In this document: positions 1 through 64,000 of the stretch, piece after piece
Layout of the letters: each line of letters starts with the position of its first letter
Numbering within the stretch: the stretch's first letter is position 1
Assembly: GCF_030684315.1 (NCBI RefSeq)
Contig: NC_081372.1
Coordinates: forward strand, 51,308,987 to 51,372,986
DNA from: Stegostoma tigrinum
Taxonomy: Eukaryota
Direction of reading: 5' to 3'
DNA: 64,000 nt
Translations under genes and position numbers: made by a program
Notes under the pieces: generated by a model
What the model saw: only the letters and a program-made list of their open reading frames with translations
What the model was told of the DNA's origin: nothing
The model's database searches: none

Positions 1-1064
1 GAGCTGTGTTCAATTCCACTCTTGGCCAACTGTCTGTGTGGAGTTTGCACATTCTCCCTGTGTCCATGTGTTTCCCCCAGTTGCTCCAGTTCCTTCCCAT
101 AGTCCAAAGACATGCATTTTGGCCAGTTTGGCCATGCTAAGTTGCCCATAGTATCTCGGGGAGAGTAGGTTAGATGAATTAACCATGGGCGATGCAGGGT
201 TACAAGTACAGGGGAGAGCGTGGGATGCTCTGTGGACGAGTGGTGTGGGCTTGATGGGCTGAATAGCCTGCTTCCACACTGTAATGATTCTATCGTTAAA
301 CATAAAGGCACAATGGATCACTCATAACAATCATTTGAGTAAATGTTCACCAACTGCAGCTTGTTGTGCTAATGACTGAGCTGTGGCTCTGTTTGATGCA
401 CTCATGTCTGAATGTCAAGTAGTGGTTTCTCGTCTAACACTCGAACCTGCTGACGAGCGCCCAGTGTAATACCAAGGGTGTGTTGCTTCTCAGATACTTT
501 TTCTTTTGGATGACAGCCACGATCTGTGGATCCTCTAACATGATTTAAAAGACAAGCAGGAGAGGCCAATATTTATTCCTCATAATATCACAAAAACAGG
601 TTATCTACTTCTGTGGGCTTTGTGTATGCAGTTTGATGACTGCATTTCCTTCATAAAATACTGAATACCCTTTCAAAATACTGCATATCTTTAACACCTG
701 TTTAAGATATGCTGTGTTCATGAAAGATGTACCATTTAACTGGAAATGGTTTTGGTGCCAATATAGAAAACTCTTTTGAATGATATAATTGACCATTGTC
801 AACTGCTAAAAATAGAGAACAAAAATCTACAGAATCCGTGGCATTCACTAAATGAAATGCAACAACAATTGGTTGGAAAAACATTGAGATTAGATTTATT
901 AGGAAAGGGTTGCAAATAAACTGTGCAGTGTTCCGTGCCGGTAACAAAATGACAAAGCATTTCGTTCATAGGAGTTACGTCTTCCTCACAAAGAAAAAAA
1001 CTGTAGCAGCCAGGAATTCATTAACTTGTTGAATCATAATGGATTGCTGAGGGACGCTGGTTAC

Positions 1065-1327
1065 TTATTGGGTCTTCTCCATCATCTTCACCCATTCTGT
1101 AGACAGAGGAAGGTATATGATTCTTTTAAATACTCAATACTAAACCAATATAGTATCACTAATGAATTTGTTTTTATTATTTGGACATACAACAAACATC
1201 AAGTTTCCCATCATTGTTCTTGTCCGATTGTTTCATGAATTCATGAATTTCCTCCTCTGCAAAATGTTTCCCAATAGCATTGATGACAACATTCAGCTCA
1301 TGACGATCGATGAAACCATCAGCATTG
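1065..1327 (-). pseudogene. Headless troponin-C-derived cassette, copy 1 (A-type): last two exons only
   Basis: Exon 1327-1191 (AG..GT, 137 nt) reads NADGFIDRHELNVVINAIGKHFAEEEIHEFMKQSDKNNDGKLDVC. Exon 1096-1065 reads (x)WVKMMEKTQ*. The splice junction T|AA makes a stop. TATA, leader exon and the 115-nt exon are deleted at a junction near 2715-2725. Confidence 0.8.
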
Positions 1328-2157
1328 CTGGAGTCAGCAAGAAAAGTATGAATGTCCCCAATCCAGTCAAGTTATCCTACTGACCAAAATAGAAGTTGCT
1401 GCATGAGAAAAGATCAGGTCCATCCTGAGCTTCAGAAACCTCAGGTCTAAAGTCATCTGTTCAATCCGAGAAAGCTACACTTCCCACACAATGTCTCAAA
1501 TTACTCAAGTCCTGAACAGAATAGTGTGCCCTCTACTCTGAATGCAATTTCAAAGAATTTGTCTTTATAAACTTCTATTACATTCAATCCATGCCTCGCT
1601 TCCCTTTAATTGGTATTGTAATCTTGAATACATTTTTGTTTCGACATTTTTGGTCATGGCAGTTTTTGTTTGAAGTATCTTCGGATGATTGTCTCTACTT
1701 ATGCCCTCCGTAGCTTTTTACATGGATCTGACAAGGGCGGCATTGTTGTCCATGCCGAATTGCTCTCGAATGGACTTGCTCGTTGAGTAATTCCAGAATG
1801 CAGTTACACATCAGACACAATTCTAGTGAACTGGAGACACTTTCAGACCAGAGAGGTAAGGATGGTGGATTGTCTTCCATAAAGGACTCAAGTGAATCAG
1901 AGAGGCTTTCACAATAATCAGTGGCAATTGTCACAGTCATCCTTAAGGTTATGCTACAGGTTTTTTGACTGAGATTTCTAATTCAACAGCTGACAGGATG
2001 CGATTTCAAAGCTTGCTCCTGGAGCATCAGCATGGGCCACTGGCTCCTTAGTCCAGTGATAGTTCCACAATCTTCCCATCTCCCTGAAGTGAAAACATGC
2101 TGTCTGCCCATGTTGTCAAAATATCTATGAACTTTGCATCCGTATTTGTGTCACCAC

Positions 2158-2332
2158 CTGCTTGCAACAGTAGTGGACTCACCAAATTTAAGGGCATTTA
2201 AATTGTCATTGGATATACATATGGATGATAATGGAATAGTGTAAGTTAGATGGGCTTCAGATTGGTTTCACAGATCAGCGCAACATCGAGGACCGAATGG
2301 CCTGTGCTGCACTGTAATGTTCTCTGTTCTAT
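2158..2332 (+). mobile_element. CR1/HER1-type LINE 3'-end fragment, present only in A-type units
   Basis: Reads LLATVVDSPNLRAFKLSLDIHMDDNGIV* (CR1 ORF2 C-terminus) followed by the tail GGCCTGTGCTGCACTGTAATGTTCTCTGTTCTAT. Also at ~20066-20240 and ~46653-46827. Absent at the homologous site in other units. Confidence 0.75.
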
Positions 2333-3974
2333 CTTCTTTATTGAAGCGAAAATAGACTCAACTGTCAATCTTTTCCCTCGGTGTATACCTGAGGATTTCT
2401 AGTCTCATCCTCATAAAACCTGGTAGCACGATCTCCAGTGCCACTTCAACCCTTTTTATGAAATGATGAAAGTAACTGCATGTGACAGATGATGCAGATG
2501 AAACAAATTTCAATACATGTTTGACAGTTGCTAGTTTTGCTGGAAACGTTTCTTGCACCAAATGTTTCTGTATTTCTACCTCAATTCAGGTTTGAAGAAA
2601 TTGTGTTGGACCCAGGCACAAACACCGTTTACATGTCTCTAAAGATGGTGCTAAACACGGTGAGATTTGTACTCTATGTACTCAGTGTACTCTATTTTCT
2701 TTCCTTTTTAATATTTGTTTAGCTAGAGGCACACCTGGCTGAGGCTCATTTTGGTTTATTTGTTTACTTTCTTGCACCACATCAATTTCCTTTGACCCCT
2801 GAGGACTGACTCGTCCGCCATCAGTTTTCCCTGTAACCCACTGCATCACAGATCTTTCTTTTGTACGAAAGATGGCCGGGTGGAGAACTAAATTGACAGG
2901 CCTCTGAAATGTGCAAGATTAAAGAATGAAGGCCCCCATTGAAAACCCAGCACAGGAAATGCTTTTGGAATTTTCATGTTTACATCACGCTACGAGATTT
3001 CTTCACCTCCCCAGACCAAGTCCCAGATTCTGTGAGTGCCTGCCTTGAGGTAAGAATTTTCCTCCAAGCAGTCTGGTCTTGAGCTGGGTGCAATTCCACC
3101 CTTGGCCAACTGTCTGCGTGGAATTTGCACATTCTCCCTGCGTGTACATGGGTTTACTCTGGCTACTGCATTTACTTCCCGTAGACCAAAGATGAGCCTG
3201 TTAGTGAACAAACCATGCTTAATTGCCCATGGTATCTTGGGGAGGGTAGACTAGATGAATAAGCCATGGGAAATGCATGGTTACAAGGATAGAGGAGAGT
3301 GAGGGATGCTCTTTGGAGGGTTGGTGTGGACTTGATGGACTAAGTAGACTGTTTCCACAATGTAAGGATTCTATGATAAAATGTAATGGTGCGATGGTTT
3401 ACTCATAACAATCATTTCAGTGAACTGTCACCAACTGCAGCTTGTTGTGCTCTAGACTGTGCTGTGATTCAGTGTGAAGCATTCTTGTGTGTGAATTCAA
3501 ATTTGTAGTTTCCAATCTGGCATTGACAGCAGCTGATTAATGTGTAGTGAATGGCAGTGATAATGTTGAACTTTAAGATAATTTGTCATTTGGATGACAG
3601 CCGTCATCTGTGGATCCTGGGATATGATTTGAAAGGAGAGCCGGAGAGGCCAATATTTATTCCTCATATTATCACAAAAGTGGCTTGTCTACGAATGTAG
3701 AATTTGCTGTGTGCAGGTTGTTGACGAAGTATTCTTCATGAAGTGTTGAATATCCTTTGAAAATACTTCAGTATTTATACGACTATCGAGATATGCTGTG
3801 TTCATGAAAGATGTGCCATGTCAAGAAAATGGTTTTGCTGTCAATATATAGAAACTGCTTTTTCACTTTCTCATTTGATTTTGTTGCCTGCTGGAAATAG
3901 AGGGTAAATATCCAGAGAATCCCTGTCACTCACAAGTGAAATGCAACAACTGGGTGGAAAAAATTGGCATTAAC

Positions 3975-3980
3975 TTTATT
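3975..3980 (-). terminator. Candidate polyadenylation signal AATAAA
   Basis: Lies ~280 nt after the stop codon. It is conserved at 29612-17, 34676-81, 56210-15 and 61274-79, and at 895-900 in the A-type. It is mutated in D-type pseudogenes and deleted in copy 3. Confidence 0.5.
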
Positions 3981-4260
3981 AGGAAATGGTTTTGAATAAA
4001 TTGTGCAGCGTTCCAGGCTGAGAGGAAAATCACTGAACATTTCATACATATGCGTTTGCTTCTTCCTCACAAAGAGAGAATTAGAGCAGCTATGAAGCTC
4101 TTTGCTATATATGTACCTCCAGTCCTGTCAATCAGATTTTGAATTCTTTGCAATCATTGAGTGTATTTCAGATGTCTAGGCAGTTGATCGGAGAAGGGTG
4201 ACGACACACAGGTCATGAAATTGTTGTATCACAGTTGGTTGCTGAGCGATGTTGGCTGTT

Positions 4261-7032
4261 TTACTGGTCATTCTTCAACAACTTCGACCATGCTGTATGT
4301 GGTGGAAGACATTTGATTGAAAGCAGACATAGTTTAAATACTCAATAATAAACCCACACAATATTGATAATTTTTAAAAATTTGCACATACCATCAAAGT
4401 CAAGTTTGCCATCACTGTTCTTGTCCCACTCCCTGATGAGTTCATGAACTTCCTCCTCTGTAACATGCTCCCCAGAAGTCTTGAATGTAAAATACAGCTC
4501 AGAACATTCGATGAAGCCGTCAGCATTGCTAGAGTCATCAAGAAAAGTATGAAAGTCCCCAATCCAGCAATGTTATCTACCTTACCAAAATAGAAGTTGA
4601 GAAAAGATCATATCCATCTAATTTCACTTTCTTTCTGTCTGGAAGTTTACATTATTTAATCTCATCAAGTAATCCAATTTAAAAACTGGCGTACAACAAA
4701 TCTAGATATCATGCACAAACACATGTGGAAATAGCTTCATAAACCTCACATTTGAACTCACCTTTTTCATCCAAAAATGATACATTTCCCACACAATGTC
4801 TCAAATTTCTCAAGACCTGAATTCAATAGTGTGCCCTCTGCTCTGAAAGCAATTACAAATAATTTGTCATTATCACCTTCGATTATGTTCAATTGGAAAT
4901 GGCTTCCCTTTCATTCCAAAGATAAAATTGAATCACACTTTCTGCTCTTCCACAATTGTGTTCGTGACCGTTTTGTTTTCTGAAATCTTCTGTTGATATT
5001 CTCTACTTATGTTCTCCATCGCGTTTTACGTGGATAAGTGTGTTGCTGACAACGACTGCATTGTTGTCCATGCCTAATTGCACTTGAATGGAGTTGCTTG
5101 TTCAGTAATTTCAGAGTGCAGTTACAAATCAGACAGCGTTCCACTGGTCTGGATATATATTCAGGCCAGCAAGGTAAGGATGGCAGATTGTCTTCCTTGA
5201 AGGAGACAAGTGAACCACATAGGTTTTCACAACAACCTCTCAGACTTTTCACTATCATCAACGACATCAGTTTTATGCTGCAGATGTATTGATTGAGTTT
5301 TCTATTTCACTAGCTCACCGGATGAGATTTGAAAGTTTGTTCTTGGAGCATCAGCAGGATCCACTGGCTCACTCGTCTGGGACATTTCCATTATGCTACT
5401 GTCTCCCTGAAGTGAAAACATGCTGTCTATCCACATTTTCAAAACATCTGTGAGTATTGCAACTATCTATGGATCACTGTTTAGTCTTTTTTGTTGAAGG
5501 GAAAATAGTCTCAACTGTTAATACTTTCCTGATGTGTGAAGCTGAGGATTTTTAGTCTCAACCTGGTAAATCCTCAAAGAACTGTCTCCAGGCAACTCTT
5601 ATATCTTTTCGTATAAGATCATGAAAGGTGCACCATGTCACATGCAATGTAAATGAAACAAATTTCCATACATTTTTGCCAGTTGCGAGTCCCGCTAGAA
5701 ATGTTCTAGGAACAAATGTTTCCACACTTCTACCTCACTTTGGATATGAAGAAGTTATATTGAGCTGAAAACACACTTTTTTTTTCTTCTCTAGATAGAT
5801 GGTGTTAAAGCGAGTGACATTAATGATTCTCATTATTATTTCATATTTTCAGCTTCTGAAGTATTTTGTATAATTGATATACGTGCTTGCTACTTTGGTT
5901 TATTTACATGAAGCAAAAGCTAAATTCACCTTTGTGTCAACATATCAGGTGGCTGCTATTTCATCAGAGAGAGATGATTGGTGGTGACTTCGACCAGAGG
6001 GTCACTGTGACTGAGTTGAGTGTTGAGGGGAGTCATTCACGGTAACCTGAGGTGGTGTAGGAATTAAACCCACACTATTGTTTATGCTCTCCCTTGCAAA
6101 CCAGCTAACCAGGCAACTGGGCTAATCAGCCCCGTACCCTACATTTCCTTGAAGCAGGGATGTTTTTCTGATTGCTTTGCTGATCTTTTAGAAACTTGTC
6201 ACTTTTTCAATACATACAACGGAGAATCAACAAACTCAAAATAGAATTGCTGCGCTATCATGTTTACACCAGTCATGTAGAAGCTTAAACTCACCCATCA
6301 AATACACGAAACGATTCTGCGATGTCTTTGTCAGACTTTCCTTTCACTTCTTCTCTCATCAGCCTCCCCGCCATCTTCACCAAGAACTCTTCAAAATCAA
6401 TGGTGCCGCTACCTAAGACCACACTCAGTTGTAAGCTCTGTCCATTGTTAAACATGAATATTTGTGAACCAAACGATTTTTGAAGTGAAACTGCTAATGT
6501 TTAAGCTGCATGTTACCATTTTTGAGACCAATTGCAATCTGAGATTTGACTATCTTTGGGACACCCAAGATATCAGTCAAACATGAAATGAAGTAAACTG
6601 TTGCGTACTAAATCGTGCAGATATGAAATCATTTACAATTAGATTTAGAATTTTATTTATCATGTGTACTCAAGTACAGTATTACAAGAGTACAGTGAAA
6701 ATGCACAACATTGCCACGCATGTCCCATTTCTGGATCAAAGGTACTTGCGCCCAAAAAATATACGTACAAATTAGTAACTGAAAAAGAGTTAAAAAGTTA
6801 AGCATTACCTTCAGATAGCAAGTAGAAAAATAAAGAATAAAGGTCATAGTTAAGATTACAGTTCTTCTTAATTTAGTCTAGAAAGTAGAACAGCTTTTTT
6901 ACCTCCAGTATTTTTCTTATCTGCTCCAGAAGGAATCGTCGAAGAAATAACTTCACAGAGTAAAATTAGACACAACACAATTTGGATTCTCCTGTACATT
7001 GGAATGATCAAACACACAAACTGGAAGACCAT
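4261..7032 (-). CDS. Putative secreted troponin-C-derived EF-hand protein, copy 2 (intact 4-exon model, 138 aa)
   Basis: Exons 7032-6903, 6412-6295, 4528-4392 and 4292-4261, all GT-AG with phases 1/2/1. Product: [138 protein letters not shown]. The last three exons match TNNC2 exons 4-6 ([39 protein letters not shown] / NADGYID..GEHVTDEEI..DKNNDGRIDFD / EFLKMMEGVQ). TATA at 7201-7195, AATAAA at 3980-3975. Linkage of exon 1 is inferred. Confidence 0.72.
5947..6133 (-). mobile_element. Old tRNA-derived SINE in intron 2
   Basis: The minus strand reads GGGCTGATTAGCCCAGTTG (A box)...GTGGGTTTAATTCC (B box)...CAGGTTACC...GTGACCCTC...CACCACCAATCATCTCTCTCT, resembling a common shark SINE. Copies start near 10164, 15116, 26914, 31586, 36652, 41703, 53512, 58184 and 63249. 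Confidence 0.6.
6640..6868 (-). repeat. Probable interspersed-repeat remnant in intron 1
   Basis: TTAGATTTAGA..TCATGTGTACTCAAGTACAG..GTACAGTGAAAA..GTAGAAAAATAAAGAATAAA..AACATTACAG resembles a shark LINE-tail-like repeat. It is present in every full unit. Recognised from memory only. Confidence 0.35.
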
Positions 7033-7194
7033 TTTGCCAAACACTTCAACGCAGCTGGTAAGAATGTCCCTGTGCTTTCTTTGATTTGTCATTTTAATTG
7101 CCCATGATGCTCTCTGGCTGACATTGACTTGGCCTGCTGCACTGTTCCAAGGAAGGTCAATGTGACAAACTGTGCCTTGTCTGTCAATAAAGCA

Positions 7195-7201
7195 TTTTAT
7201 A
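7195..7201 (-). promoter_or_regulatory. TATA box (TATAAAA) of the repeated gene
   Basis: GCTATAAAATGC on the minus strand, ~165 nt upstream of the AAAATGG start. It is invariant in all 9 copies that include this region (also 11408-14, 16359-65, 28158-64, 32831-37, 37896-902, 42946-52, 54756-62, 59429-35). Confidence 0.6.
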
Positions 7202-7809
7202 GCTGCATGGGCTGCAACTTTTCATTCCATTTCACAGAGTGCTACATTTTGTTTCCAAATCTTACCTTTTGAATGTTTGTTCAGTAAAGGTGCTCACCTG
7301 CTTCAGGCACATTTTGGTTTATTTGTTTGATTTCTTGCCCCAAATCAATTTGCTTTAGCCCCAGAAGACCGACTCTTCTGTCATCAATTTTCCCTGTCTT
7401 CCATTGCATCACAGATCTTTCTTTTGCACAAAAGATGGCCGGGTAAAGAACTAAAATGACATGCCTCTGAAATCTGCAAGATGAAAGAATGAAAGCCCCC
7501 ATTGAAAACCCAGCACAGCAATTGCGTTTGGAATTTTCATGATTCCGTCACCCTGTGAGACTTCTTCACCTCCCCGTGCCAACTTCCAGATTCTGTGAGT
7601 GCCTGCCTCGAGATAAGAATTTTCCTCCAAGCAGTTTGGTCTTGATATCTGTCCAGCACATAGATACATATATAGCAAGGTACGATCACCTGGACGTGCC
7701 TACGATTCACGTGTGACTGTTTTGGTTGAATATCTTGAGCCACTGCCATCCATTTAGTGCAAGTCAGCTCACAATGTCTGCATGGAGGGAATACCGGGTA
7801 TGTGAAACA

Positions 7810-8000
7810 AAGTCATGGTGAAATTGGAGATCTAATTCCAAGTCAGGATGGTGAGTGTCTTGGAGGGGAATGTGCAGGTGGTGGTGTTCCCATGTACTTG
7901 CTGCCGTTCTACTTCCAGGTGGTAATGTTCATGGGATAAGCATATTTTTTCGCCAGAACCTTGGTGAATTTCTGTGTTGCATCTTGTAAATGGTGCTGAA
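7810..8000 (-). mobile_element. Degenerate internal fragment of a shark non-LTR retrotransposon
   Basis: TTCCAAGTCAGGATGGTGAGTG..GGAGGGGAA..TGCAGGTGGTGGTGTTCCCATG...CTTGGTGAATTTCTG..TGCATCTTGTA.ATGG. The minus strand gives remnants like TIYKM..WEHHHLH. It recurs at ~11925, 16960, 28483 (partial), 33445, 38510, 43547 and 60045. The family is uncertain. Confidence 0.55.
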
Positions 8001-8464
8001 TGTATTGTTACACGACTTGATCCTTGATTTCATTTTTGTGTCTCATACTTGAAATTGTGTGAGGCAATTGCCATCTCATTTTGTCTATAACACTAACTGT
8101 TGCAGAGTGGATCAGTGGTTGGTACTGCTTCCTCACAGTGACAGAGAGCTGGGTGCAATTCCACCCTTGGCCAACTGTCTGCGTGGGATTTGCACATTCT
8201 CCCTGCGTGTACATGGGTTTGCTCTGGCTACTGCATTTCCTTCCCATAGACCAAAGATGAGCCTGTTAGTGAACAAACCATGCTTAATTGCCCATGGTAT
8301 CTTGTGGATGGTAGACTAGATGAATAAGCCATGGGAAATGCATGGTTACAAGGATAGAGGAGAGTGAGCGTTACTCTTTGGAGGGTTGGTGTGGGCTTGA
8401 TGGACTAAGTAGACTGTTTCCACAATGTAAGGATTCTATGATAAAACGTAATGGTGCAATGGTT

Positions 8465-11245
8465 TTACTGGTCATTCTTCAACAACTTCGACCATTCTGT
8501 AAAGGGTGGAAGACATTTGATTGAAAGCAGACATCGTTTAAATACTCAATAATAAACCCACACAATATTGATAATTTTTAAAAATTTGCACATACCATCC
8601 AAGTCAAGTTTGCCATCAGTGTTCTTGTCCCACTCCCTGATGAGTTCATGAGCTTCCTCCTCTGTAACATGCTCCCCAGCAGTCATGATGGCCAAATGCA
8701 GCTCAGAACAATCGATGAAGCCGTCAGCATTGCTAGAGTCATCAAGAAAAGTATGAAAGTCCCCAATCCAGCAATGTTATCTACCTTACCAAAATAGAAG
8801 TTGAGAAAAGATCATATCCATCTAATTTCACTTTCTTTCTGTCTGGAAGTTTACATTATTTAATCTCATCAAGTAATCCAATTTAAAAACTGGCGTACAA
8901 CAAATCTAGATATCATGCACGAACACATGTGGAAATAGCTTCATAAACCTCACACTTGAACTCACCTGTGTCATCCAAAAATGATACAGTTCCCACACAA
9001 TATCTCAAATTTCTCAAGACCTGAATTCAATAGTGTGCCCTCTGCTCTGAAAGCAATTACAAATAATTTGTCATTATCACCTTCAATTATGTTCAACTGG
9101 AAATGGCTTCCCTTTCATTCAAATGATAATATTGAATCACACTTTCTGCTCTTCCACAATTTTGTTCGTGGCAGTTTTGTTTTCTGAAAATCTTCTGTTG
9201 ATATTCTCTACTTATGTTCTCCATCGCCTTTTACATGGATAAGTGTGTTGCTGACAAGGACTGCATTGTTGTCCATGCCTAATTGCACTTGAATGGAGTT
9301 GTTTGTTCAGTAATTTCAGAGTGCAGTTACAAATCAGACAGCGTTCCACTGGTCTGGATATATATTCAGGCCAGCAAGGTAAGGATGGCAGATTGTCTTC
9401 CTTGAAGGAGACAAGTGAACCACATAGGTTTTCACAACAACCTCTCAGACTTTTCACTATCATCAACGACATCAGTTTTATGCTGCAGATGTATTGATTG
9501 AGTTTTCTATTTCACTAGCTCACCGGATGAGATTTGAAAGTTTGTTCTTGGAGCATCAGCAGGATCCACTCGCTCACTAGTCTGGGACATTTCCATTATG
9601 CTACTGTCTCCCTGAAGTGAAAACATGCTGTCTATCCACATTTTCAAAACATCTGTGAGTATTGCAACTATCTATGGATCACCCTTTAGACTTTTTTGTT
9701 GAAGGGAAAATAGTCTCAACTGTTAATACTTTCCTGATGTGTGAAGCTGAGGATTTTTAGCCTCAACCTGGTAAATCCTCAAAGAACTGTCTCCAGGCAA
9801 CTCTTATAGTACAAAATCTTTTAGTATAAAATCATGAAAGGTGCACCATGTCACATGCAATGTAAATGAAACAAATTTCAATCCATGTTTGACAGTTGCG
9901 AGTCCTGCTGGAAGTGTTCTAGGAACAAATGTTTCCACACTTCTACCTCACTTTGGATATGAAGAAGTTATACTGAGGTGAAGACACAGACTCTTTTTTT
10001 TTCTTCTCTATATAGATGGTGTTAAAGCGAGTGGCATTAATGATTCTCATTATTATTTCATATTTTCAGCTTCTGAAGTATTTTGTATAATTGATATACT
10101 TGTTTGCTACAATGGTTTATTTACATGAACTAAAAGGTAAATTGACCTTTGTGTCAACATTTCAGGTGGCTGCTATTTCATTAGCGAGAAATGATTGGTG
10201 GTGACTTCGACCAGAGGGTCACTGTGACTGAGTTGAGTGTTGAGGGGAGTCATTCACGGTAACCTGAGGTGGTGTAGGAATTAAACCCACACTATTGTCT
10301 ATGCTCTCCCTTGCAAACCAGCTAAACAGGCAACAGAGCTAATCGTCCCCGTACCCTACATTTCCTTGAAGCAGGGATGTTTTTCTGATTGCTTTGCGGA
10401 TCTTTTAGAAACTTGTCTCTTTTTCAATGCAAACAACGGAGAATCAACAAACTCAAAATAGAATTGTTGCTCTATCATGTTTATACCAGTCATGTAGAAG
10501 CTCAAACTCACCCATCAAATACATGAATGAATTTTGCGATGTCTTTATCAGACTTCCCTTTCACTTCTTCTCTCATCTGCCTCGCCATTGTCACCAAGAA
10601 CTCTTCAAAATCAATGGTGCCGCTACTTAAGACCACACTCAGTTGTAAGCTCTGTCCATTGTTAAACATGAATATTTGTGAACCAAACGATTTTTGAAGT
10701 GAAACTGCTAATGTTTTTGCTGCATGTTACCCTTTTTGAGACCAATTGCAATCTGAGATTTGACTATCTTTGGGACACCCAAGATATCAGTCAAATGTGA
10801 AATGGAGTAAACTGTTGCGTACTAAATCGTGAAGATATGAAATAATTTACAATTAGATGTAAAATTTTTTTATCATGTGTACTCAAGTACAGTATTACAG
10901 GTGTACAGTGAAAATGTACAACATTGCCACGCATGTCCCATTTCTGGATCAAAGGTAGTTGCGCCCAAAAAATGTCGGTACAAAATAGTAACTGTAAAAG
11001 AGTTAAAAAGTTAAGCATTACCTTCAGATAGCAAGTAGAAAAATAAAGAATAAAGGTCATAGTTAACATTACAGTTCTTCTTAATTTAGTCTAGAAAGTA
11101 GAACAGCTTTTTTACCTCCAGTGTTTTTCTTATCTGCTCCAGAAGGAATCGTCGAAGAAATAACTTCACAGATTAAAATTACACACGACACAATTTAAAT
11201 TCTGCTGTACATTGGAACGATCAAACACACAAACTGGAAGACCAT
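8465..11245 (-). pseudogene. Troponin-C-derived gene copy 3, multiply disabled
   Basis: Exons 11245-11116 (nonsense ATT TAA after MYSRI), 10626-10512 (acceptor TTAG changed to TTAA), 8732-8596 and 8496-8465. About 860 nt of 3' region, including the AATAAA, is deleted directly after the stop. There is also a ~90 nt promoter deletion at ~11445. Confidence 0.8.
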
Positions 11246-13433
11246 TTTGCTGAACACTTCAACGCAGCTCGTAAGAATGTCCCTGTGCTTTCTTAGACGT
11301 GTCATTTTAATTCACCATGATGCTCTCTGGCTGACATTGACTTGGCCTGCTGCACTGTTCCAAGGAAGGTCAAGGTAACAAACTGTGCCTTGTCTTTTAA
11401 TAAGGCATTTTATAGCTGCATGGGCTGCAACTTTTCATTCCATTTTCATTCCCCAAATCAATTTCCTTTGGCCCCAGAAGACTGAATCTTCTGTCATCAA
11501 TTTTCCCTGTCTTCCATTGCATCACAGATCTTTCTTTTGTACAAAAGATGGCCGGGTGGAGAACTAAATTCACAGGCCTCTTAAATCTGCAAAATTAAAG
11601 AATGAAGGCCCCCACTGAAAACCCAGCACAGGAAATGCTTTTGGAATTTTCATGATTCCATCACGCTGTGAGATTTCTTCACCTCCCCAGGCCAACTTCC
11701 AGATTCTGTGAGTGCCTGCCTCGACGTAAGAATTTTCCTCCAAGCAGGCTGGTCTTGATATCTGTTCAACAGGTAGATAAATATCTTGTGCAGTACTCTC
11801 ACCTGGATGTGCCTACGATTCGCGTGTGACTGTTTTGGATGAATGTCTTGAGCCACTGCCGTCCATTTAGTGCAAGTCAGCTCACAATATCTGCCTGGAG
11901 GGAGTACCAGGTACTTGAAGCAAAGTCATGGTGTAAATGGAGATATAGTTCCAAGTCAGGATGGTGAGTAGCTTGGAATGGAATGTGCAGGTGGTGGTGT
12001 TCCCATGTACTTGCTGCCATTCTACTTCCAGGTGGCAATGTTCATGGGATAAGCATATTTTTTCGACAGAAGCTTGGTGAATTTCTGTAATGCATCTTGT
12101 ATGTGGTGATGAATGTATTTTTAAACTACTTGATCATTGATTTCATTTTTGTGTTTCACACTTTAAATTGTGTGAGGCAATGCCGTCTCATTTTGACTCT
12201 AACTCTAAGGGTTGCACAGTGGTTAGCACTGCTGACTAACAGTGAGAGAGAGCTGGGTACAATTCCACCCTTGGCTAATTGTCTGCGTGGAGTTTGCACA
12301 TTCTCCCTGAATGTACATGGGTTTACTCTGGTTACTGCAGTTACTTCCTGTGGAACAAAGATGTGCATGTTAGGCGAACAAGCCGTGCCAAATTGACCAT
12401 GGTATCTTGGGGAGGGTAGATTAGATGGATAAGCCATGGGAAATGCAGGGTTACAAGGATAGAGGAGAGTGAGGGATGCTCTTTGGAGGGTTGGTGTGGA
12501 CTTGATGGACTAAGTAGCCTGTTTCCACACTGTTGGGATTCTATGATTAAACATAGTAGCACAATGGTTTACTCATAACAATCATTTCAGTGAACTGTCA
12601 CCAACTGCAGCTTGTTGTGCTATAGACTGTGCTGTGGTTCAGTTTGAATGATTCTTGTCTGTGAATTCAAATTTGTAGTTTTCTGGTCGGACCCTGAAGC
12701 TGCTGATTAATGGGCAGTGTAAGGCCATGGGAATGTTGCAGTTTCAGGTAATTTGTCTTTTGGATGACAGCCATCATCTATGGATCCTGGGATACGATTT
12801 AAAAGAAGGGCTGGAGACGCAAAAATTTAGTCCACAAGCATCTGAAGAGTGGCTTGTGTACTGATGTGGAATTTGCTGTGTGCAGGTTGGTGACTGCGAA
12901 TCCTTGATGAAATACCGAATACCCTTTCAAAATACTTCAATATTTAGAAGAACTGTCAAGATCTGCTGTGTTCATGAAAGATGTGCTAAATAAAGAAAAT
13001 GGTTTTGCTGCCAATATATAGAAACTGATTTTTCGTTGTGTAATTTAACATTGTTGCCTCCTGGAAATAGAGAATAAATATCCAGAGAATCCATGTCATT
13101 GACCAGGTGAAATGCAACAATAACTGTCTGGAAAAATCAATCAGAACTTTGCAAGGAAATTGTTGTGAATAAATTGTGCCGTATTCCATATGGATCGCAA
13201 AATGCCGAAACTTGTCATTCATCGGAGATTGCTTCTTCCTCACAAAGAAAGAACTGCAGCAAATATGAAGCTCTTTGTTACATGTGTAGCTCCAGTCCTG
13301 TTGAACAGATTTTGAATTTTTTGCAATCATTGAGTGTATTCAGATGCCGAGGCTGTTGGCTGCAGAAGGGCGACAGCACAGAGTTCATTAAATTGTTGAA
13401 TCATAATGGGTGGCTGACAGATGTTGACATTTT

Positions 13434-16196
13434 TTACTGGACATTCTGCAACAACTTAGACCATTCTGAAAAGTTTGGAAGATATTTGATTGAAAACCTA
13501 AATAGTTTAAATACTCAATACTAAACCAACACAATATCGCTAATTTTTAAAAAATTTGCACATACCATCAAAATCAAGATTGCATCACTGTTCTTGTCCC
13601 ACTCGCTGATGAATTCATGAAATTCCTCCTCGGTAACATGCTCCCCAGCCTCCTCGATGACAATATTCAGCTCATCACGATCAATGAGACTGTCAGCATT
13701 GCTAGAGTCATCAAGAAAAGTGTGAATGTCACAATCCAGCAATGTTTTCTACATTACCAAAATAGAAATAGTGAAAAGATCATATTCATCTAATTTCAGT
13801 TTCTTTCTGTCTGGAAATTTACATTGTTTAATCTCATCAAGTAATCCATTTTAATCACTGGCTTACAACAAATCGAGATATGTTGTACAATCATCTGAGG
13901 AAACAGCTTCATACAGCTTAGGTCTAAACTCACCTGTTCCATCCAAAAATGATATATTTCCCACACAATGTCTCAAATTTCTCAAGGCCTGAATTGCACC
14001 GTGTGCCCTCTGCTCTGAAAGCAATTACAAAATATTTGTCATTATAGCCTTTGACTCTCTGAGTTGGAACTAGCTTCCCTTTCATTCCAGTGACAATAAT
14101 GAATCACACTTGCTGTGTCCACAATTTGGTTCATGACAGTTTTCTTCTGAAAATCTTCGATTGATTTTCTCTTCTTATGTTCTCCATCACTTTTTACGTG
14201 GATAAGTGTGTTGCTGACAAGGACTGCATTGTTGTCCATGCCTAATTGCTCTTTAATGGGGTTGCTTGTTCAGTAATTTCAGAGTGCAGTTACAAATCAG
14301 ACAACGTTCCACTGGTCTGGATATATATTCCGGCCAGCAAGGTAAGGATGGCAGATTGTCTTCCTTGAAAGAGACAAGTGAACCACATAGGTTTTCACAA
14401 CAATCAATAACACTTGTCACGATCATCACCACATCACTTTTATGCTGCAGATGTATTGATTGAGTTTACTATATCACTAGCTCACAGGATGAGATTTAAA
14501 AGTTTGTTTCTGGAGCATCAGCAGGCTCCACTGGCTCGCTAGCCCGGGACGTTTCCACTGTGCTACTATCTCCCTGAAGTGAGAACATGCTGTCTGTCAA
14601 AGTTGTCAAAACATCTGTGAGTATTGCATATATCTATGGATCACTCTTTAGTCTTCTTTGTTGAAGGGACAATAGACTCAACTGTTAATACTTTCCTGAT
14701 GTGTGAAGCTGAGGATTTTTAGTCTCAACCTGGTCAATCCTCAAAGAACTGTCTCCAGGCAACTCTGATATCTTTTAGTATAAAATCATGAAAGGTGCAC
14801 CATGTCACATGCAATGTAAATGAAACAAATTTCAATACATGTTTGCCAGTTGCGAGTCCTGCTAGGAATGTTCTAGGAACAAATGTTTCCACACTTCTAC
14901 CTCACTTTGGATATGAAGAAATTATATTGAGCTGAAAACACAGACTCTTTTTTGCTTCTCTAGGTAGATGGTGTTAAAGCGAGTGACATTAATGATTCTC
15001 ATTATTATTTCATCTTTTCAGCTTCTGCAGTATTTTGTATCATTGACATACTCGTTTGCTGCAACGGTTTACTTACATGAAGCAAAAGGTAAAGTCACCT
15101 TTGTGTCAACATATCAGGTGGCTGCTATTTCATTAGAGAGAGATGATTGGTGGTGAGTTCGACCAGACGGTCACTGTGACTGAGTTGAGAGTTGAGGGGT
15201 GTCATTCACGGTAACTTGAGCTGGTGTAGGAATTAAACCCACACTATTGTGTATGCTCTCCCTTGCAAACCAGTTAACCAGGGAACTGAGCTAATCGGTC
15301 CCGTACCCTACATTTCCTTGAAGCAGGGATGTTTTTCTGATTGCTTTGCTGATCTTTTAGAAACTTGTCTCTTTTTCAATACATACAACGGAGAATCAAC
15401 AAACTCAAAATAGAATTGCTGCGCTATCATGTTTATACCAGTCATGTAGAATCTCAAACTCACCCATCAAATACGCGAAAGAATTCTGCGATGTCTTTGT
15501 CAGACATCCTTTCACTTCTTCTCTCATTTGACTCGCCATCGTCACTAAGAACTCTTCAAAATCAATGGTGCCGCTACCTAAGACCACACTCAGTTGTAAG
15601 CTCTGTCCATTGTTAAACATGAATATTTGTGAACCAAACGATTTTTGAAGTGAAACTGCTAATGTTTAAGCTGCATGTTACCCTTTTTGAGACCAATTGC
15701 AATCTGAGAATTGACTATCTTTGGGACACCCAAGATATCAGGCAAACGTGAAATGAAGTAAACTGTTGCGTACTAAATCGTGAAGATATGAAATAATTTA
15801 CAATTAGATTTAGAATTTTTTTATCATGTGTACTCAAGTACAGTATTACAGGAGTACAGTGAAAATGTACAACATTGCCACGCATGTCCCATTTCTTGAT
15901 AAAAGGTACTTGCGCCCAAAAAATGTAGGTACAAATTAGTAACTGAAAAAGAGTTAAAAAGTTGTGCGTTACCTTCAGATAGCAAGTAGAAAAATAAAGA
16001 ATAAAGATCATAGTTAACATTACAGTTCTTCTTAATTTAGTCTAGAAAGTAGAACAGCTTTTTTACCTCCAGTATTTTTCTTCTCTGCTCCAGAAGGATT
16101 CGTCGAAGAAATAACTTCACAGAGTAAAGTTACGCACAACACAATTTGGATTCTGCTGTACATTGGAACGATCAAACGCACAAACTGGAAGACCAT
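13434..16196 (-). pseudogene. Troponin-C-derived gene copy 4 (D-type), frameshifted
   Basis: Exons 16196-16067, 15577-15464 (114 nt, -1 frameshift at VKG), 13701-13566 (136 nt, -1 frameshift after DKNSD) and 13465-13434 (EWSKLLQNVQ*). ORF-track peptides 15405-15620 and 13521-13742 show the EF-hand fragments running out of frame. Confidence 0.82.
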
Positions 16197-17769
16197 TTTG
16201 CCGAGTACTTCAACGCAGCTCGTAAGAATGTCCCTGTGCTTTCGTTGACGTGTCATTTTAATTGCCCATGATGCTCTCTGACTGACATTGACTTGGCCTG
16301 CTGCACTGTTCCAAGGAAGGTCAAGGTAACAAACTGTGCCTTGTCTTTCAACAAAGCATTTTATAGCTGCATCGGCTGCAACTTTTCATTCCATTTCACA
16401 GAGTGCTCCATTTTGTTTCCAAATCTTTCCTTTTGAATGTTTGTTCAGTAAAGGTGCACACCTGCTTCAGGCACATTTTGGTTTATTTGTTTGCTTTCTT
16501 GCCCCAAATCAATTTGCTTTGGCCCCAGAAGACTGACTCTTCTGTCATCAAATTTCCCTGTCTTTCATTGCATCACAGATCTTTCTTTTGTACGAAAGAT
16601 GGCCGGGTGGAGAAGTTAAATGACAGGCCTCTGAAATCTGCAAAATTAAACAATGAAGGCCCCCATTGAGAACCCAGCACAGGAAATGCTTTTGGAAATT
16701 TCATGATTCCATCACCCTGTGAGACTTCTTCACCTCCCCGTGCCAACTTCCGGATGCTGTGAGTGCCTGCCTCGAGGTAAGAATTTTCCTCCAAGCAGGC
16801 TGGTCTTGATATCTGTTCAGCACGTAGATAAATATATAGCGAGGTACTATCACCTGGATGTGCCTACTATTCACTTGTGACGTTTTGGTTGAATGTCTTG
16901 AGCCACTGCCATCCATTTAGTGCAAGTCAGCTCACAATGTCTGCAATGACACAAAGACATGGTGTAAATGGAGATATAGTTCCAAGTCAGGATGGTGAGT
17001 GTCTTGCAGGGGAATGTGCAGGTGGTGGTGTTCCCATGTACTTGCTGCCGTTCTATTTCCAGGTGGTAAAGTTCATGGGATAAGCATATTTTTTCGACTG
17101 AACCTTGGTGAGTTTCTGTAATGCATCTTGTAAATGGTGCTGAGTGTATTGTTACACTACTTGTTCCTTGATTTCATGTGTGAGTTTCATACTTTAAGTT
17201 GTTTGAGGCAATTGTCACCTCTTTTTGCCTTCAACACTAAGTGTTGCACAGTGTATCAGTGGTTTGCACTGTTGCCTCACGTAGAGCTGAGTTCAATTCC
17301 ACCCTTGGCCAACTGTCTGCGTGGAGTTTGCACATTCTCCCTGTGTCTATGTGGGTTTCCTCTGGTTACTCCATTTAATTCCTGCAGGCCAAAGATGTGC
17401 ATGCTAGGTGAGCAGGCCATGCTAAATTGCGCATGGTATCTTGGGGAGGGTAGATTCTATGAATTAACCATGGGAAATGCAAGGTTACAAGGAAAGAGTT
17501 GCGTGAGGGATGGTCCATAGAGTGTTGGTGTAAATGTGATGGACAATGCAGCCTGTTTCCACACTGTTAGTATTCTACGATTAAACATAATGGTGCAATG
17601 GTTTACTCATAACAATTCTTTAAGTGAACTTTCACCAACTGCAGCTTGTTTTGCAGAATTATTGTGATAAATGTATTGTTATACGACTTGTTCCTTGATT
17701 TACTGCATGTGTTTCATGCTTTAAATGTTGTGAGGCAATTGCCATCTTGTCTTTCCCTGTAATTCTAAG

Positions 17770-18111
17770 GGTTGCATGGTGTCTCAGTGGTTAGCACTGC
17801 TTCCTCACAGTGACAGGGAGCTGTGTTCAATTCCACTCTTGGCCAACTGTCTGTGTGGAGTTTGCACATTCTCCCTGTGTCTATGTGTTTCCCCCAGTTG
17901 CTCCAGTTCCTTCCCATAGTCCAAAGATATGCATTTTGGCCAGTTTGGCCATGCTAAGTTGCCCATAGTATCTCGGGGAGAGTAGGTTAGATGAATTAGC
18001 CATGGGAGATGCAGGGTTACAAGTACAGGGGAGAGCGTGGGATGCTCTGTGGACGAGTGGTGTGGGCTTGATGGGCTGAATAGCCTACTTCCACACTGTA
18101 ATGATTCTATC
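17770..18111 (+). mobile_element. HE1/V-SINE-type tRNA-derived elasmobranch SINE (best-preserved copy)
   Basis: A-box-like TGTCTCAGTGG and B-box-like GTTCAATTCC, core TGTGTGGAGTTTGCACATTCTCCC...GGCCATGCTAA.TTGCCC, and CR1-like tail TTCCACACTGTA..GATTCTAT. One lies between each pair of genes: ~1-293, 3081-3376 (5'-deleted), 8099-8441, 12209-12546, 17241-17580, 20987-21282, 28670-29013, 33734-34077, 38797-39134, 43828-44167, 44357-44698, 47574-47869, 55268-55611, 60332-60675. The family was recognised from memory of the consensus. Confidence 0.85.
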
Positions 18112-18883
18112 GTTAAACATAAAGGCACAATGGATCACTCATAACAATCATTTGAGTAAATGTTCACCAACTGCAGCTTGTTGTGCTAATGACTGAGCTG
18201 TGGCTCTGTTTGATGCACTCATGTCTGTGAATGCCAAGTAGTGGTTTCTAGTCTAACACTCGAACCTGCTGACGAGCGCCCAGTGTAATACCAAGGGTGT
18301 GTTGCTTCTCAGATACTTTTTCTTTTGGATGACAGCCACGATCTGTGGATCCTCTAACATGATTTAAAAGACAAGCAGGAGAGGCCAATATTTATTCCTC
18401 ATAATATCACAAAAACAGGTTATCTACTTCTGTGGGCTTTGTGTATGCAGTTTGATGACTGCATTTCCTTCATAAAATACTGAATACCCTTTCAAAATAC
18501 TTCATATTTATAACACCTGTTTAAGATATGCTGTGTTCATGAAAGATGTACCATTTAACTGGAAATGGTTTTGGTGCCAATATAGAAAACTCTTTTGAAT
18601 GATATAATTGAACATTGTCAACTGCTAAAAATAGAGAACAAAAATCTACAGAATCCGTGGCATTCACTAAATGAAATGCAACAACAATTGGTTGGAAAAA
18701 CATTGAGATTAGGTTTATTAGGAAAGGGTTGCAAATAAACTGTGCAGTGTTCCGTGCCGGTAAAAAAATGACAAAGCATTTCGTTCATAGGAGTTACGTC
18801 TTCCTCACAAAGTAAAAAACTGTAGCAGCCAGGAATTCATTAACTTGTTGAATCATAATGGATTGCTGAGGGACGCTGGTTAC

Positions 18884-19146
18884 TTATTGGGTCTTCTCCA
18901 TCATCTTCACCCATTCTGTAGACAGAGGAAGGTATATGATTCTTTTAAATACTCAATACTAAACCAATATAGTATCACTAATGAATTTGTTTTTATTATT
19001 TGGACATACAACAAACATCAAGTTTCCCATCATTGTTCTTGTCCGATTGTTTCATGAATTCATGAATTTCCTCCTCTGCAAAATGTTTCCCAATAGCATT
19101 GATGACAACATTCAGCTCATGACGATCGATGAAACCATCAGCATTG
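18884..19146 (-). pseudogene. Headless troponin-C-derived cassette, copy 5 (A-type)
   Basis: Exons 19146-19010 and 18915-18884 match copy 1. Upstream exons and TATA are deleted (junction ~20620-20635). The junction T|AA is a stop. Confidence 0.8.
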
Positions 19147-22100
19147 CTGGAGTCAGCAAGGAAAGTATGAATGTCCCCAATCCAGTCAAGTTATCCTACT
19201 GACCAAAATAGAAGTTGCTGCATGAGAAAAGATCAGGTCCATCTCATTTCACTTTGTTTTCTGCCTGGAAATTTACATTATTTAATCACTGGTCTAAAAC
19301 ATATCTAGATGTAATGTATGAACATCTCAGGAAAGAGCTTCAGAAACCTCAGGTCTAAAGTCATCTGTTCAATCCGAGAAAGCTACACTTCCCACACAAT
19401 GTCTCAAATTACTCAAGTCCTGAACAGAATAGTGTGCCCTCTACTCTGAATGCAATTTCAAAGAATTTGTCTTTATAAACTTCTATTACATTCAATCCAT
19501 GCCTCGCTTCCCTTTAATTGGTATTGTAATCTTGAATACATTTTTGTTTCGACATTTTTGGTCATGGCAGTTTTTGTTTGAAGTATCTTCGGATGATTGT
19601 CTCTACTTATGCCCTCCGTAGCTTTTTACATGGATCTGACAAGGGCGGCATTGTTGTCCATGCCGAATTGCTCTCGAATGGACTTGCTCGATGAGTAATT
19701 CCAGAATGCAGTTACACATCAGACACAATTCTAGTGAACTGGAGACACTTTCAGACCAGAGAGGTAAGGATGGTGGATTGTCTTCCATAAAGGACTCAAG
19801 TGAATCAGAGAGGCTTTCACAATAATCAGTGGCAACTGTCACAGTCATCCTTAAAGTTATGCTACAGGTTTTTTGACTGAGTTTTCTAATTCAACAGCTG
19901 ACAGGATGCGATTTCAAAGCTTGCTCCTGGAGCATCAGCATGGGCTACTGGCTCGTTAGTCCAGTGATAGTTCCACAATCTTCCCATCTCCCTGAAGTGA
20001 AAACATGCTGTCTGCCCATGTTGTCAAAATATCTATGAACTTTGCATCCGTATTTGTGTCACCACCTGCTTGCAACAGTAGTCGACTCACCAAATTTAAG
20101 GGCATTTAAATTGTCATTGGATATACATATGGATGATAATGGAATAGTGTAGGTTAGATGGGCTTCAGATTGGTTTCACAGGTCAGCACAACATCAAGGA
20201 CCGAATGGCCTGTGCTGCACTGTAATGTTCTCTGTTCTATCTTCTTTATTGAAGCGAAAGTAGACTCAACTGTTAATCTTTTCCCTCGGTGTACACCTGA
20301 GCATTTCTAGTCTCATCCTCGTAAATCCAGGAAGCACGATCTCCAGTGCCACTTCAACCCTTTTTATGAAATGATGAAAGTAACTGCGTGTGACATATGA
20401 TGCAGATGAAACAAATTTCAATACATGTTTGAAAGTTGCGAGTTTTGCTGGAAACGTTTCTTGCACCAAATGTTTCTGTATTTCTACCTCAATTCAGGTT
20501 TGAAGAAATTGTGTTGGACCCAGACACAAACACCGTTTACATGTCTCTAAAGATGGTGCTAAACAGTGAGATTTGTACTCTATGTACTCAGTGTACTCTA
20601 TTTTCTTTCCTTTTTAATATTTGTTCAGCTAGAGGCACACCTGGCTGAGGCTCATTTTGGTATATTTGTTTACTTTCTTGCACCAAATCAATTTCCTTTG
20701 ACCCCTGAGGACTGACTCGTCCACAATCAGTTTTCCCTGTAACCCACTGCATCACAGATCTTTCTTTTGTACGAAAGATGGCCAGGTGGAGAACTAAAAT
20801 GACAGGCCTCTGAAATCTGCAAGATTAAAGAATGAAGGCCCCCATTGAAAACCCAGCACAGGAAATGCTTTTGGAATTTTCATGTTTACATCACGCTACG
20901 AGATTTCTTCACCTCCCCAGACCAAGTCCCAGATTCTGTGAGTGCCTGCCTTGAGGTAAGAATTTTCCTCCAAGCAATCTGGTCTTGAGCTGGGTGCAAT
21001 TCCACCGTTGGCCAACTGTCTGCGTGGAATTTGTACATTCTCCCTGCGTGTACATGGGTTTACTCTGGCTACTGCATTTACTTCCCGTAGACCAAAGATG
21101 AGCCTGTTAGTGAACAAACCATGCTTAATTGCCCATGGTATCTTGGGGAGGGTAGACTAGATGAATAAGCCATGGGAAATGCATGGTTACAAGGATAGAG
21201 GAGAGTGAGGGATGCTCTTTGGAGGGTTGGTGTGGACTTGATGGACTAAGTAGACTGTTTCCACAATGTAAGGATTCTATCATAAAATGTAATGGTGCGA
21301 TGGTTTACTCATAACAATCATTTCAGTGAACTGTCACCAACTGCAGCTTGTTGTGCTCTAGACTGTGCTGTGATTCAGAGTGAAGCATTCTTGTGTGTGA
21401 ATTCAAATTTGTAGTTTCCAATCTGGCATTGACAGCAGCTGATTAATGTGCAGTGAATGGCAGTGATAATGTTGAACTTTAAGATAATTTGTCATTTGGA
21501 TGACAGCCGTCATCTGTGGATCCTGGGATATGATTTGAAAGGAGAGCCGGAGAGGCCAATATTTATTCCTCATATTATCACAAAAATGGCTTATCTACGA
21601 ATGTAGAATTTGCTGTGTGCAGGTTGTTGATGAAGTATTCTTCATGAAGTGTTGAATACCCTTTGAAAATACTTTAGTATTTATACGACTATCGAGATAT
21701 GCTGTGTTCATGAAAGATGTGCCATGTCAAGAAAATGGTTTTGCTGCCAATATTTCGAAACTGCTTTTTCACTTTCTCATTTGATTTTGTCGCCTGCTGA
21801 AAATAGAGGATAAATATCCAGAGAATACCTGTCACTCACAAGTGGAATGCAACAACTGGGTGGAAAAAATTGGCATTAACTTTATTAGGAAATGGTTTTG
21901 AATAAATTGTGCAGCGTTCCAGGCTGAGAGGAAAATCACTGAGCATTTCATACATATGCGATTGCTTCTTCCTCACAAAGAGAGACTTACAGCAGTTATG
22001 AAGCTCTTTGCTATATATGTAGCTCCAGTCCTGTCAAACAGATTTTGAATTCTTTGCAATCATTGAGTGTATTTCAGATGTCTAGGCAGTGATTCGGAGA

Positions 22101-23455
22101 AGGGAGACGACGCACAGGTCATGAAATTTTTGTATCACAGTGGGTTGCTGATGGATGTTGGCTGTTTTATTGGACATTCTCCAACATCTTCGACCATTCT
22201 GTGAAGGGTGGAAGACATTTGATTGAAAGCAGACATAGTTTAAATACTCAGTAATAAACCCACACAATATCGCTAATTTTTAAACATTTGCACATACCAT
22301 CAAAGTCAAGTTTGCCATCACTGTTCTTGTCCCACTCCCTGATGAGTTCATGAACTTCCTCCTCTGTAACATGCTCCCCAGCAGCCATGATGGCAATATG
22401 CAGCTCAGAACATTCGATGAAGCCGTCAGCATGGCTAGAGTCATCAAGAAAAGTATGAAAGTCCCCAATCCAGCAATGTTATCTGCCTTACCAAAATAGA
22501 AGTTGAGAAAAGATCATATCCATCTAATTTCACTTTCTTTCTGTCTGGAAGTTTACATTATTTAATCTCATCAGGTAATCCAATTTAAAAACTGGCTTAC
22601 AACAAATCTAGATGTCATGCACGAACACATGTGGAAATAGCTTCATAAACCTCACATTTGAACTCACCTGTTTCATCCAAAAATGATACAGTTCCCACAC
22701 AATGTCTCAAATTTCTCAAGACCTGAATTCAATAGTGTGCCCTCTGCTCTGAAAGCAATTACAAATAATTTGACATTATCACCTTGAATTATGTTCAATT
22801 GGAAATGGCTTCCCTTTCATTCAAATGATAATATTGAATCACACTTTGTGCTCTTCCACAATTTTGTTCGTGACAGTTTTGTTTTCTGAAAATCTTCTGT
22901 TGATATTCTCTCCTTATGTTCTCCATCGCCTTTTACGTGGATAAGTGTGTTGCTGACAACGACTGCATTGTTGTCCATGCCTAATTGCACTTGAATGGAG
23001 TTGCTTGTTCAGTAATTTCAGAGTGAAGTTACAAATCAGACAGCGTTCCACTGGTCTGGATATATATTCAGGCCAGCAAGGTAAGGATGGCAGATTGTCT
23101 TCCTTGAAGGAGACAAGTGAACCACATAGGTTTTCACAACAACCACTCAGACTTTTCACTATCATCAACGACATCAGCTGCAGATGTATTGATTGAGTTT
23201 TCTATTTCACTAGCTCACCGGATGAGATTTGAAAGTTTGTTCTTGGAGCATCAGCATGATCCACTGGCTCGCTAGTCTGAGACATTTCCATTATGCTACT
23301 ATCTCCCTGAAGTGAAAACATGCTGTCTATCCACATTTTCAAAACATCTGTGAGTATTGCAACCATCTATGGATCACCGTTTAGTCTTCTTTGTTGAAGG
23401 GAAAATAGTCTCAACTGTTAATACTTTTACTTAATAACAGTTAAAACTGTTAATA

Positions 23456-23760
23456 ACCGCCGACGAAACCCCGCCCACGGTCGACGCCGACGGAACCCCG
23501 CCCACGGTCGACGCCGAAGGAACCCCGCCCACGGCACCGGAACCGCTGCAGCAGTTACCACCTCCACGTCCAGGTACTTCACCACACACACGACCCTCAC
23601 CGCAGCTGCTTCACCCACCCCGATCCTCCAACCGCTGACGGAACCCCGCCCACGGTCGACGCCGACGGAACCCCGCCCACGGCCGACGTAACCCCGCCCA
23701 CGGCCGACGCCGGCGAAACCCCGCCCACGGCCGACGGAACCCCGCCCACGGCCGACGACC
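23456..23760 (+). repeat. GC/CpG-rich minisatellite (CCGACGGAACCCCGCCCACGG[TCGACG]) at the Penelope 5' end
   Basis: About 7 imperfect 21/27-nt units in two blocks (23456-23535, 23632-23760). The second copy is at 50043-50358. Confidence 0.85.
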
Positions 23761-26360
23761 TCATCGCTCCGGCCACAACCTCCACAGCCAGCAACCCCAG
23801 AGGAGACAGCCACACTGAGCCCTGCCGCATCTTCACCATCCCCCCAGACCTCCCACTGACTGAGGACGAACGGTCAGTCCTTAGCAAGGGGCTCACCTTT
23901 GTCCCCCTACAACCACACATCAACGAATACCAGTCACGGTTGGACATAGAGCAGTTTTTCCGCCGTCTTCGCCTCCATGCCAACTTCTTCAACCGGTAAC
24001 CCAACCCTCCTTCCACTGACCCCTTCACCCGCTTCCAGCACAAGTCCTCCTCCTGGACACCACCCCCAGGCCTCCTGGCCTCCCTCGACCTCTCCATCTC
24101 CAACTGCCGTCGAGACATCAACCGCCTCAACCTCTCCACCCCTCTCACCCACTCCAACCTCTCCCCCGCAGAACGGGCAGCCCTCCGTTCCCTCCGCTCC
24201 AACCCCAACCTCACCATCAAACCCGCAGACAAGGGTGGCGCAGTGGTATTATGGCGCACTGACCTCTACATCGCCGAGGCCAGACGCCAACTCTCCGACA
24301 CCACCTCCTACTGCCTCCTCGATCATGACCCCACACCCGAGCACCAAACCATCATCTCCAACACCATTCACGACCTCATCACCTCAGGGGACCACCCACC
24401 CACAGCCTCCAACCTCATTGTTCCCCAACCCCGCACGGCCCGTTTCTATCTCCTTCCCAAAATCTACAAACCTGCCTGCCCTGGTCGACCCATCGTCTCA
24501 GCCTGCTCCTGCCCCACCGAACTCATCTCCACCTATCTGGACTCCATTTTCTCCCCTTTGGCCCAGGAACTCCCCACACGTCCGTGACACCACCCACACC
24601 CTCCACCTCCTCCAGGACCTCCAATTCCCTGGCCCCCAACACCTCATATTCACCATGGAAGTCCAGTCCCTGTACACCTGCATTCCGCATGGAGATGGCC
24701 TCAAGGCCCTCCGCTTCTTCCTGTCCCGCAGGCCTGACCAGTCCCCCTCCACCGACACTCGCATCCGCCTAGCTGAACTCGTCCTCACACTCAACAACTT
24801 CTCTTTTGACTCCTCCCACTTTCTACAGACTAAGGGGGTGGCCATGGGCACCCGCATGGGCCCCAGCTATGCCTGCCTCTTTGTAGGTTACGTGGAACAG
24901 TCCCTCTTCCACACCTACACAGGCCCCAAACCCACCTCTTCCTCCGGTACATTGATGACTGTATCGGCGCCGCCTCTTGCTCCCCAGAGGAGCTCGAACA
25001 GTTCATCCACTTCACCAACACCTTCCACCCCAACCTTCAGTTCACCTGGGCCATCTCCAGCACATCCCTCACCTTCCTGGACCTCTCAGTCTCCATCTCA
25101 GGCAACCAGCTTGTAACTGATGTCCATTTCAAGCCCACCGACTCCCACAGCTACCTAGAATACACCTCCTCCCACCCACCCTCCTGCAAAAATTCCATCC
25201 CCTATTCCCAATTCCTCCGCCTCCGCCGCATCTGCTCCCACGATAAGACATTCCACTCCCGCACATCCCAGCTGTCCAAGTTCATTAAGGACCGCAACTT
25301 TCCCCCCACAGTGATCGAGAACGCCCTTGACCGCGTCTCCCGTATTTCCCGCAACACATCCCTCACACCCCGCCCCCGCCACAACCGCCTTAAGAGGATC
25401 CCCCTCGTTCTCACACACCACCCTACCAACCTCCGGATACAACGCATCATCCTCCGACCATTTCGCCATTTACAATCCGACCCCACCACCCGACATTTTT
25501 CCATCCCCACCCCTGTCTGCTTTCCGGAGAGACCACTCTCTCCGTGACTGCCTTGTTCGCTCCACACTGCCCTCCAAACCCACCACACCTGGCACCTTCC
25601 CCTGCAACCGCAGGAAATGCTACACTTGCCCCCACACCTCCTCCCTCACCCCTATCCCAGGCCCCAAGATGACATTCCACATTAAGCAGAGGTTCACCTG
25701 CACATCTGCCAATGTGGTATACTGCATCCATTGTACCCGGTGTGGCTTCCTCTACATTGGGGAAACCAAGCGGAGGCTTGGAGACCGCTTTGCAGAACAC
25801 CTCAGCTCAGTTCGCAACAAACAACTGCACCTCCCAGTCGCAAACCATTTCCACTCCCCCTCCCATTCTCTTGATGACATGTCCATCATGGGCCTCCTGC
25901 ACTGCCACAATGATGCCACCCAAAGGTTGCAGGAACAGCAACTCATATTCCGCCTGGGAACCCTGCAGCCATATGGTATCAATGTGGACTTCACCAGTTT
26001 AAAAATCTCCCCTTCCCCTACTGCATCCCTAAACCAGCCCAGTTCGTCCCCTCCCCCAACTGCACCACACAACCAGCCCAGCTCTTCCCCCCGGCCCACT
26101 GCATCCCAAAACCAGTCCAACCTGTCTCTGCCTCCCTCACCGGCTCTTCCTCTCACCCATTCCTTCCTCCCACCCCAAGCCGCACCCCCAGCTACCTACC
26201 AACCTCATCCCACCTCCTTGACCTGTCCGTCTTCCCTGGAATGACCTATCCCCTCCCTACCTCCCCACCTATACTCTCTCCACCTATCTTCTTTACTCTC
26301 CATCTTCGGTCCGCCTCCCCCTGTCTCCCTATTTATTCCAGTTCCCTCTCCCCATCCCCC

Positions 26361-26394
26361 TCTCTGATGAAGGGTCGAGGCCCGAAACGTCAGC
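26361..26394 (+). ncRNA. Minimal hammerhead ribozyme motif in the Penelope 3' terminal region
   Basis: CTGATGA (26364-70), A, stem II GGGT-CGAG-GCCC, GAAA, C, GTC. This is the minimal HHR architecture known from Penelope-like elements. Confidence 0.75.
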
Positions 26395-29300
26395 TTTTGT
26401 GCTCCTTGGCCTGCTGTGTTCATCCAGCCTCACATTTTATTATCTTGGAATGCTCCAGCATCTGCAGTTCCCATTATCTCTGTTAATACTTTCCTGCTGT
26501 GTGAAGCTGAGGATTTTTAGCCTCAACCTGGTAAATCCTCAAAGAACTGTCTCCAGGCGACTCTTATATCTTTTCGTATAAGATCATGAAAGGTGCACCA
26601 TGTCACATGCAATGTAAATGAAACCAATTTCAACACATGTTTGCCAGTTGCGAGTCCCGCTAGAAATGTTCTAGGAACAAATGTTTCCACACTTCTACCT
26701 CACTTTGGATATGACGAAGTTATATTGAGCTGAAAACACAGACTCTTTTTCACTTCTCTGGATAGATGGTGTTAAAGCGAGTGACATTAATGATTCTCAT
26801 TATTATTTCATCTTTTCAGCTTCTGAAGTATTTTGTATAATTGATATACTTATTTGCTACAATGGTTTATTTACATGAACCAAAAGGCAAAATCACCTTT
26901 GTGTCAACATATCAGGTGGCTGCTACTTCATTAGAGAGAGATGATTGGTGGTGACTTCGACCAGAGGGTCACTGTGACTGAGTTGAGTGTTGAGGGGAGT
27001 CATTCACGGTAACCTGAGGTGGTGTAGGAATTAAACCCACACTATTGTTTATGCTCTCCCTTGCAAAGTAGCTAAACAGGCAACTTAGCTAGTCGGCCCC
27101 GTACCCTACATTTCCTTGAAGCAGGGATGTTTTTCTGATTGCTTTGCTGATCTTTTAGGAACTTGTCACTTTTTCAATACATACAATGGAGAATCAACAA
27201 ACTCAAAATAGAATTGCTGCGCTATCATGTTTATATCAGTCATGTAGAATCTCAAACTCACCCATCAAGTACACAAAAGAATTCTGCGATGTCTTTGTCA
27301 GACTTTCCTTTCACTTCTTCTCTCATCTGCCTCGCCAACGTCACCAAGAACTCTTCAAAATCAATGGTGCCGCGACCGAAGACCACACTCTATTGTGAGC
27401 TCTGTCCATTGTTAAACATGAATATTTGTGAACCAAACAATTTTTGAAGAGAAACTGCAAATGTTTTAGCTGCATGTTACCCTTTTTGAGACCAATTGCA
27501 ATCTGAGATTTGACTATCTTTGGGACACCCAAGATATCAGTCAAATGTGAAATGCAGAAAACTGTTGCGTACTAAATCGTGAAGATATGAAATAATTTAC
27601 AATTAGATTTAGAATTTTTTTATCATGTGTACTCAAGTACAGTATTACAAGAGTACAGTGAAAATGTACAACATTGCCATGCGTGTCCCATCTCTGGATC
27701 AAAGGTAGTTGCGCCCAAAAAATGTAGGTACAAATTAGTAACTGAAAAAGAGTTAAAAAGTTAAGCATTACCTTCAGATAGCAAGTAGAAAAATAAAGAA
27801 TAAAGGTCATAGTTAACATTACAGATCTTCTTAATTTAGTCTAGAAAGTAGAACAGCTTTTTAACCTCCAGTATTTTTCTTATCTGCTCCAGAAGGAATC
27901 GTCGAAGAAATAACTTCACAGAGTAAAATTAGACACAACACAATTTGGATTCTGCTGTACATTGGAACGATCAAACGCACAAACTGGAAGACCATTTTGC
28001 CGAACACTTCAACGCAACTGGTAAGAATGTCCCTGTGCTTTCTTTGACGTGTCACTTAAATTGCCCATGATGCTCTCTGGCTGACATTGACTTGGCCTGC
28101 TGCACTGTTCCAAGGAAGGTCAAGGTAACAAACTGTGCCTTGTCTTTCAATAAGGCATTTTATAGCTGCATGGGTTCCAACTGTTCATTCCATTTCACAG
28201 AGTGCTCCATTTTGTTTCCAAATCTTTCGTTTTGAATGCTTGTTCAGTGAAGGTGCACACCTGCTTCAGGCACATTTTGGTTTATTTGTTTGCTTTCTTG
28301 CCCCAAATCAATTTGCTTTGGCCCCAGAAGACCGACTCTTCTGTCATCAATTTTGCCTGTCTTCCATTGCATCACAGATCTTTCTTTTGCACGAAAGATG
28401 GCCGGGTGGAGAACTAAAATGACAGGCCTCTGAAATCTGCAAGATGAAAGAATGAAGGACCCCATTGAAAGCCCAGCACAGCACTTCCAGGTGGTAATGT
28501 TCATGGGATAAGCATATTTTTTCGCCAGAACCTTGGTGAATTTCTGTGTTGCATCTTGTAAATGGTGCTGAATGTATTGTTGCACTACTTGATCCTTGAT
28601 TTCATTTTTGTGTCTCATACTTGAAATTGTGTGAGGCAATTGCCATCTCATTTTGTCTATAACACTAACTGTTGCACAGTGGATCAGTGTTTGGTACTGC
28701 TTCCTCACAGTGACAGAGAGCTGGGTGCAATTCCACCCTTGGCCAACTGTCTGCGTGGAATTTGCACATTCTCCCTTCGTGTACATGGCTTTACTCTGGC
28801 TACTGCCTTTACTTCCCGTAGACCAAAGATGAGCCTGTTAGTGAACAAACCATGCTTAATTGCCCATGGTATCTTGGGGAGGGTAGACTAGATGAATAAG
28901 CCATGGGAGATGCATGGTTACAAGGATAGAGGAGAGTGAGGGATGCTCTTTGGAGGGTTGGTGTGGACTTGATGGACTAAATAGACTGTTTCCACAGTGT
29001 AAGGATTCTATGATAAAACGTAATGGTGCAATGGTTTACTCAGAACAATCATTTCAGTGAACTGTCACCAAGTGCAGCTTGTTGTGCTATAGACTGTGCT
29101 GTGATTCAGTGTGAAGCATTCTTGTGTGTGAATTCAAATTTGTAGTTTCCAATCTGACACTGACAGCAGCTGATTAATGTGCAGTGAATGGCAGTGATAA
29201 TGTTGCACTTTAAGATAATTTGTCATTTGGATGACAGCCGTCATCTGTGTATCCTGGGATATGATTTGAAAGGAGAGCTGGAGAGGCCAATATTTATACT

Positions 29301-29897
29301 TCATAATATCACAAAAGTGGCTTATCTACGAATGTAGAATTTGCTGTGTGCAGGTTGTTGACGAAGTATTCTTCATGAAGTGTTGAATACCCTTTGAAAA
29401 TACTTCACTATTTATATGACTATCGAGATATGCTGTGTTCATTAAAGATGTGCCATGTCAAGAAAATGTTTTTGCTGCCAATATATAGAAACTGCTTTTT
29501 CACTTTCTCATTTGATTTTGTTGCCTGCTGGAAATAGAGGATAAATATCCAGAGAATCCCTGTCACTCACAAGTGAAACGCAACAACTGGGTGGAAAAAA
29601 TTGGCATTAACTTTATTAGGAAATGGTTTTGAATAAATTGTGCAGCGTTCCAGGCTGAGAGGAAAATCACTGAGCGTTTCATACATATGCGATTGCTTCT
29701 TCCTCACAAAGAGAGAATTACAGCAACTATGAAGCTCTTTGCTATATATGTACCTCCAGTCCTGTCAATCAGATTTTGAATTCTTTGCAATCATTGAGTG
29801 TATTTCAGATGTCTAGGCAGTTGATCGGAGAAGGGTGACGACACACAGGTCATGAAATTGTTGTATCACAGTGGGTTGCTGAGGGATGTTGGCTGTT

Positions 29898-32668
29898 TTA
29901 CTGGTCATTCTTCAACAACTTTGACCATTCTGTAAAGGGTGGAAGACATTTGATTGAAAGCAGACATAGTTTAAATACTCAGTAATAAACCCACACAATA
30001 TCGCTAATTTTTAAACATTTGCACATACCATCCAAGTCAAGTTTGCCATCAGTGTTCTTGTCCCACTCCCTGATGAGTTCATGAGCTTCCTCCTCTGTAA
30101 CATGCTCCCCAGCAGCCATGATGGCAATATGCAGCTCAGAACAATCGATGAAGCCGTCAGCATGGCTAGAGTCATCAAGAAAAGTATGAAAGTCCCCAAT
30201 CCAGCAATGTTATCTACCTTACCAAAATAGAAGTTGAGAAAAGATCATATCCATCTAATTTCACTTTCTTTCTGTCTGGAAGTTTACATTATTTAATCTC
30301 ATCAGGTAATCCAATTTAAAAACTGGCTTATAACAAATCTAGATGTCATGCACGAACACATGTGGAAATAGCTTCATAAACCTCACACTTGAACTCACCT
30401 TTTTCATCCAAAAATGATACAGTTCGCACACAATGTCTCAAATTTCTCAAGACCTGAATTCAATAGTGTGCCCTCTGCTCTGAAAGCAATTACAAATAAT
30501 TTGACATTATCACCTTGAATTAAGTTCAATTGGTAATGGCTTCCCTTTCATTCCAATGATAATATTGAATCACACTTTGTGCTCTTCCACAATTTTGTTC
30601 GTGACAGTTTTGTTTTCTGAAAATCTTCTGTTGATATTCTCTACTTATGTTCTCCATCGCGTTTTACGTGGATAAGTGTGTTGCTGACAACGACTGCATT
30701 GTTGTCCATGCCTAATTGCACTTGAATGGAGTTGCTTGTTCAGTAATTTCAGAGTGCAGTTACAAATCAGACAGTGTTCCACTGGTCTGGATATATATTC
30801 AGGCCAGCAAGGTAAGGATGGCAGATTGTCTTCCTTGAAGGAGACAAGTGAACCACATAGGTTTTCACAACAACCTCTCAGACTTTTCACTATCATCAAC
30901 GACATCAGTTTTATGCTGCAGATGTATTGATTGAGTTTTCTATTTCACTAGCTCACCGGATGAGATTTGAAAGTTTGTTCTTGGAGCATCAGCAGGATCC
31001 ACTGGCTCACTCGTCTGGGACATTTCCATTATGCTACTATCTCCCTGAAGTGAAAACATGCTGTCTATCCACATTTTCAAAACATCTGTGAGTATTGCAA
31101 CTATCTATGGATCACCGTTTCGTCTTCTTTGTTGAAGGAAAAATACTCTCAACTGTTAATACTTTCCTGCTGTGTGAAGCTGAGGATTTTTAGCCTCAAC
31201 CTGGTAAATCCTCAAAGAACTGTCTCCAGGCGACTCTTATATCTTTTCGTATAAGATCATGAAAGGTGCACCATGTCACATGCAATGTAAATGAAACAAA
31301 TTTCAACACATGTTTGCCAGTTGCGAGTCCCGCTAGAAATGTTCTAGGAACAAATGTTTCCACACTTCTACCTCACTTTGGATATGACGAAGTTATATTG
31401 AGCTGAAAACACAGACTCTTTTTCACTTCTCTAGATAGATGGTGTTAAAGCGAGTGACATTAATGATTCTCATTATTATTTCATCTTTTCAGCTTCTGAA
31501 GTATTTTGTATAATTGATATACTTATTTGCTACAATGGTTTATTTACATGAACCAAAAGGCAAAATCACCTTTGTGTCAACATATCAGGTGGCTGCTACT
31601 TCATTAGAGAGAGATGATTGGTGGTGACTTCGACCAGAGGGTCACTGTGACTGAGTTGAGTGTTGAGGGGAGTCATTCATGGTAACCTGAGGTGGTGTAG
31701 GAATTAAACCCACACTATTGTTTATGCTCTCCCTTGCAAAGTAGCTAAACAGGCAACTTAGCTAGTCGGCCCCGTACCCTACATTTCCTTGAAGCAGGGA
31801 TGTTTTTCTGATTGCTTTGCTGATCTTTTCGGAACTTGTCACTTTTTCAATACATACAATGGAGAATCAACAAACTCAAAATAGAATTGCTGCGCTATCA
31901 TGTTTATATCAGTCATGTAGAATCTCAAACTCACCTATCAAATACACGAAAGAATTCTGCGATGTCTTTGTCAGACTTTCCTTTCACTTCTTCTCTCATC
32001 TGCCTCGCCAACGTCACCAAGAACTCTTCAAAATCAATGGTGCCGCGACCTAAGACCACACTCAGTTGTAAGCTCTGTCCATTGTTAAACATGAATATTT
32101 GTGAACCAAACAATTTTTGAAGAGAAACTGCAAATGTTTTAGCTGCATGTTACCCTTTTTGAGACCAATTGCAATCTGAGATTTGACTATCTTTGGGACA
32201 CCCAAGATATCAGTCAAACGTGAAATGGAGAAAACTGTTGCGTACTAAATCGTGAAGATATGAAATAATTTACAATTAGATTTAGAATTTTTTTATCATG
32301 TGTACTCAAGTACAGTATTACAAGAGTACAGTGAAAATGTACAACATTGCCATGCGTGTCCCATTTCTGGATCAAACGTAGTTGTGCCCAAAAAATGTAG
32401 GTACAAATTAGTAACTGAAAAAGAGTTAAAAAGTTAAGCATTACCTTCAGATAGCAAGTAGAAAAATAAAGAATAAAGGTCATAGTTAACATTACAGATC
32501 TTCTTAATTTAGTCTAGAAAGTAGAACAGCTTTTTAACCTCCAGTATTTTTCTTATCTGCTCCAGAAGGAATCGTCGAAGAAATAACTTCACAGAGTAAA
32601 ATTAGACACAACACAATTTGGATTCTGCTGTACATTGGAACGATCAAACGCACAAACTGGAAGACCAT
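29898..32668 (-). CDS. Putative secreted troponin-C-derived EF-hand protein, copy 7 (open 4-exon model, 137 aa)
   Basis: Exons 32668-32539, 32049-31935, 30165-30029 and 29929-29898. Product: MVFQFVRLIVPMYSRIQIVLCLILLCEVISSTIPSGADKKNTG-GRGTIDFEEFLVTLARQMREEVKGKSDKDIAEFFRVFDS-HADGFIDCSELHIAIMAAGEHVTEEEAHELIREWDKNTDGKLDLD-EWSKLLKNDQ*. TATA at 32837-32831, AATAAA at 29617-29612. The exon-1 donor is weak (G|GTTAAA). Confidence 0.66.
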
Positions 32669-34961
32669 TTTGCCGAACACTTCAACGCAGCTGGTAAGAA
32701 TGTCCCTGTGCTTTCTTTGACGTGTCACTTAAATTGCCCATGATGCTCTCTGGCTGACGTTGACTTGGCCTGCTGCACTGTTCCAAGGAAGGCCAAGGTA
32801 ACAAACTGTGCCAAGTCTTTCAATAAGGCATTTTATAGCTGCATGGGTTCCAACTGTTCATTCCATTTCACAGAGTGCTCCATTTTGTTTCCAAATCTTT
32901 CCTTCTGAATGTTTTTTCAGTAAAGGTGCACACCTGCTTCAGGCACATTTTGGTTTATTTGTTTGCTTTCTTGCCCCAAATCAATTTGCTTTGGCCCCAG
33001 AAGACCGACTCTTCTGTCATCAATTTTGCCTGTCTTCCATTGCATCACAGATCTTTCTTTTGCACGAAAGATGGCCGGGTGGAGAACTAAAATGTCAGGC
33101 CTCTGAAATCTGCAAGATGAAAGAATGAAGGACCCCATTGAAAGCCCAGCACAGGAAATGCGTTTGGAATTTTCATGATTCCATCACCCTGTGAGACTTC
33201 TTCACCTCCCCGTGCCAACTTCCAGATTCTGTGAGTGCCTGCCTCGAGATAAGAAATTTCCTCCAAGCAGTCTGGTTTTGATATCTGTCCAGCACGTAGA
33301 TAAATATATAGCAAGGTACGATCACCTGGACGTGCCTACGATTCACGTGTGACTGTTTTGGTTGAATATCTTGAGCCACTGCCATCCAATTAGTGCAAGT
33401 CAGCTCACAATGTCTGCATGGCGGGAGTACCGGGTATGTGAAACAAAGTCATGGTGAATTTGGAGATCTAATTCCAAGTCAGGATGGTGAGTGTCATGGA
33501 GGGGAATGTGCAGGTGGTGGTGTTCCCATGTACTTGCTGCCGTTCTACTTCCAGGTGGTAATGTTCATGGGATAAGCATATTTTTTCGCCAGAACCTTGG
33601 TGAATTTCTGTGTTGCATCTTGTAAATGGTGCTGAATGTATTGTTGCACTACTTGATCCTTGATTTCATTTTTGTGTCTCATACTTGAAATTGTGTGAGA
33701 CAATTGCCATCTCATTTTGTCTATAACACTAACTGTTGCAGAGTGGATCAGTGGTTGGTACTGCTTCCTCACAGTGACAGAGAGCTGGGTGCAATTCCAC
33801 CCTTGGCCAACTGTCTGCGTGGAATTTGCACATTCTCCCTGCGTGTACATGGGTTTGCTCTGGCTACTGCATTTCCTTCCCGTAGACCAAAGATGAGCCT
33901 GTTAGTGAACAAACCATGCTTAATTGCCCATGGTATCTTGGGGAGGGTAGACTAGATGAATAAGCCATGGGAGATGCATGGTTACAAGGATAGAGGAGAG
34001 TGAGGGATGCTCTTTGGAGGGTTGGTGTGGACTTGATGGACTAAGTAGACTGTTTCCACAATGTAAGGATTCTATGATAAAATGTAATGGTGCAATGGTT
34101 TACTCATAACAATCATTTCAGTGAACTGTCACCAACTGCAGCTTGTTGTGCTCTAGACTGTGCTGTGATTCAGAGTGAAGCATTCTTGTGTGTGAATTCA
34201 AATTTGTAGTTTCCAATCTGACACTGACAGCAGCTGATTAATGTGCAGTGAATGGCAGTGATAATGTTGCACTTTAAGATAATTTGTCATTTGGATGACA
34301 GCCGTCATCTGTGGATCCTGGGATATGATTTGAAAGGAGAGCTGGAGAGGCCAATATTTATTCTTCATAATATCACAAAAGTGGCTTATCTACGAATGTA
34401 GAATTTGCTGTGTGCAGGTTGTTGACGAAGTATTCTTCATGAAGTGTTGAATACCCTTTGAAAATACTTCACTATTTATATGACTATCGAGATATGCTGT
34501 GTTCATTAAAGATGTGCCATGTCAAGAAAATGTTTTTGCTGCCAATATATAGAAACTGCTTTTTCACTTTCTCATTTGATTTTGTTGCCTGCTGGAAATA
34601 GAGGATAAATATCCAGAGAATCCCTGTCACTCACAAGTGAAACGCAACAACTGGGTGGAAAAAATTGGCATTAACTTTATTAGGAAATGGTTTTGAATAA
34701 ATTGTGCAGCGTTCCAGGCTGAGAGGAAAATCACTGAGCGTTTCATACATATGCGATTGCTTCTTCCTCACAAAGAGAGAATTACAGCAGCTATGAAGCT
34801 CTTTGCTATATATGTACCTCCAGTCCTGTCAATCAGATTTTGAATTCTTTGCAATCATTGAGTGTATTTCAGATGTCTAGGCAGTTGATCGGAGAAGGGT
34901 GACGACACACAGGTCATGAAATTGTTGTATCACAGTGGGTTGCTGAGGGATGTTGGCTGTT

Positions 34962-37733
34962 TTACTGGTCATTCTTCAACAACTTTGACCATTCTGTAAA
35001 GGGTGGAAGACATTTGATTGAAAGCAGACATAGTTTAAATACTCAGTAATAAACCCACACAATATCGCTAATTTTTAAACATTTGCACATACCATCCAAG
35101 TCAAGTTTGCCATCAGTGTTCTTGTCCCACTCCCTGATGAGTTCATGAATTTCCTCCTCTGTAACATGCTCCCCAGCAGCCATGATGGCAATATGCAGCT
35201 CAGAACAATCGATGAAGCCGTCAGCATGGCTAGAGTCATCAAGAAAAGTATGAAAGTCCCCAATCCAGCAATGTTATCTACCTTACCAAAATAGAAGTTG
35301 AGAAAAGATCATATCCATCTAATTTCACTTTCTTTCTGTCTGGAAGTTTACATTATTTAATCTCATCAGGTAATCCAATTTAAAAACTGGCTTATAACAA
35401 ATCTAGATGTCATGCACGAACACATGTGGAAATAGCTTCATAAACCTCACACTTGAACTCACCTTTTTCATCCAAAAATGATACAGTTCGCACACAATGT
35501 CTCAAATTTCTCAAGACCTGAATTCAATAGTGTGCCCTCTGCTCTGAAAGCAATTACAAATAATTTGACATTATCACCTTGAATTAAGTTCAATTGGTAA
35601 TGGCTTCCCTTTCATTCAAATGATAATATTGAATCACACTTTGTGCTCTTCCACAATTTTGTTCGTGACAGTTTTGTTTTCTGAAAATCTTCTGTTGATA
35701 TTCTCTACTTATGTTCTCCATCGCGTTTTACGTGGATAAGTGTGTTGCTGACAACGACTGCATTGTTGTCCATGCCTAATTGCACTTGAATGGAGTTGTT
35801 TGTTCAGTAATTTCAGAGTGCAGTTACAAATCAGACAGCGTTCCACTGGTCTGGATATATATTCAGGCCAGCAAGGTAAGGATGGCAGATTGTCTTCCTT
35901 GAAGGAGACAAGTGAACCACATAGGTTTTCACAACAACCTCTCAGACTTTTCACTATCATCAACGACATCAGTTTTATGCTGCAGATGTATTGATTGAGT
36001 TTTCTATTTCACTAGCTCACCGGATGAGATTTGAAAGTTTGTTCTTGGAGCATCAGCATGATCCACTGGCTCGCTAGTCTGAGACATTTCCATTATGCTA
36101 GTACCTCCCTGAAGTGAAAACATGCTGTCTATCCACATTTTCAAAACATCTGTGAGTATTGCAACTATCTATGGATCACCCTTTAGACTTTTTTGTTGAA
36201 GGGAAAATAGTCTCAACTGTTAATACTTTCCTGATGTGTGAAGCTGAGGATTTTTAGCCTCAACCTGGTAAATCCTCAAAGAACTGTCTCCAGGCAATTC
36301 TTATATCTTTCAGTATAAGATCATGAAAGGTGCACCATGTCACATGCAATGTAAATGAAACAAATTTCCATACATGTTTGCCAGTTGCGAGTCCTGCTAG
36401 AAGTGTTCTAGGAACAAATGTTTCCACACTTCTACCTCACTTTGGAGATGAAGAAGTTATACTGAGGTGAAAACACAGACTCTTTTTTTTCTTCTCTATA
36501 TAGATGGTGTTAAAGCAAGTGACATTAATGATTCTCATTATTATTTCATATTTTCAGCTTCTGAAGTATTTTGTATAATTGATATACTTGTTTGCTACAA
36601 TGGTTTATTTACATGAAGCAAAAGGTAAATTGACCTTTGTGTCAACATATCAGGTGGCTGCTATTTCATTAGCGAGAAATGATTGGTGGTGACTTCGACC
36701 AGAGGGTCACTGTGACTGAGTTGAGTGTTGAGGGGAGTCATGCACGGTAACCTGAGGTGGTGTAGGAATTAAACCCACACTATTGTTTATGCTCTGCCTT
36801 GCAAACCAGCTAACCAGGCAACAGAGCTAATCGGCCCCGTACCCTACATTTCCTTGAAGCACGGATGTTTTTCTGATTGCTTTGCTGATCTTTTAGAAAC
36901 TTGTCTCTTTTTCAATACATACAACGGAGAATCAACAAACTCTAAATAGAATTGTTGCTCTATCATGTTTCTACCAGTCATGTAGAAGCTCAAACTCACC
37001 CATCAAATACATGAATGAATTTTGCGATGTCTTTATCAGACTTTCCTTTCACTTCTTCTCTCATCTGCCTCGCCATCGTCACCAAGAACTCTTCAAAATC
37101 AATGGTGCCGCTACCTAAGACCACACTCAGTTGTAAGCTCTGTCCATTGTTAAACATGAATATTTGTGAACGAAACGATTTTTGAAGAGAAACTGCTCAT
37201 GTTTTAGCTGCATGTTACCCTTTTTGAGACCAATTGCAATCTGAGATTTGACTATCTTTGGGACACCCAAGATATCAGTCAAATGTGAAATGGAGTAAAC
37301 TGTTGCGTACTAAATCGTGAAGATATGAAATAATTTACAATTAGATGTAGAATTTTTTTATCATGTGTACTCAAGTACAGTATTACAGGCGTACAGTGAA
37401 AATGTACAACATTGCCACGCATGTCCCATTTCTGGATCAAAGGTAGTTGCGCCCAAAAAATGTCGGTACAAAATAGTAACTGTAAAAGAATTAAAAAGTT
37501 AAGCATTACCTTCAGATAGCAAGTAGAAAAATAAAGAATAAAGATCATAGTTAACATTACAGTTCTTCTTAATTTAGTCTAGAAAGTAGAACAGCTTTTT
37601 TACCTCCAGTATTTTTCTTACCTGCTCCAGAAGGAATCGTCAAAGAAATAACTTCACAGAGTAAAATTACACACGACACAATTTGAATTCTCCTGTACTT
37701 TGGAACGATCAAACACACAAACTGGAAGACCAT
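34962..37733 (-). CDS. Putative secreted troponin-C-derived EF-hand protein, copy 8 (open 4-exon model, 137 aa)
   Basis: Exons 37733-37604, 37114-37000, 35229-35093 and 34993-34962. Product: MVFQFVCLIVPKYRRIQIVSCVILLCEVISLTIPSGAGKKNTG-GSGTIDFEEFLVTMARQMREEVKGKSDKDIAKFIHVFDG-HADGFIDCSELHIAIMAAGEHVTEEEIHELIREWDKNTDGKLDLD-EWSKLLKNDQ*. All junctions GT-AG. TATA at 37902-37896, AATAAA at 34681-34676. Confidence 0.68.
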
Positions 37734-40020
37734 TTTGCCGAGCACTTCAACGCAGCTCGTAAGAATGTCCCTGTGCTTTCTTTGACGTGTCATTTTAATT
37801 CACCATGATGCTCTCTGGCTGACATTGACTTGGCCTGCTGCACTGTTCCAAGGAAGGTCAAGGTAACAAGCTGTGCCTTGTCTTTCAATAAGGCATTTTA
37901 TAGCTGCATGGGCTCCAACTTTTCATTCCATTTCACAGAGTGCTACATTTTGTTTCCAAATCTTTCCTTTTGAATATTTGTTCAGTAAAGGTGCACACCT
38001 GCTTCAGGCACATATTGGCTTATTTGTTTGCTTTCTTGCCCTAAATCAATTTCCTTTGGCCCCAGAAGACTGAATCTTCTGTCATCAATTTTCCCTGTCT
38101 TTCATTGCATCACAGATCTTTCTTTTGTACGAAACATGGCCGGGTGGAGAACTAAATTCACAGGCCTCTGAAATCTGCAAAATTAAAGAATGAAGGCCCC
38201 CACCTAAAACCCAGCACAGGAAATGCTTTTGGAATTTTCATGATTCCATCACGCTGTGAGATTTCTTCACCTCCCCAGGCCAACTTCCAGATTCTGTGAG
38301 TGCCTGCCTCGACGTAAGAATTTTCCTCCAAGCAGGCTGGTCTTGATATCTGTCCAGCACGTAGATAAATATATTGTGCAGTACTATCACCTGGATGTAC
38401 CTACGATTCGCGTGTGACTGTTTTGGATGAATGTCTTGAGCCACTGCCATCCATTTAGTGCAAGTCAGCTCACAATGTCTGCATGGAGGGAGTACCAGGT
38501 ACTTGATGCAAAGTCATGGTGTGAATGGAGATATAGTTCCAAGTCAGGAAGGTGAGTGGCTTGGAATGGAATGTGCAGGTGGTGGTGTTCCCATGTACTT
38601 GCTGCCATTCTACTTCCAGGTGGCAATGTTCATGGGATAAGCATATTTTTTCAACAGAACCTTGGTGAATTTCTGTGTTGCATCTTGTATGTGGTGATGA
38701 ATGTATTTTTAAACTACTTGATCATTGATTTCATTTTTGTGTTTCATACTTTAAATTGTGTGAGGCAATGCCATCTCATTTTGACTCTAACTCTGAGGGT
38801 TGCACAGTGGTTCGCACTGCTGACTAACAGTGAGAGAGAGCTGGGTGCAATTCCACCCTTGGCTAATTGTCTGCGTGGAGTTTGCACATTCTCCCTGAAT
38901 GTACATGGGTTTACTCTGGTTACTGCAGTTACTTCCTGTAGAACAAAGATGTGCATGTTAGGCGAACAAGCCATGCCAAATTGACCATGGTATCTTGGGG
39001 AGGGTAGATTAGATGAATAAGCCATGGGAAATGCAGGGTTACAAGGATAGAGGAGAGTGAGGGATGCTCTTTGGAGGGTTGGTGTGGACTTGATGGACTA
39101 AGTAGCCTGTTTCCACACTGTTGGGATTCTATGATTAAACATAGTAGCACAATGGTTTACTCATAACAATCATTTCAGTGAACTGTCACCAACTGCAGCT
39201 TGTTGTGCTATAGACTGTGCTGTGGTTCAGTTTGAATGATTCTTGTCTGTGAATTCAAATTTGTAGTTTTCTGGTCGGACCCTGAAGCTGCTGATTAATG
39301 GGCAGTGTAAGGCCATGGGAATGTTGCAGTTTCAGGTAATTTGTCTTTTGGATGACAGCCATCATCTATGGATCCTGGGATACGATTTAAAAGAAGGGCT
39401 GGAGACGCAAAAATTTAGTCCACAAGCATCTGAAGAGTGGCTTGTGTACTGATGTGGAATTTGCTGTGTGCAGGTTGGTGACTGCGAATCCTTGATGAAA
39501 TACCGAATACCCTTTCAAAATACTTCAATATTTAGAAGAACTGTCAAGATCTGCTGTGTTCATGAAAGATGTGCTAAATAAAGAAAATGGTTTTGCTGCC
39601 AATATATAGAAACTGATTTTTCGTTGTGTAATTTAACATTGTTGCCTCCTGGAAATAGAGAATAAATATCCAGAGAATCCATGTCATTGACCAGGTGAAA
39701 TGCAACAATAACTGTCTGGAAAAATCAATCAGAACTTTGCAAGGAAATTGTTGTGAATAAATTGTGCCGTATTCCATATGGATCGCAAAATGCCGAAACT
39801 TGTCATTCATCGGAGATTGCTTCTTCCTCACAAAGAAAGAACTGCAGCAAATATGAAGCTCTTTGTTACATGTGTAGCTCCAGTCCTGTTGAACAGATTT
39901 TGAATTTTTTGCAATCATTGAGTGTATTCAGATGCCGAGGCTGTTGGCTGCAGAAGGGCGACAGCACAGAGTTCATTAAATTGTTGAATCATAATGGGTG
40001 GCTAACAGATGTTGACTTTT

Positions 40021-42783
40021 TTACTGGACATTCTACAACAACTTCGACCATTCTGAAAAGTTTGGAAGATATTTGATTGAAAACCTAAATAGTTTAAATA
40101 CTCAATACTAAACCAACACAATATCGCTAATTTTTAAAAAATTTGCACATACCATCAAAATCAAGATTGCATCACTGTTCTTGTCCCACTCGCTGATGAA
40201 TTCATGAAATTCCTCCTCGGTAACATGCTCCCCAGCCTCCTCGATGACAATATTCAGCTCATCACGATCAATGAGACTGTCAGCATTGCTAGAGTCATCA
40301 AGAAAAGTGTGAATGTCACAATCCAGCAATGTTTTCTACATTACCAAAATAGAAATAGTGAAAAGATCATATTCATCTAATTTCAGTTTCTTTCTGTCTG
40401 GAAATTTACATTGTTTAATCTCATCAAGTAATCCATTTTAATCACTGGCTTACAACAAATCGAGATATGTTGTACAATCATCTGAGGAAACAGCTTCATA
40501 CAGCTTAGGTCTAAACTCACCTGTTCCATCCAAAAATGATATATTTCCCACACAATGTCTCAAATTTCTCAAGGCCTGAATTGCACCGTGTGCCCTCTGC
40601 TCTGAAAGCAATTACAAAATATTTGTCATTATAGCCTTTGACTCTCTGAGTTGGAACTAGCTTCCCTTTCATTCCAGTGACAATAATGAATCACACTTGC
40701 TGTGTCCACAATTTGGTTCATGACAGTTTTCTTCTGAAAATCTTCGATTGATTTTCTCTTCTTATGTTCTCCATCACTTTTTACGTGGATAAGTGTGTTG
40801 CTGACAAGGACTGCATTGTTGTCCATGCCTAATTGCTCTTTAATGGGGTTGCTTGTTCAGTAATTTCAGAGTGCAGTTACAAATCAGACAACGTTCCACT
40901 GGTCTGGATATATATTCCGGCCAGCAAGGTAAGGATGGCAGATTGTCTTCCTTGAAAGAGACAAGTGAACCACATAGGTTTTCACAACAATCAATAACAC
41001 TTGTCACGATCATCACCACATCACTTTTATGCTGCAGATGTATTGATTGAGTTTACTATATCACTAGCTCACAGGATGAGATTTAAAAGTTTGTTTCTGG
41101 AGCATCAGCAGGCTCCACTGGCTCGCTAGCCCGGGACGTTTCCACTGTGCTACTATCTCCCTGAAGTGAGAACATGCTGTCTGTCAAAGTTGTCAAAACA
41201 TCTGTGAGTATTGCATATATCTATGGATCACTCTTTAGTCTTCTTTGTTGAAGGGACAATAGACTCAACTGTTAATACTTTCCTGATGTGTGAAGCTGAG
41301 GATTTTTAGTCTCAACCTGGTCAATCCTCAAAGAACTGTCTCCAGGCAACTCTGATATCTTTTAGTATAAAATCATGAAAGGTGCACCATGTCACATGCA
41401 ATGTAAATGAAACAAATTTCAATACATGTTTGCCAGTTGCGAGTCCTGCTAGGAATGTTCTAGGAACAAATGTTTCCACACTTCTACCTCACTTTGGATA
41501 TGAAGAAATTATATTGAGCTGAAAACACAGACTCTTTTTTGCTTCTCTAGGTAGATGGTGTTAAAGCGAGTGACATTAATGATTCTCATTATTATTTCAT
41601 CTTTTCAGCTTCTGCAGTATTTTGTATCATTGACATACTCGTTTGCTGCAACGGTTTACTTACATGAAGCAAAAGGTAAAGTCACCTTTGTGTCAACATA
41701 TCAGGTGGCTGCTATTTCATTAGAGAGAGATGATTGGTGGTGAGTTCGACCAGACGGTCACTGTGACTGAGTTGAGAGTTGAGGGGTGTCATTCACGGTA
41801 ACTTGAGCTGGTGTAGGAATTAAACCCACACTATTGTGTATGCTCTCCCTTGCAAACCAGTTAACCAGGGAACTGAGCTAATCGGTCCCGTACCCTACAT
41901 TTCCTTGAAGCAGGGATGTTTTTCTGATTGCTTTGCTGATCTTTTAGAAACTTGTCTCTTTTTCAATACATACAACGGAGAATCAACAAACTCAAAATAG
42001 AATTGCTGCGCTATCATGTTTATACCAGTCATGTAGAATCTCAAACTCACCCATCAAATACGCGAAAGAATTCTGCGATGTCTTTGTCAGACATCCTTTC
42101 ACTTCTTCTCTCATTTGACTCGCCATCGTCACTAAGAACTCTTCAAAATCAATGGTGCCGCTACCTAAGACCACACTCAGTTGTAAGCTCTGTCCATTGT
42201 TAAACATGAATATTTGTGAACCAAACGATTTTTGAAGTGAAACTGCTAATGTTTAAGCTGCATGTTACCCTTTTTGAGACCAATTGCAATCTGAGAATTG
42301 ACTATCTTTGGGACACCCAAGATATCAGGCAAACGTGAAATGAAGTAAACTGTTGCGTACTAAATCGTGAAGATATGAAATAATTTACAATTAGATTTAG
42401 AATTTTTTTATCATGTGTACTCAAGTACAGTATTACAGGAGTACAGTGAAAATGTACAACATTGCCACGCATGTCCCATTTCTTGATAAAAGGTACTTGC
42501 GCCCAAAAAATGTAGGTACAAATTAGTAACTGAAAAAGAGTTAAAAAGTTGTGCGTTACCTTCAGATAGCAAGTAGAAAAATAAAGAATAAAGATCATAG
42601 TTAACATTACAGTTCTTCTTAATTTAGTCTAGAAAGTAGAACAGCTTTTTTACCTCCAGTATTTTTCTTCTCTGCTCCAGAAGGATTCGTCGAAGAAATA
42701 ACTTCACAGAGTAAAGTTACGCACAACACAATTTGGATTCTGCTGTACATTGGAACGATCAAACGCACAAACTGGAAGACCAT
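40021..42783 (-). pseudogene. Troponin-C-derived gene copy 9 (D-type), frameshifted
   Basis: Duplicate of copy 4 with exons 42783-42654, 42164-42051, 40288-40153 and 40052-40021. It has the same two -1 frameshifts plus an extra TAG in the last exon. Confidence 0.82.
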
Positions 42784-45470
42784 TTTGCCGAGTACTTCAA
42801 CGCAGCTCGTAAGAATGTCCCTGTGCTTTCGTTGACGTGTCATTTTAATTGCCCATGATGCTCTCTGACTGACATTGACTTGGCCTGCTGCACTGTTCCA
42901 AGGAAGGTCAAGGTAACAAACTGTGCCTTGTCTTTCAACAAAGCATTTTATAGCTGCATCGGCTGCAACTTTTCATTCCATTTCACAGAGTGCTCCATTT
43001 TGTTTCCAAATCTTTCCTTTTGAATGTTTGTTCAGTAAAGGTGCACACCTGCTTCAGGCACATTTTGGTTTATTTGTTTGCTTTCTTGCCCCAAATCAAT
43101 TTGCTTTGGCCCCAGAAGACTGACTCTTCTGTCATCAAATTTCCCTGTCTTTCATTGCATCACAGATCTTTCTTTTGTACGAAAGATGGCCGGGTGGAGA
43201 AGTTAAATGACAGGCCTCTGAAATCTGCAAAATTAAACAATGAAGGCCCCCATTGAGAACCCAGCACAGGAAATGCTTTTGGAAATTTCATGATTCCATC
43301 ACCCTGTGAGACTTCTTCACCTCCCCGTGCCAACTTCCGGATGCTGTGAGTGCCTGCCTCGAGGTAAGAATTTTCCTCCAAGCAGGCTGGTCTTGATATC
43401 TGTTCAGCACGTAGATAAATATATAGCGAGGTACTATCACCTGGATGTGCCTACTATTCACTTGTGACGTTTTGGTTGAATGTCTTGAGCCACTGCCATC
43501 CATTTAGTGCAAGTCAGCTCACAATGTCTGCAATGACACAAAGACATGGTGTAAATGGAGATATAGTTCCAAGTCAGGATGGTGAGTGTCTTGCAGGGGA
43601 ATGTGCAGGTGGTGGTGTTCCCATGTACTTGCTGCCGTTCTATTTCCAGGTGGTAAAGTTCATGGGATAAGCATATTTTTTCGACTGAACCTTGGTGAGT
43701 TTCTGTAATGCATCTTGTAAATGGTGCTGAGTGTATTGTTACACTACTTGTTCCTTGATTTCATGTGTGAGTTTCATACTTTAAGTTGTTTGAGGCAATT
43801 GTCACCTCTTTTTGCCTTCAACACTAAGTGTTGCACAGTGTATCAGTGGTTTGCACTGTTGCCTCACGTAGAGCTGAGTTCAATTCCACCCTTGGCCAAC
43901 TGTCTGCGTGGAGTTTGCACATTCTCCCTGTGTCTATGTGGGTTTCCTCTGGTTACTCCATTTAATTCCTGCAGGCCAAAGATGTGCATGCTAGGTGAGC
44001 AGGCCATGCTAAATTGCGCATGGTATCTTGGGGAGGGTAGATTCTATGAATTAACCATGGGAAATGCAAGGTTACAAGGAAAGAGTTGCGTGAGGGATGG
44101 TCCATAGAGTGTTGGTGTAAATGTGATGGACAATGCAGCCTGTTTCCACACTGTTAGTATTCTACGATTAAACATAATGGTGCAATGGTTTACTCATAAC
44201 AATTCTTTAAGTGAACTTTCACCAACTGCAGCTTGTTTTGCAGAATTATTGTGATAAATGTATTGTTATACGACTTGTTCCTTGATTTACTGCATGTGTT
44301 TCATGCTTTAAATGTTGTGAGGCAATTGCCATCTTGTCTTTCCCTGTAATTCTAAGGGTTGCATGGTGTCTCAGTGGTTAGCACTGCTTCCTCACAGTGA
44401 CAGGGAGCTGTGTTCAATTCCACTCTTGGCCAACTGTCTGTGTGGAGTTTGCACATTCTCCCTGTGTCTATGTGTTTCCCCCAGTTGCTCCAGTTCCTTC
44501 CCATAGTCCAAAGATATGCATTTTGGCCAGTTTGGCCATGCTAAGTTGCCCATAGTATCTCGGGGAGAGTAGGTTAGATGAATTAGCCATGGGAGATGCA
44601 GGGTTACAAGTACAGGGGAGAGCGTGGGATGCTCTGTGGACGAGTGGTGTGGGCTTGATGGGCTGAATAGCCTACTTCCACACTGTAATGATTCTATCGT
44701 TAAACATAAAGGCACAATGGATCACTCATAACAATCATTTGAGTAAATGTTCACCAACTGCAGCTTGTTGTGCTAATGACTGAGCTGTGGCTCTGTTTGA
44801 TGCACTCATGTCTGTGAATGCCAAGTAGTGGTTTCTAGTCTAACACTCGAACCTGCTGACGAGCGCCCAGTGTAATACCAAGGGTGTGTTGCTTCTCAGA
44901 TACTTTTTCTTTTGGATGACAGCCACGATCTGTGGATCCTCTAACATGATTTAAAAGACAAGCAGGAGAGGCCAATATTTATTCCTCATAATATCACAAA
45001 AACAGGTTATCTACTTCTGTGGGCTTTGTGTATGCAGTTTGATGACTGCATTTCCTTCATAAAATACTGAATACCCTTTCAAAATACTTCATATTTATAA
45101 CACCTGTTTAAGATATGCTGTGTTCATGAAAGATGTACCATTTAACTGGAAATGGTTTTGGTGCCAATATAGAAAACTCTTTTGAATGATATAATTGAAC
45201 ATTGTCAACTGCTAAAAATAGAGAACAAAAATCTACAGAATCCGTGGCATTCACTAAATGAAATGCAACAACAATTGGTTGGAAAAACATTGAGATTAGG
45301 TTTATTAGGAAAGGGTTGCAAATAAACTGTGCAGTGTTCCGTGCCGGTAAAAAAATGACAAAGCATTTCGTTCATAGGAGTTACGTCTTCCTCACAAAGT
45401 AAAAAACTGTAGCAGCCAGGAATTCATTAACTTGTTGAATCATAATGGATTGCTGAGGGACGCTGGTTAC

Positions 45471-45733
45471 TTATTGGGTCTTCTCCATCATCTTCACCCA
45501 TTCTGTAGACAGAGGAAGGTATATGATTCTTTTAAATACTCAATACTAAACCAATATAGTATCACTAATGAATTTGTTTTTATTATTTGGACATACAACA
45601 AACATCAAGTTTCCCATCATTGTTCTTGTCCGATTGTTTCATGAATTCATGAATTTCCTCCTCTGCAAAATGTTTCCCAATAGCATTGATGACAACATTC
45701 AGCTCATGACGATCGATGAAACCATCAGCATTG
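45471..45733 (-). pseudogene. Headless troponin-C-derived cassette, copy 10 (A-type)
   Basis: Duplicate of copy 5 at offset 26587, with exons 45733-45597 and 45502-45471. Confidence 0.8.
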
Positions 45734-48700
45734 CTGGAGTCAGCAAGGAAAGTATGAATGTCCCCAATCCAGTCAAGTTATCCTACTGACCAAAATAGAA
45801 GTTGCTGCATGAGAAAAGATCAGGTCCATCTCATTTCACTTTGTTTTCTGCCTGGAAATTTACATTATTTAATCACTGGTCTAAAACATATCTAGATGTA
45901 ATGTATGAACATCTCAGGAAAGAGCTTCAGAAACCTCAGGTCTAAAGTCATCTGTTCAATCCGAGAAAGCTACACTTCCCACACAATGTCTCAAATTACT
46001 CAAGTCCTGAACAGAATAGTGTGCCCTCTACTCTGAATGCAATTTCAAAGAATTTGTCTTTATAAACTTCTATTACATTCAATCCATGCCTCGCTTCCCT
46101 TTAATTGGTATTGTAATCTTGAATACATTTTTGTTTCGACATTTTTGGTCATGGCAGTTTTTGTTTGAAGTATCTTCGGATGATTGTCTCTACTTATGCC
46201 CTCCGTAGCTTTTTACATGGATCTGACAAGGGCGGCATTGTTGTCCATGCCGAATTGCTCTCGAATGGACTTGCTCGATGAGTAATTCCAGAATGCAGTT
46301 ACACATCAGACACAATTCTAGTGAACTGGAGACACTTTCAGACCAGAGAGGTAAGGATGGTGGATTGTCTTCCATAAAGGACTCAAGTGAATCAGAGAGG
46401 CTTTCACAATAATCAGTGGCAACTGTCACAGTCATCCTTAAAGTTATGCTACAGGTTTTTTGACTGAGTTTTCTAATTCAACAGCTGACAGGATGCGATT
46501 TCAAAGCTTGCTCCTGGAGCATCAGCATGGGCTACTGGCTCGTTAGTCCAGTGATAGTTCCACAATCTTCCCATCTCCCTGAAGTGAAAACATGCTGTCT
46601 GCCCATGTTGTCAAAATATCTATGAACTTTGCATCCGTATTTGTGTCACCACCTGCTTGCAACAGTAGTCGACTCACCAAATTTAAGGGCATTTAAATTG
46701 TCATTGGATATACATATGGATGATAATGGAATAGTGTAGGTTAGATGGGCTTCAGATTGGTTTCACAGGTCAGCACAACATCAAGGACCGAATGGCCTGT
46801 GCTGCACTGTAATGTTCTCTGTTCTATCTTCTTTATTGAAGCGAAAGTAGACTCAACTGTTAATCTTTTCCCTCGGTGTACACCTGAGCATTTCTAGTCT
46901 CATCCTCGTAAATCCAGGAAGCACGATCTCCAGTGCCACTTCAACCCTTTTTATGAAATGATGAAAGTAACTGCGTGTGACATATGATGCAGATGAAACA
47001 AATTTCAATACATGTTTGAAAGTTGCGAGTTTTGCTGGAAACGTTTCTTGCACCAAATGTTTCTGTATTTCTACCTCAATTCAGGTTTGAAGAAATTGTG
47101 TTGGACCCAGACACAAACACCGTTTACATGTCTCTAAAGATGGTGCTAAACAGTGAGATTTGTACTCTATGTACTCAGTGTACTCTATTTTCTTTCCTTT
47201 TTAATATTTGTTCAGCTAGAGGCACACCTGGCTGAGGCTCATTTTGGTATATTTGTTTACTTTCTTGCACCAAATCAATTTCCTTTGACCCCTGAGGACT
47301 GACTCGTCCACAATCAGTTTTCCCTGTAACCCACTGCATCACAGATCTTTCTTTTGTACGAAAGATGGCCAGGTGGAGAACTAAAATGACAGGCCTCTGA
47401 AATCTGCAAGATTAAAGAATGAAGGCCCCCATTGAAAACCCAGCACAGGAAATGCTTTTGGAATTTTCATGTTTACATCACGCTACGAGATTTCTTCACC
47501 TCCCCAGACCAAGTCCCAGATTCTGTGAGTGCCTGCCTTGAGGTAAGAATTTTCCTCCAAGCAATCTGGTCTTGAGCTGGGTGCAATTCCACCGTTGGCC
47601 AACTGTCTGCGTGGAATTTGTACATTCTCCCTGCGTGTACATGGGTTTACTCTGGCTACTGCATTTACTTCCCGTAGACCAAAGATGAGCCTGTTAGTGA
47701 ACAAACCATGCTTAATTGCCCATGGTATCTTGGGGAGGGTAGACTAGATGAATAAGCCATGGGAAATGCATGGTTACAAGGATAGAGGAGAGTGAGGGAT
47801 GCTCTTTGGAGGGTTGGTGTGGACTTGATGGACTAAGTAGACTGTTTCCACAATGTAAGGATTCTATCATAAAATGTAATGGTGCGATGGTTTACTCATA
47901 ACAATCATTTCAGTGAACTGTCACCAACTGCAGCTTGTTGTGCTCTAGACTGTGCTGTGATTCAGAGTGAAGCATTCTTGTGTGTGAATTCAAATTTGTA
48001 GTTTCCAATCTGGCATTGACAGCAGCTGATTAATGTGCAGTGAATGGCAGTGATAATGTTGAACTTTAAGATAATTTGTCATTTGGATGACAGCCGTCAT
48101 CTGTGGATCCTGGGATATGATTTGAAAGGAGAGCCGGAGAGGCCAATATTTATTCCTCATATTATCACAAAAATGGCTTATCTACGAATGTAGAATTTGC
48201 TGTGTGCAGGTTGTTGATGAAGTATTCTTCATGAAGTGTTGAATACCCTTTGAAAATACTTTAGTATTTATACGACTATCGAGATATGCTGTGTTCATGA
48301 AAGATGTGCCATGTCAAGAAAATGGTTTTGCTGCCAATATTTCGAAACTGCTTTTTCACTTTCTCATTTGATTTTGTCGCCTGCTGAAAATAGAGGATAA
48401 ATATCCAGAGAATACCTGTCACTCACAAGTGGAATGCAACAACTGGGTGGAAAAAATTGGCATTAACTTTATTAGGAAATGGTTTTGAATAAATTGTGCA
48501 GCGTTCCAGGCTGAGAGGAAAATCACTGAGCATTTCATACATATGCGATTGCTTCTTCCTCACAAAGAGAGACTTACAGCAGTTATGAAGCTCTTTGCTA
48601 TATATGTAGCTCCAGTCCTGTCAAACAGATTTTGAATTCTTTGCAATCATTGAGTGTATTTCAGATGTCTAGGCAGTGATTCGGAGAAGGGAGACGACGC

Positions 48701-50042
48701 ACAGGTCATGAAATTTTTGTATCACAGTGGGTTGCTGATGGATGTTGGCTGTTTTATTGGACATTCTCCAACATCTTCGACCATTCTGTGAAGGGTGGAA
48801 GACATTTGATTGAAAGCAGACATAGTTTAAATACTCAGTAATAAACCCACACAATATCGCTAATTTTTAAACATTTGCACATACCATCAAAGTCAAGTTT
48901 GCCATCACTGTTCTTGTCCCACTCCCTGATGAGTTCATGAACTTCCTCCTCTGTAACATGCTCCCCAGCAGCCATGATGGCAATATGCAGCTCAGAACAT
49001 TCGATGAAGCCGTCAGCATGGCTAGAGTCATCAAGAAAAGTATGAAAGTCCCCAATCCAGCAATGTTATCTGCCTTACCAAAATAGAAGTTGAGAAAAGA
49101 TCATATCCATCTAATTTCACTTTCTTTCTGTCTGGAAGTTTACATTATTTAATCTCATCAGGTAATCCAATTTAAAAACTGGCTTACAACAAATCTAGAT
49201 GTCATGCACGAACACATGTGGAAATAGCTTCATAAACCTCACATTTGAACTCACCTGTTTCATCCAAAAATGATACAGTTCCCACACAATGTCTCAAATT
49301 TCTCAAGACCTGAATTCAATAGTGTGCCCTCTGCTCTGAAAGCAATTACAAATAATTTGACATTATCACCTTGAATTATGTTCAATTGGAAATGGCTTCC
49401 CTTTCATTCAAATGATAATATTGAATCACACTTTGTGCTCTTCCACAATTTTGTTCGTGACAGTTTTGTTTTCTGAAAATCTTCTGTTGATATTCTCTCC
49501 TTATGTTCTCCATCGCCTTTTACGTGGATAAGTGTGTTGCTGACAACGACTGCATTGTTGTCCATGCCTAATTGCACTTGAATGGAGTTGCTTGTTCAGT
49601 AATTTCAGAGTGAAGTTACAAATCAGACAGCGTTCCACTGGTCTGGATATATATTCAGGCCAGCAAGGTAAGGATGGCAGATTGTCTTCCTTGAAGGAGA
49701 CAAGTGAACCACATAGGTTTTCACAACAACCACTCAGACTTTTCACTATCATCAACGACATCAGCTGCAGATGTATTGATTGAGTTTTCTATTTCACTAG
49801 CTCACCGGATGAGATTTGAAAGTTTGTTCTTGGAGCATCAGCATGATCCACTGGCTCGCTAGTCTGAGACATTTCCATTATGCTACTATCTCCCTGAAGT
49901 GAAAACATGCTGTCTATCCACATTTTCAAAACATCTGTGAGTATTGCAACCATCTATGGATCACCGTTTAGTCTTCTTTGTTGAAGGGAAAATAGTCTCA
50001 ACTGTTAATACTTTTACTTAATAACAGTTAAAACTGTTAATA

Positions 50043-53000
50043 ACCGCCGACGAAACCCCGCCCACGGTCGACGCCGACGGGACGCCGACGGAACCCCGCC
50101 CACGGTCGACGCCGAAGGAACCCCGCCCACGGCACCGGAACCGCTGCAGCAGTTACCACCTCCACGTCCAGGTACTTCACCACACACACGACCCTCACCG
50201 CAGCTGCTTCACCCACCCCGATCCTCCAACCGCTGACGGAACCCCGCCCACGGTCGACGCCGACGGAACCCCGCCCACGGCCGACGTAACCCCGCCCACG
50301 GCCGACGCCGGCGAAACCCCGCCCACGGCCGACGGAACCCCGCCCACGGCCGACGACCTCATCGCTCCGGCCACAACCTCCACAGCCAGCAACCCCAGAG
50401 GAGACAGCCACACTGAGCCCTGCCGCATCTTCACCATCCCCCCAGACCTCCCACTGACTGAGGACGAACGGTCAGTCCTTAGCAAGGGGCTCACCTTTGT
50501 CCCCCTACAACCACACATCAACGAATACCAGTCACGGTTGGACATAGAGCAGTTTTTCCGCCGTCTTCGCCTCCATGCCAACTTCTTCAACCGGTAACCC
50601 AACCCTCCTTCCACTGACCCCTTCACCCGCTTCCAGCACAAGTCCTCCTCCTGGACACCACCCCCAGGCCTCCTGGCCTCCCTCGACCTCTCCATCTCCA
50701 ACTGCCGTCGAGACATCAACCGCCTCAACCTCTCCACCCCTCTCACCCACTCCAACCTCTCCCCCGCAGAACGGGCAGCCCTCCGTTCCCTCCGCTCCAA
50801 CCCCAACCTCACCATCAAACCCGCAGACAAGGGTGGCGCAGTGGTATTATGGCGCACTGACCTCTACATCGCCGAGGCCAGACGCCAACTCTCCGACACC
50901 ACCTCCTACTGCCTCCTCGATCATGACCCCACACCCGAGCACCAAACCATCATCTCCAACACCATTCACGACCTCATCACCTCAGGGGACCACCCACCCA
51001 CAGCCTCCAACCTCATTGTTCCCCAACCCCGCACGGCCCGTTTCTATCTCCTTCCCAAAATCTACAAACCTGCCTGCCCTGGTCGACCCATCGTCTCAGC
51101 CTGCTCCTGCCCCACCGAACTCATCTCCACCTATCTGGACTCCATTTTCTCCCCTTTGGCCCAGGAACTCCCCACACGTCCGTGACACCACCCACACCCT
51201 CCACCTCCTCCAGGACCTCCAATTCCCTGGCCCCCAACACCTCATATTCACCATGGAAGTCCAGTCCCTGTACACCTGCATTCCGCATGGAGATGGCCTC
51301 AAGGCCCTCCGCTTCTTCCTGTCCCGCAGGCCTGACCAGTCCCCCTCCACCGACACTCGCATCCGCCTAGCTGAACTCGTCCTCACACTCAACAACTTCT
51401 CTTTTGACTCCTCCCACTTCCTACAGACTAAGGGGGTGGCCATGGGCACCCGCATGGGCCCCAGCTATGCCTGCCTCTTTGTAGGTTACGTGGAACAGTC
51501 CCTCTTCCACACCTACACAGGCCCCAAACCCACCTCTTCCTCCGGTACATTGATGACTGTATCGGCGCCGCCTCTTGCTCCCCAGAGGAGCTCGAACAGT
51601 TCATCCACTTCACCAACACCTTCCACCCCAACCTTCAGTTCACCTGGGCCATCTCCAGCACATCCCTCACCTTCCTGGACCTCTCAGTCTCCATCTCAGG
51701 CAACCAGCTTGTAACTGATGTCCATTTCAAGCCCACCGACTCCCACAGCTACCTAGAATACACCTCCTCCCACCCACCCTCCTGCAAAAATTCCATCCCC
51801 TATTCCCAATTCCTCCGCCTCCGCCGCATCTGCTCCCACGATAAGACATTCCACTCCCGCACATCCCAGCTGTCCAAGTTCATTAAGGACCGCAACTTTC
51901 CCCCCACAGTGATCGAGAACGCCCTTGACCGCGTCTCCCGTATTTCCCGCAACACATCCCTCACACCCCGCCCCCGCCACAACCGCCTTAAGAGGATCCC
52001 CCTCGTTCTCACACACCACCCTACCAACCTCCGGATACAACGCATCATCCTCCGACCATTTCGCCATTTACAATCCGACCCCACCACCCGACATTTTTCC
52101 ATCCCCACCCCTGTCTGCTTTCCGGAGAGACCACTCTCTCCGTGACTGCCTTGTTCGCTCCACACTGCCCTCCAAACCCACCACACCTGGCACCTTCCCC
52201 TGCAACCGCAGGAAATGCTACACTTGCCCCCACACCTCCTCCCTCACCCCTATCCCAGGCCCCAAGATGACATTCCACATTAAGCAGAGGTTCACCTGCA
52301 CATCTGCCAATGTGGTATACTGCATCCATTGTACCCGGTGTGGCTTCCTCTACATTGGGGAAACCAAGCGGAGGCTTGGAGACCGCTTTGCAGAACACCT
52401 CAGCTCAGTTCGCAACAAACAACTGCACCTCCCAGTCGCAAACCATTTCCACTCCCCCTCCCATTCTCTTGATGACATGTCCATCATGGGCCTCCTGCAC
52501 TGCCACAATGATGCCACCCAAAGGTTGCAGGAACAGCAACTCATATTCCGCCTGGGAACCCTGCAGCCATATGGTATCAATGTGGACTTCACCAGTTTAA
52601 AAATCTCCCCTTCCCCTACTGCATCCCTAAACCAGCCCAGTTCGTCCCCTCCCCCAACTGCACCACACAACCAGCCCAGCTCTTCCCCCCGGCCCACTGC
52701 ATCCCAAAACCAGTCCAACCTGTCTCTGCCTCCCTCACCGGCTCTTCCTCTCACCCATTCCTTCCTCCCACCCCAAGCCGCACCCCCAGCTACCTACCAA
52801 CCTCATCCCACCTCCTTGACCTGTCCGTCTTCCCTGGAATGACCTATCCCCTCCCTACCTCCCCACCTATACTCTCTCCACCTATCTTCTTTACTCTCCA
52901 TCTTCGGTCCGCCTCCCCCTGTCTCCCTATTTATTCCAGTTCCCTCTCCCCATCCCCCTCTCTGATGAAGGGTCGAGGCCCGAAACGTCAGCTTTTGTGC

Positions 53001-53080
53001 TCCTTGGCCTGCTGTGTTCATCCAGCCTCACATTTTATTATCTTGGAATGCTCCAGCATCTGCAGTTCCCATTATCTCTG
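50043..53080 (+). mobile_element. Penelope-like retroelement, second copy (copied with the higher-order repeat)
   Basis: Same insertion site, TSD, filler and disabling lesions as 23456-26482. It has 11 extra nt in the 5' GC-rich repeat. Confidence 0.95.
52959..52992 (+). ncRNA. Minimal hammerhead ribozyme motif, second copy
   Basis: Identical to 26361-26394. Confidence 0.75.
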
Positions 53081-56000
53081 TTAATACTTTCCTGCTGTGT
53101 GAAGCTGAGGATTTTTAGCCTCAACCTGGTAAATCCTCAAAGAACTGTCTCCAGGCGACTCTTATATCTTTTCGTATAAGATCATGAAAGGTGCACCATG
53201 TCACATGCAATGTAAATGAAACCAATTTCAACACATGTTTGCCAGTTGCGAGTCCCGCTAGAAATGTTCTAGGAACAAATGTTTCCACACTTCTACCTCA
53301 CTTTGGATTTGACGAAGTTATATTGAGCTGAAAACACAGACTCTTTTTCACTTCTCTGGATAGATGGTGTTAAAGCGAGTGACATTAATGATTCTCATTA
53401 TTATTTCATCTTTTCAGCTTCTGAAGTATTTTGTATAATTGATATACTTATTTGCTACAATGGTTTATTTACATGAACCAAAAGGCAAAATCACCTTTGT
53501 GTCAACATATCAGGTGGCTGCTACTTCATTAGAGAGAGATGATTGGTGGTGACTTCGACCAGAGGGTCACTGTGACTGAGTTGAGTGTTGAGGGGAGTCA
53601 TTCACGGTAACCTGAGGTGGTGTAGGAATTAAACCCACACTATTGTTTATGCTCTCCCTTGCAAAGTAGCTAAACAGGCAACTTAGCTAGTCGGCCCCGT
53701 ACCCTACATTTCCTTGAAGCAGGGATGTTTTTCTGATTGCTTTGCTGATCTTTTAGGAACTTGTCACTTTTTCAATACATACAATGGAGAATCAACAAAC
53801 TCAAAATAGAATTGCTGCGCTATCATGTTTATATCAGTCATGTAGAATCTCAAACTCACCCATCAAGTACACGAAAGAATTCTGCGATGTCTTTGTCAGA
53901 CTTTCCTTTCACTTCTTCTCTCATCTGCCTCGCCAACGTCACCAAGAACTCTTCAAAATCAATGGTGCCGCGACCGAAGACCACACTCTATTGTGAGCTC
54001 TGTCCATTGTTAAACATGAATATTTGTGAACCAAACAATTTTTGAAGAGAAACTGCAAATGTTTTAGCTGCATGTTACCCTTTTTGAGACCAATTGCAAT
54101 CTGAGATTTGACTATCTTTGGGACACCCAAGATATCAGTCAAATGTGAAATGCAGAAAACTGTTGCGTACTAAATCGTGAAGATATGAAATAATTTACAA
54201 TTAGATTTAGAATTTTTTTATCATGTGTACTCAAGTACAGTATTACAAGAGTACAGTGAAAATGTACAACATTGCCATGCGTGTCCCATCTCTGGATCAA
54301 AGGTAGTTGCGCCCAAAAAATGTAGGTACAAATTAGTAACTGAAAAAGAGTTAAAAAGTTAAGCATTACCTTCAGATAGCAAGTAGAAAAATAAAGAATA
54401 AAGGTCATAGTTAACATTACAGATCTTCTTAATTTAGTCTAGAAAGTAGAACAGCTTTTTAACCTCCAGTATTTTTCTTATCTGCTCCAGAAGGAATCGT
54501 CGAAGAAATAACTTCACAGAGTAAAATTAGACACAACACAATTTGGATTCTGCTGTACATTGGAACGATCAAACGCACAAACTGGAAGACCATTTTGCCG
54601 AACACTTCAACGCAACTGGTAAGAATGTCCCTGTGCTTTCTTTGACGTGTCACTTAAATTGCCCATGATGCTCTCTGGCTGACATTGACTTGGCCTGCTG
54701 CACTGTTCCAAGGAAGGTCAAGGTAACAAACTGTGCCTTGTCTTTCAATAAGGCATTTTATAGCTGCATGGGTTCCAACTGTTCATTCCATTTCACAGAG
54801 TGCTCCATTTTGTTTCCAAATCTTTCGTTTTGAATGCTTGTTCAGTGAAGGTGCACACCTGCTTCAGGCACATTTTGGTTTATTTGTTTGCTTTCTTGCC
54901 CCAAATCAATTTGCTTTGGCCCCAGAAGACCGACTCTTCTGTCATCAATTTTGCCTGTCTTCCATTGCATCACAGATCTTTCTTTTGCACGAAAGATGGC
55001 CGGGTGGAGAACTAAAATGACAGGCCTCTGAAATCTGCAAGATGAAAGAATGAAGGACCCCATTGAAAGCCCAGCACAGCACTTCCAGGTGGTAATGTTC
55101 ATGGGATAAGCATATTTTTTCGCCAGAACCTTGGTGAATTTCTGTGTTGCATCTTGTAAATGGTGCTGAATGTATTGTTGCACTACTTGATCCTTGATTT
55201 CATTTTTGTGTCTCATACTTGAAATTGTGTGAGGCAATTGCCATCTCATTTTGTCTATAACACTAACTGTTGCACAGTGGATCAGTGTTTGGTACTGCTT
55301 CCTCACAGTGACAGAGAGCTGGGTGCAATTCCACCCTTGGCCAACTGTCTGCGTGGAATTTGCACATTCTCCCTTCGTGTACATGGCTTTACTCTGGCTA
55401 CTGCCTTTACTTCCCGTAGACCAAAGATGAGCCTGTTAGTGAACAAACCATGCTTAATTGCCCATGGTATCTTGGGGAGGGTAGACTAGATGAATAAGCC
55501 ATGGGAGATGCATGGTTACAAGGATAGAGGAGAGTGAGGGATGCTCTTTGGAGGGTTGGTGTGGACTTGATGGACTAAATAGACTGTTTCCACAGTGTAA
55601 GGATTCTATGATAAAACGTAATGGTGCAATGGTTTACTCAGAACAATCATTTCAGTGAACTGTCACCAAGTGCAGCTTGTTGTGCTATAGACTGTGCTGT
55701 GATTCAGTGTGAAGCATTCTTGTGTGTGAATTCAAATTTGTAGTTTCCAATCTGACACTGACAGCAGCTGATTAATGTGCAGTGAATGGCAGTGATAATG
55801 TTGCACTTTAAGATAATTTGTCATTTGGATGACAGCCGTCATCTGTGTATCCTGGGATATGATTTGAAAGGAGAGCTGGAGAGGCCAATATTTATACTTC
55901 ATAATATCACAAAAGTGGCTTATCTACGAATGTAGAATTTGCTGTGTGCAGGTTGTTGACGAAGTATTCTTCATGAAGTGTTGAATACCCTTTGAAAATA

Positions 56001-56495
56001 CTTCACTATTTATATGACTATCGAGATATGCTGTGTTCATTAAAGATGTGCCATGTCAAGAAAATGTTTTTGCTGCCAATATATAGAAACTGCTTTTTCA
56101 CTTTCTCATTTGATTTTGTTGCCTGCTGGAAATAGAGGATAAATATCCAGAGAATCCCTGTCACTCACAAGTGAAACGCAACAACTGGGTGGAAAAAATT
56201 GGCATTAACTTTATTAGGAAATGGTTTTGAATAAATTGTGCAGCGTTCCAGGCTGAGAGGAAAATCACTGAGCGTTTCATACATATGCGATTGCTTCTTC
56301 CTCACAAAGAGAGAATTACAGCAACTATGAAGCTCTTTGCTATATATGTACCTCCAGTCCTGTCAATCAGATTTTGAATTCTTTGCAATCATTGAGTGTA
56401 TTTCAGATGTCTAGGCAGTTGATCGGAGAAGGGTGACGACACACAGGTCATGAAATTGTTGTATCACAGTGGGTTGCTGAGGGATGTTGGCTGTT

Positions 56496-59266
56496 TTACT
56501 GGTCATTCTTCAACAACTTTGACCATTCTGTAAAGGGTGGAAGACATTTGATTGAAAGCAGACATAGTTTAAATACTCAGTAATAAACCCACACAATATC
56601 GCTAATTTTTAAACATTTGCACATACCATCCAAGTCAAGTTTGCCATCAGTGTTCTTGTCCCACTCCCTGATGAGTTCATGAGCTTCCTCCTCTGTAACA
56701 TGCTCCCCAGCAGCCATGATGGCAATATGCAGCTCAGAACAATCGATGAAGCCGTCAGCATGGCTAGAGTCATCAAGAAAAGTATGAAAGTCCCCAATCC
56801 AGCAATGTTATCTACCTTACCAAAATAGAAGTTGAGAAAAGATCATATCCATCTAATTTCACTTTCTTTCTGTCTGGAAGTTTACATTATTTAATCTCAT
56901 CAGGTAATCCAATTTAAAAACTGGCTTATAACAAATCTAGATGTCATGCACGAACACATGTGGAAATAGCTTCATAAACCTCACACTTGAACTCACCTTT
57001 TTCATCCAAAAATGATACAGTTCGCACACAATGTCTCAAATTTCTCAAGACCTGAATTCAATAGTGTGCCCTCTGCTCTGAAAGCAATTACAAATAATTT
57101 GACATTATCACCTTGAATTAAGTTCAATTGGTAATGGCTTCCCTTTCATTCCAATGATAATATTGAATCACACTTTGTGCTCTTCCACAATTTTGTTCGT
57201 GACAGTTTTGTTTTCTGAAAATCTTCTGTTGATATTCTCTACTTATGTTCTCCATCGCGTTTTACGTGGATAAGTGTGTTGCTGACAACGACTGCATTGT
57301 TGTCCATGCCTAATTGCACTTGAATGGAGTTGCTTGTTCAGTAATTTCAGAGTGCAGTTACAAATCAGACAGTGTTCCACTGGTCTGGATATATATTCAG
57401 GCCAGCAAGGTAAGGATGGCAGATTGTCTTCCTTGAAGGAGACAAGTGAACCACATAGGTTTTCACAACAACCTCTCAGACTTTTCACTATCATCAACGA
57501 CATCAGTTTTATGCTGCAGATGTATTGATTGAGTTTTCTATTTCACTAGCTCACCGGATGAGATTTGAAAGTTTGTTCTTGGAGCATCAGCAGGATCCAC
57601 TGGCTCACTCGTCTGGGACATTTCCATTATGCTACTATCTCCCTGAAGTGAAAACATGCTGTCTATCCACATTTTCAAAACATCTGTGAGTATTGCAACT
57701 ATCTATGGATCACCGTTTCGTCTTCTTTGTTGAAGGAAAAATACTCTCAACTGTTAATACTTTCCTGCTGTGTGAAGCTGAGGATTTTTAGCCTCAACCT
57801 GGTAAATCCTCAAAGAACTGTCTCCAGGCGACTCTTATATCTTTTCGTATAAGATCATGAAAGGTGCACCATGTCACATGCAATGTAAATGAAACAAATT
57901 TCAACACATGTTTGCCAGTTGCGAGTCCCGCTAGAAATGTTCTAGGAACAAATGTTTCCACACTTCTACCTCACTTTGGATATGACGAAGTTATATTGAG
58001 CTGAAAACACAGACTCTTTTTCACTTCTCTAGATAGATGGTGTTAAAGCGAGTGACATTAATGATTCTCATTATTATTTCATCTTTTCAGCTTCTGAAGT
58101 ATTTTGTATAATTGATATACTTATTTGCTACAATGGTTTATTTACATGAACCAAAAGGCAAAATCACCTTTGTGTCAACATATCAGGTGGCTGCTACTTC
58201 ATTAGAGAGAGATGATTGGTGGTGACTTCGACCAGAGGGTCACTGTGACTGAGTTGAGTGTTGAGGGGAGTCATTCATGGTAACCTGAGGTGGTGTAGGA
58301 ATTAAACCCACACTATTGTTTATGCTCTCCCTTGCAAAGTAGCTAAACAGGCAACTTAGCTAGTCGGCCCCGTACCCTACATTTCCTTGAAGCAGGGATG
58401 TTTTTCTGATTGCTTTGCTGATCTTTTCGGAACTTGTCACTTTTTCAATACATACAATGGAGAATCAACAAACTCAAAATAGAATTGCTGCGCTATCATG
58501 TTTATATCAGTCATGTAGAATCTCAAACTCACCTATCAAATACACGAAAGAATTCTGCGATGTCTTTGTCAGACTTTCCTTTCACTTCTTCTCTCATCTG
58601 CCTCGCCAACGTCACCAAGAACTCTTCAAAATCAATGGTGCCGCGACCTAAGACCACACTCAGTTGTAAGCTCTGTCCATTGTTAAACATGAATATTTGT
58701 GAACCAAACAATTTTTGAAGAGAAACTGCAAATGTTTTAGCTGCATGTTACCCTTTTTGAGACCAATTGCAATCTGAGATTTGACTATCTTTGGGACACC
58801 CAAGATATCAGTCAAACGTGAAATGGAGAAAACTGTTGCGTACTAAATCGTGAAGATATGAAATAATTTACAATTAGATTTAGAATTTTTTTATCATGTG
58901 TACTCAAGTACAGTATTACAAGAGTACAGTGAAAATGTACAACATTGCCATGCGTGTCCCATTTCTGGATCAAACGTAGTTGTGCCCAAAAAATGTAGGT
59001 ACAAATTAGTAACTGAAAAAGAGTTAAAAAGTTAAGCATTACCTTCAGATAGCAAGTAGAAAAATAAAGAATAAAGGTCATAGTTAACATTACAGATCTT
59101 CTTAATTTAGTCTAGAAAGTAGAACAGCTTTTTAACCTCCAGTATTTTTCTTATCTGCTCCAGAAGGAATCGTCGAAGAAATAACTTCACAGAGTAAAAT
59201 TAGACACAACACAATTTGGATTCTGCTGTACATTGGAACGATCAAACGCACAAACTGGAAGACCAT
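56496..59266 (-). CDS. Putative secreted troponin-C-derived EF-hand protein, copy 12 (duplicate of copy 7)
   Basis: Exons 59266-59137, 58647-58533, 56763-56627 and 56527-56496, with open frame and GT-AG sites. TATA at 59435-59429. ORF track 58529-58711 shows GRGTIDFEEFLVTLARQMREEVKGKSDKDIAEFFRVFD. Confidence 0.66.
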
Positions 59267-61511
59267 TTTGCCGAACACTTCAACGCAGCTGGTAAGAATG
59301 TCCCTGTGCTTTCTTTGACGTGTCACTTAAATTGCCCATGATGCTCTCTGGCTGACGTTGACTTGGCCTGCTGCACTGTTCCAAGGAAGGCCAAGGTAAC
59401 AAACTGTGCCAAGTCTTTCAATAAGGCATTTTATAGCTGCATGGGTTCCAACTGTTCATTCCACTTCACAGAGTGCTCCATTTTGTTTCCAAATCTTTCC
59501 TTCTGAATGTTTTTTCAGTAAAGGTGCACACCTGCTTCAGGCACATTTTGGTTTATTTGTTTGCTTTCTTGCCCCAAATCAATTTGCTTTGGCCCCAGAA
59601 GACCGACTCTTCTGTCATCAATTTTGCCTGTCTTCCATTGCATCACAGATCTTTCTTTTGCACGAAAGATGGCCGGGTGGAGAACTAAAATGTCAGGCCT
59701 CTGAAATCTGCAAGATGAAAGAATGAAGGACCCCATTGAAAGCCCAGCACAGGAAATGCGTTTGGAATTTTCATGATTCCATCACCCTGTGAGACTTCTT
59801 CACCTCCCCGTGCCAACTTCCAGATTCTGTGAGTGCCTGCCTCGAGATAAGAAATTTCCTCCAAGCAGTCTGGTTTTGACATCTGTCCAGCACGTAGATA
59901 AATATATAGCAAGGTACGATCACCTGGACGTGCCTACGATTCACGTGTGACTGTTTTGGTTGAATATCTTGAGCCACTGCCATCCAATTAGTGCAAGTCA
60001 GCTCACAATGTCTGCATGGCGGGAGTACCGGGTATGTGAAACAAAGTCGTGGTGAATTTGGAGATCTAATTCCAAGTCAGGATGGTGAGTGTCATGGAGG
60101 GGAATGTGCAGGTGGTGGTGTTCCCATGTACTTGCTGCCGTTCTACTTCCAGGTGGTAATGTTCATGGGATAAGCATATTTTTTCGCCAGAACCTTGGTG
60201 AATTTCTGTGTTGCATCTTGTAAATGGTGCTGAATGTATTGTTGCACTACTTGATCCTTGATTTCATTTTTGTGTCTCATACTTGAAATTGTGTGAGGCA
60301 ATTGCCATCTCATTTTGTCTATAACACTAACTGTTGCAGAGTGGATCAGTGGTTGGTACTGCTTCCTCACAGTGACAGAGAGCTGGGTGCAATTCCACCC
60401 TTGGCCAACTGTCTGCGTGGAATTTGCACATTCTCCCTGCGTGTACATGGGTTTGCTCTGGCTACTGCATTTCCTTCCCGTAGACCAAAGATGAGCCTGT
60501 TAGTGAACAAACCATGCTTAATTGCCCATGGTATCTTGGGGATGGTAGACTAGATGAATAAGCCATGGGAGATGCATGGTTACAAGGATAGAGGAGGGTG
60601 AGGGATGCTCTTTGGAGGGTTGGTGTGGACTTGATGGACTAAGTAGACTGTTTCCACAATGTAAGGATTCTATGATAAAATGTAATGGTGCAATGGTTTA
60701 CTCATAACAATCATTTCAGTGAACTGTCACCAAGTGCAGCTTGTTGTGCTATAGACTGTGCTGTGATTCAGTGTGAAGCATTCGTGTGTGTGAATTCAAA
60801 TTTGTAGTTTCCAATCTGACACTGACAGCAGCTGATTAATGTGCAGTGAATGGCAGTGATAATGTTGCACTTTAAGATAATTTGTCATTTGGATGACAGC
60901 CGTCATCTGTGGATCCTGGGATATGATTTGAAAGGCGAGCTGGAGAGGCCAATATTTATTCTTCATAATATCACAAAAGTGGCTTATCTACGAATGTAGA
61001 ATTTGCTGTGTGCAGGTTGTTGACGAAGTATTCTTCATGAAGTGTTGAATACCCTTTGAAAATACTTCACTATTTATATGACTATCGAGATATGCTGTGT
61101 TCATTAGAGATGTGCCATGTCAAGAAAATGTTTTTGCTGCCAATATATAGAAACTGCTTTTTCACTTTCTCATTTGATTTTGTTGCCTGCTGGAAATAGA
61201 GGATAAATATCCAGAGAATCCCTGTCACTCACAAGTGAAACGCAACAACTGGGTGGAAAAAATTGGCATTAACTTTATTAGGAAATGGTTTTGAATAAAT
61301 TGTGCAGCGTTCCAGGCTGAGAGGAAAATCACTGAGCGTTTCATACATATGCGATTGCTTCTTCCTCACAAAGAGAGAATTACAGCAGCTATGAAGCTCT
61401 TTGCTATATATGTACCTCCAGTCCTGTCAATCAGATTTTGAATTCTTTGCAATCATTGAGTGTATTTCAGATGTCTAGGCAGTTGATCGGAGAAGGGTGA
61501 CGACACACAGG

Positions 61512-63711
61512 TCATGAAATTGTTGTATCACAGTGGGTTGCTGAGGGATGTTGGCTGTTTTTTTGGTCATTCTTCAACAACTTCGACCATTCTGTAAAGG
61601 GTGGAAGACATTTGATTGAAAGCAGACATAGTTTAAATACTCAGTAATAAACCCACACAATATCGCTAATTTTTAAACATTTGCACATACCATCCAAGTC
61701 AAGTTTGCCATCAGTGTTCTTGTCCCACTCCCTGATGAGTTCATGAACTTCCTCCTCTGTAACATGCTCCCCAGCAGCCATGATGGCAATATGCAGCTCA
61801 GAACAATCGATGAAGCCGTCAGCATGGCTAGAGTCATCAAGAAAAGTATGAAAGTCCCCAATCCAGCAATGTTATCTACCTTACCAAAATAGAAGTTGAG
61901 AAAAGATCATATCCATCTAATTTCACTTTCTTTCTGTCTGGAAGTTTACATTATTTAATCTCATCAGGTAATCCAATTTAAAAACTGGCTTATAACAAAT
62001 CTAGATGTCATGCACGAACACATGTGGAAATAGCTTCATAAACCTCACATTTGAACTCACCTGTTTCATCCAAAAATGATACAGTTCGCACACAATGTCT
62101 CAAATTTCTCAAGACCTGAATTCAATAGTGTGCCCTCTGCTCTGAAAGCAATTACAAATAATTTGTCATTATCACCTTGAATTATGTTCAATTGGTAATG
62201 GCTTCCCTTTCATTCCAATGATAATATTGAATCACACTTTGTGCTCTTCCACAATTTTGTTCGTGACAGTTTTGTTTTCTGAAAATCTTCTGTTGATATT
62301 CTCTACTTATGTTCCCCATCGCGTTTTACATGGATAAGTGTGTTGCTGACAACGACTGCATTGTTGTCCATGCCTAATTTGACTTGAATGGAGTTGTTTG
62401 TTCAGTAATTTCAGAGTGCAGTTACAAATCAGACAGCGTTCCACTGGTCTGGATATATATTCAGGCCAGCAAGATAAGGATGGCAGATTGTCTTCCTTGA
62501 AGGAGACAAGTGAACCACATAGGTTTTCACAACAACCTCTCAGACTTTTCACTATCATCAACGACATCAGTTTTATGCTGCAGATGTATTGATTGAGTTT
62601 TCTATTTCACTAGCTCACCGGATGAGATTTGAAAGTTTGTTCTTGGAGCATCAGCAGGATCCACTGGCTCACTCGTCTGGGACATTTCTATTATGCTACT
62701 ATCTCCCTGAAGTGAAAACATGCTGTCTGTCCACATTTTCAAAACATCTGTGAGTATTGCAACTATCTATGGATCACCGTTTAGTCTTCTTTGTTGAAGG
62801 AAAAATACTCTCAACTGTTCATACTTTCCTGCTGTGTGAAGCTGAGGATTTTTAGCCTCAACCTGGTAAATCCTCAAAGAAGTGTCTCCAGGCGACTCTT
62901 ATATCTTTTCGTATAAGATCATGAAAGGTGCACCATGTCACATGCAATGTAAATGAAACAAATTTCAATACATTTTTGCCAGTTGCGAGTCCCGCTGGAA
63001 ATGTTCTAGGAACAAATATTTCCACACTTCTACCTCACTTTGGATATGAAGAAGTGATATTGAGGTGAAAACACAGATTCTTTTTTTCTTCTCTAGATAT
63101 TTGGTGTTAAAGCGAGTGACATCAATGATTCTCATTATTATTTCGTATTTTCAGCTTCTGAAGTATTTTGCATAATTGATATACATGTTTGCTACAATGG
63201 TTTATTTACATGAACCAAAAGGCAAAATCACCTTTGTGTCAACAGATCAGGTGGCTGCTATTTCATTCGAGAGAGATGATTGGTGGTGACTTCGACCAGA
63301 GGGTCACTGTGACTGAGGTGAGTGTTGAGGGGAGTCGTACACGGTCACCTGAGGTGGTGTAGGAATTAAACCCACACTATTGTTTATGCTCTCCCTTGCA
63401 AAGTAGCTAAACAGGCAACTTAGCTAATTGGCCCCGTACCCTACATTTCCTTGAAGCAGGGATGTTTTTCTGATTGCTTTGCTGATCTTTTAGAAACTTG
63501 TTTCTTTTTCAATACATACAACGGAGAATCAACAAACTCAAAATAGAATTGCTGCGCGATCATGTTTATACCAGTCATGGAGAAGGTTAAACTCACCCAT
63601 CCAATACACGAAAGAATTCTGCAATGTCTTTGTCAGACTTTCCTTTCACTTCTTCTCTCCTCTGCCTCGCCATCGTCACCAAGAATTCGTCAAAATCAAT
63701 GGTGCCGCTAC
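61512..63711 (-). CDS. Troponin-C-derived gene copy 13 (leader exon lies beyond the window; stop-loss extension)
   Basis: Exon 63711-63597 reads GSGTIDFDEFLVTMARQRREEVKGKSDKDIAEFFRVLDG. Exon 61827-61691 follows. Exon 61591-61512 reads EWSKLLKNDQKNSQHPSATHCDTTIS*. Splice sites are canonical. Confidence 0.6.
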
Positions 63712-64000
63712 CTAAGACCACACTCAGTTGTAAGCTCTGTCCATTGCTAAGCATGAATATTTGTGAACCCAACGATATTTGAAGAGAAACTGCTAATGTT
63801 TAAGCTGCATGTTACTCCTTTTGAGACCAATTGCAATCTGAGATTTGACAATCTTTGGGACACCCAAGATATTAGTCAAACATGTAAAGGAGAAAACTGT
63901 TGTGTACTAAGTCGTGAAGATATGAAATAATTTACAACTAGATTTAGAATCTTTTTTATCATGTGTACTCAAGTACAGTATTACAGGCGTACAGTGAAAA

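What the first reader, a model, noticed from the sequence alone, without database searches (positions are those of the whole stretch)
6903..7201. Exon-shuffling origin: a TATA plus signal-peptide exon grafted in phase 1 onto troponin C exon 4
The leader has a basic n-region (YRR/YSR), a hydrophobic core ([11 protein letters not shown]), a small-residue c-region ([10 protein letters not shown]) and a polar linker. It ends ACT GGA G|GTAAAA, exactly phase 1 as the following AG|GT AGC GGC exon requires. Its frame has no indels in 9 copies and is broken only in copy 3, which is independently dead. No TNNC exon 2/3-like sequence (EFKAAFDMFD..IIEEVDED) is visible in any unit. This suggests capture of a promoter and first exon from an unrelated secreted-protein gene, or de novo exonisation.
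Basis: partly seen in the sequence, partly recalled or inferred. Interest (0 to 1): 0.8.

Follow-up and report, generated by a model that had tools for sequence, protein, structure and literature searches.

The report
Retroelement-born leader on shark half-troponins
In a carpet shark, tandem partial copies of the fast-muscle troponin C gene appear to have built a new first exon, which reads like a secretion signal, out of a dead retrotransposon read backwards plus the gene's own intron; evolution has kept that reading frame open, but no RNA yet shows it is used.

Summary
The features are in the sequence, but the leader was not captured from another gene. The true TNNC2 lies on the same contig about 445 kb away. 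The leader maps into its intron 2: the TATA, the ATGs and codons 1-18 are the antisense strand of a decayed Penelope-like GIY-YIG element (profile hits 18 of 18 unrelated copies), and codons 19-43 plus the donor are intron flank. The repeated unit starts inside intron 2, so exons 1-2 were left behind. Older copies and a bamboo-shark RefSeq model place the same gap-free 43-codon leader before exon 3; exon 3 (phase 1-1) was lost later. Exons 4-5 show no stops (8 expected) although dN/dS is near 1. Best reading: a birth-and-death family of C-lobe-only troponin C proteins with a newly born signal-like leader. No RNA run was available, so splicing, start site and secretion are untested.

The parts
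6978..7426 (+). Decayed Penelope-like element remnant (GIY-YIG C-terminal part about 6978-7215, then 3' tail), lying antisense to the troponin unit
   Evidence: 72% to the parent intron 2 copy C23:51818206-51818630; DNA alignment to a young element scores 91 versus shuffles 37.9+/-6.7, opposite strand 35; leader profile positions 2-226/239 hit 18 of 18 unrelated element loci at E 1e-10 to 1e-11
7195..7201 (-). TATAAAA, candidate TATA box, inside the antisense retroelement; use as a promoter untested
   Evidence: the parent's intronic copy also reads TATAAAA
7090..7092 (-). Upstream in-frame ATG; GTG in 4 of 9 window copies and followed by an early stop in older copies, so not the conserved start
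6903..7032 (-). Candidate new coding exon part, 43 codons + 1 nt ([43 protein letters not shown]): codons 1-18 from antisense retroelement, 19-43 from TNNC2 intron 2 flank
   Evidence: RefSeq models P0001-P0004 use it
6884..6978 (-). TNNC2 intron 2 flank carrying the h/c-region codons and the donor G|GTAAAA (GT at 6902-6901)
   Evidence: 76% to parent C23:51819511-51819605, where the frame has a TAA and the donor-like G|GTAAAG pre-exists
6413..6902 (-). Fused remnant of introns 2 and 3; the deletion that removed exon 3 joins at about 6519/6495
   Evidence: 6611-6519 = parent 51819630-51819720 and 6495 onward = parent 51820096 onward
6295..6412 (-). TNNC2 exon 4 homologue (orphan half of site II, central linker, first helix of the C-lobe)
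   Evidence: best solved-structure hits are skeletal troponin C, E 1e-12, for the 31937-32047 copy
4392..4528 (-). TNNC2 exon 5 homologue (EF-hand loops III and IV)
4261..4292 (-). TNNC2 exon 6 homologue to the stop codon; poly(A)-type hexamer at about 3980
11116..11245 (-). Leader copy with TAA; unit dead (exon 4 acceptor lost)
16067..16196 (-). Leader copy, open; unit dead (1-nt deletions in exons 4 and 5)
27866..27995 (-). Leader copy, open, donor GTTAAA; exon 4 acceptor TCG and a 3-kb retroelement in the next intron
32539..32668 (-). Leader copy, open, donor GTTAAA; unit otherwise intact
37604..37733 (-). Leader copy, open, third ATG changed to AAG, extra in-phase donor CAG|GTAAGA 18 nt upstream; unit intact
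42654..42783 (-). Leader copy identical to 16067-16196; unit dead
54464..54593 (-). Leader copy identical to 27866-27995; acceptor TCG
59137..59266 (-). Leader copy identical to 32539-32668; unit otherwise intact

Best explanation
SHOWN: a segment of TNNC2 beginning inside intron 2 was duplicated, leaving the promoter and exons 1-2 behind. That segment held a decayed Penelope-like insertion whose antisense arm abuts intron sequence ending in a cryptic phase-1 donor. SHOWN as a statistical pattern: the frame from ATG 7032 to that donor, and the frames of exons 4-5, have been kept open far more often than neutral decay allows. INFERRED: the antisense retroelement supplies the start codon (and perhaps the TATA), the stretch is spliced as a new first coding exon, first to exon 3 (as in the bamboo-shark model) and, after loss of the symmetric 144-nt exon 3, to exon 4. 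The product is a 137-138 aa protein: a hydrophobic leader plus the troponin C C-lobe with EF-hand loops III and IV. The family then expanded by birth and death to at least 26 copies, 14 intact. INFERRED, weaker: the leader acts as a signal peptide (YRR, nine apolar residues, V-x-S at 28-30) or membrane anchor, turning a cytosolic muscle Ca2+ sensor into a secreted or membrane-bound Ca2+/Mg2+-binding protein with fast-changing surfaces. Origin part about 0.95; translated exon about 0.6; secretory targeting given translation about 0.6.
For: Parent gene with exons 2-6 at C23:51817180-51822873. Retroelement identity. Exon 3 retained between leader and exon 4 in 4 older copies. Chiloscyllium plagiosum RefSeq model XP_043542666.1 has the same 43-residue leader without gaps (60% identical), joined to exon 3; the two families split before the K-Pg boundary according to PMC8529718 (passages). 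In 23 distinct rows of the 26 exon-3-less copies: 0 indel events in 130 leader columns against 26 in 858 flanking non-coding columns; leader disruptions (stop, frameshift, ATG, GT) 1 observed versus 11.6 expected, and 0 versus 7.0 on branches with no young descendant, P about 0.001. Stops over leader + exons 4 + 5: 1 observed versus 11.2 expected, P 1.7e-4. Leader frame open in 21 of 23 rows; best of 546 overlapping non-coding window-frames 19 of 23. Leader dN below dS in 14 of 15 pairs. No charged, Pro, Asn, Gln or stop in codons 18-26 in any clade copy. EF-loop positions hold 1.6 residues per column versus 2.5 elsewhere.
Against: dN/dS does not differ from 1 in any region: leader 0.69, exon 4 0.89, exon 5 1.38. 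EF-loop invariance is not significant (6 of 12 versus 20 of 82, P 0.085), and h-region retention only borderline (P 0.035-0.13). 12 of 26 copies are broken, and all 4 exon-3-retaining zebra-shark copies are wrecked. Donors are weak (GTAAAA, GTTAAA). Three ATGs lie between the TATA and ATG 7032, two opening short uORFs, and one intact older copy has a 460-bp insertion between the TATA and the ATG. RefSeq models are inconsistent (an intact copy is modelled without the leader, P0007; some borrow the next unit's exon 6, P0001 and P0004), which looks like prediction rather than transcript support. No other shark model with the leader was found. The leader region was picked because it is open in young copies, the expected counts use tree lengths and a simple substitution model, and gene conversion between copies makes trees differ by region. 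AT-rich intronic DNA readily encodes apolar residues.
Confidence: 0.58

Rival explanations
1. The array is a set of dead 5'-truncated TNNC2 duplicates; the leader is plain intron 2 DNA whose open, hydrophobic frame is an inherited accident.
For: dN/dS near 1 everywhere; 12 of 26 copies broken; all elements (TATA, ATG, donor) pre-exist in the parent intron; weak donors and uORFs.
Against: 1 stop where 11.2 are expected and none in about 200 substitutions of exons 4-5; 0 leader disruptions versus 7.0 expected on branches not ascertained; gap-free leader in a second shark family; breaks cluster on short terminal branches.
Confidence: 0.2
2. The exon 4-6 genes are alive, but the leader stretch is promoter or 5' UTR under non-coding constraint, and translation starts elsewhere (an ATG in intron 3 read into exon 4, or a Met in exon 4), giving a cytosolic C-lobe protein.
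For: The stop-codon deficit is strongest in exons 4-5 (0 versus 8.1); leader dN/dS 0.69 is not significant; RefSeq has leaderless models P0006-P0008 and P0012; a regulatory element would also be short of indels and substitutions (leader tree length 0.58 versus 0.73).
Against: Constraint is frame-specific: 21 of 23 rows open in the leader frame versus 0, 0, 1, 15 and 0 in the other five; ATG 7032 and a phase-1 GT are kept in 26 of 26 copies, and the alternative donor 18 nt upstream keeps the phase; exon 4 acceptor AG kept in 22 of 26.
Confidence: 0.19
3. One reading: promoter and signal-peptide exon captured from an unrelated secreted-protein gene.
For: Only the look of the peptide and the phase match.
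Against: Both halves are found in TNNC2 intron 2 and the 5' half is a retroelement read backwards; 29 of 29 protein matches and 37 of 39 DNA matches lie in the TNNC2 cluster, the other two being short weak hits; Pfam gives nothing above cut-off.
Confidence: 0.03

Closest known systems
Fast skeletal troponin C (TNNC2)
   Same: Exons 4-6, their splice phases and introns descend from it; EF-hand loops III and IV keep the D-x-N/H-x-D-G and D-K-N-x-D-G patterns.
   Different: No exons 1-3, hence no regulatory N-lobe; new hydrophobic N-terminus; at least 26 tandem copies changing at near-neutral amino-acid rate, whereas vertebrates are described as having two TnC gene groups (PMC9825255, passages).
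RefSeq 'troponin C, skeletal muscle-like' models of Stegostoma tigrinum (XP_059508620-637, 821-824, XP_048405882, XP_048406468) and Chiloscyllium plagiosum (XP_043542666.1)
   Same: These automatic models already join this leader to exon 4 (zebra shark) or exon 3 (bamboo shark).
   Different: They carry only a generic name; their level of RNA support could not be seen; nothing on the leader's origin, selection or targeting.
Penelope-like elements (canonical C-terminal GIY-YIG)
   Same: The 5' half of the leader is a decayed GIY-YIG 3' end; older copies show a short forward arm next to the inverted arm, like the inverted insertions described in PMC8557442 (passages).
   Different: Here a fragment is read antisense as start codon and n-region of a host gene.
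Chimeric genes from partial duplication with exonised transposon or intron DNA (general class, recalled)
   Same: 5'-truncated duplicate recruits a new first exon from non-coding DNA.
   Different: The recruited exon looks like a secretion signal on a cytosolic muscle protein and was followed by loss of a symmetric exon and tandem expansion.
Calglandulin (snake venom-gland troponin C-like EF-hand protein; description recalled, search listing only)
   Same: Troponin C-like protein re-used outside muscle.
   Different: Not compared by sequence here; recalled as a four-EF-hand protein without such a leader.

Membership tests
TNNC2 (functional fast troponin C) | Descent from TNNC2 exons 4-6 with conserved intron phases | tested here: met
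TNNC2 (functional fast troponin C) | N-lobe with regulatory sites I and II (exons 2-3) | tested here: not met
   exon 3 deleted in window units; exon 2 only in the parent
TNNC2 (functional fast troponin C) | C-lobe EF-hand loops III and IV with ligand residues | tested here: met
   positions 1, 5 of both loops and 3, 6 of loop IV invariant in 11 rows; binding itself not assayed
Penelope-like element (origin of 6978-7426) | Homology to a GIY-YIG-bearing, high-copy retroelement ORF end | tested here: met
   young element ORF matches Pfam GIY-YIG at E 4e-4, 21 bits, just under the 22.6 cut-off; 198,128 first-look candidates in the genome; leader matches it antisense
Penelope-like element (origin of 6978-7426) | PLE-clade reverse transcriptase in the element | tested here: inconclusive
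   RT-like motifs are visible in the broken ORFs of the young copy (motif reading recalled) but Pfam gave no RT hit on the pieces; no RT phylogeny run
Signal peptide (Sec/SPase I) | Basic n-region, apolar h-region, small residues at -3/-1 | tested here: met
   YRR, 11-residue hydropathy 2.1-3.1 in clade copies, V-x-S at 28-30 with S30 invariant in 9 rows; rule recalled, no predictor available
Signal peptide (Sec/SPase I) | Located at the N-terminus of a translated product and directs ER import | not testable with these tools
   no RNA run listed; needs reporter or proteomics
Exon shuffling from an unrelated donor gene | A donor gene elsewhere carrying the same exon | tested here: not met
De novo exonisation | Exon derives from non-coding or transposon DNA of the parent locus | tested here: met
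De novo exonisation | Spliced into mRNA | not testable with these tools
   only DNA-like runs were available
De novo exonisation | Frame, start and splice site under purifying selection | tested here: met
   dN/dS alone inconclusive

The most novel reading that the evidence does not exclude
Carpet sharks have, for more than 66 million years, carried a secreted or membrane-anchored troponin C family whose signal peptide was born de novo, half from a Penelope retroelement read backwards and half from intron; in the zebra-shark line it shed the N-lobe and radiated into dozens of fast-changing two-EF-hand proteins, as extracellular recognition or Ca2+-handling proteins do.
Probability: 0.35. Interest if true: 0.78.

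Novelty: new variant of a known kind. Interest (0 to 1): 0.57.

Why it matters
If expressed, this is a gene birth with every intermediate still in one genome: the parent intron, duplicates with leader plus exon 3, and duplicates with leader joined to exon 4. It would show a targeting signal arising from antisense retroelement and intron DNA and moving one of the most conserved muscle proteins into the secretory pathway, and it makes the question of how signal peptides originate testable on a dated series. If not expressed, it is an ordinary decayed partial-duplicate array mis-modelled by annotation.

Tried and rejected
RNA: no RNA holder listed; the four runs laid (one sample) cover introns and exons alike, and none of the 15 joints shown (57 more not shown) is an exon junction, so they read as DNA and say nothing on expression. 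My first guess that the leader's 3' end is a decayed exon 2 was rejected: true exon 2 lies 2.3 kb further upstream in the parent and has no copy in the array. The profile search of 1.84 billion representatives was swamped by EF-hand proteins because the whole bamboo-shark protein entered the profile; of the 150 rows shown only P0056 covers the leader, so it is no test of absence. AlphaFold model of P0001 is low confidence (mean pLDDT 44) and was not searched. Atlas look-alikes for residues 1-43 scored 0.80 or less, lead level only; the whole protein returns EF-hand clusters. Substitutions could not be placed on individual branches, so expectations rest on tree lengths. No further troponin exon or leader copies in 367 kb of additional flanking and intervening DNA, and TNNC2 exon 1 was not located by a TATA/ATG-GT scan. 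Rows left out of the clade counts: the 4 exon-3-retaining copies, the copy at C23:51243738 (a different, larger deletion), the exon 5-6-only units and the parent; codon fits also dropped rows with a stop or frameshift and duplicates (12, 12 and 15 rows kept). Literature: no paper in the held library joined Stegostoma and TNNC2, zebra shark, genome and troponin, Penelope-like, shark and GIY-YIG, or all five exonisation terms; searches listed nothing on this locus by title or abstract start. Most subscription papers are not in that library. No earlier scan notes were found.
Full report
Setting. The window is G000:C23:51,308,987-51,372,986 of a 3.2-Gb genome. Protein records that match the array come from Stegostoma tigrinum on a contig of the same length as C23. 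The window is a tandem array of 4-5 kb units with a 26.6-kb higher-order repeat, 99.4% identical over 23.7 kb. Each full unit carries, on the minus strand, the leader and homologues of skeletal troponin C exons 4, 5 and 6.

Observation. TATAAAA (7201-7195), the open frame, the phase-1 end at 6903 and the GTAAAA donor are real. The leader is 130 nt from ATG 7032 to the donor in 9 of 9 window copies, with one stop, in the 11093 copy. But the copies are 93-96% identical to the query copy and hold 5 distinct sequences; 4 of 9 have the donor GTTAAA and GTG for ATG 7092; 1 of 9 lacks ATG 6999; and 5 of 9 units are dead. The only start codon kept throughout is ATG 7032.

Origin of the leader. An intact TNNC2 lies on the plus strand of the same contig, exon 2 at 51,817,180 to exon 6 at 51,822,873, about 445 kb beyond the window. 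Window 6978-6884 matches its intron 2 at 76% (51,819,511-605); there the frame holds a TAA and the donor-like G|GTAAAG is already present. Window 7426-6988 matches another part of the same intron at 72% in the opposite orientation. That part is a decayed retroelement: a young copy in this window (about 23,427-26,480) has an ORF with a GIY-YIG match just under Pfam's cut-off and 198,128 first-look candidates genome-wide; the plus strand of the leader aligns to it with score 91 against 37.9+/-6.7 for shuffles, the minus strand 35; and a profile of the leader hits 18 of 18 unrelated element loci antisense over positions 2-226/239. The junction falls at about 6978. So the TATA, all three ATGs and the n-region are antisense retroelement, and the hydrophobic core, c-region and donor are host intron. 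Older copies show a 110-nt forward arm beside the inverted arm, the kind of inverted structure described for Penelope-like insertions (PMC8557442, passages); whether the parent lost the inverted arm or the duplicates gained it is not resolved. No donor gene exists elsewhere: 29 of 29 protein matches and 37 of 39 DNA matches are in this cluster (lower bounds).

Order of events. Exon 2 occurs only in the parent, and the oldest copies begin about 750 nt downstream of it, so the duplicated unit lacked the promoter and exons 1-2. Four older copies keep exon 3 between leader and exon 4, and all four are now broken. A Chiloscyllium plagiosum RefSeq model (XP_043542666.1) has the same 43-residue leader, without gaps and 60% identical, joined to exon 3; the families split before the K-Pg boundary (PMC8529718, passages). 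The window's units lost exon 3 by a deletion of parent 51,819,721-51,820,095. Exon 3 is 144 nt and phase 1-1, so the same donor fits exon 4. The phase match is therefore inherited from a leader-exon 3 join, not a graft onto exon 4.

Is it under selection? Across the cluster 26 copies share this deletion; 14 are intact from ATG 7032 to exon 6, including three old ones about 75-77% identical in the leader protein, and 12 are broken. In 23 distinct rows the leader has 0 indel events in 130 columns against 26 in 858 flanking non-coding columns. Exons 4 and 5 carry about 200 substitutions and no stop against 8.1 expected; with the leader, 1 against 11.2 (P 1.7e-4). The leader frame is open in 21 of 23 rows, the best of 546 overlapping non-coding window-frames in 19. 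Against this, dN/dS is 0.69, 0.89 and 1.38 for leader, exon 4 and exon 5, none different from 1; EF-loop and h-region retention are only suggestive; donors are weak; two uORFs follow the TATA; and gene conversion between copies limits tree-based expectations. Open frames with near-neutral amino-acid change fit a fast-evolving birth-and-death family (inference).

Expression. Untested. No RNA holder was listed and the runs laid behave as DNA. RefSeq models use the leader in some copies and not in others, and borrow a neighbour's exon 6, so I do not count them as transcript evidence.

Mechanism proposed. The new exon gives [31 protein letters not shown], with V-x-S at 28-30 and a polar linker, on a two-EF-hand C-lobe. 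By the recalled n/h/c rule this is a signal peptide, long if started at 7032; a membrane anchor is the alternative. The orphan half of site II drifts in old copies while loops III and IV persist. The most likely product is a secreted or membrane-bound Ca2+/Mg2+-binding protein of unknown tissue; a cytosolic C-lobe that competes for troponin I is the fallback. Shown: origin, order, frame retention. Inferred: splicing, translation, targeting, function.

Verdict. Capture from an unrelated gene: rejected (0.03). Dead array: 0.2. Live genes with a non-coding leader: 0.19. De novo coding leader under selection: 0.58. Mechanism class is known; this instance was not found in print in the searches, though automatic gene models exist. 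Papers: passages of PMC8557442, PMC9825255, PMC8529718 and PMC11406177 (the last not used) were read; others only as search listings; no supplements were opened. Interest 0.57.

Noticed in passing
window 13681-37400 versus 40268-64000: Higher-order repeat of 26.6 kb, 99.4% identical; a further near-identical repeat about 17.8 kb upstream of the window start (identical leader at C23:51298058). Very recent duplication or assembly redundancy; copy counts should be treated with care.
   Followed up: partly
window about 23427-26480 and 50014-53078: Young GC-rich Penelope-like insertion (broken RT-like and GIY-YIG ORFs, + strand) in the intron between exons 4 and 5 of the units whose exon 4 acceptor is lost; family has about 198,000 candidates in the genome.
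   Followed up: partly
window about 1064-1328, 18883-19147, 45470-45734: Leaderless units with only exons 5 and 6, from an older lineage, open frame; RefSeq models P0001 and P0004 splice to this exon 6 instead of the unit's own.
   Followed up: partly
G000:C23:51414627, 51449426, 51461561 (L017, L020, L021): Three old, intact, strongly diverged copies (site II remnant altered, extra cysteines near loop III); best candidates for expression tests.
   Followed up: partly
G000:C23:51255024, 51259901, 51265611, 51284354, 51346571, 51383301: A stronger donor (AG|GTAAGA) 18 nt upstream of the main one, same phase, in 6 of 26 copies; used by RefSeq models P0010 and P0011.
   Followed up: partly
G000:C23:51820300-51822600 (parent TNNC2): The residue at the exon 4/5 junction (loop III position 2) is Cys in this parent and Phe, Gln and Thr in whale, white and epaulette shark records; unusually variable for troponin C.
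   Followed up: no
G000:C23:51818640-51819500: An 860-nt stretch of parent intron 2 with no match in any duplicate or other fetched DNA; it separates the two halves of the leader in the parent.
   Followed up: partly
G000:C23:51373169 copy (starts at window end, 63592-63729): Stop codon of exon 6 lost, giving a 15-residue C-terminal extension in RefSeq model P0002.
   Followed up: no
window 3900-8500, runs X1-X4: One DNA-like sample holds the array with many differences from the window unit, including variants in exon 5, so the array exists outside this assembly's unit sequence.
   Followed up: no

What the first reader, a model, noticed from the sequence alone, without database searches (positions are those of the whole stretch)
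4473..4497. Hypervariable helix after EF-hand III: nearly all substitutions are non-synonymous
The seven codons after ..EL read YFTFKTS (copy 2), HLAIMTA (3), NIVIEEA (4/9), NVVINAI (A-type) and HIAIMAA (6,7,8,11,12,13). Copy 2 versus copy 6 is TAT TTT ACA TTC AAG ACT TCT vs CAT ATT GCC ATC ATG GCT GCT: 8 differences in 21 nt changing all 7 residues, while the neighbouring codons and introns are nearly identical. The preceding helix also varies ([32 protein letters not shown]). In troponin C these E/F helices line the C-lobe hydrophobic target-binding cleft. This suggests diversifying selection on ligand specificity, as seen in toxin, immune or reproductive gene families.
Basis: partly seen in the sequence, partly recalled or inferred. 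Interest (0 to 1): 0.75.

Follow-up and report, generated by a model that had tools for sequence, protein, structure and literature searches.

The report
Fast-evolving, signal-tagged shark troponin C halves
A shark chromosome carries dozens of tandem copies of the back half of the muscle calcium-sensor gene troponin C; each has gained a new leader that looks like a secretion signal, and one small helix changes its amino acids about three times faster than neutral DNA, which suggests a muscle protein was repurposed into a family of diversifying binding proteins.

Summary
The 21 nt (window 4474-4494, minus strand; helix F of troponin C) differ at 8 of 21 sites between copies about 4% apart, the most divergent window of the unit. 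Across 26 unique copies it carries 44 non-synonymous and 2 synonymous changes: 3.4 times the intron rate, with a normal synonymous rate. None of 1,074 noncoding windows and none of 1,500 neutral or gene-conversion simulations reached this. The window lies in an array of 36 exon-5 copies of the 3' half of TNNC2 (probably zebra shark), without exons 1-3. Each full unit instead starts with a new 130-nt exon encoding a signal-peptide-like leader, made by an inversion in TNNC2 intron 2 that includes an antisense Penelope-like retroelement remnant. A bamboo shark model has the same open exon. 14 of 27 units are intact, and frame-breaking mutations are depleted (3 versus about 22 expected). Caveats: the same seven residues are already the most variable patch among shark TNNC2 orthologues; only some face the cleft; the rest of the exon evolves near neutrally; expression, secretion and ligand are inferred. 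Best reading: a birth-and-death family of probably secreted C-lobe-only troponin C proteins under diversifying selection.

The parts
4474..4494 (-). Hypervariable helix-F heptad of copy 2 (YFTFKTS; cardiac TnC positions 118-124)
4392..4528 (-). TNNC2 exon 5 homologue, copy 2 (EF-III loop, helices F and G, EF-IV loop)
4261..4292 (-). TNNC2 exon 6 homologue, copy 2 (helix H, stop)
6295..6412 (-). TNNC2 exon 4 homologue, copy 2 (half of EF-II, helix D, linker, helix E); 3-nt in-frame insertion
6903..7032 (-). New first coding exon (43 codons + 1 nt): Kozak-like ATG, basic pair, 11-residue hydrophobic core, small-residue region; signal-peptide-like (inferred)
6988..7426 (+). Inverted piece of TNNC2 intron 2 containing a Penelope-like GIY-YIG remnant; read antisense it supplies the TATA-like box, the ATG and the first ~15 codons
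7195..7201 (-). TATAAAA about 165 nt upstream of the ATG (already present antisense in the parent intron)
3975..3980 (-). AATAAA poly(A) signal inherited from TNNC2; kept in 14 of 14 intact units
29898..32668 (-). Intact unit, copy 7 (HIAIMAA; heptad 30111-30131)
34962..37733 (-). Intact unit, copy 8 (HIAIMAA; heptad 35175-35195)
56496..59266 (-). Intact unit, copy 12 (HIAIMAA; heptad 56709-56729)
61560..63711 (-). Copy 13, exons 4-6 (first exon lies 331 nt past the window end); open frame, stop lost, C-terminus extended
8465..11245 (-). Copy 3 (HLAIMTA): broken, stop in first exon and AA acceptor at exon 4
13434..16196 (-). Copy 4 (NIVIEEA): broken, 1-nt deletions in exons 4 and 5; copy 9 at 40021-42783 is the same
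22167..27995 (-). Copy 6 (HIAIMAA): CG acceptor at exon 4 and a 3-kb retroelement in intron 4; copy 11 at 48754-54593 is the same
1066..1327 (-). A-type orphan exon 5+6 fragment (NVVINAI); also 18885-19146 and 45472-45733

Best explanation
A birth-and-death array of repurposed troponin C genes. (1) Shown by sequence: the 3' part of TNNC2 was duplicated, and an inversion inside intron 2 placed an antisense Penelope-like remnant (TATA, ATG, ~15 codons) in front of T-rich intron sequence, creating a new 130-nt first exon. (2) Shown or inferred: that exon first spliced to exon 3, as in the bamboo shark model and in two decayed edge copies here; exon 3 was then deleted and the C-lobe-only unit amplified to more than 30 copies. 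(3) Inferred: the leader works as a signal peptide or signal anchor, so the product (about 105 residues if cleaved near residue 31) reaches the secretory lumen or the outside. There the two retained EF-hands would be Ca-loaded and the C-lobe cleft open. (4) Shown statistically: helix F and one face of helix G were repeatedly re-coded under positive selection. (5) Inferred, ligand unknown: these positions form the cleft rim and neighbouring surface that grip an amphipathic helix, so the paralogues probably differ in which extracellular peptide or protein they bind (parasite, microbial, dietary-toxin or reproductive partner). About half of the copies have since died.
For: Heptad: 44 N / 2 S changes, N rate 3.4x intron (Poisson P=8e-12), S rate 0.5x. 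Without the parent gene: 37 N / 2 S in 19 unique copies. Codon positions 1+2 hold 38 steps against a maximum of 24 in 1,074 noncoding windows; 0 of 300 simulations reach the ratio in each of 5 neutral or conversion settings, allowing for post-hoc window choice. Bursts lie on at least five separate branches; 5 of 7 copy pairs have P<0.05. M8 vs M8a 2dL=20.2 with 26 sequences and 5.6 with the 14-sequence intact set (13 units plus the parent). Sites with posterior >0.9 are six heptad residues plus cardiac-equivalent 129, 133, 136, 140 and 160; 120, 136 and 160 are three of five named cleft-contact residues. Frameshifts: 2 observed vs 12.1 expected; stops: 1 vs 9.7. First exon intact in 16 of 18 unique copies vs about 1.5 in neutral simulation. 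The bamboo shark protein P0099 has the same 43-codon exon, 21-24 of 31 identical in the leader but 2-4 of 12 behind it. EF-IV ligands D-N-D and Gly have no amino-acid changes. Database gene models join this exon to exon 4, some with exon skipping or alternative donors; that such isoforms need transcript support is my recollection of annotation practice.
Against: Outside the heptad, exon 5 evolves at about the intron rate (N/intron 0.95); the first exon is at 0.87 and exon 4 at 0.67, so residue-level purifying selection is weak. 13 of 27 units are broken, and 5 more exon-5 copies are orphans. The heptad is already hypervariable in single-copy orthologues (3.7 extra residue types per column vs 0.29). 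My codon-model test is unreliable under heavy conversion: 2 of 9 such null replicates exceeded the observed statistic, 3 of 22 fits failed, and several were negative. The disruption counts leave out degraded edge copies, which favours intact ones. T-rich intron DNA encodes hydrophobic runs by chance, and the TATA and poly(A) motifs were inherited from the parent locus. Transcription, secretion and binding are inferred, not measured.
Confidence: 0.6

Rival explanations
1. Expressed, selected genes, but the leader is not a secretion signal. The products are cytosolic or membrane-associated C-lobe fragments (from the new ATG or an exon-4 Met) that act as Ca/Mg buffers or as decoys for troponin I or IQ-type helices.
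For: The first Met lies 15 residues before the hydrophobic core, and the internal Met12 is not conserved. AlphaFold gives the leader pLDDT below 50, which is uninformative. No signal predictor was available. Database models P0095-P0097 use other starts.
Against: The hydrophobic core is kept in all 16 intact unique copies (KD11 at least 2.1); charged or Pro residues enter it in 2 of 16 vs 45-49% of simulated copies. Bamboo shark conservation is concentrated in residues 1-31.
Confidence: 0.17
2. The selection is old. The heptad bursts happened while the family was active; today's array is largely a decaying segmental repeat, amplified by unequal crossing-over with no present function.
For: 13 of 27 units are broken, and broken types (five NIVIEEA, five A-type) were themselves amplified in 17.8-26.6 kb higher-order blocks up to 99.3% identical. 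Omega is near 1 outside the heptad.
Against: One of the largest bursts (YFTFKTS, 7 changes) lies on a short, recent branch, between copies only about 4% apart. All 14 intact units keep the poly(A) signal, while 7 broken ones lost it.
Confidence: 0.15
3. No selection: the heptad is a local mutation or micro-conversion hotspot (template switching, multi-nucleotide events) in pseudogenes.
For: Short inverted repeats exist in or near the heptad. The same place is labile in orthologues. Multi-nucleotide events were not modelled.
Against: Synonymous positions are not raised (2 of 46 changes, P=2.7e-4). Changes fall at first positions (20, 11 and 8 by position vs 4.9 expected each). Derived states show no excess of inverted-repeat perfection in 7 of 7 comparisons (P 0.11-0.98). 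The YFTFKTS codons occur in no other copy that could have donated them.
Confidence: 0.08

Closest known systems
Fast skeletal troponin C (TNNC2); parent gene at G000:C23:51,817,180-51,822,872
   Same: Exons 4-6 with the same phases, homologous introns at about 70-75% identity, EF-hands III and IV, poly(A) signal. Best PDB matches by sequence (4tnc, 1ncx) and by fold (1top).
   Different: No exons 1-3, so no N-helix, no EF-I and only half of EF-II: no regulatory N-lobe. New hydrophobic leader; more than 30 copies instead of one; omega near or above 1 instead of near-invariance.
Chiloscyllium plagiosum 'troponin C, skeletal muscle-like, partial' (P0099)
   Same: Same 43-codon leader exon in front of troponin C sequence.
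   Different: Joined to exon 3, so it keeps both N-lobe loops; partial model; copy number and helix F not seen.
Secretory-pathway EF-hand proteins (CREC family, SPARC EC domain) (recalled)
   Same: Signal peptide plus EF-hands working in a Ca-rich compartment.
   Different: Unrelated by descent; conserved, low-copy genes; not derived from troponin C. Pfam SPARC_Ca_bdg matches are weak and lie under stronger EF-hand matches.
Birth-and-death families recruited from housekeeping genes under positive selection (venom, reproductive, immune proteins), and transposon-exonised leaders (recalled)
   Same: Tandem expansion, many pseudogenes, selection focused on a binding surface, leader gained from mobile DNA.
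   Different: No troponin C case was found in my paper searches; no gland, tissue or activity is known.

Membership tests
Troponin C (TNNC2) by descent | Homology and exon-intron structure of TNNC2 exons 4-6 | tested here: met
Troponin C as a functional thin-filament Ca sensor | N-lobe with EF-I and EF-II (exons 2-3) | tested here: not met
   Exon 2 found only in the parent gene; exon 3 only in two decayed edge copies and in fragments beside the parent
Troponin C as a functional thin-filament Ca sensor | Intact C-lobe EF-III and EF-IV loops | tested here: met
   Pfam EF-hand_7 above cut-off; EF-IV ligands unchanged; EF-III position 3 is His in the HIAIMAA copies
Troponin C as a functional thin-filament Ca sensor | Binds the troponin I N-terminal helix | not tested
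   No complex prediction was run
Secreted protein | N-terminal signal peptide (basic n-region, hydrophobic core, small residues at -3/-1) | tested here: inconclusive
   Hydropathy and conservation fit; no signal predictor available; n-region is long
Secreted protein | Protein found outside the cell | not testable with these tools
   Needs proteomics or a reporter assay
Positively selected multigene family | Non-synonymous rate above neutral at specific sites, robust to recombination | tested here: met
   the codon-model test alone is unreliable
Positively selected multigene family | Purifying selection on the rest of the gene | tested here: inconclusive
   Frame-breaking changes depleted and exon 4 at 0.67, but the rest of exon 5 is at 0.95
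Penelope-like retroelement (source of the leader's 5' part) | C-terminal GIY-YIG endonuclease | tested here: inconclusive
   The better-preserved copy at window 25315-26241 matches Pfam GIY-YIG at E=4e-4, 21 bits, just under the 22.6 cut-off; the remnant aligns to it at DNA level; the RT frames had no Pfam match, so 'Penelope-like' rests partly on recalled motifs

The most novel reading that the evidence does not exclude
Carpet sharks turned an intracellular muscle calcium sensor into a secreted binding-protein family. A retroelement-derived leader arose before the zebra shark and bamboo shark lineages split. The zebra shark lineage then dropped the regulatory lobe and built a repertoire of C-lobe 'clamps' whose helix-F/G surface is in an arms race with an extracellular partner. 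The same helix being hypervariable in the muscle TNNC2 of all sampled sharks and rays hints that the parent protein is itself under an unrecognised conflict at that surface.
Probability: 0.4. Interest if true: 0.85.

Novelty: new variant of a known kind. Interest (0 to 1): 0.72.

Why it matters
Vertebrate troponin C is a textbook conserved, intracellular, low-copy protein; PMC9825255 (passages) describes two gene groups, TNNC1 and TNNC2. A lineage-specific array of half-genes with a new leader exon and focused positive selection, in the slowly evolving shark genome, would be a clean case of new-gene origin. Every step can still be read in the DNA: parent gene, inversion, exon loss, amplification and decay. 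It also yields direct tests of which tissue makes it, whether it is secreted and what the cleft variants bind. Databases already hold these models under the label 'troponin C, skeletal muscle-like', which hides the changed architecture.

Tried and rejected
RNA search: no RNA holder listed. The four runs listed (X1-X4, one sample, unknown kind) cover introns as well as exons and list no joint at the exon boundaries; they look like DNA and may be the assembly's own sample, so I use them for nothing. Two earlier first-exon candidates (window about 6518 and about 6810) were rejected because their donors and frames are not conserved. Template switching: no excess. Positive selection on helix E/exon 4 (P=0.17) and on the leader exon (P=0.98): not supported. 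Codon-model P values: not relied on alone after the conversion null. Searching the genome with the degraded retroelement peptide returned only itself, and Pfam found nothing for it. Leader homologues: only same-species models in two word-indexed searches (4 and 10 hits); the profile search gave 4 hits, one a low-complexity chance match (P0100). ESM Atlas gave generic EF-hand clusters only. AlphaFold leader and linker were unusable, pLDDT below 50 for residues 1-21 and 23-68. Earlier scan findings: none. Paper searches found no description of this array; I saw listings only for: troponin C + shark + tandem, Stegostoma + troponin (0 papers), zebra shark/genome/gene family expansion/troponin, troponin C + signal peptide + secreted + shark, TNNC2 + positive selection + cartilaginous fish, and Penelope-like/exonization/signal peptide/antisense. 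PMC10620051 has 0 mentions of troponin or TNNC in its main text; supplements were not read. No complex prediction was run because no partner is proposed.

Full report
Observation. The window is a minus-strand tandem array with a unit of about 5 kb and higher-order duplications (11444-37402 vs 38032-64000 at 99.3%). The 21 nt are 4474-4494. Against six HIAIMAA units, copy 2 differs at 8 of 21 sites on a 3.9-4.5% noncoding background (P about 1e-6), the top window of the unit in each comparison.

What the array is. The window is G000:C23:51,308,987-51,372,986. In the fetched stretches there are 36 exon-5 copies between 51.22 and 51.47 Mb. The 240 kb from 51.54 to 51.78 Mb was not fetched, but genome searches showed no copy there. 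A complete TNNC2 gene (exons 2-6 read) lies head-to-head at 51.817-51.823 Mb and a TNNC1-like gene on C13. The units align to TNNC2 from inside intron 2 onwards. Exon 2 occurs only in the parent; exon 3 survives only in two decayed edge copies and in fragments beside the parent. Database proteins on a contig of the same length are labelled Stegostoma tigrinum, so the organism is probably the zebra shark.

The new first exon. Those models begin with 43 residues that are not troponin; in copy 2 they map to 7032-6903 and splice in phase to exon 4. The 5' part (6988 upward) matches TNNC2 intron 2 in reverse and the 3' part (6978-6884) matches it forward, so an inversion built the exon. The inverted piece is a remnant of a GIY-YIG retroelement. 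A better copy in the window matches Pfam GIY-YIG just under the cut-off; calling it Penelope-like is partly recall. The peptide has a basic pair, an 11-residue hydrophobic core (KD11 2.1-3.3) and small residues after it, the layout of a signal peptide (my reading; no predictor available). It is open in 16 of 18 unique copies where neutral simulation leaves about 1.5. A bamboo shark model, P0099, carries the same exon joined to exon 3, with 21-24 of 31 identities in the leader and 2-4 of 12 behind it. It was the only real non-zebra-shark hit among 4. Some database models show exon skipping and alternative donors; from recall of annotation practice, this hints at transcript support.

Integrity. 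Of 27 units with four exons called, 14 have an ATG, an open frame and GT/AG sites; 13 are broken, and five further copies are orphan exon-5/6 fragments. In the window 5 of 10 units are intact. Over the three long exons (18-20 unique sequences each, degraded edge copies left out), 2 frameshifts and 1 stop occur against 12.1 and 9.7 expected from flanking DNA. Splice losses and exon 6 were not counted. All 14 intact units keep the AATAAA. TATAAAA is kept in 18 of 21 unique upstream sequences, but it pre-exists in the parent intron, so it is weak evidence.

Selection on the heptad. I used 26 of 34 unique exon-5 loci (8 degraded or rearranged ones dropped, parent included) on a tree from noncoding flanks. 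The heptad holds 46 steps, 44 non-synonymous and 2 synonymous. Noncoding windows average 17 and reach at most 35 of 1,134. The N rate is 3.4 times and the S rate 0.5 times the intron rate. Without the parent the count is 37 N and 2 S. Positions 1+2 hold 38 steps vs a maximum of 24 in 1,074 noncoding windows. Neutral simulations with up to 300 conversion tracts, scanning for the best window, reached the observed ratio in 0 of 300 runs in each of 5 settings; these do not model regional hotspots or multi-nucleotide events. Seven copy pairs, not fully independent, give 20, 11 and 8 differences at codon positions 1, 2 and 3 vs 4.9 expected each. My own codon models favour a class with omega about 3.5 (M8 vs M8a 2dL=20.2; 5.6 for the intact set). 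However, that test misbehaved under heavy simulated conversion (2 of 9 replicates above the observed value, 3 of 22 failed), so I rely on the parsimony tests. Template switching was tested and not supported.

Against a simple reading. The rest of exon 5 runs at 0.95 of the intron rate, the leader at 0.87 and exon 4 at 0.67. Helix E shows no significant signal. In 23 TNNC2 orthologues the same seven columns are the longest unconserved run inside the protein. In 15 chondrichthyan ones they show 3.7 extra residue types per column vs 0.29 elsewhere. The patch was therefore labile before the array; whether by tolerance or by selection could not be tested without nucleotide sequences.

Structure. 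The model has a confident EF-hand pair (residues 71-137, pLDDT 60-85 by block) and an unreliable N-terminal half; its best fold match is skeletal troponin C. Using the genome's own TNNC1-like exon for register, the heptad is cardiac 118-124. PMC3726641 (passages) names Met120, Leu121, Leu136, Met157 and Val160 as contacts at the C-domain cleft, and Thr124 and Gly140 as ligand hydrogen-bond partners in one model. Sites with posterior above 0.9 correspond to 118, 119, 120, 122, 123, 124, 129, 133, 136, 140 and 160; position 121 is spared. Selection thus covers part of the cleft rim plus what I recall as the outer face of helix F.

Verdict. The feature is real, and the selection signal is robust at the heptad. 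The larger finding is the architecture: C-lobe-only troponin C units with a retroelement-born, signal-like leader shared with another carpet shark family, evolving by birth and death. I put 0.6 on a secreted or luminal, diversifying binding-protein family, 0.17 on functional but not secreted, 0.15 on formerly selected and now decaying, and 0.08 on a mutational hotspot. Expression, secretion and ligand remain inferred. My paper searches (listings only, plus keyword passages of PMC9825255, PMC10620051 and PMC3726641) found no description; supplements were not read.

Noticed in passing
P0004, P0006-P0008, P0010, P0011, P0014, P0055-P0072; L031:2596-2730: Single-copy shark and ray TNNC2 is nearly invariant except for this same helix-F heptad (for example KLLIMTG, WDLIKEA, IEVLKGA, IQAIKYS). 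This may be an unrecognised selection hotspot in the muscle protein itself.
   Followed up: partly
window 23428-26479 and 50015-53077: About 3-kb GC-rich retroelement with RT-like frames and a C-terminal GIY-YIG motif (Penelope-like), frameshifted, inserted in intron 4 of copies 6 and 11. Many more copies occur in the fetched loci.
   Followed up: partly
window 11444-37402 vs 38032-64000: 26.6-kb higher-order duplication at 99.3% identity; could be a recent duplication or an uncollapsed haplotype. Blocks of about 17.8 and 18.8 kb also recur.
   Followed up: no
G000:C23:51,827,000-51,852,200 (L031-L033, L037): Decayed partial TNNC2 duplicates just downstream of the parent gene already carry the inverted intron-2 arrangement with a broken leader exon; probable relics of the founding event.
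   Followed up: partly
window 1066-1327, 18885-19146, 45472-45733: Orphan A-type exon 5+6 fragments. Database models P0037 and P0038 use the A-type last exon as the end of the neighbouring YFTFKTS unit, so alternative last-exon use is possible.
   Followed up: no
units at window 4528 vs -32051, and -51262: Exon shuffling between units: the YFTFKTS exon 5 is paired with two different exon-4 types, and a HIAIMAA exon 5 sits behind a deeply diverged exon 4 and leader.
   Followed up: partly
L031:2842-2872 and orthologues: Chondrichthyan TNNC2 has Trp at the start of helix H (DEW) where the bird sequence P0020 has Phe, and most array copies add a second Trp just before EF-IV (REWD), at a cleft-rim site flagged as selected.
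   Followed up: no
P0049 (Hemitrygon akajei, 82 aa): A stingray C-lobe-only 'troponin C-like' model with its own helix F (RNLFLAI); partial TNNC2 duplicates may recur in other elasmobranchs.
   Followed up: no
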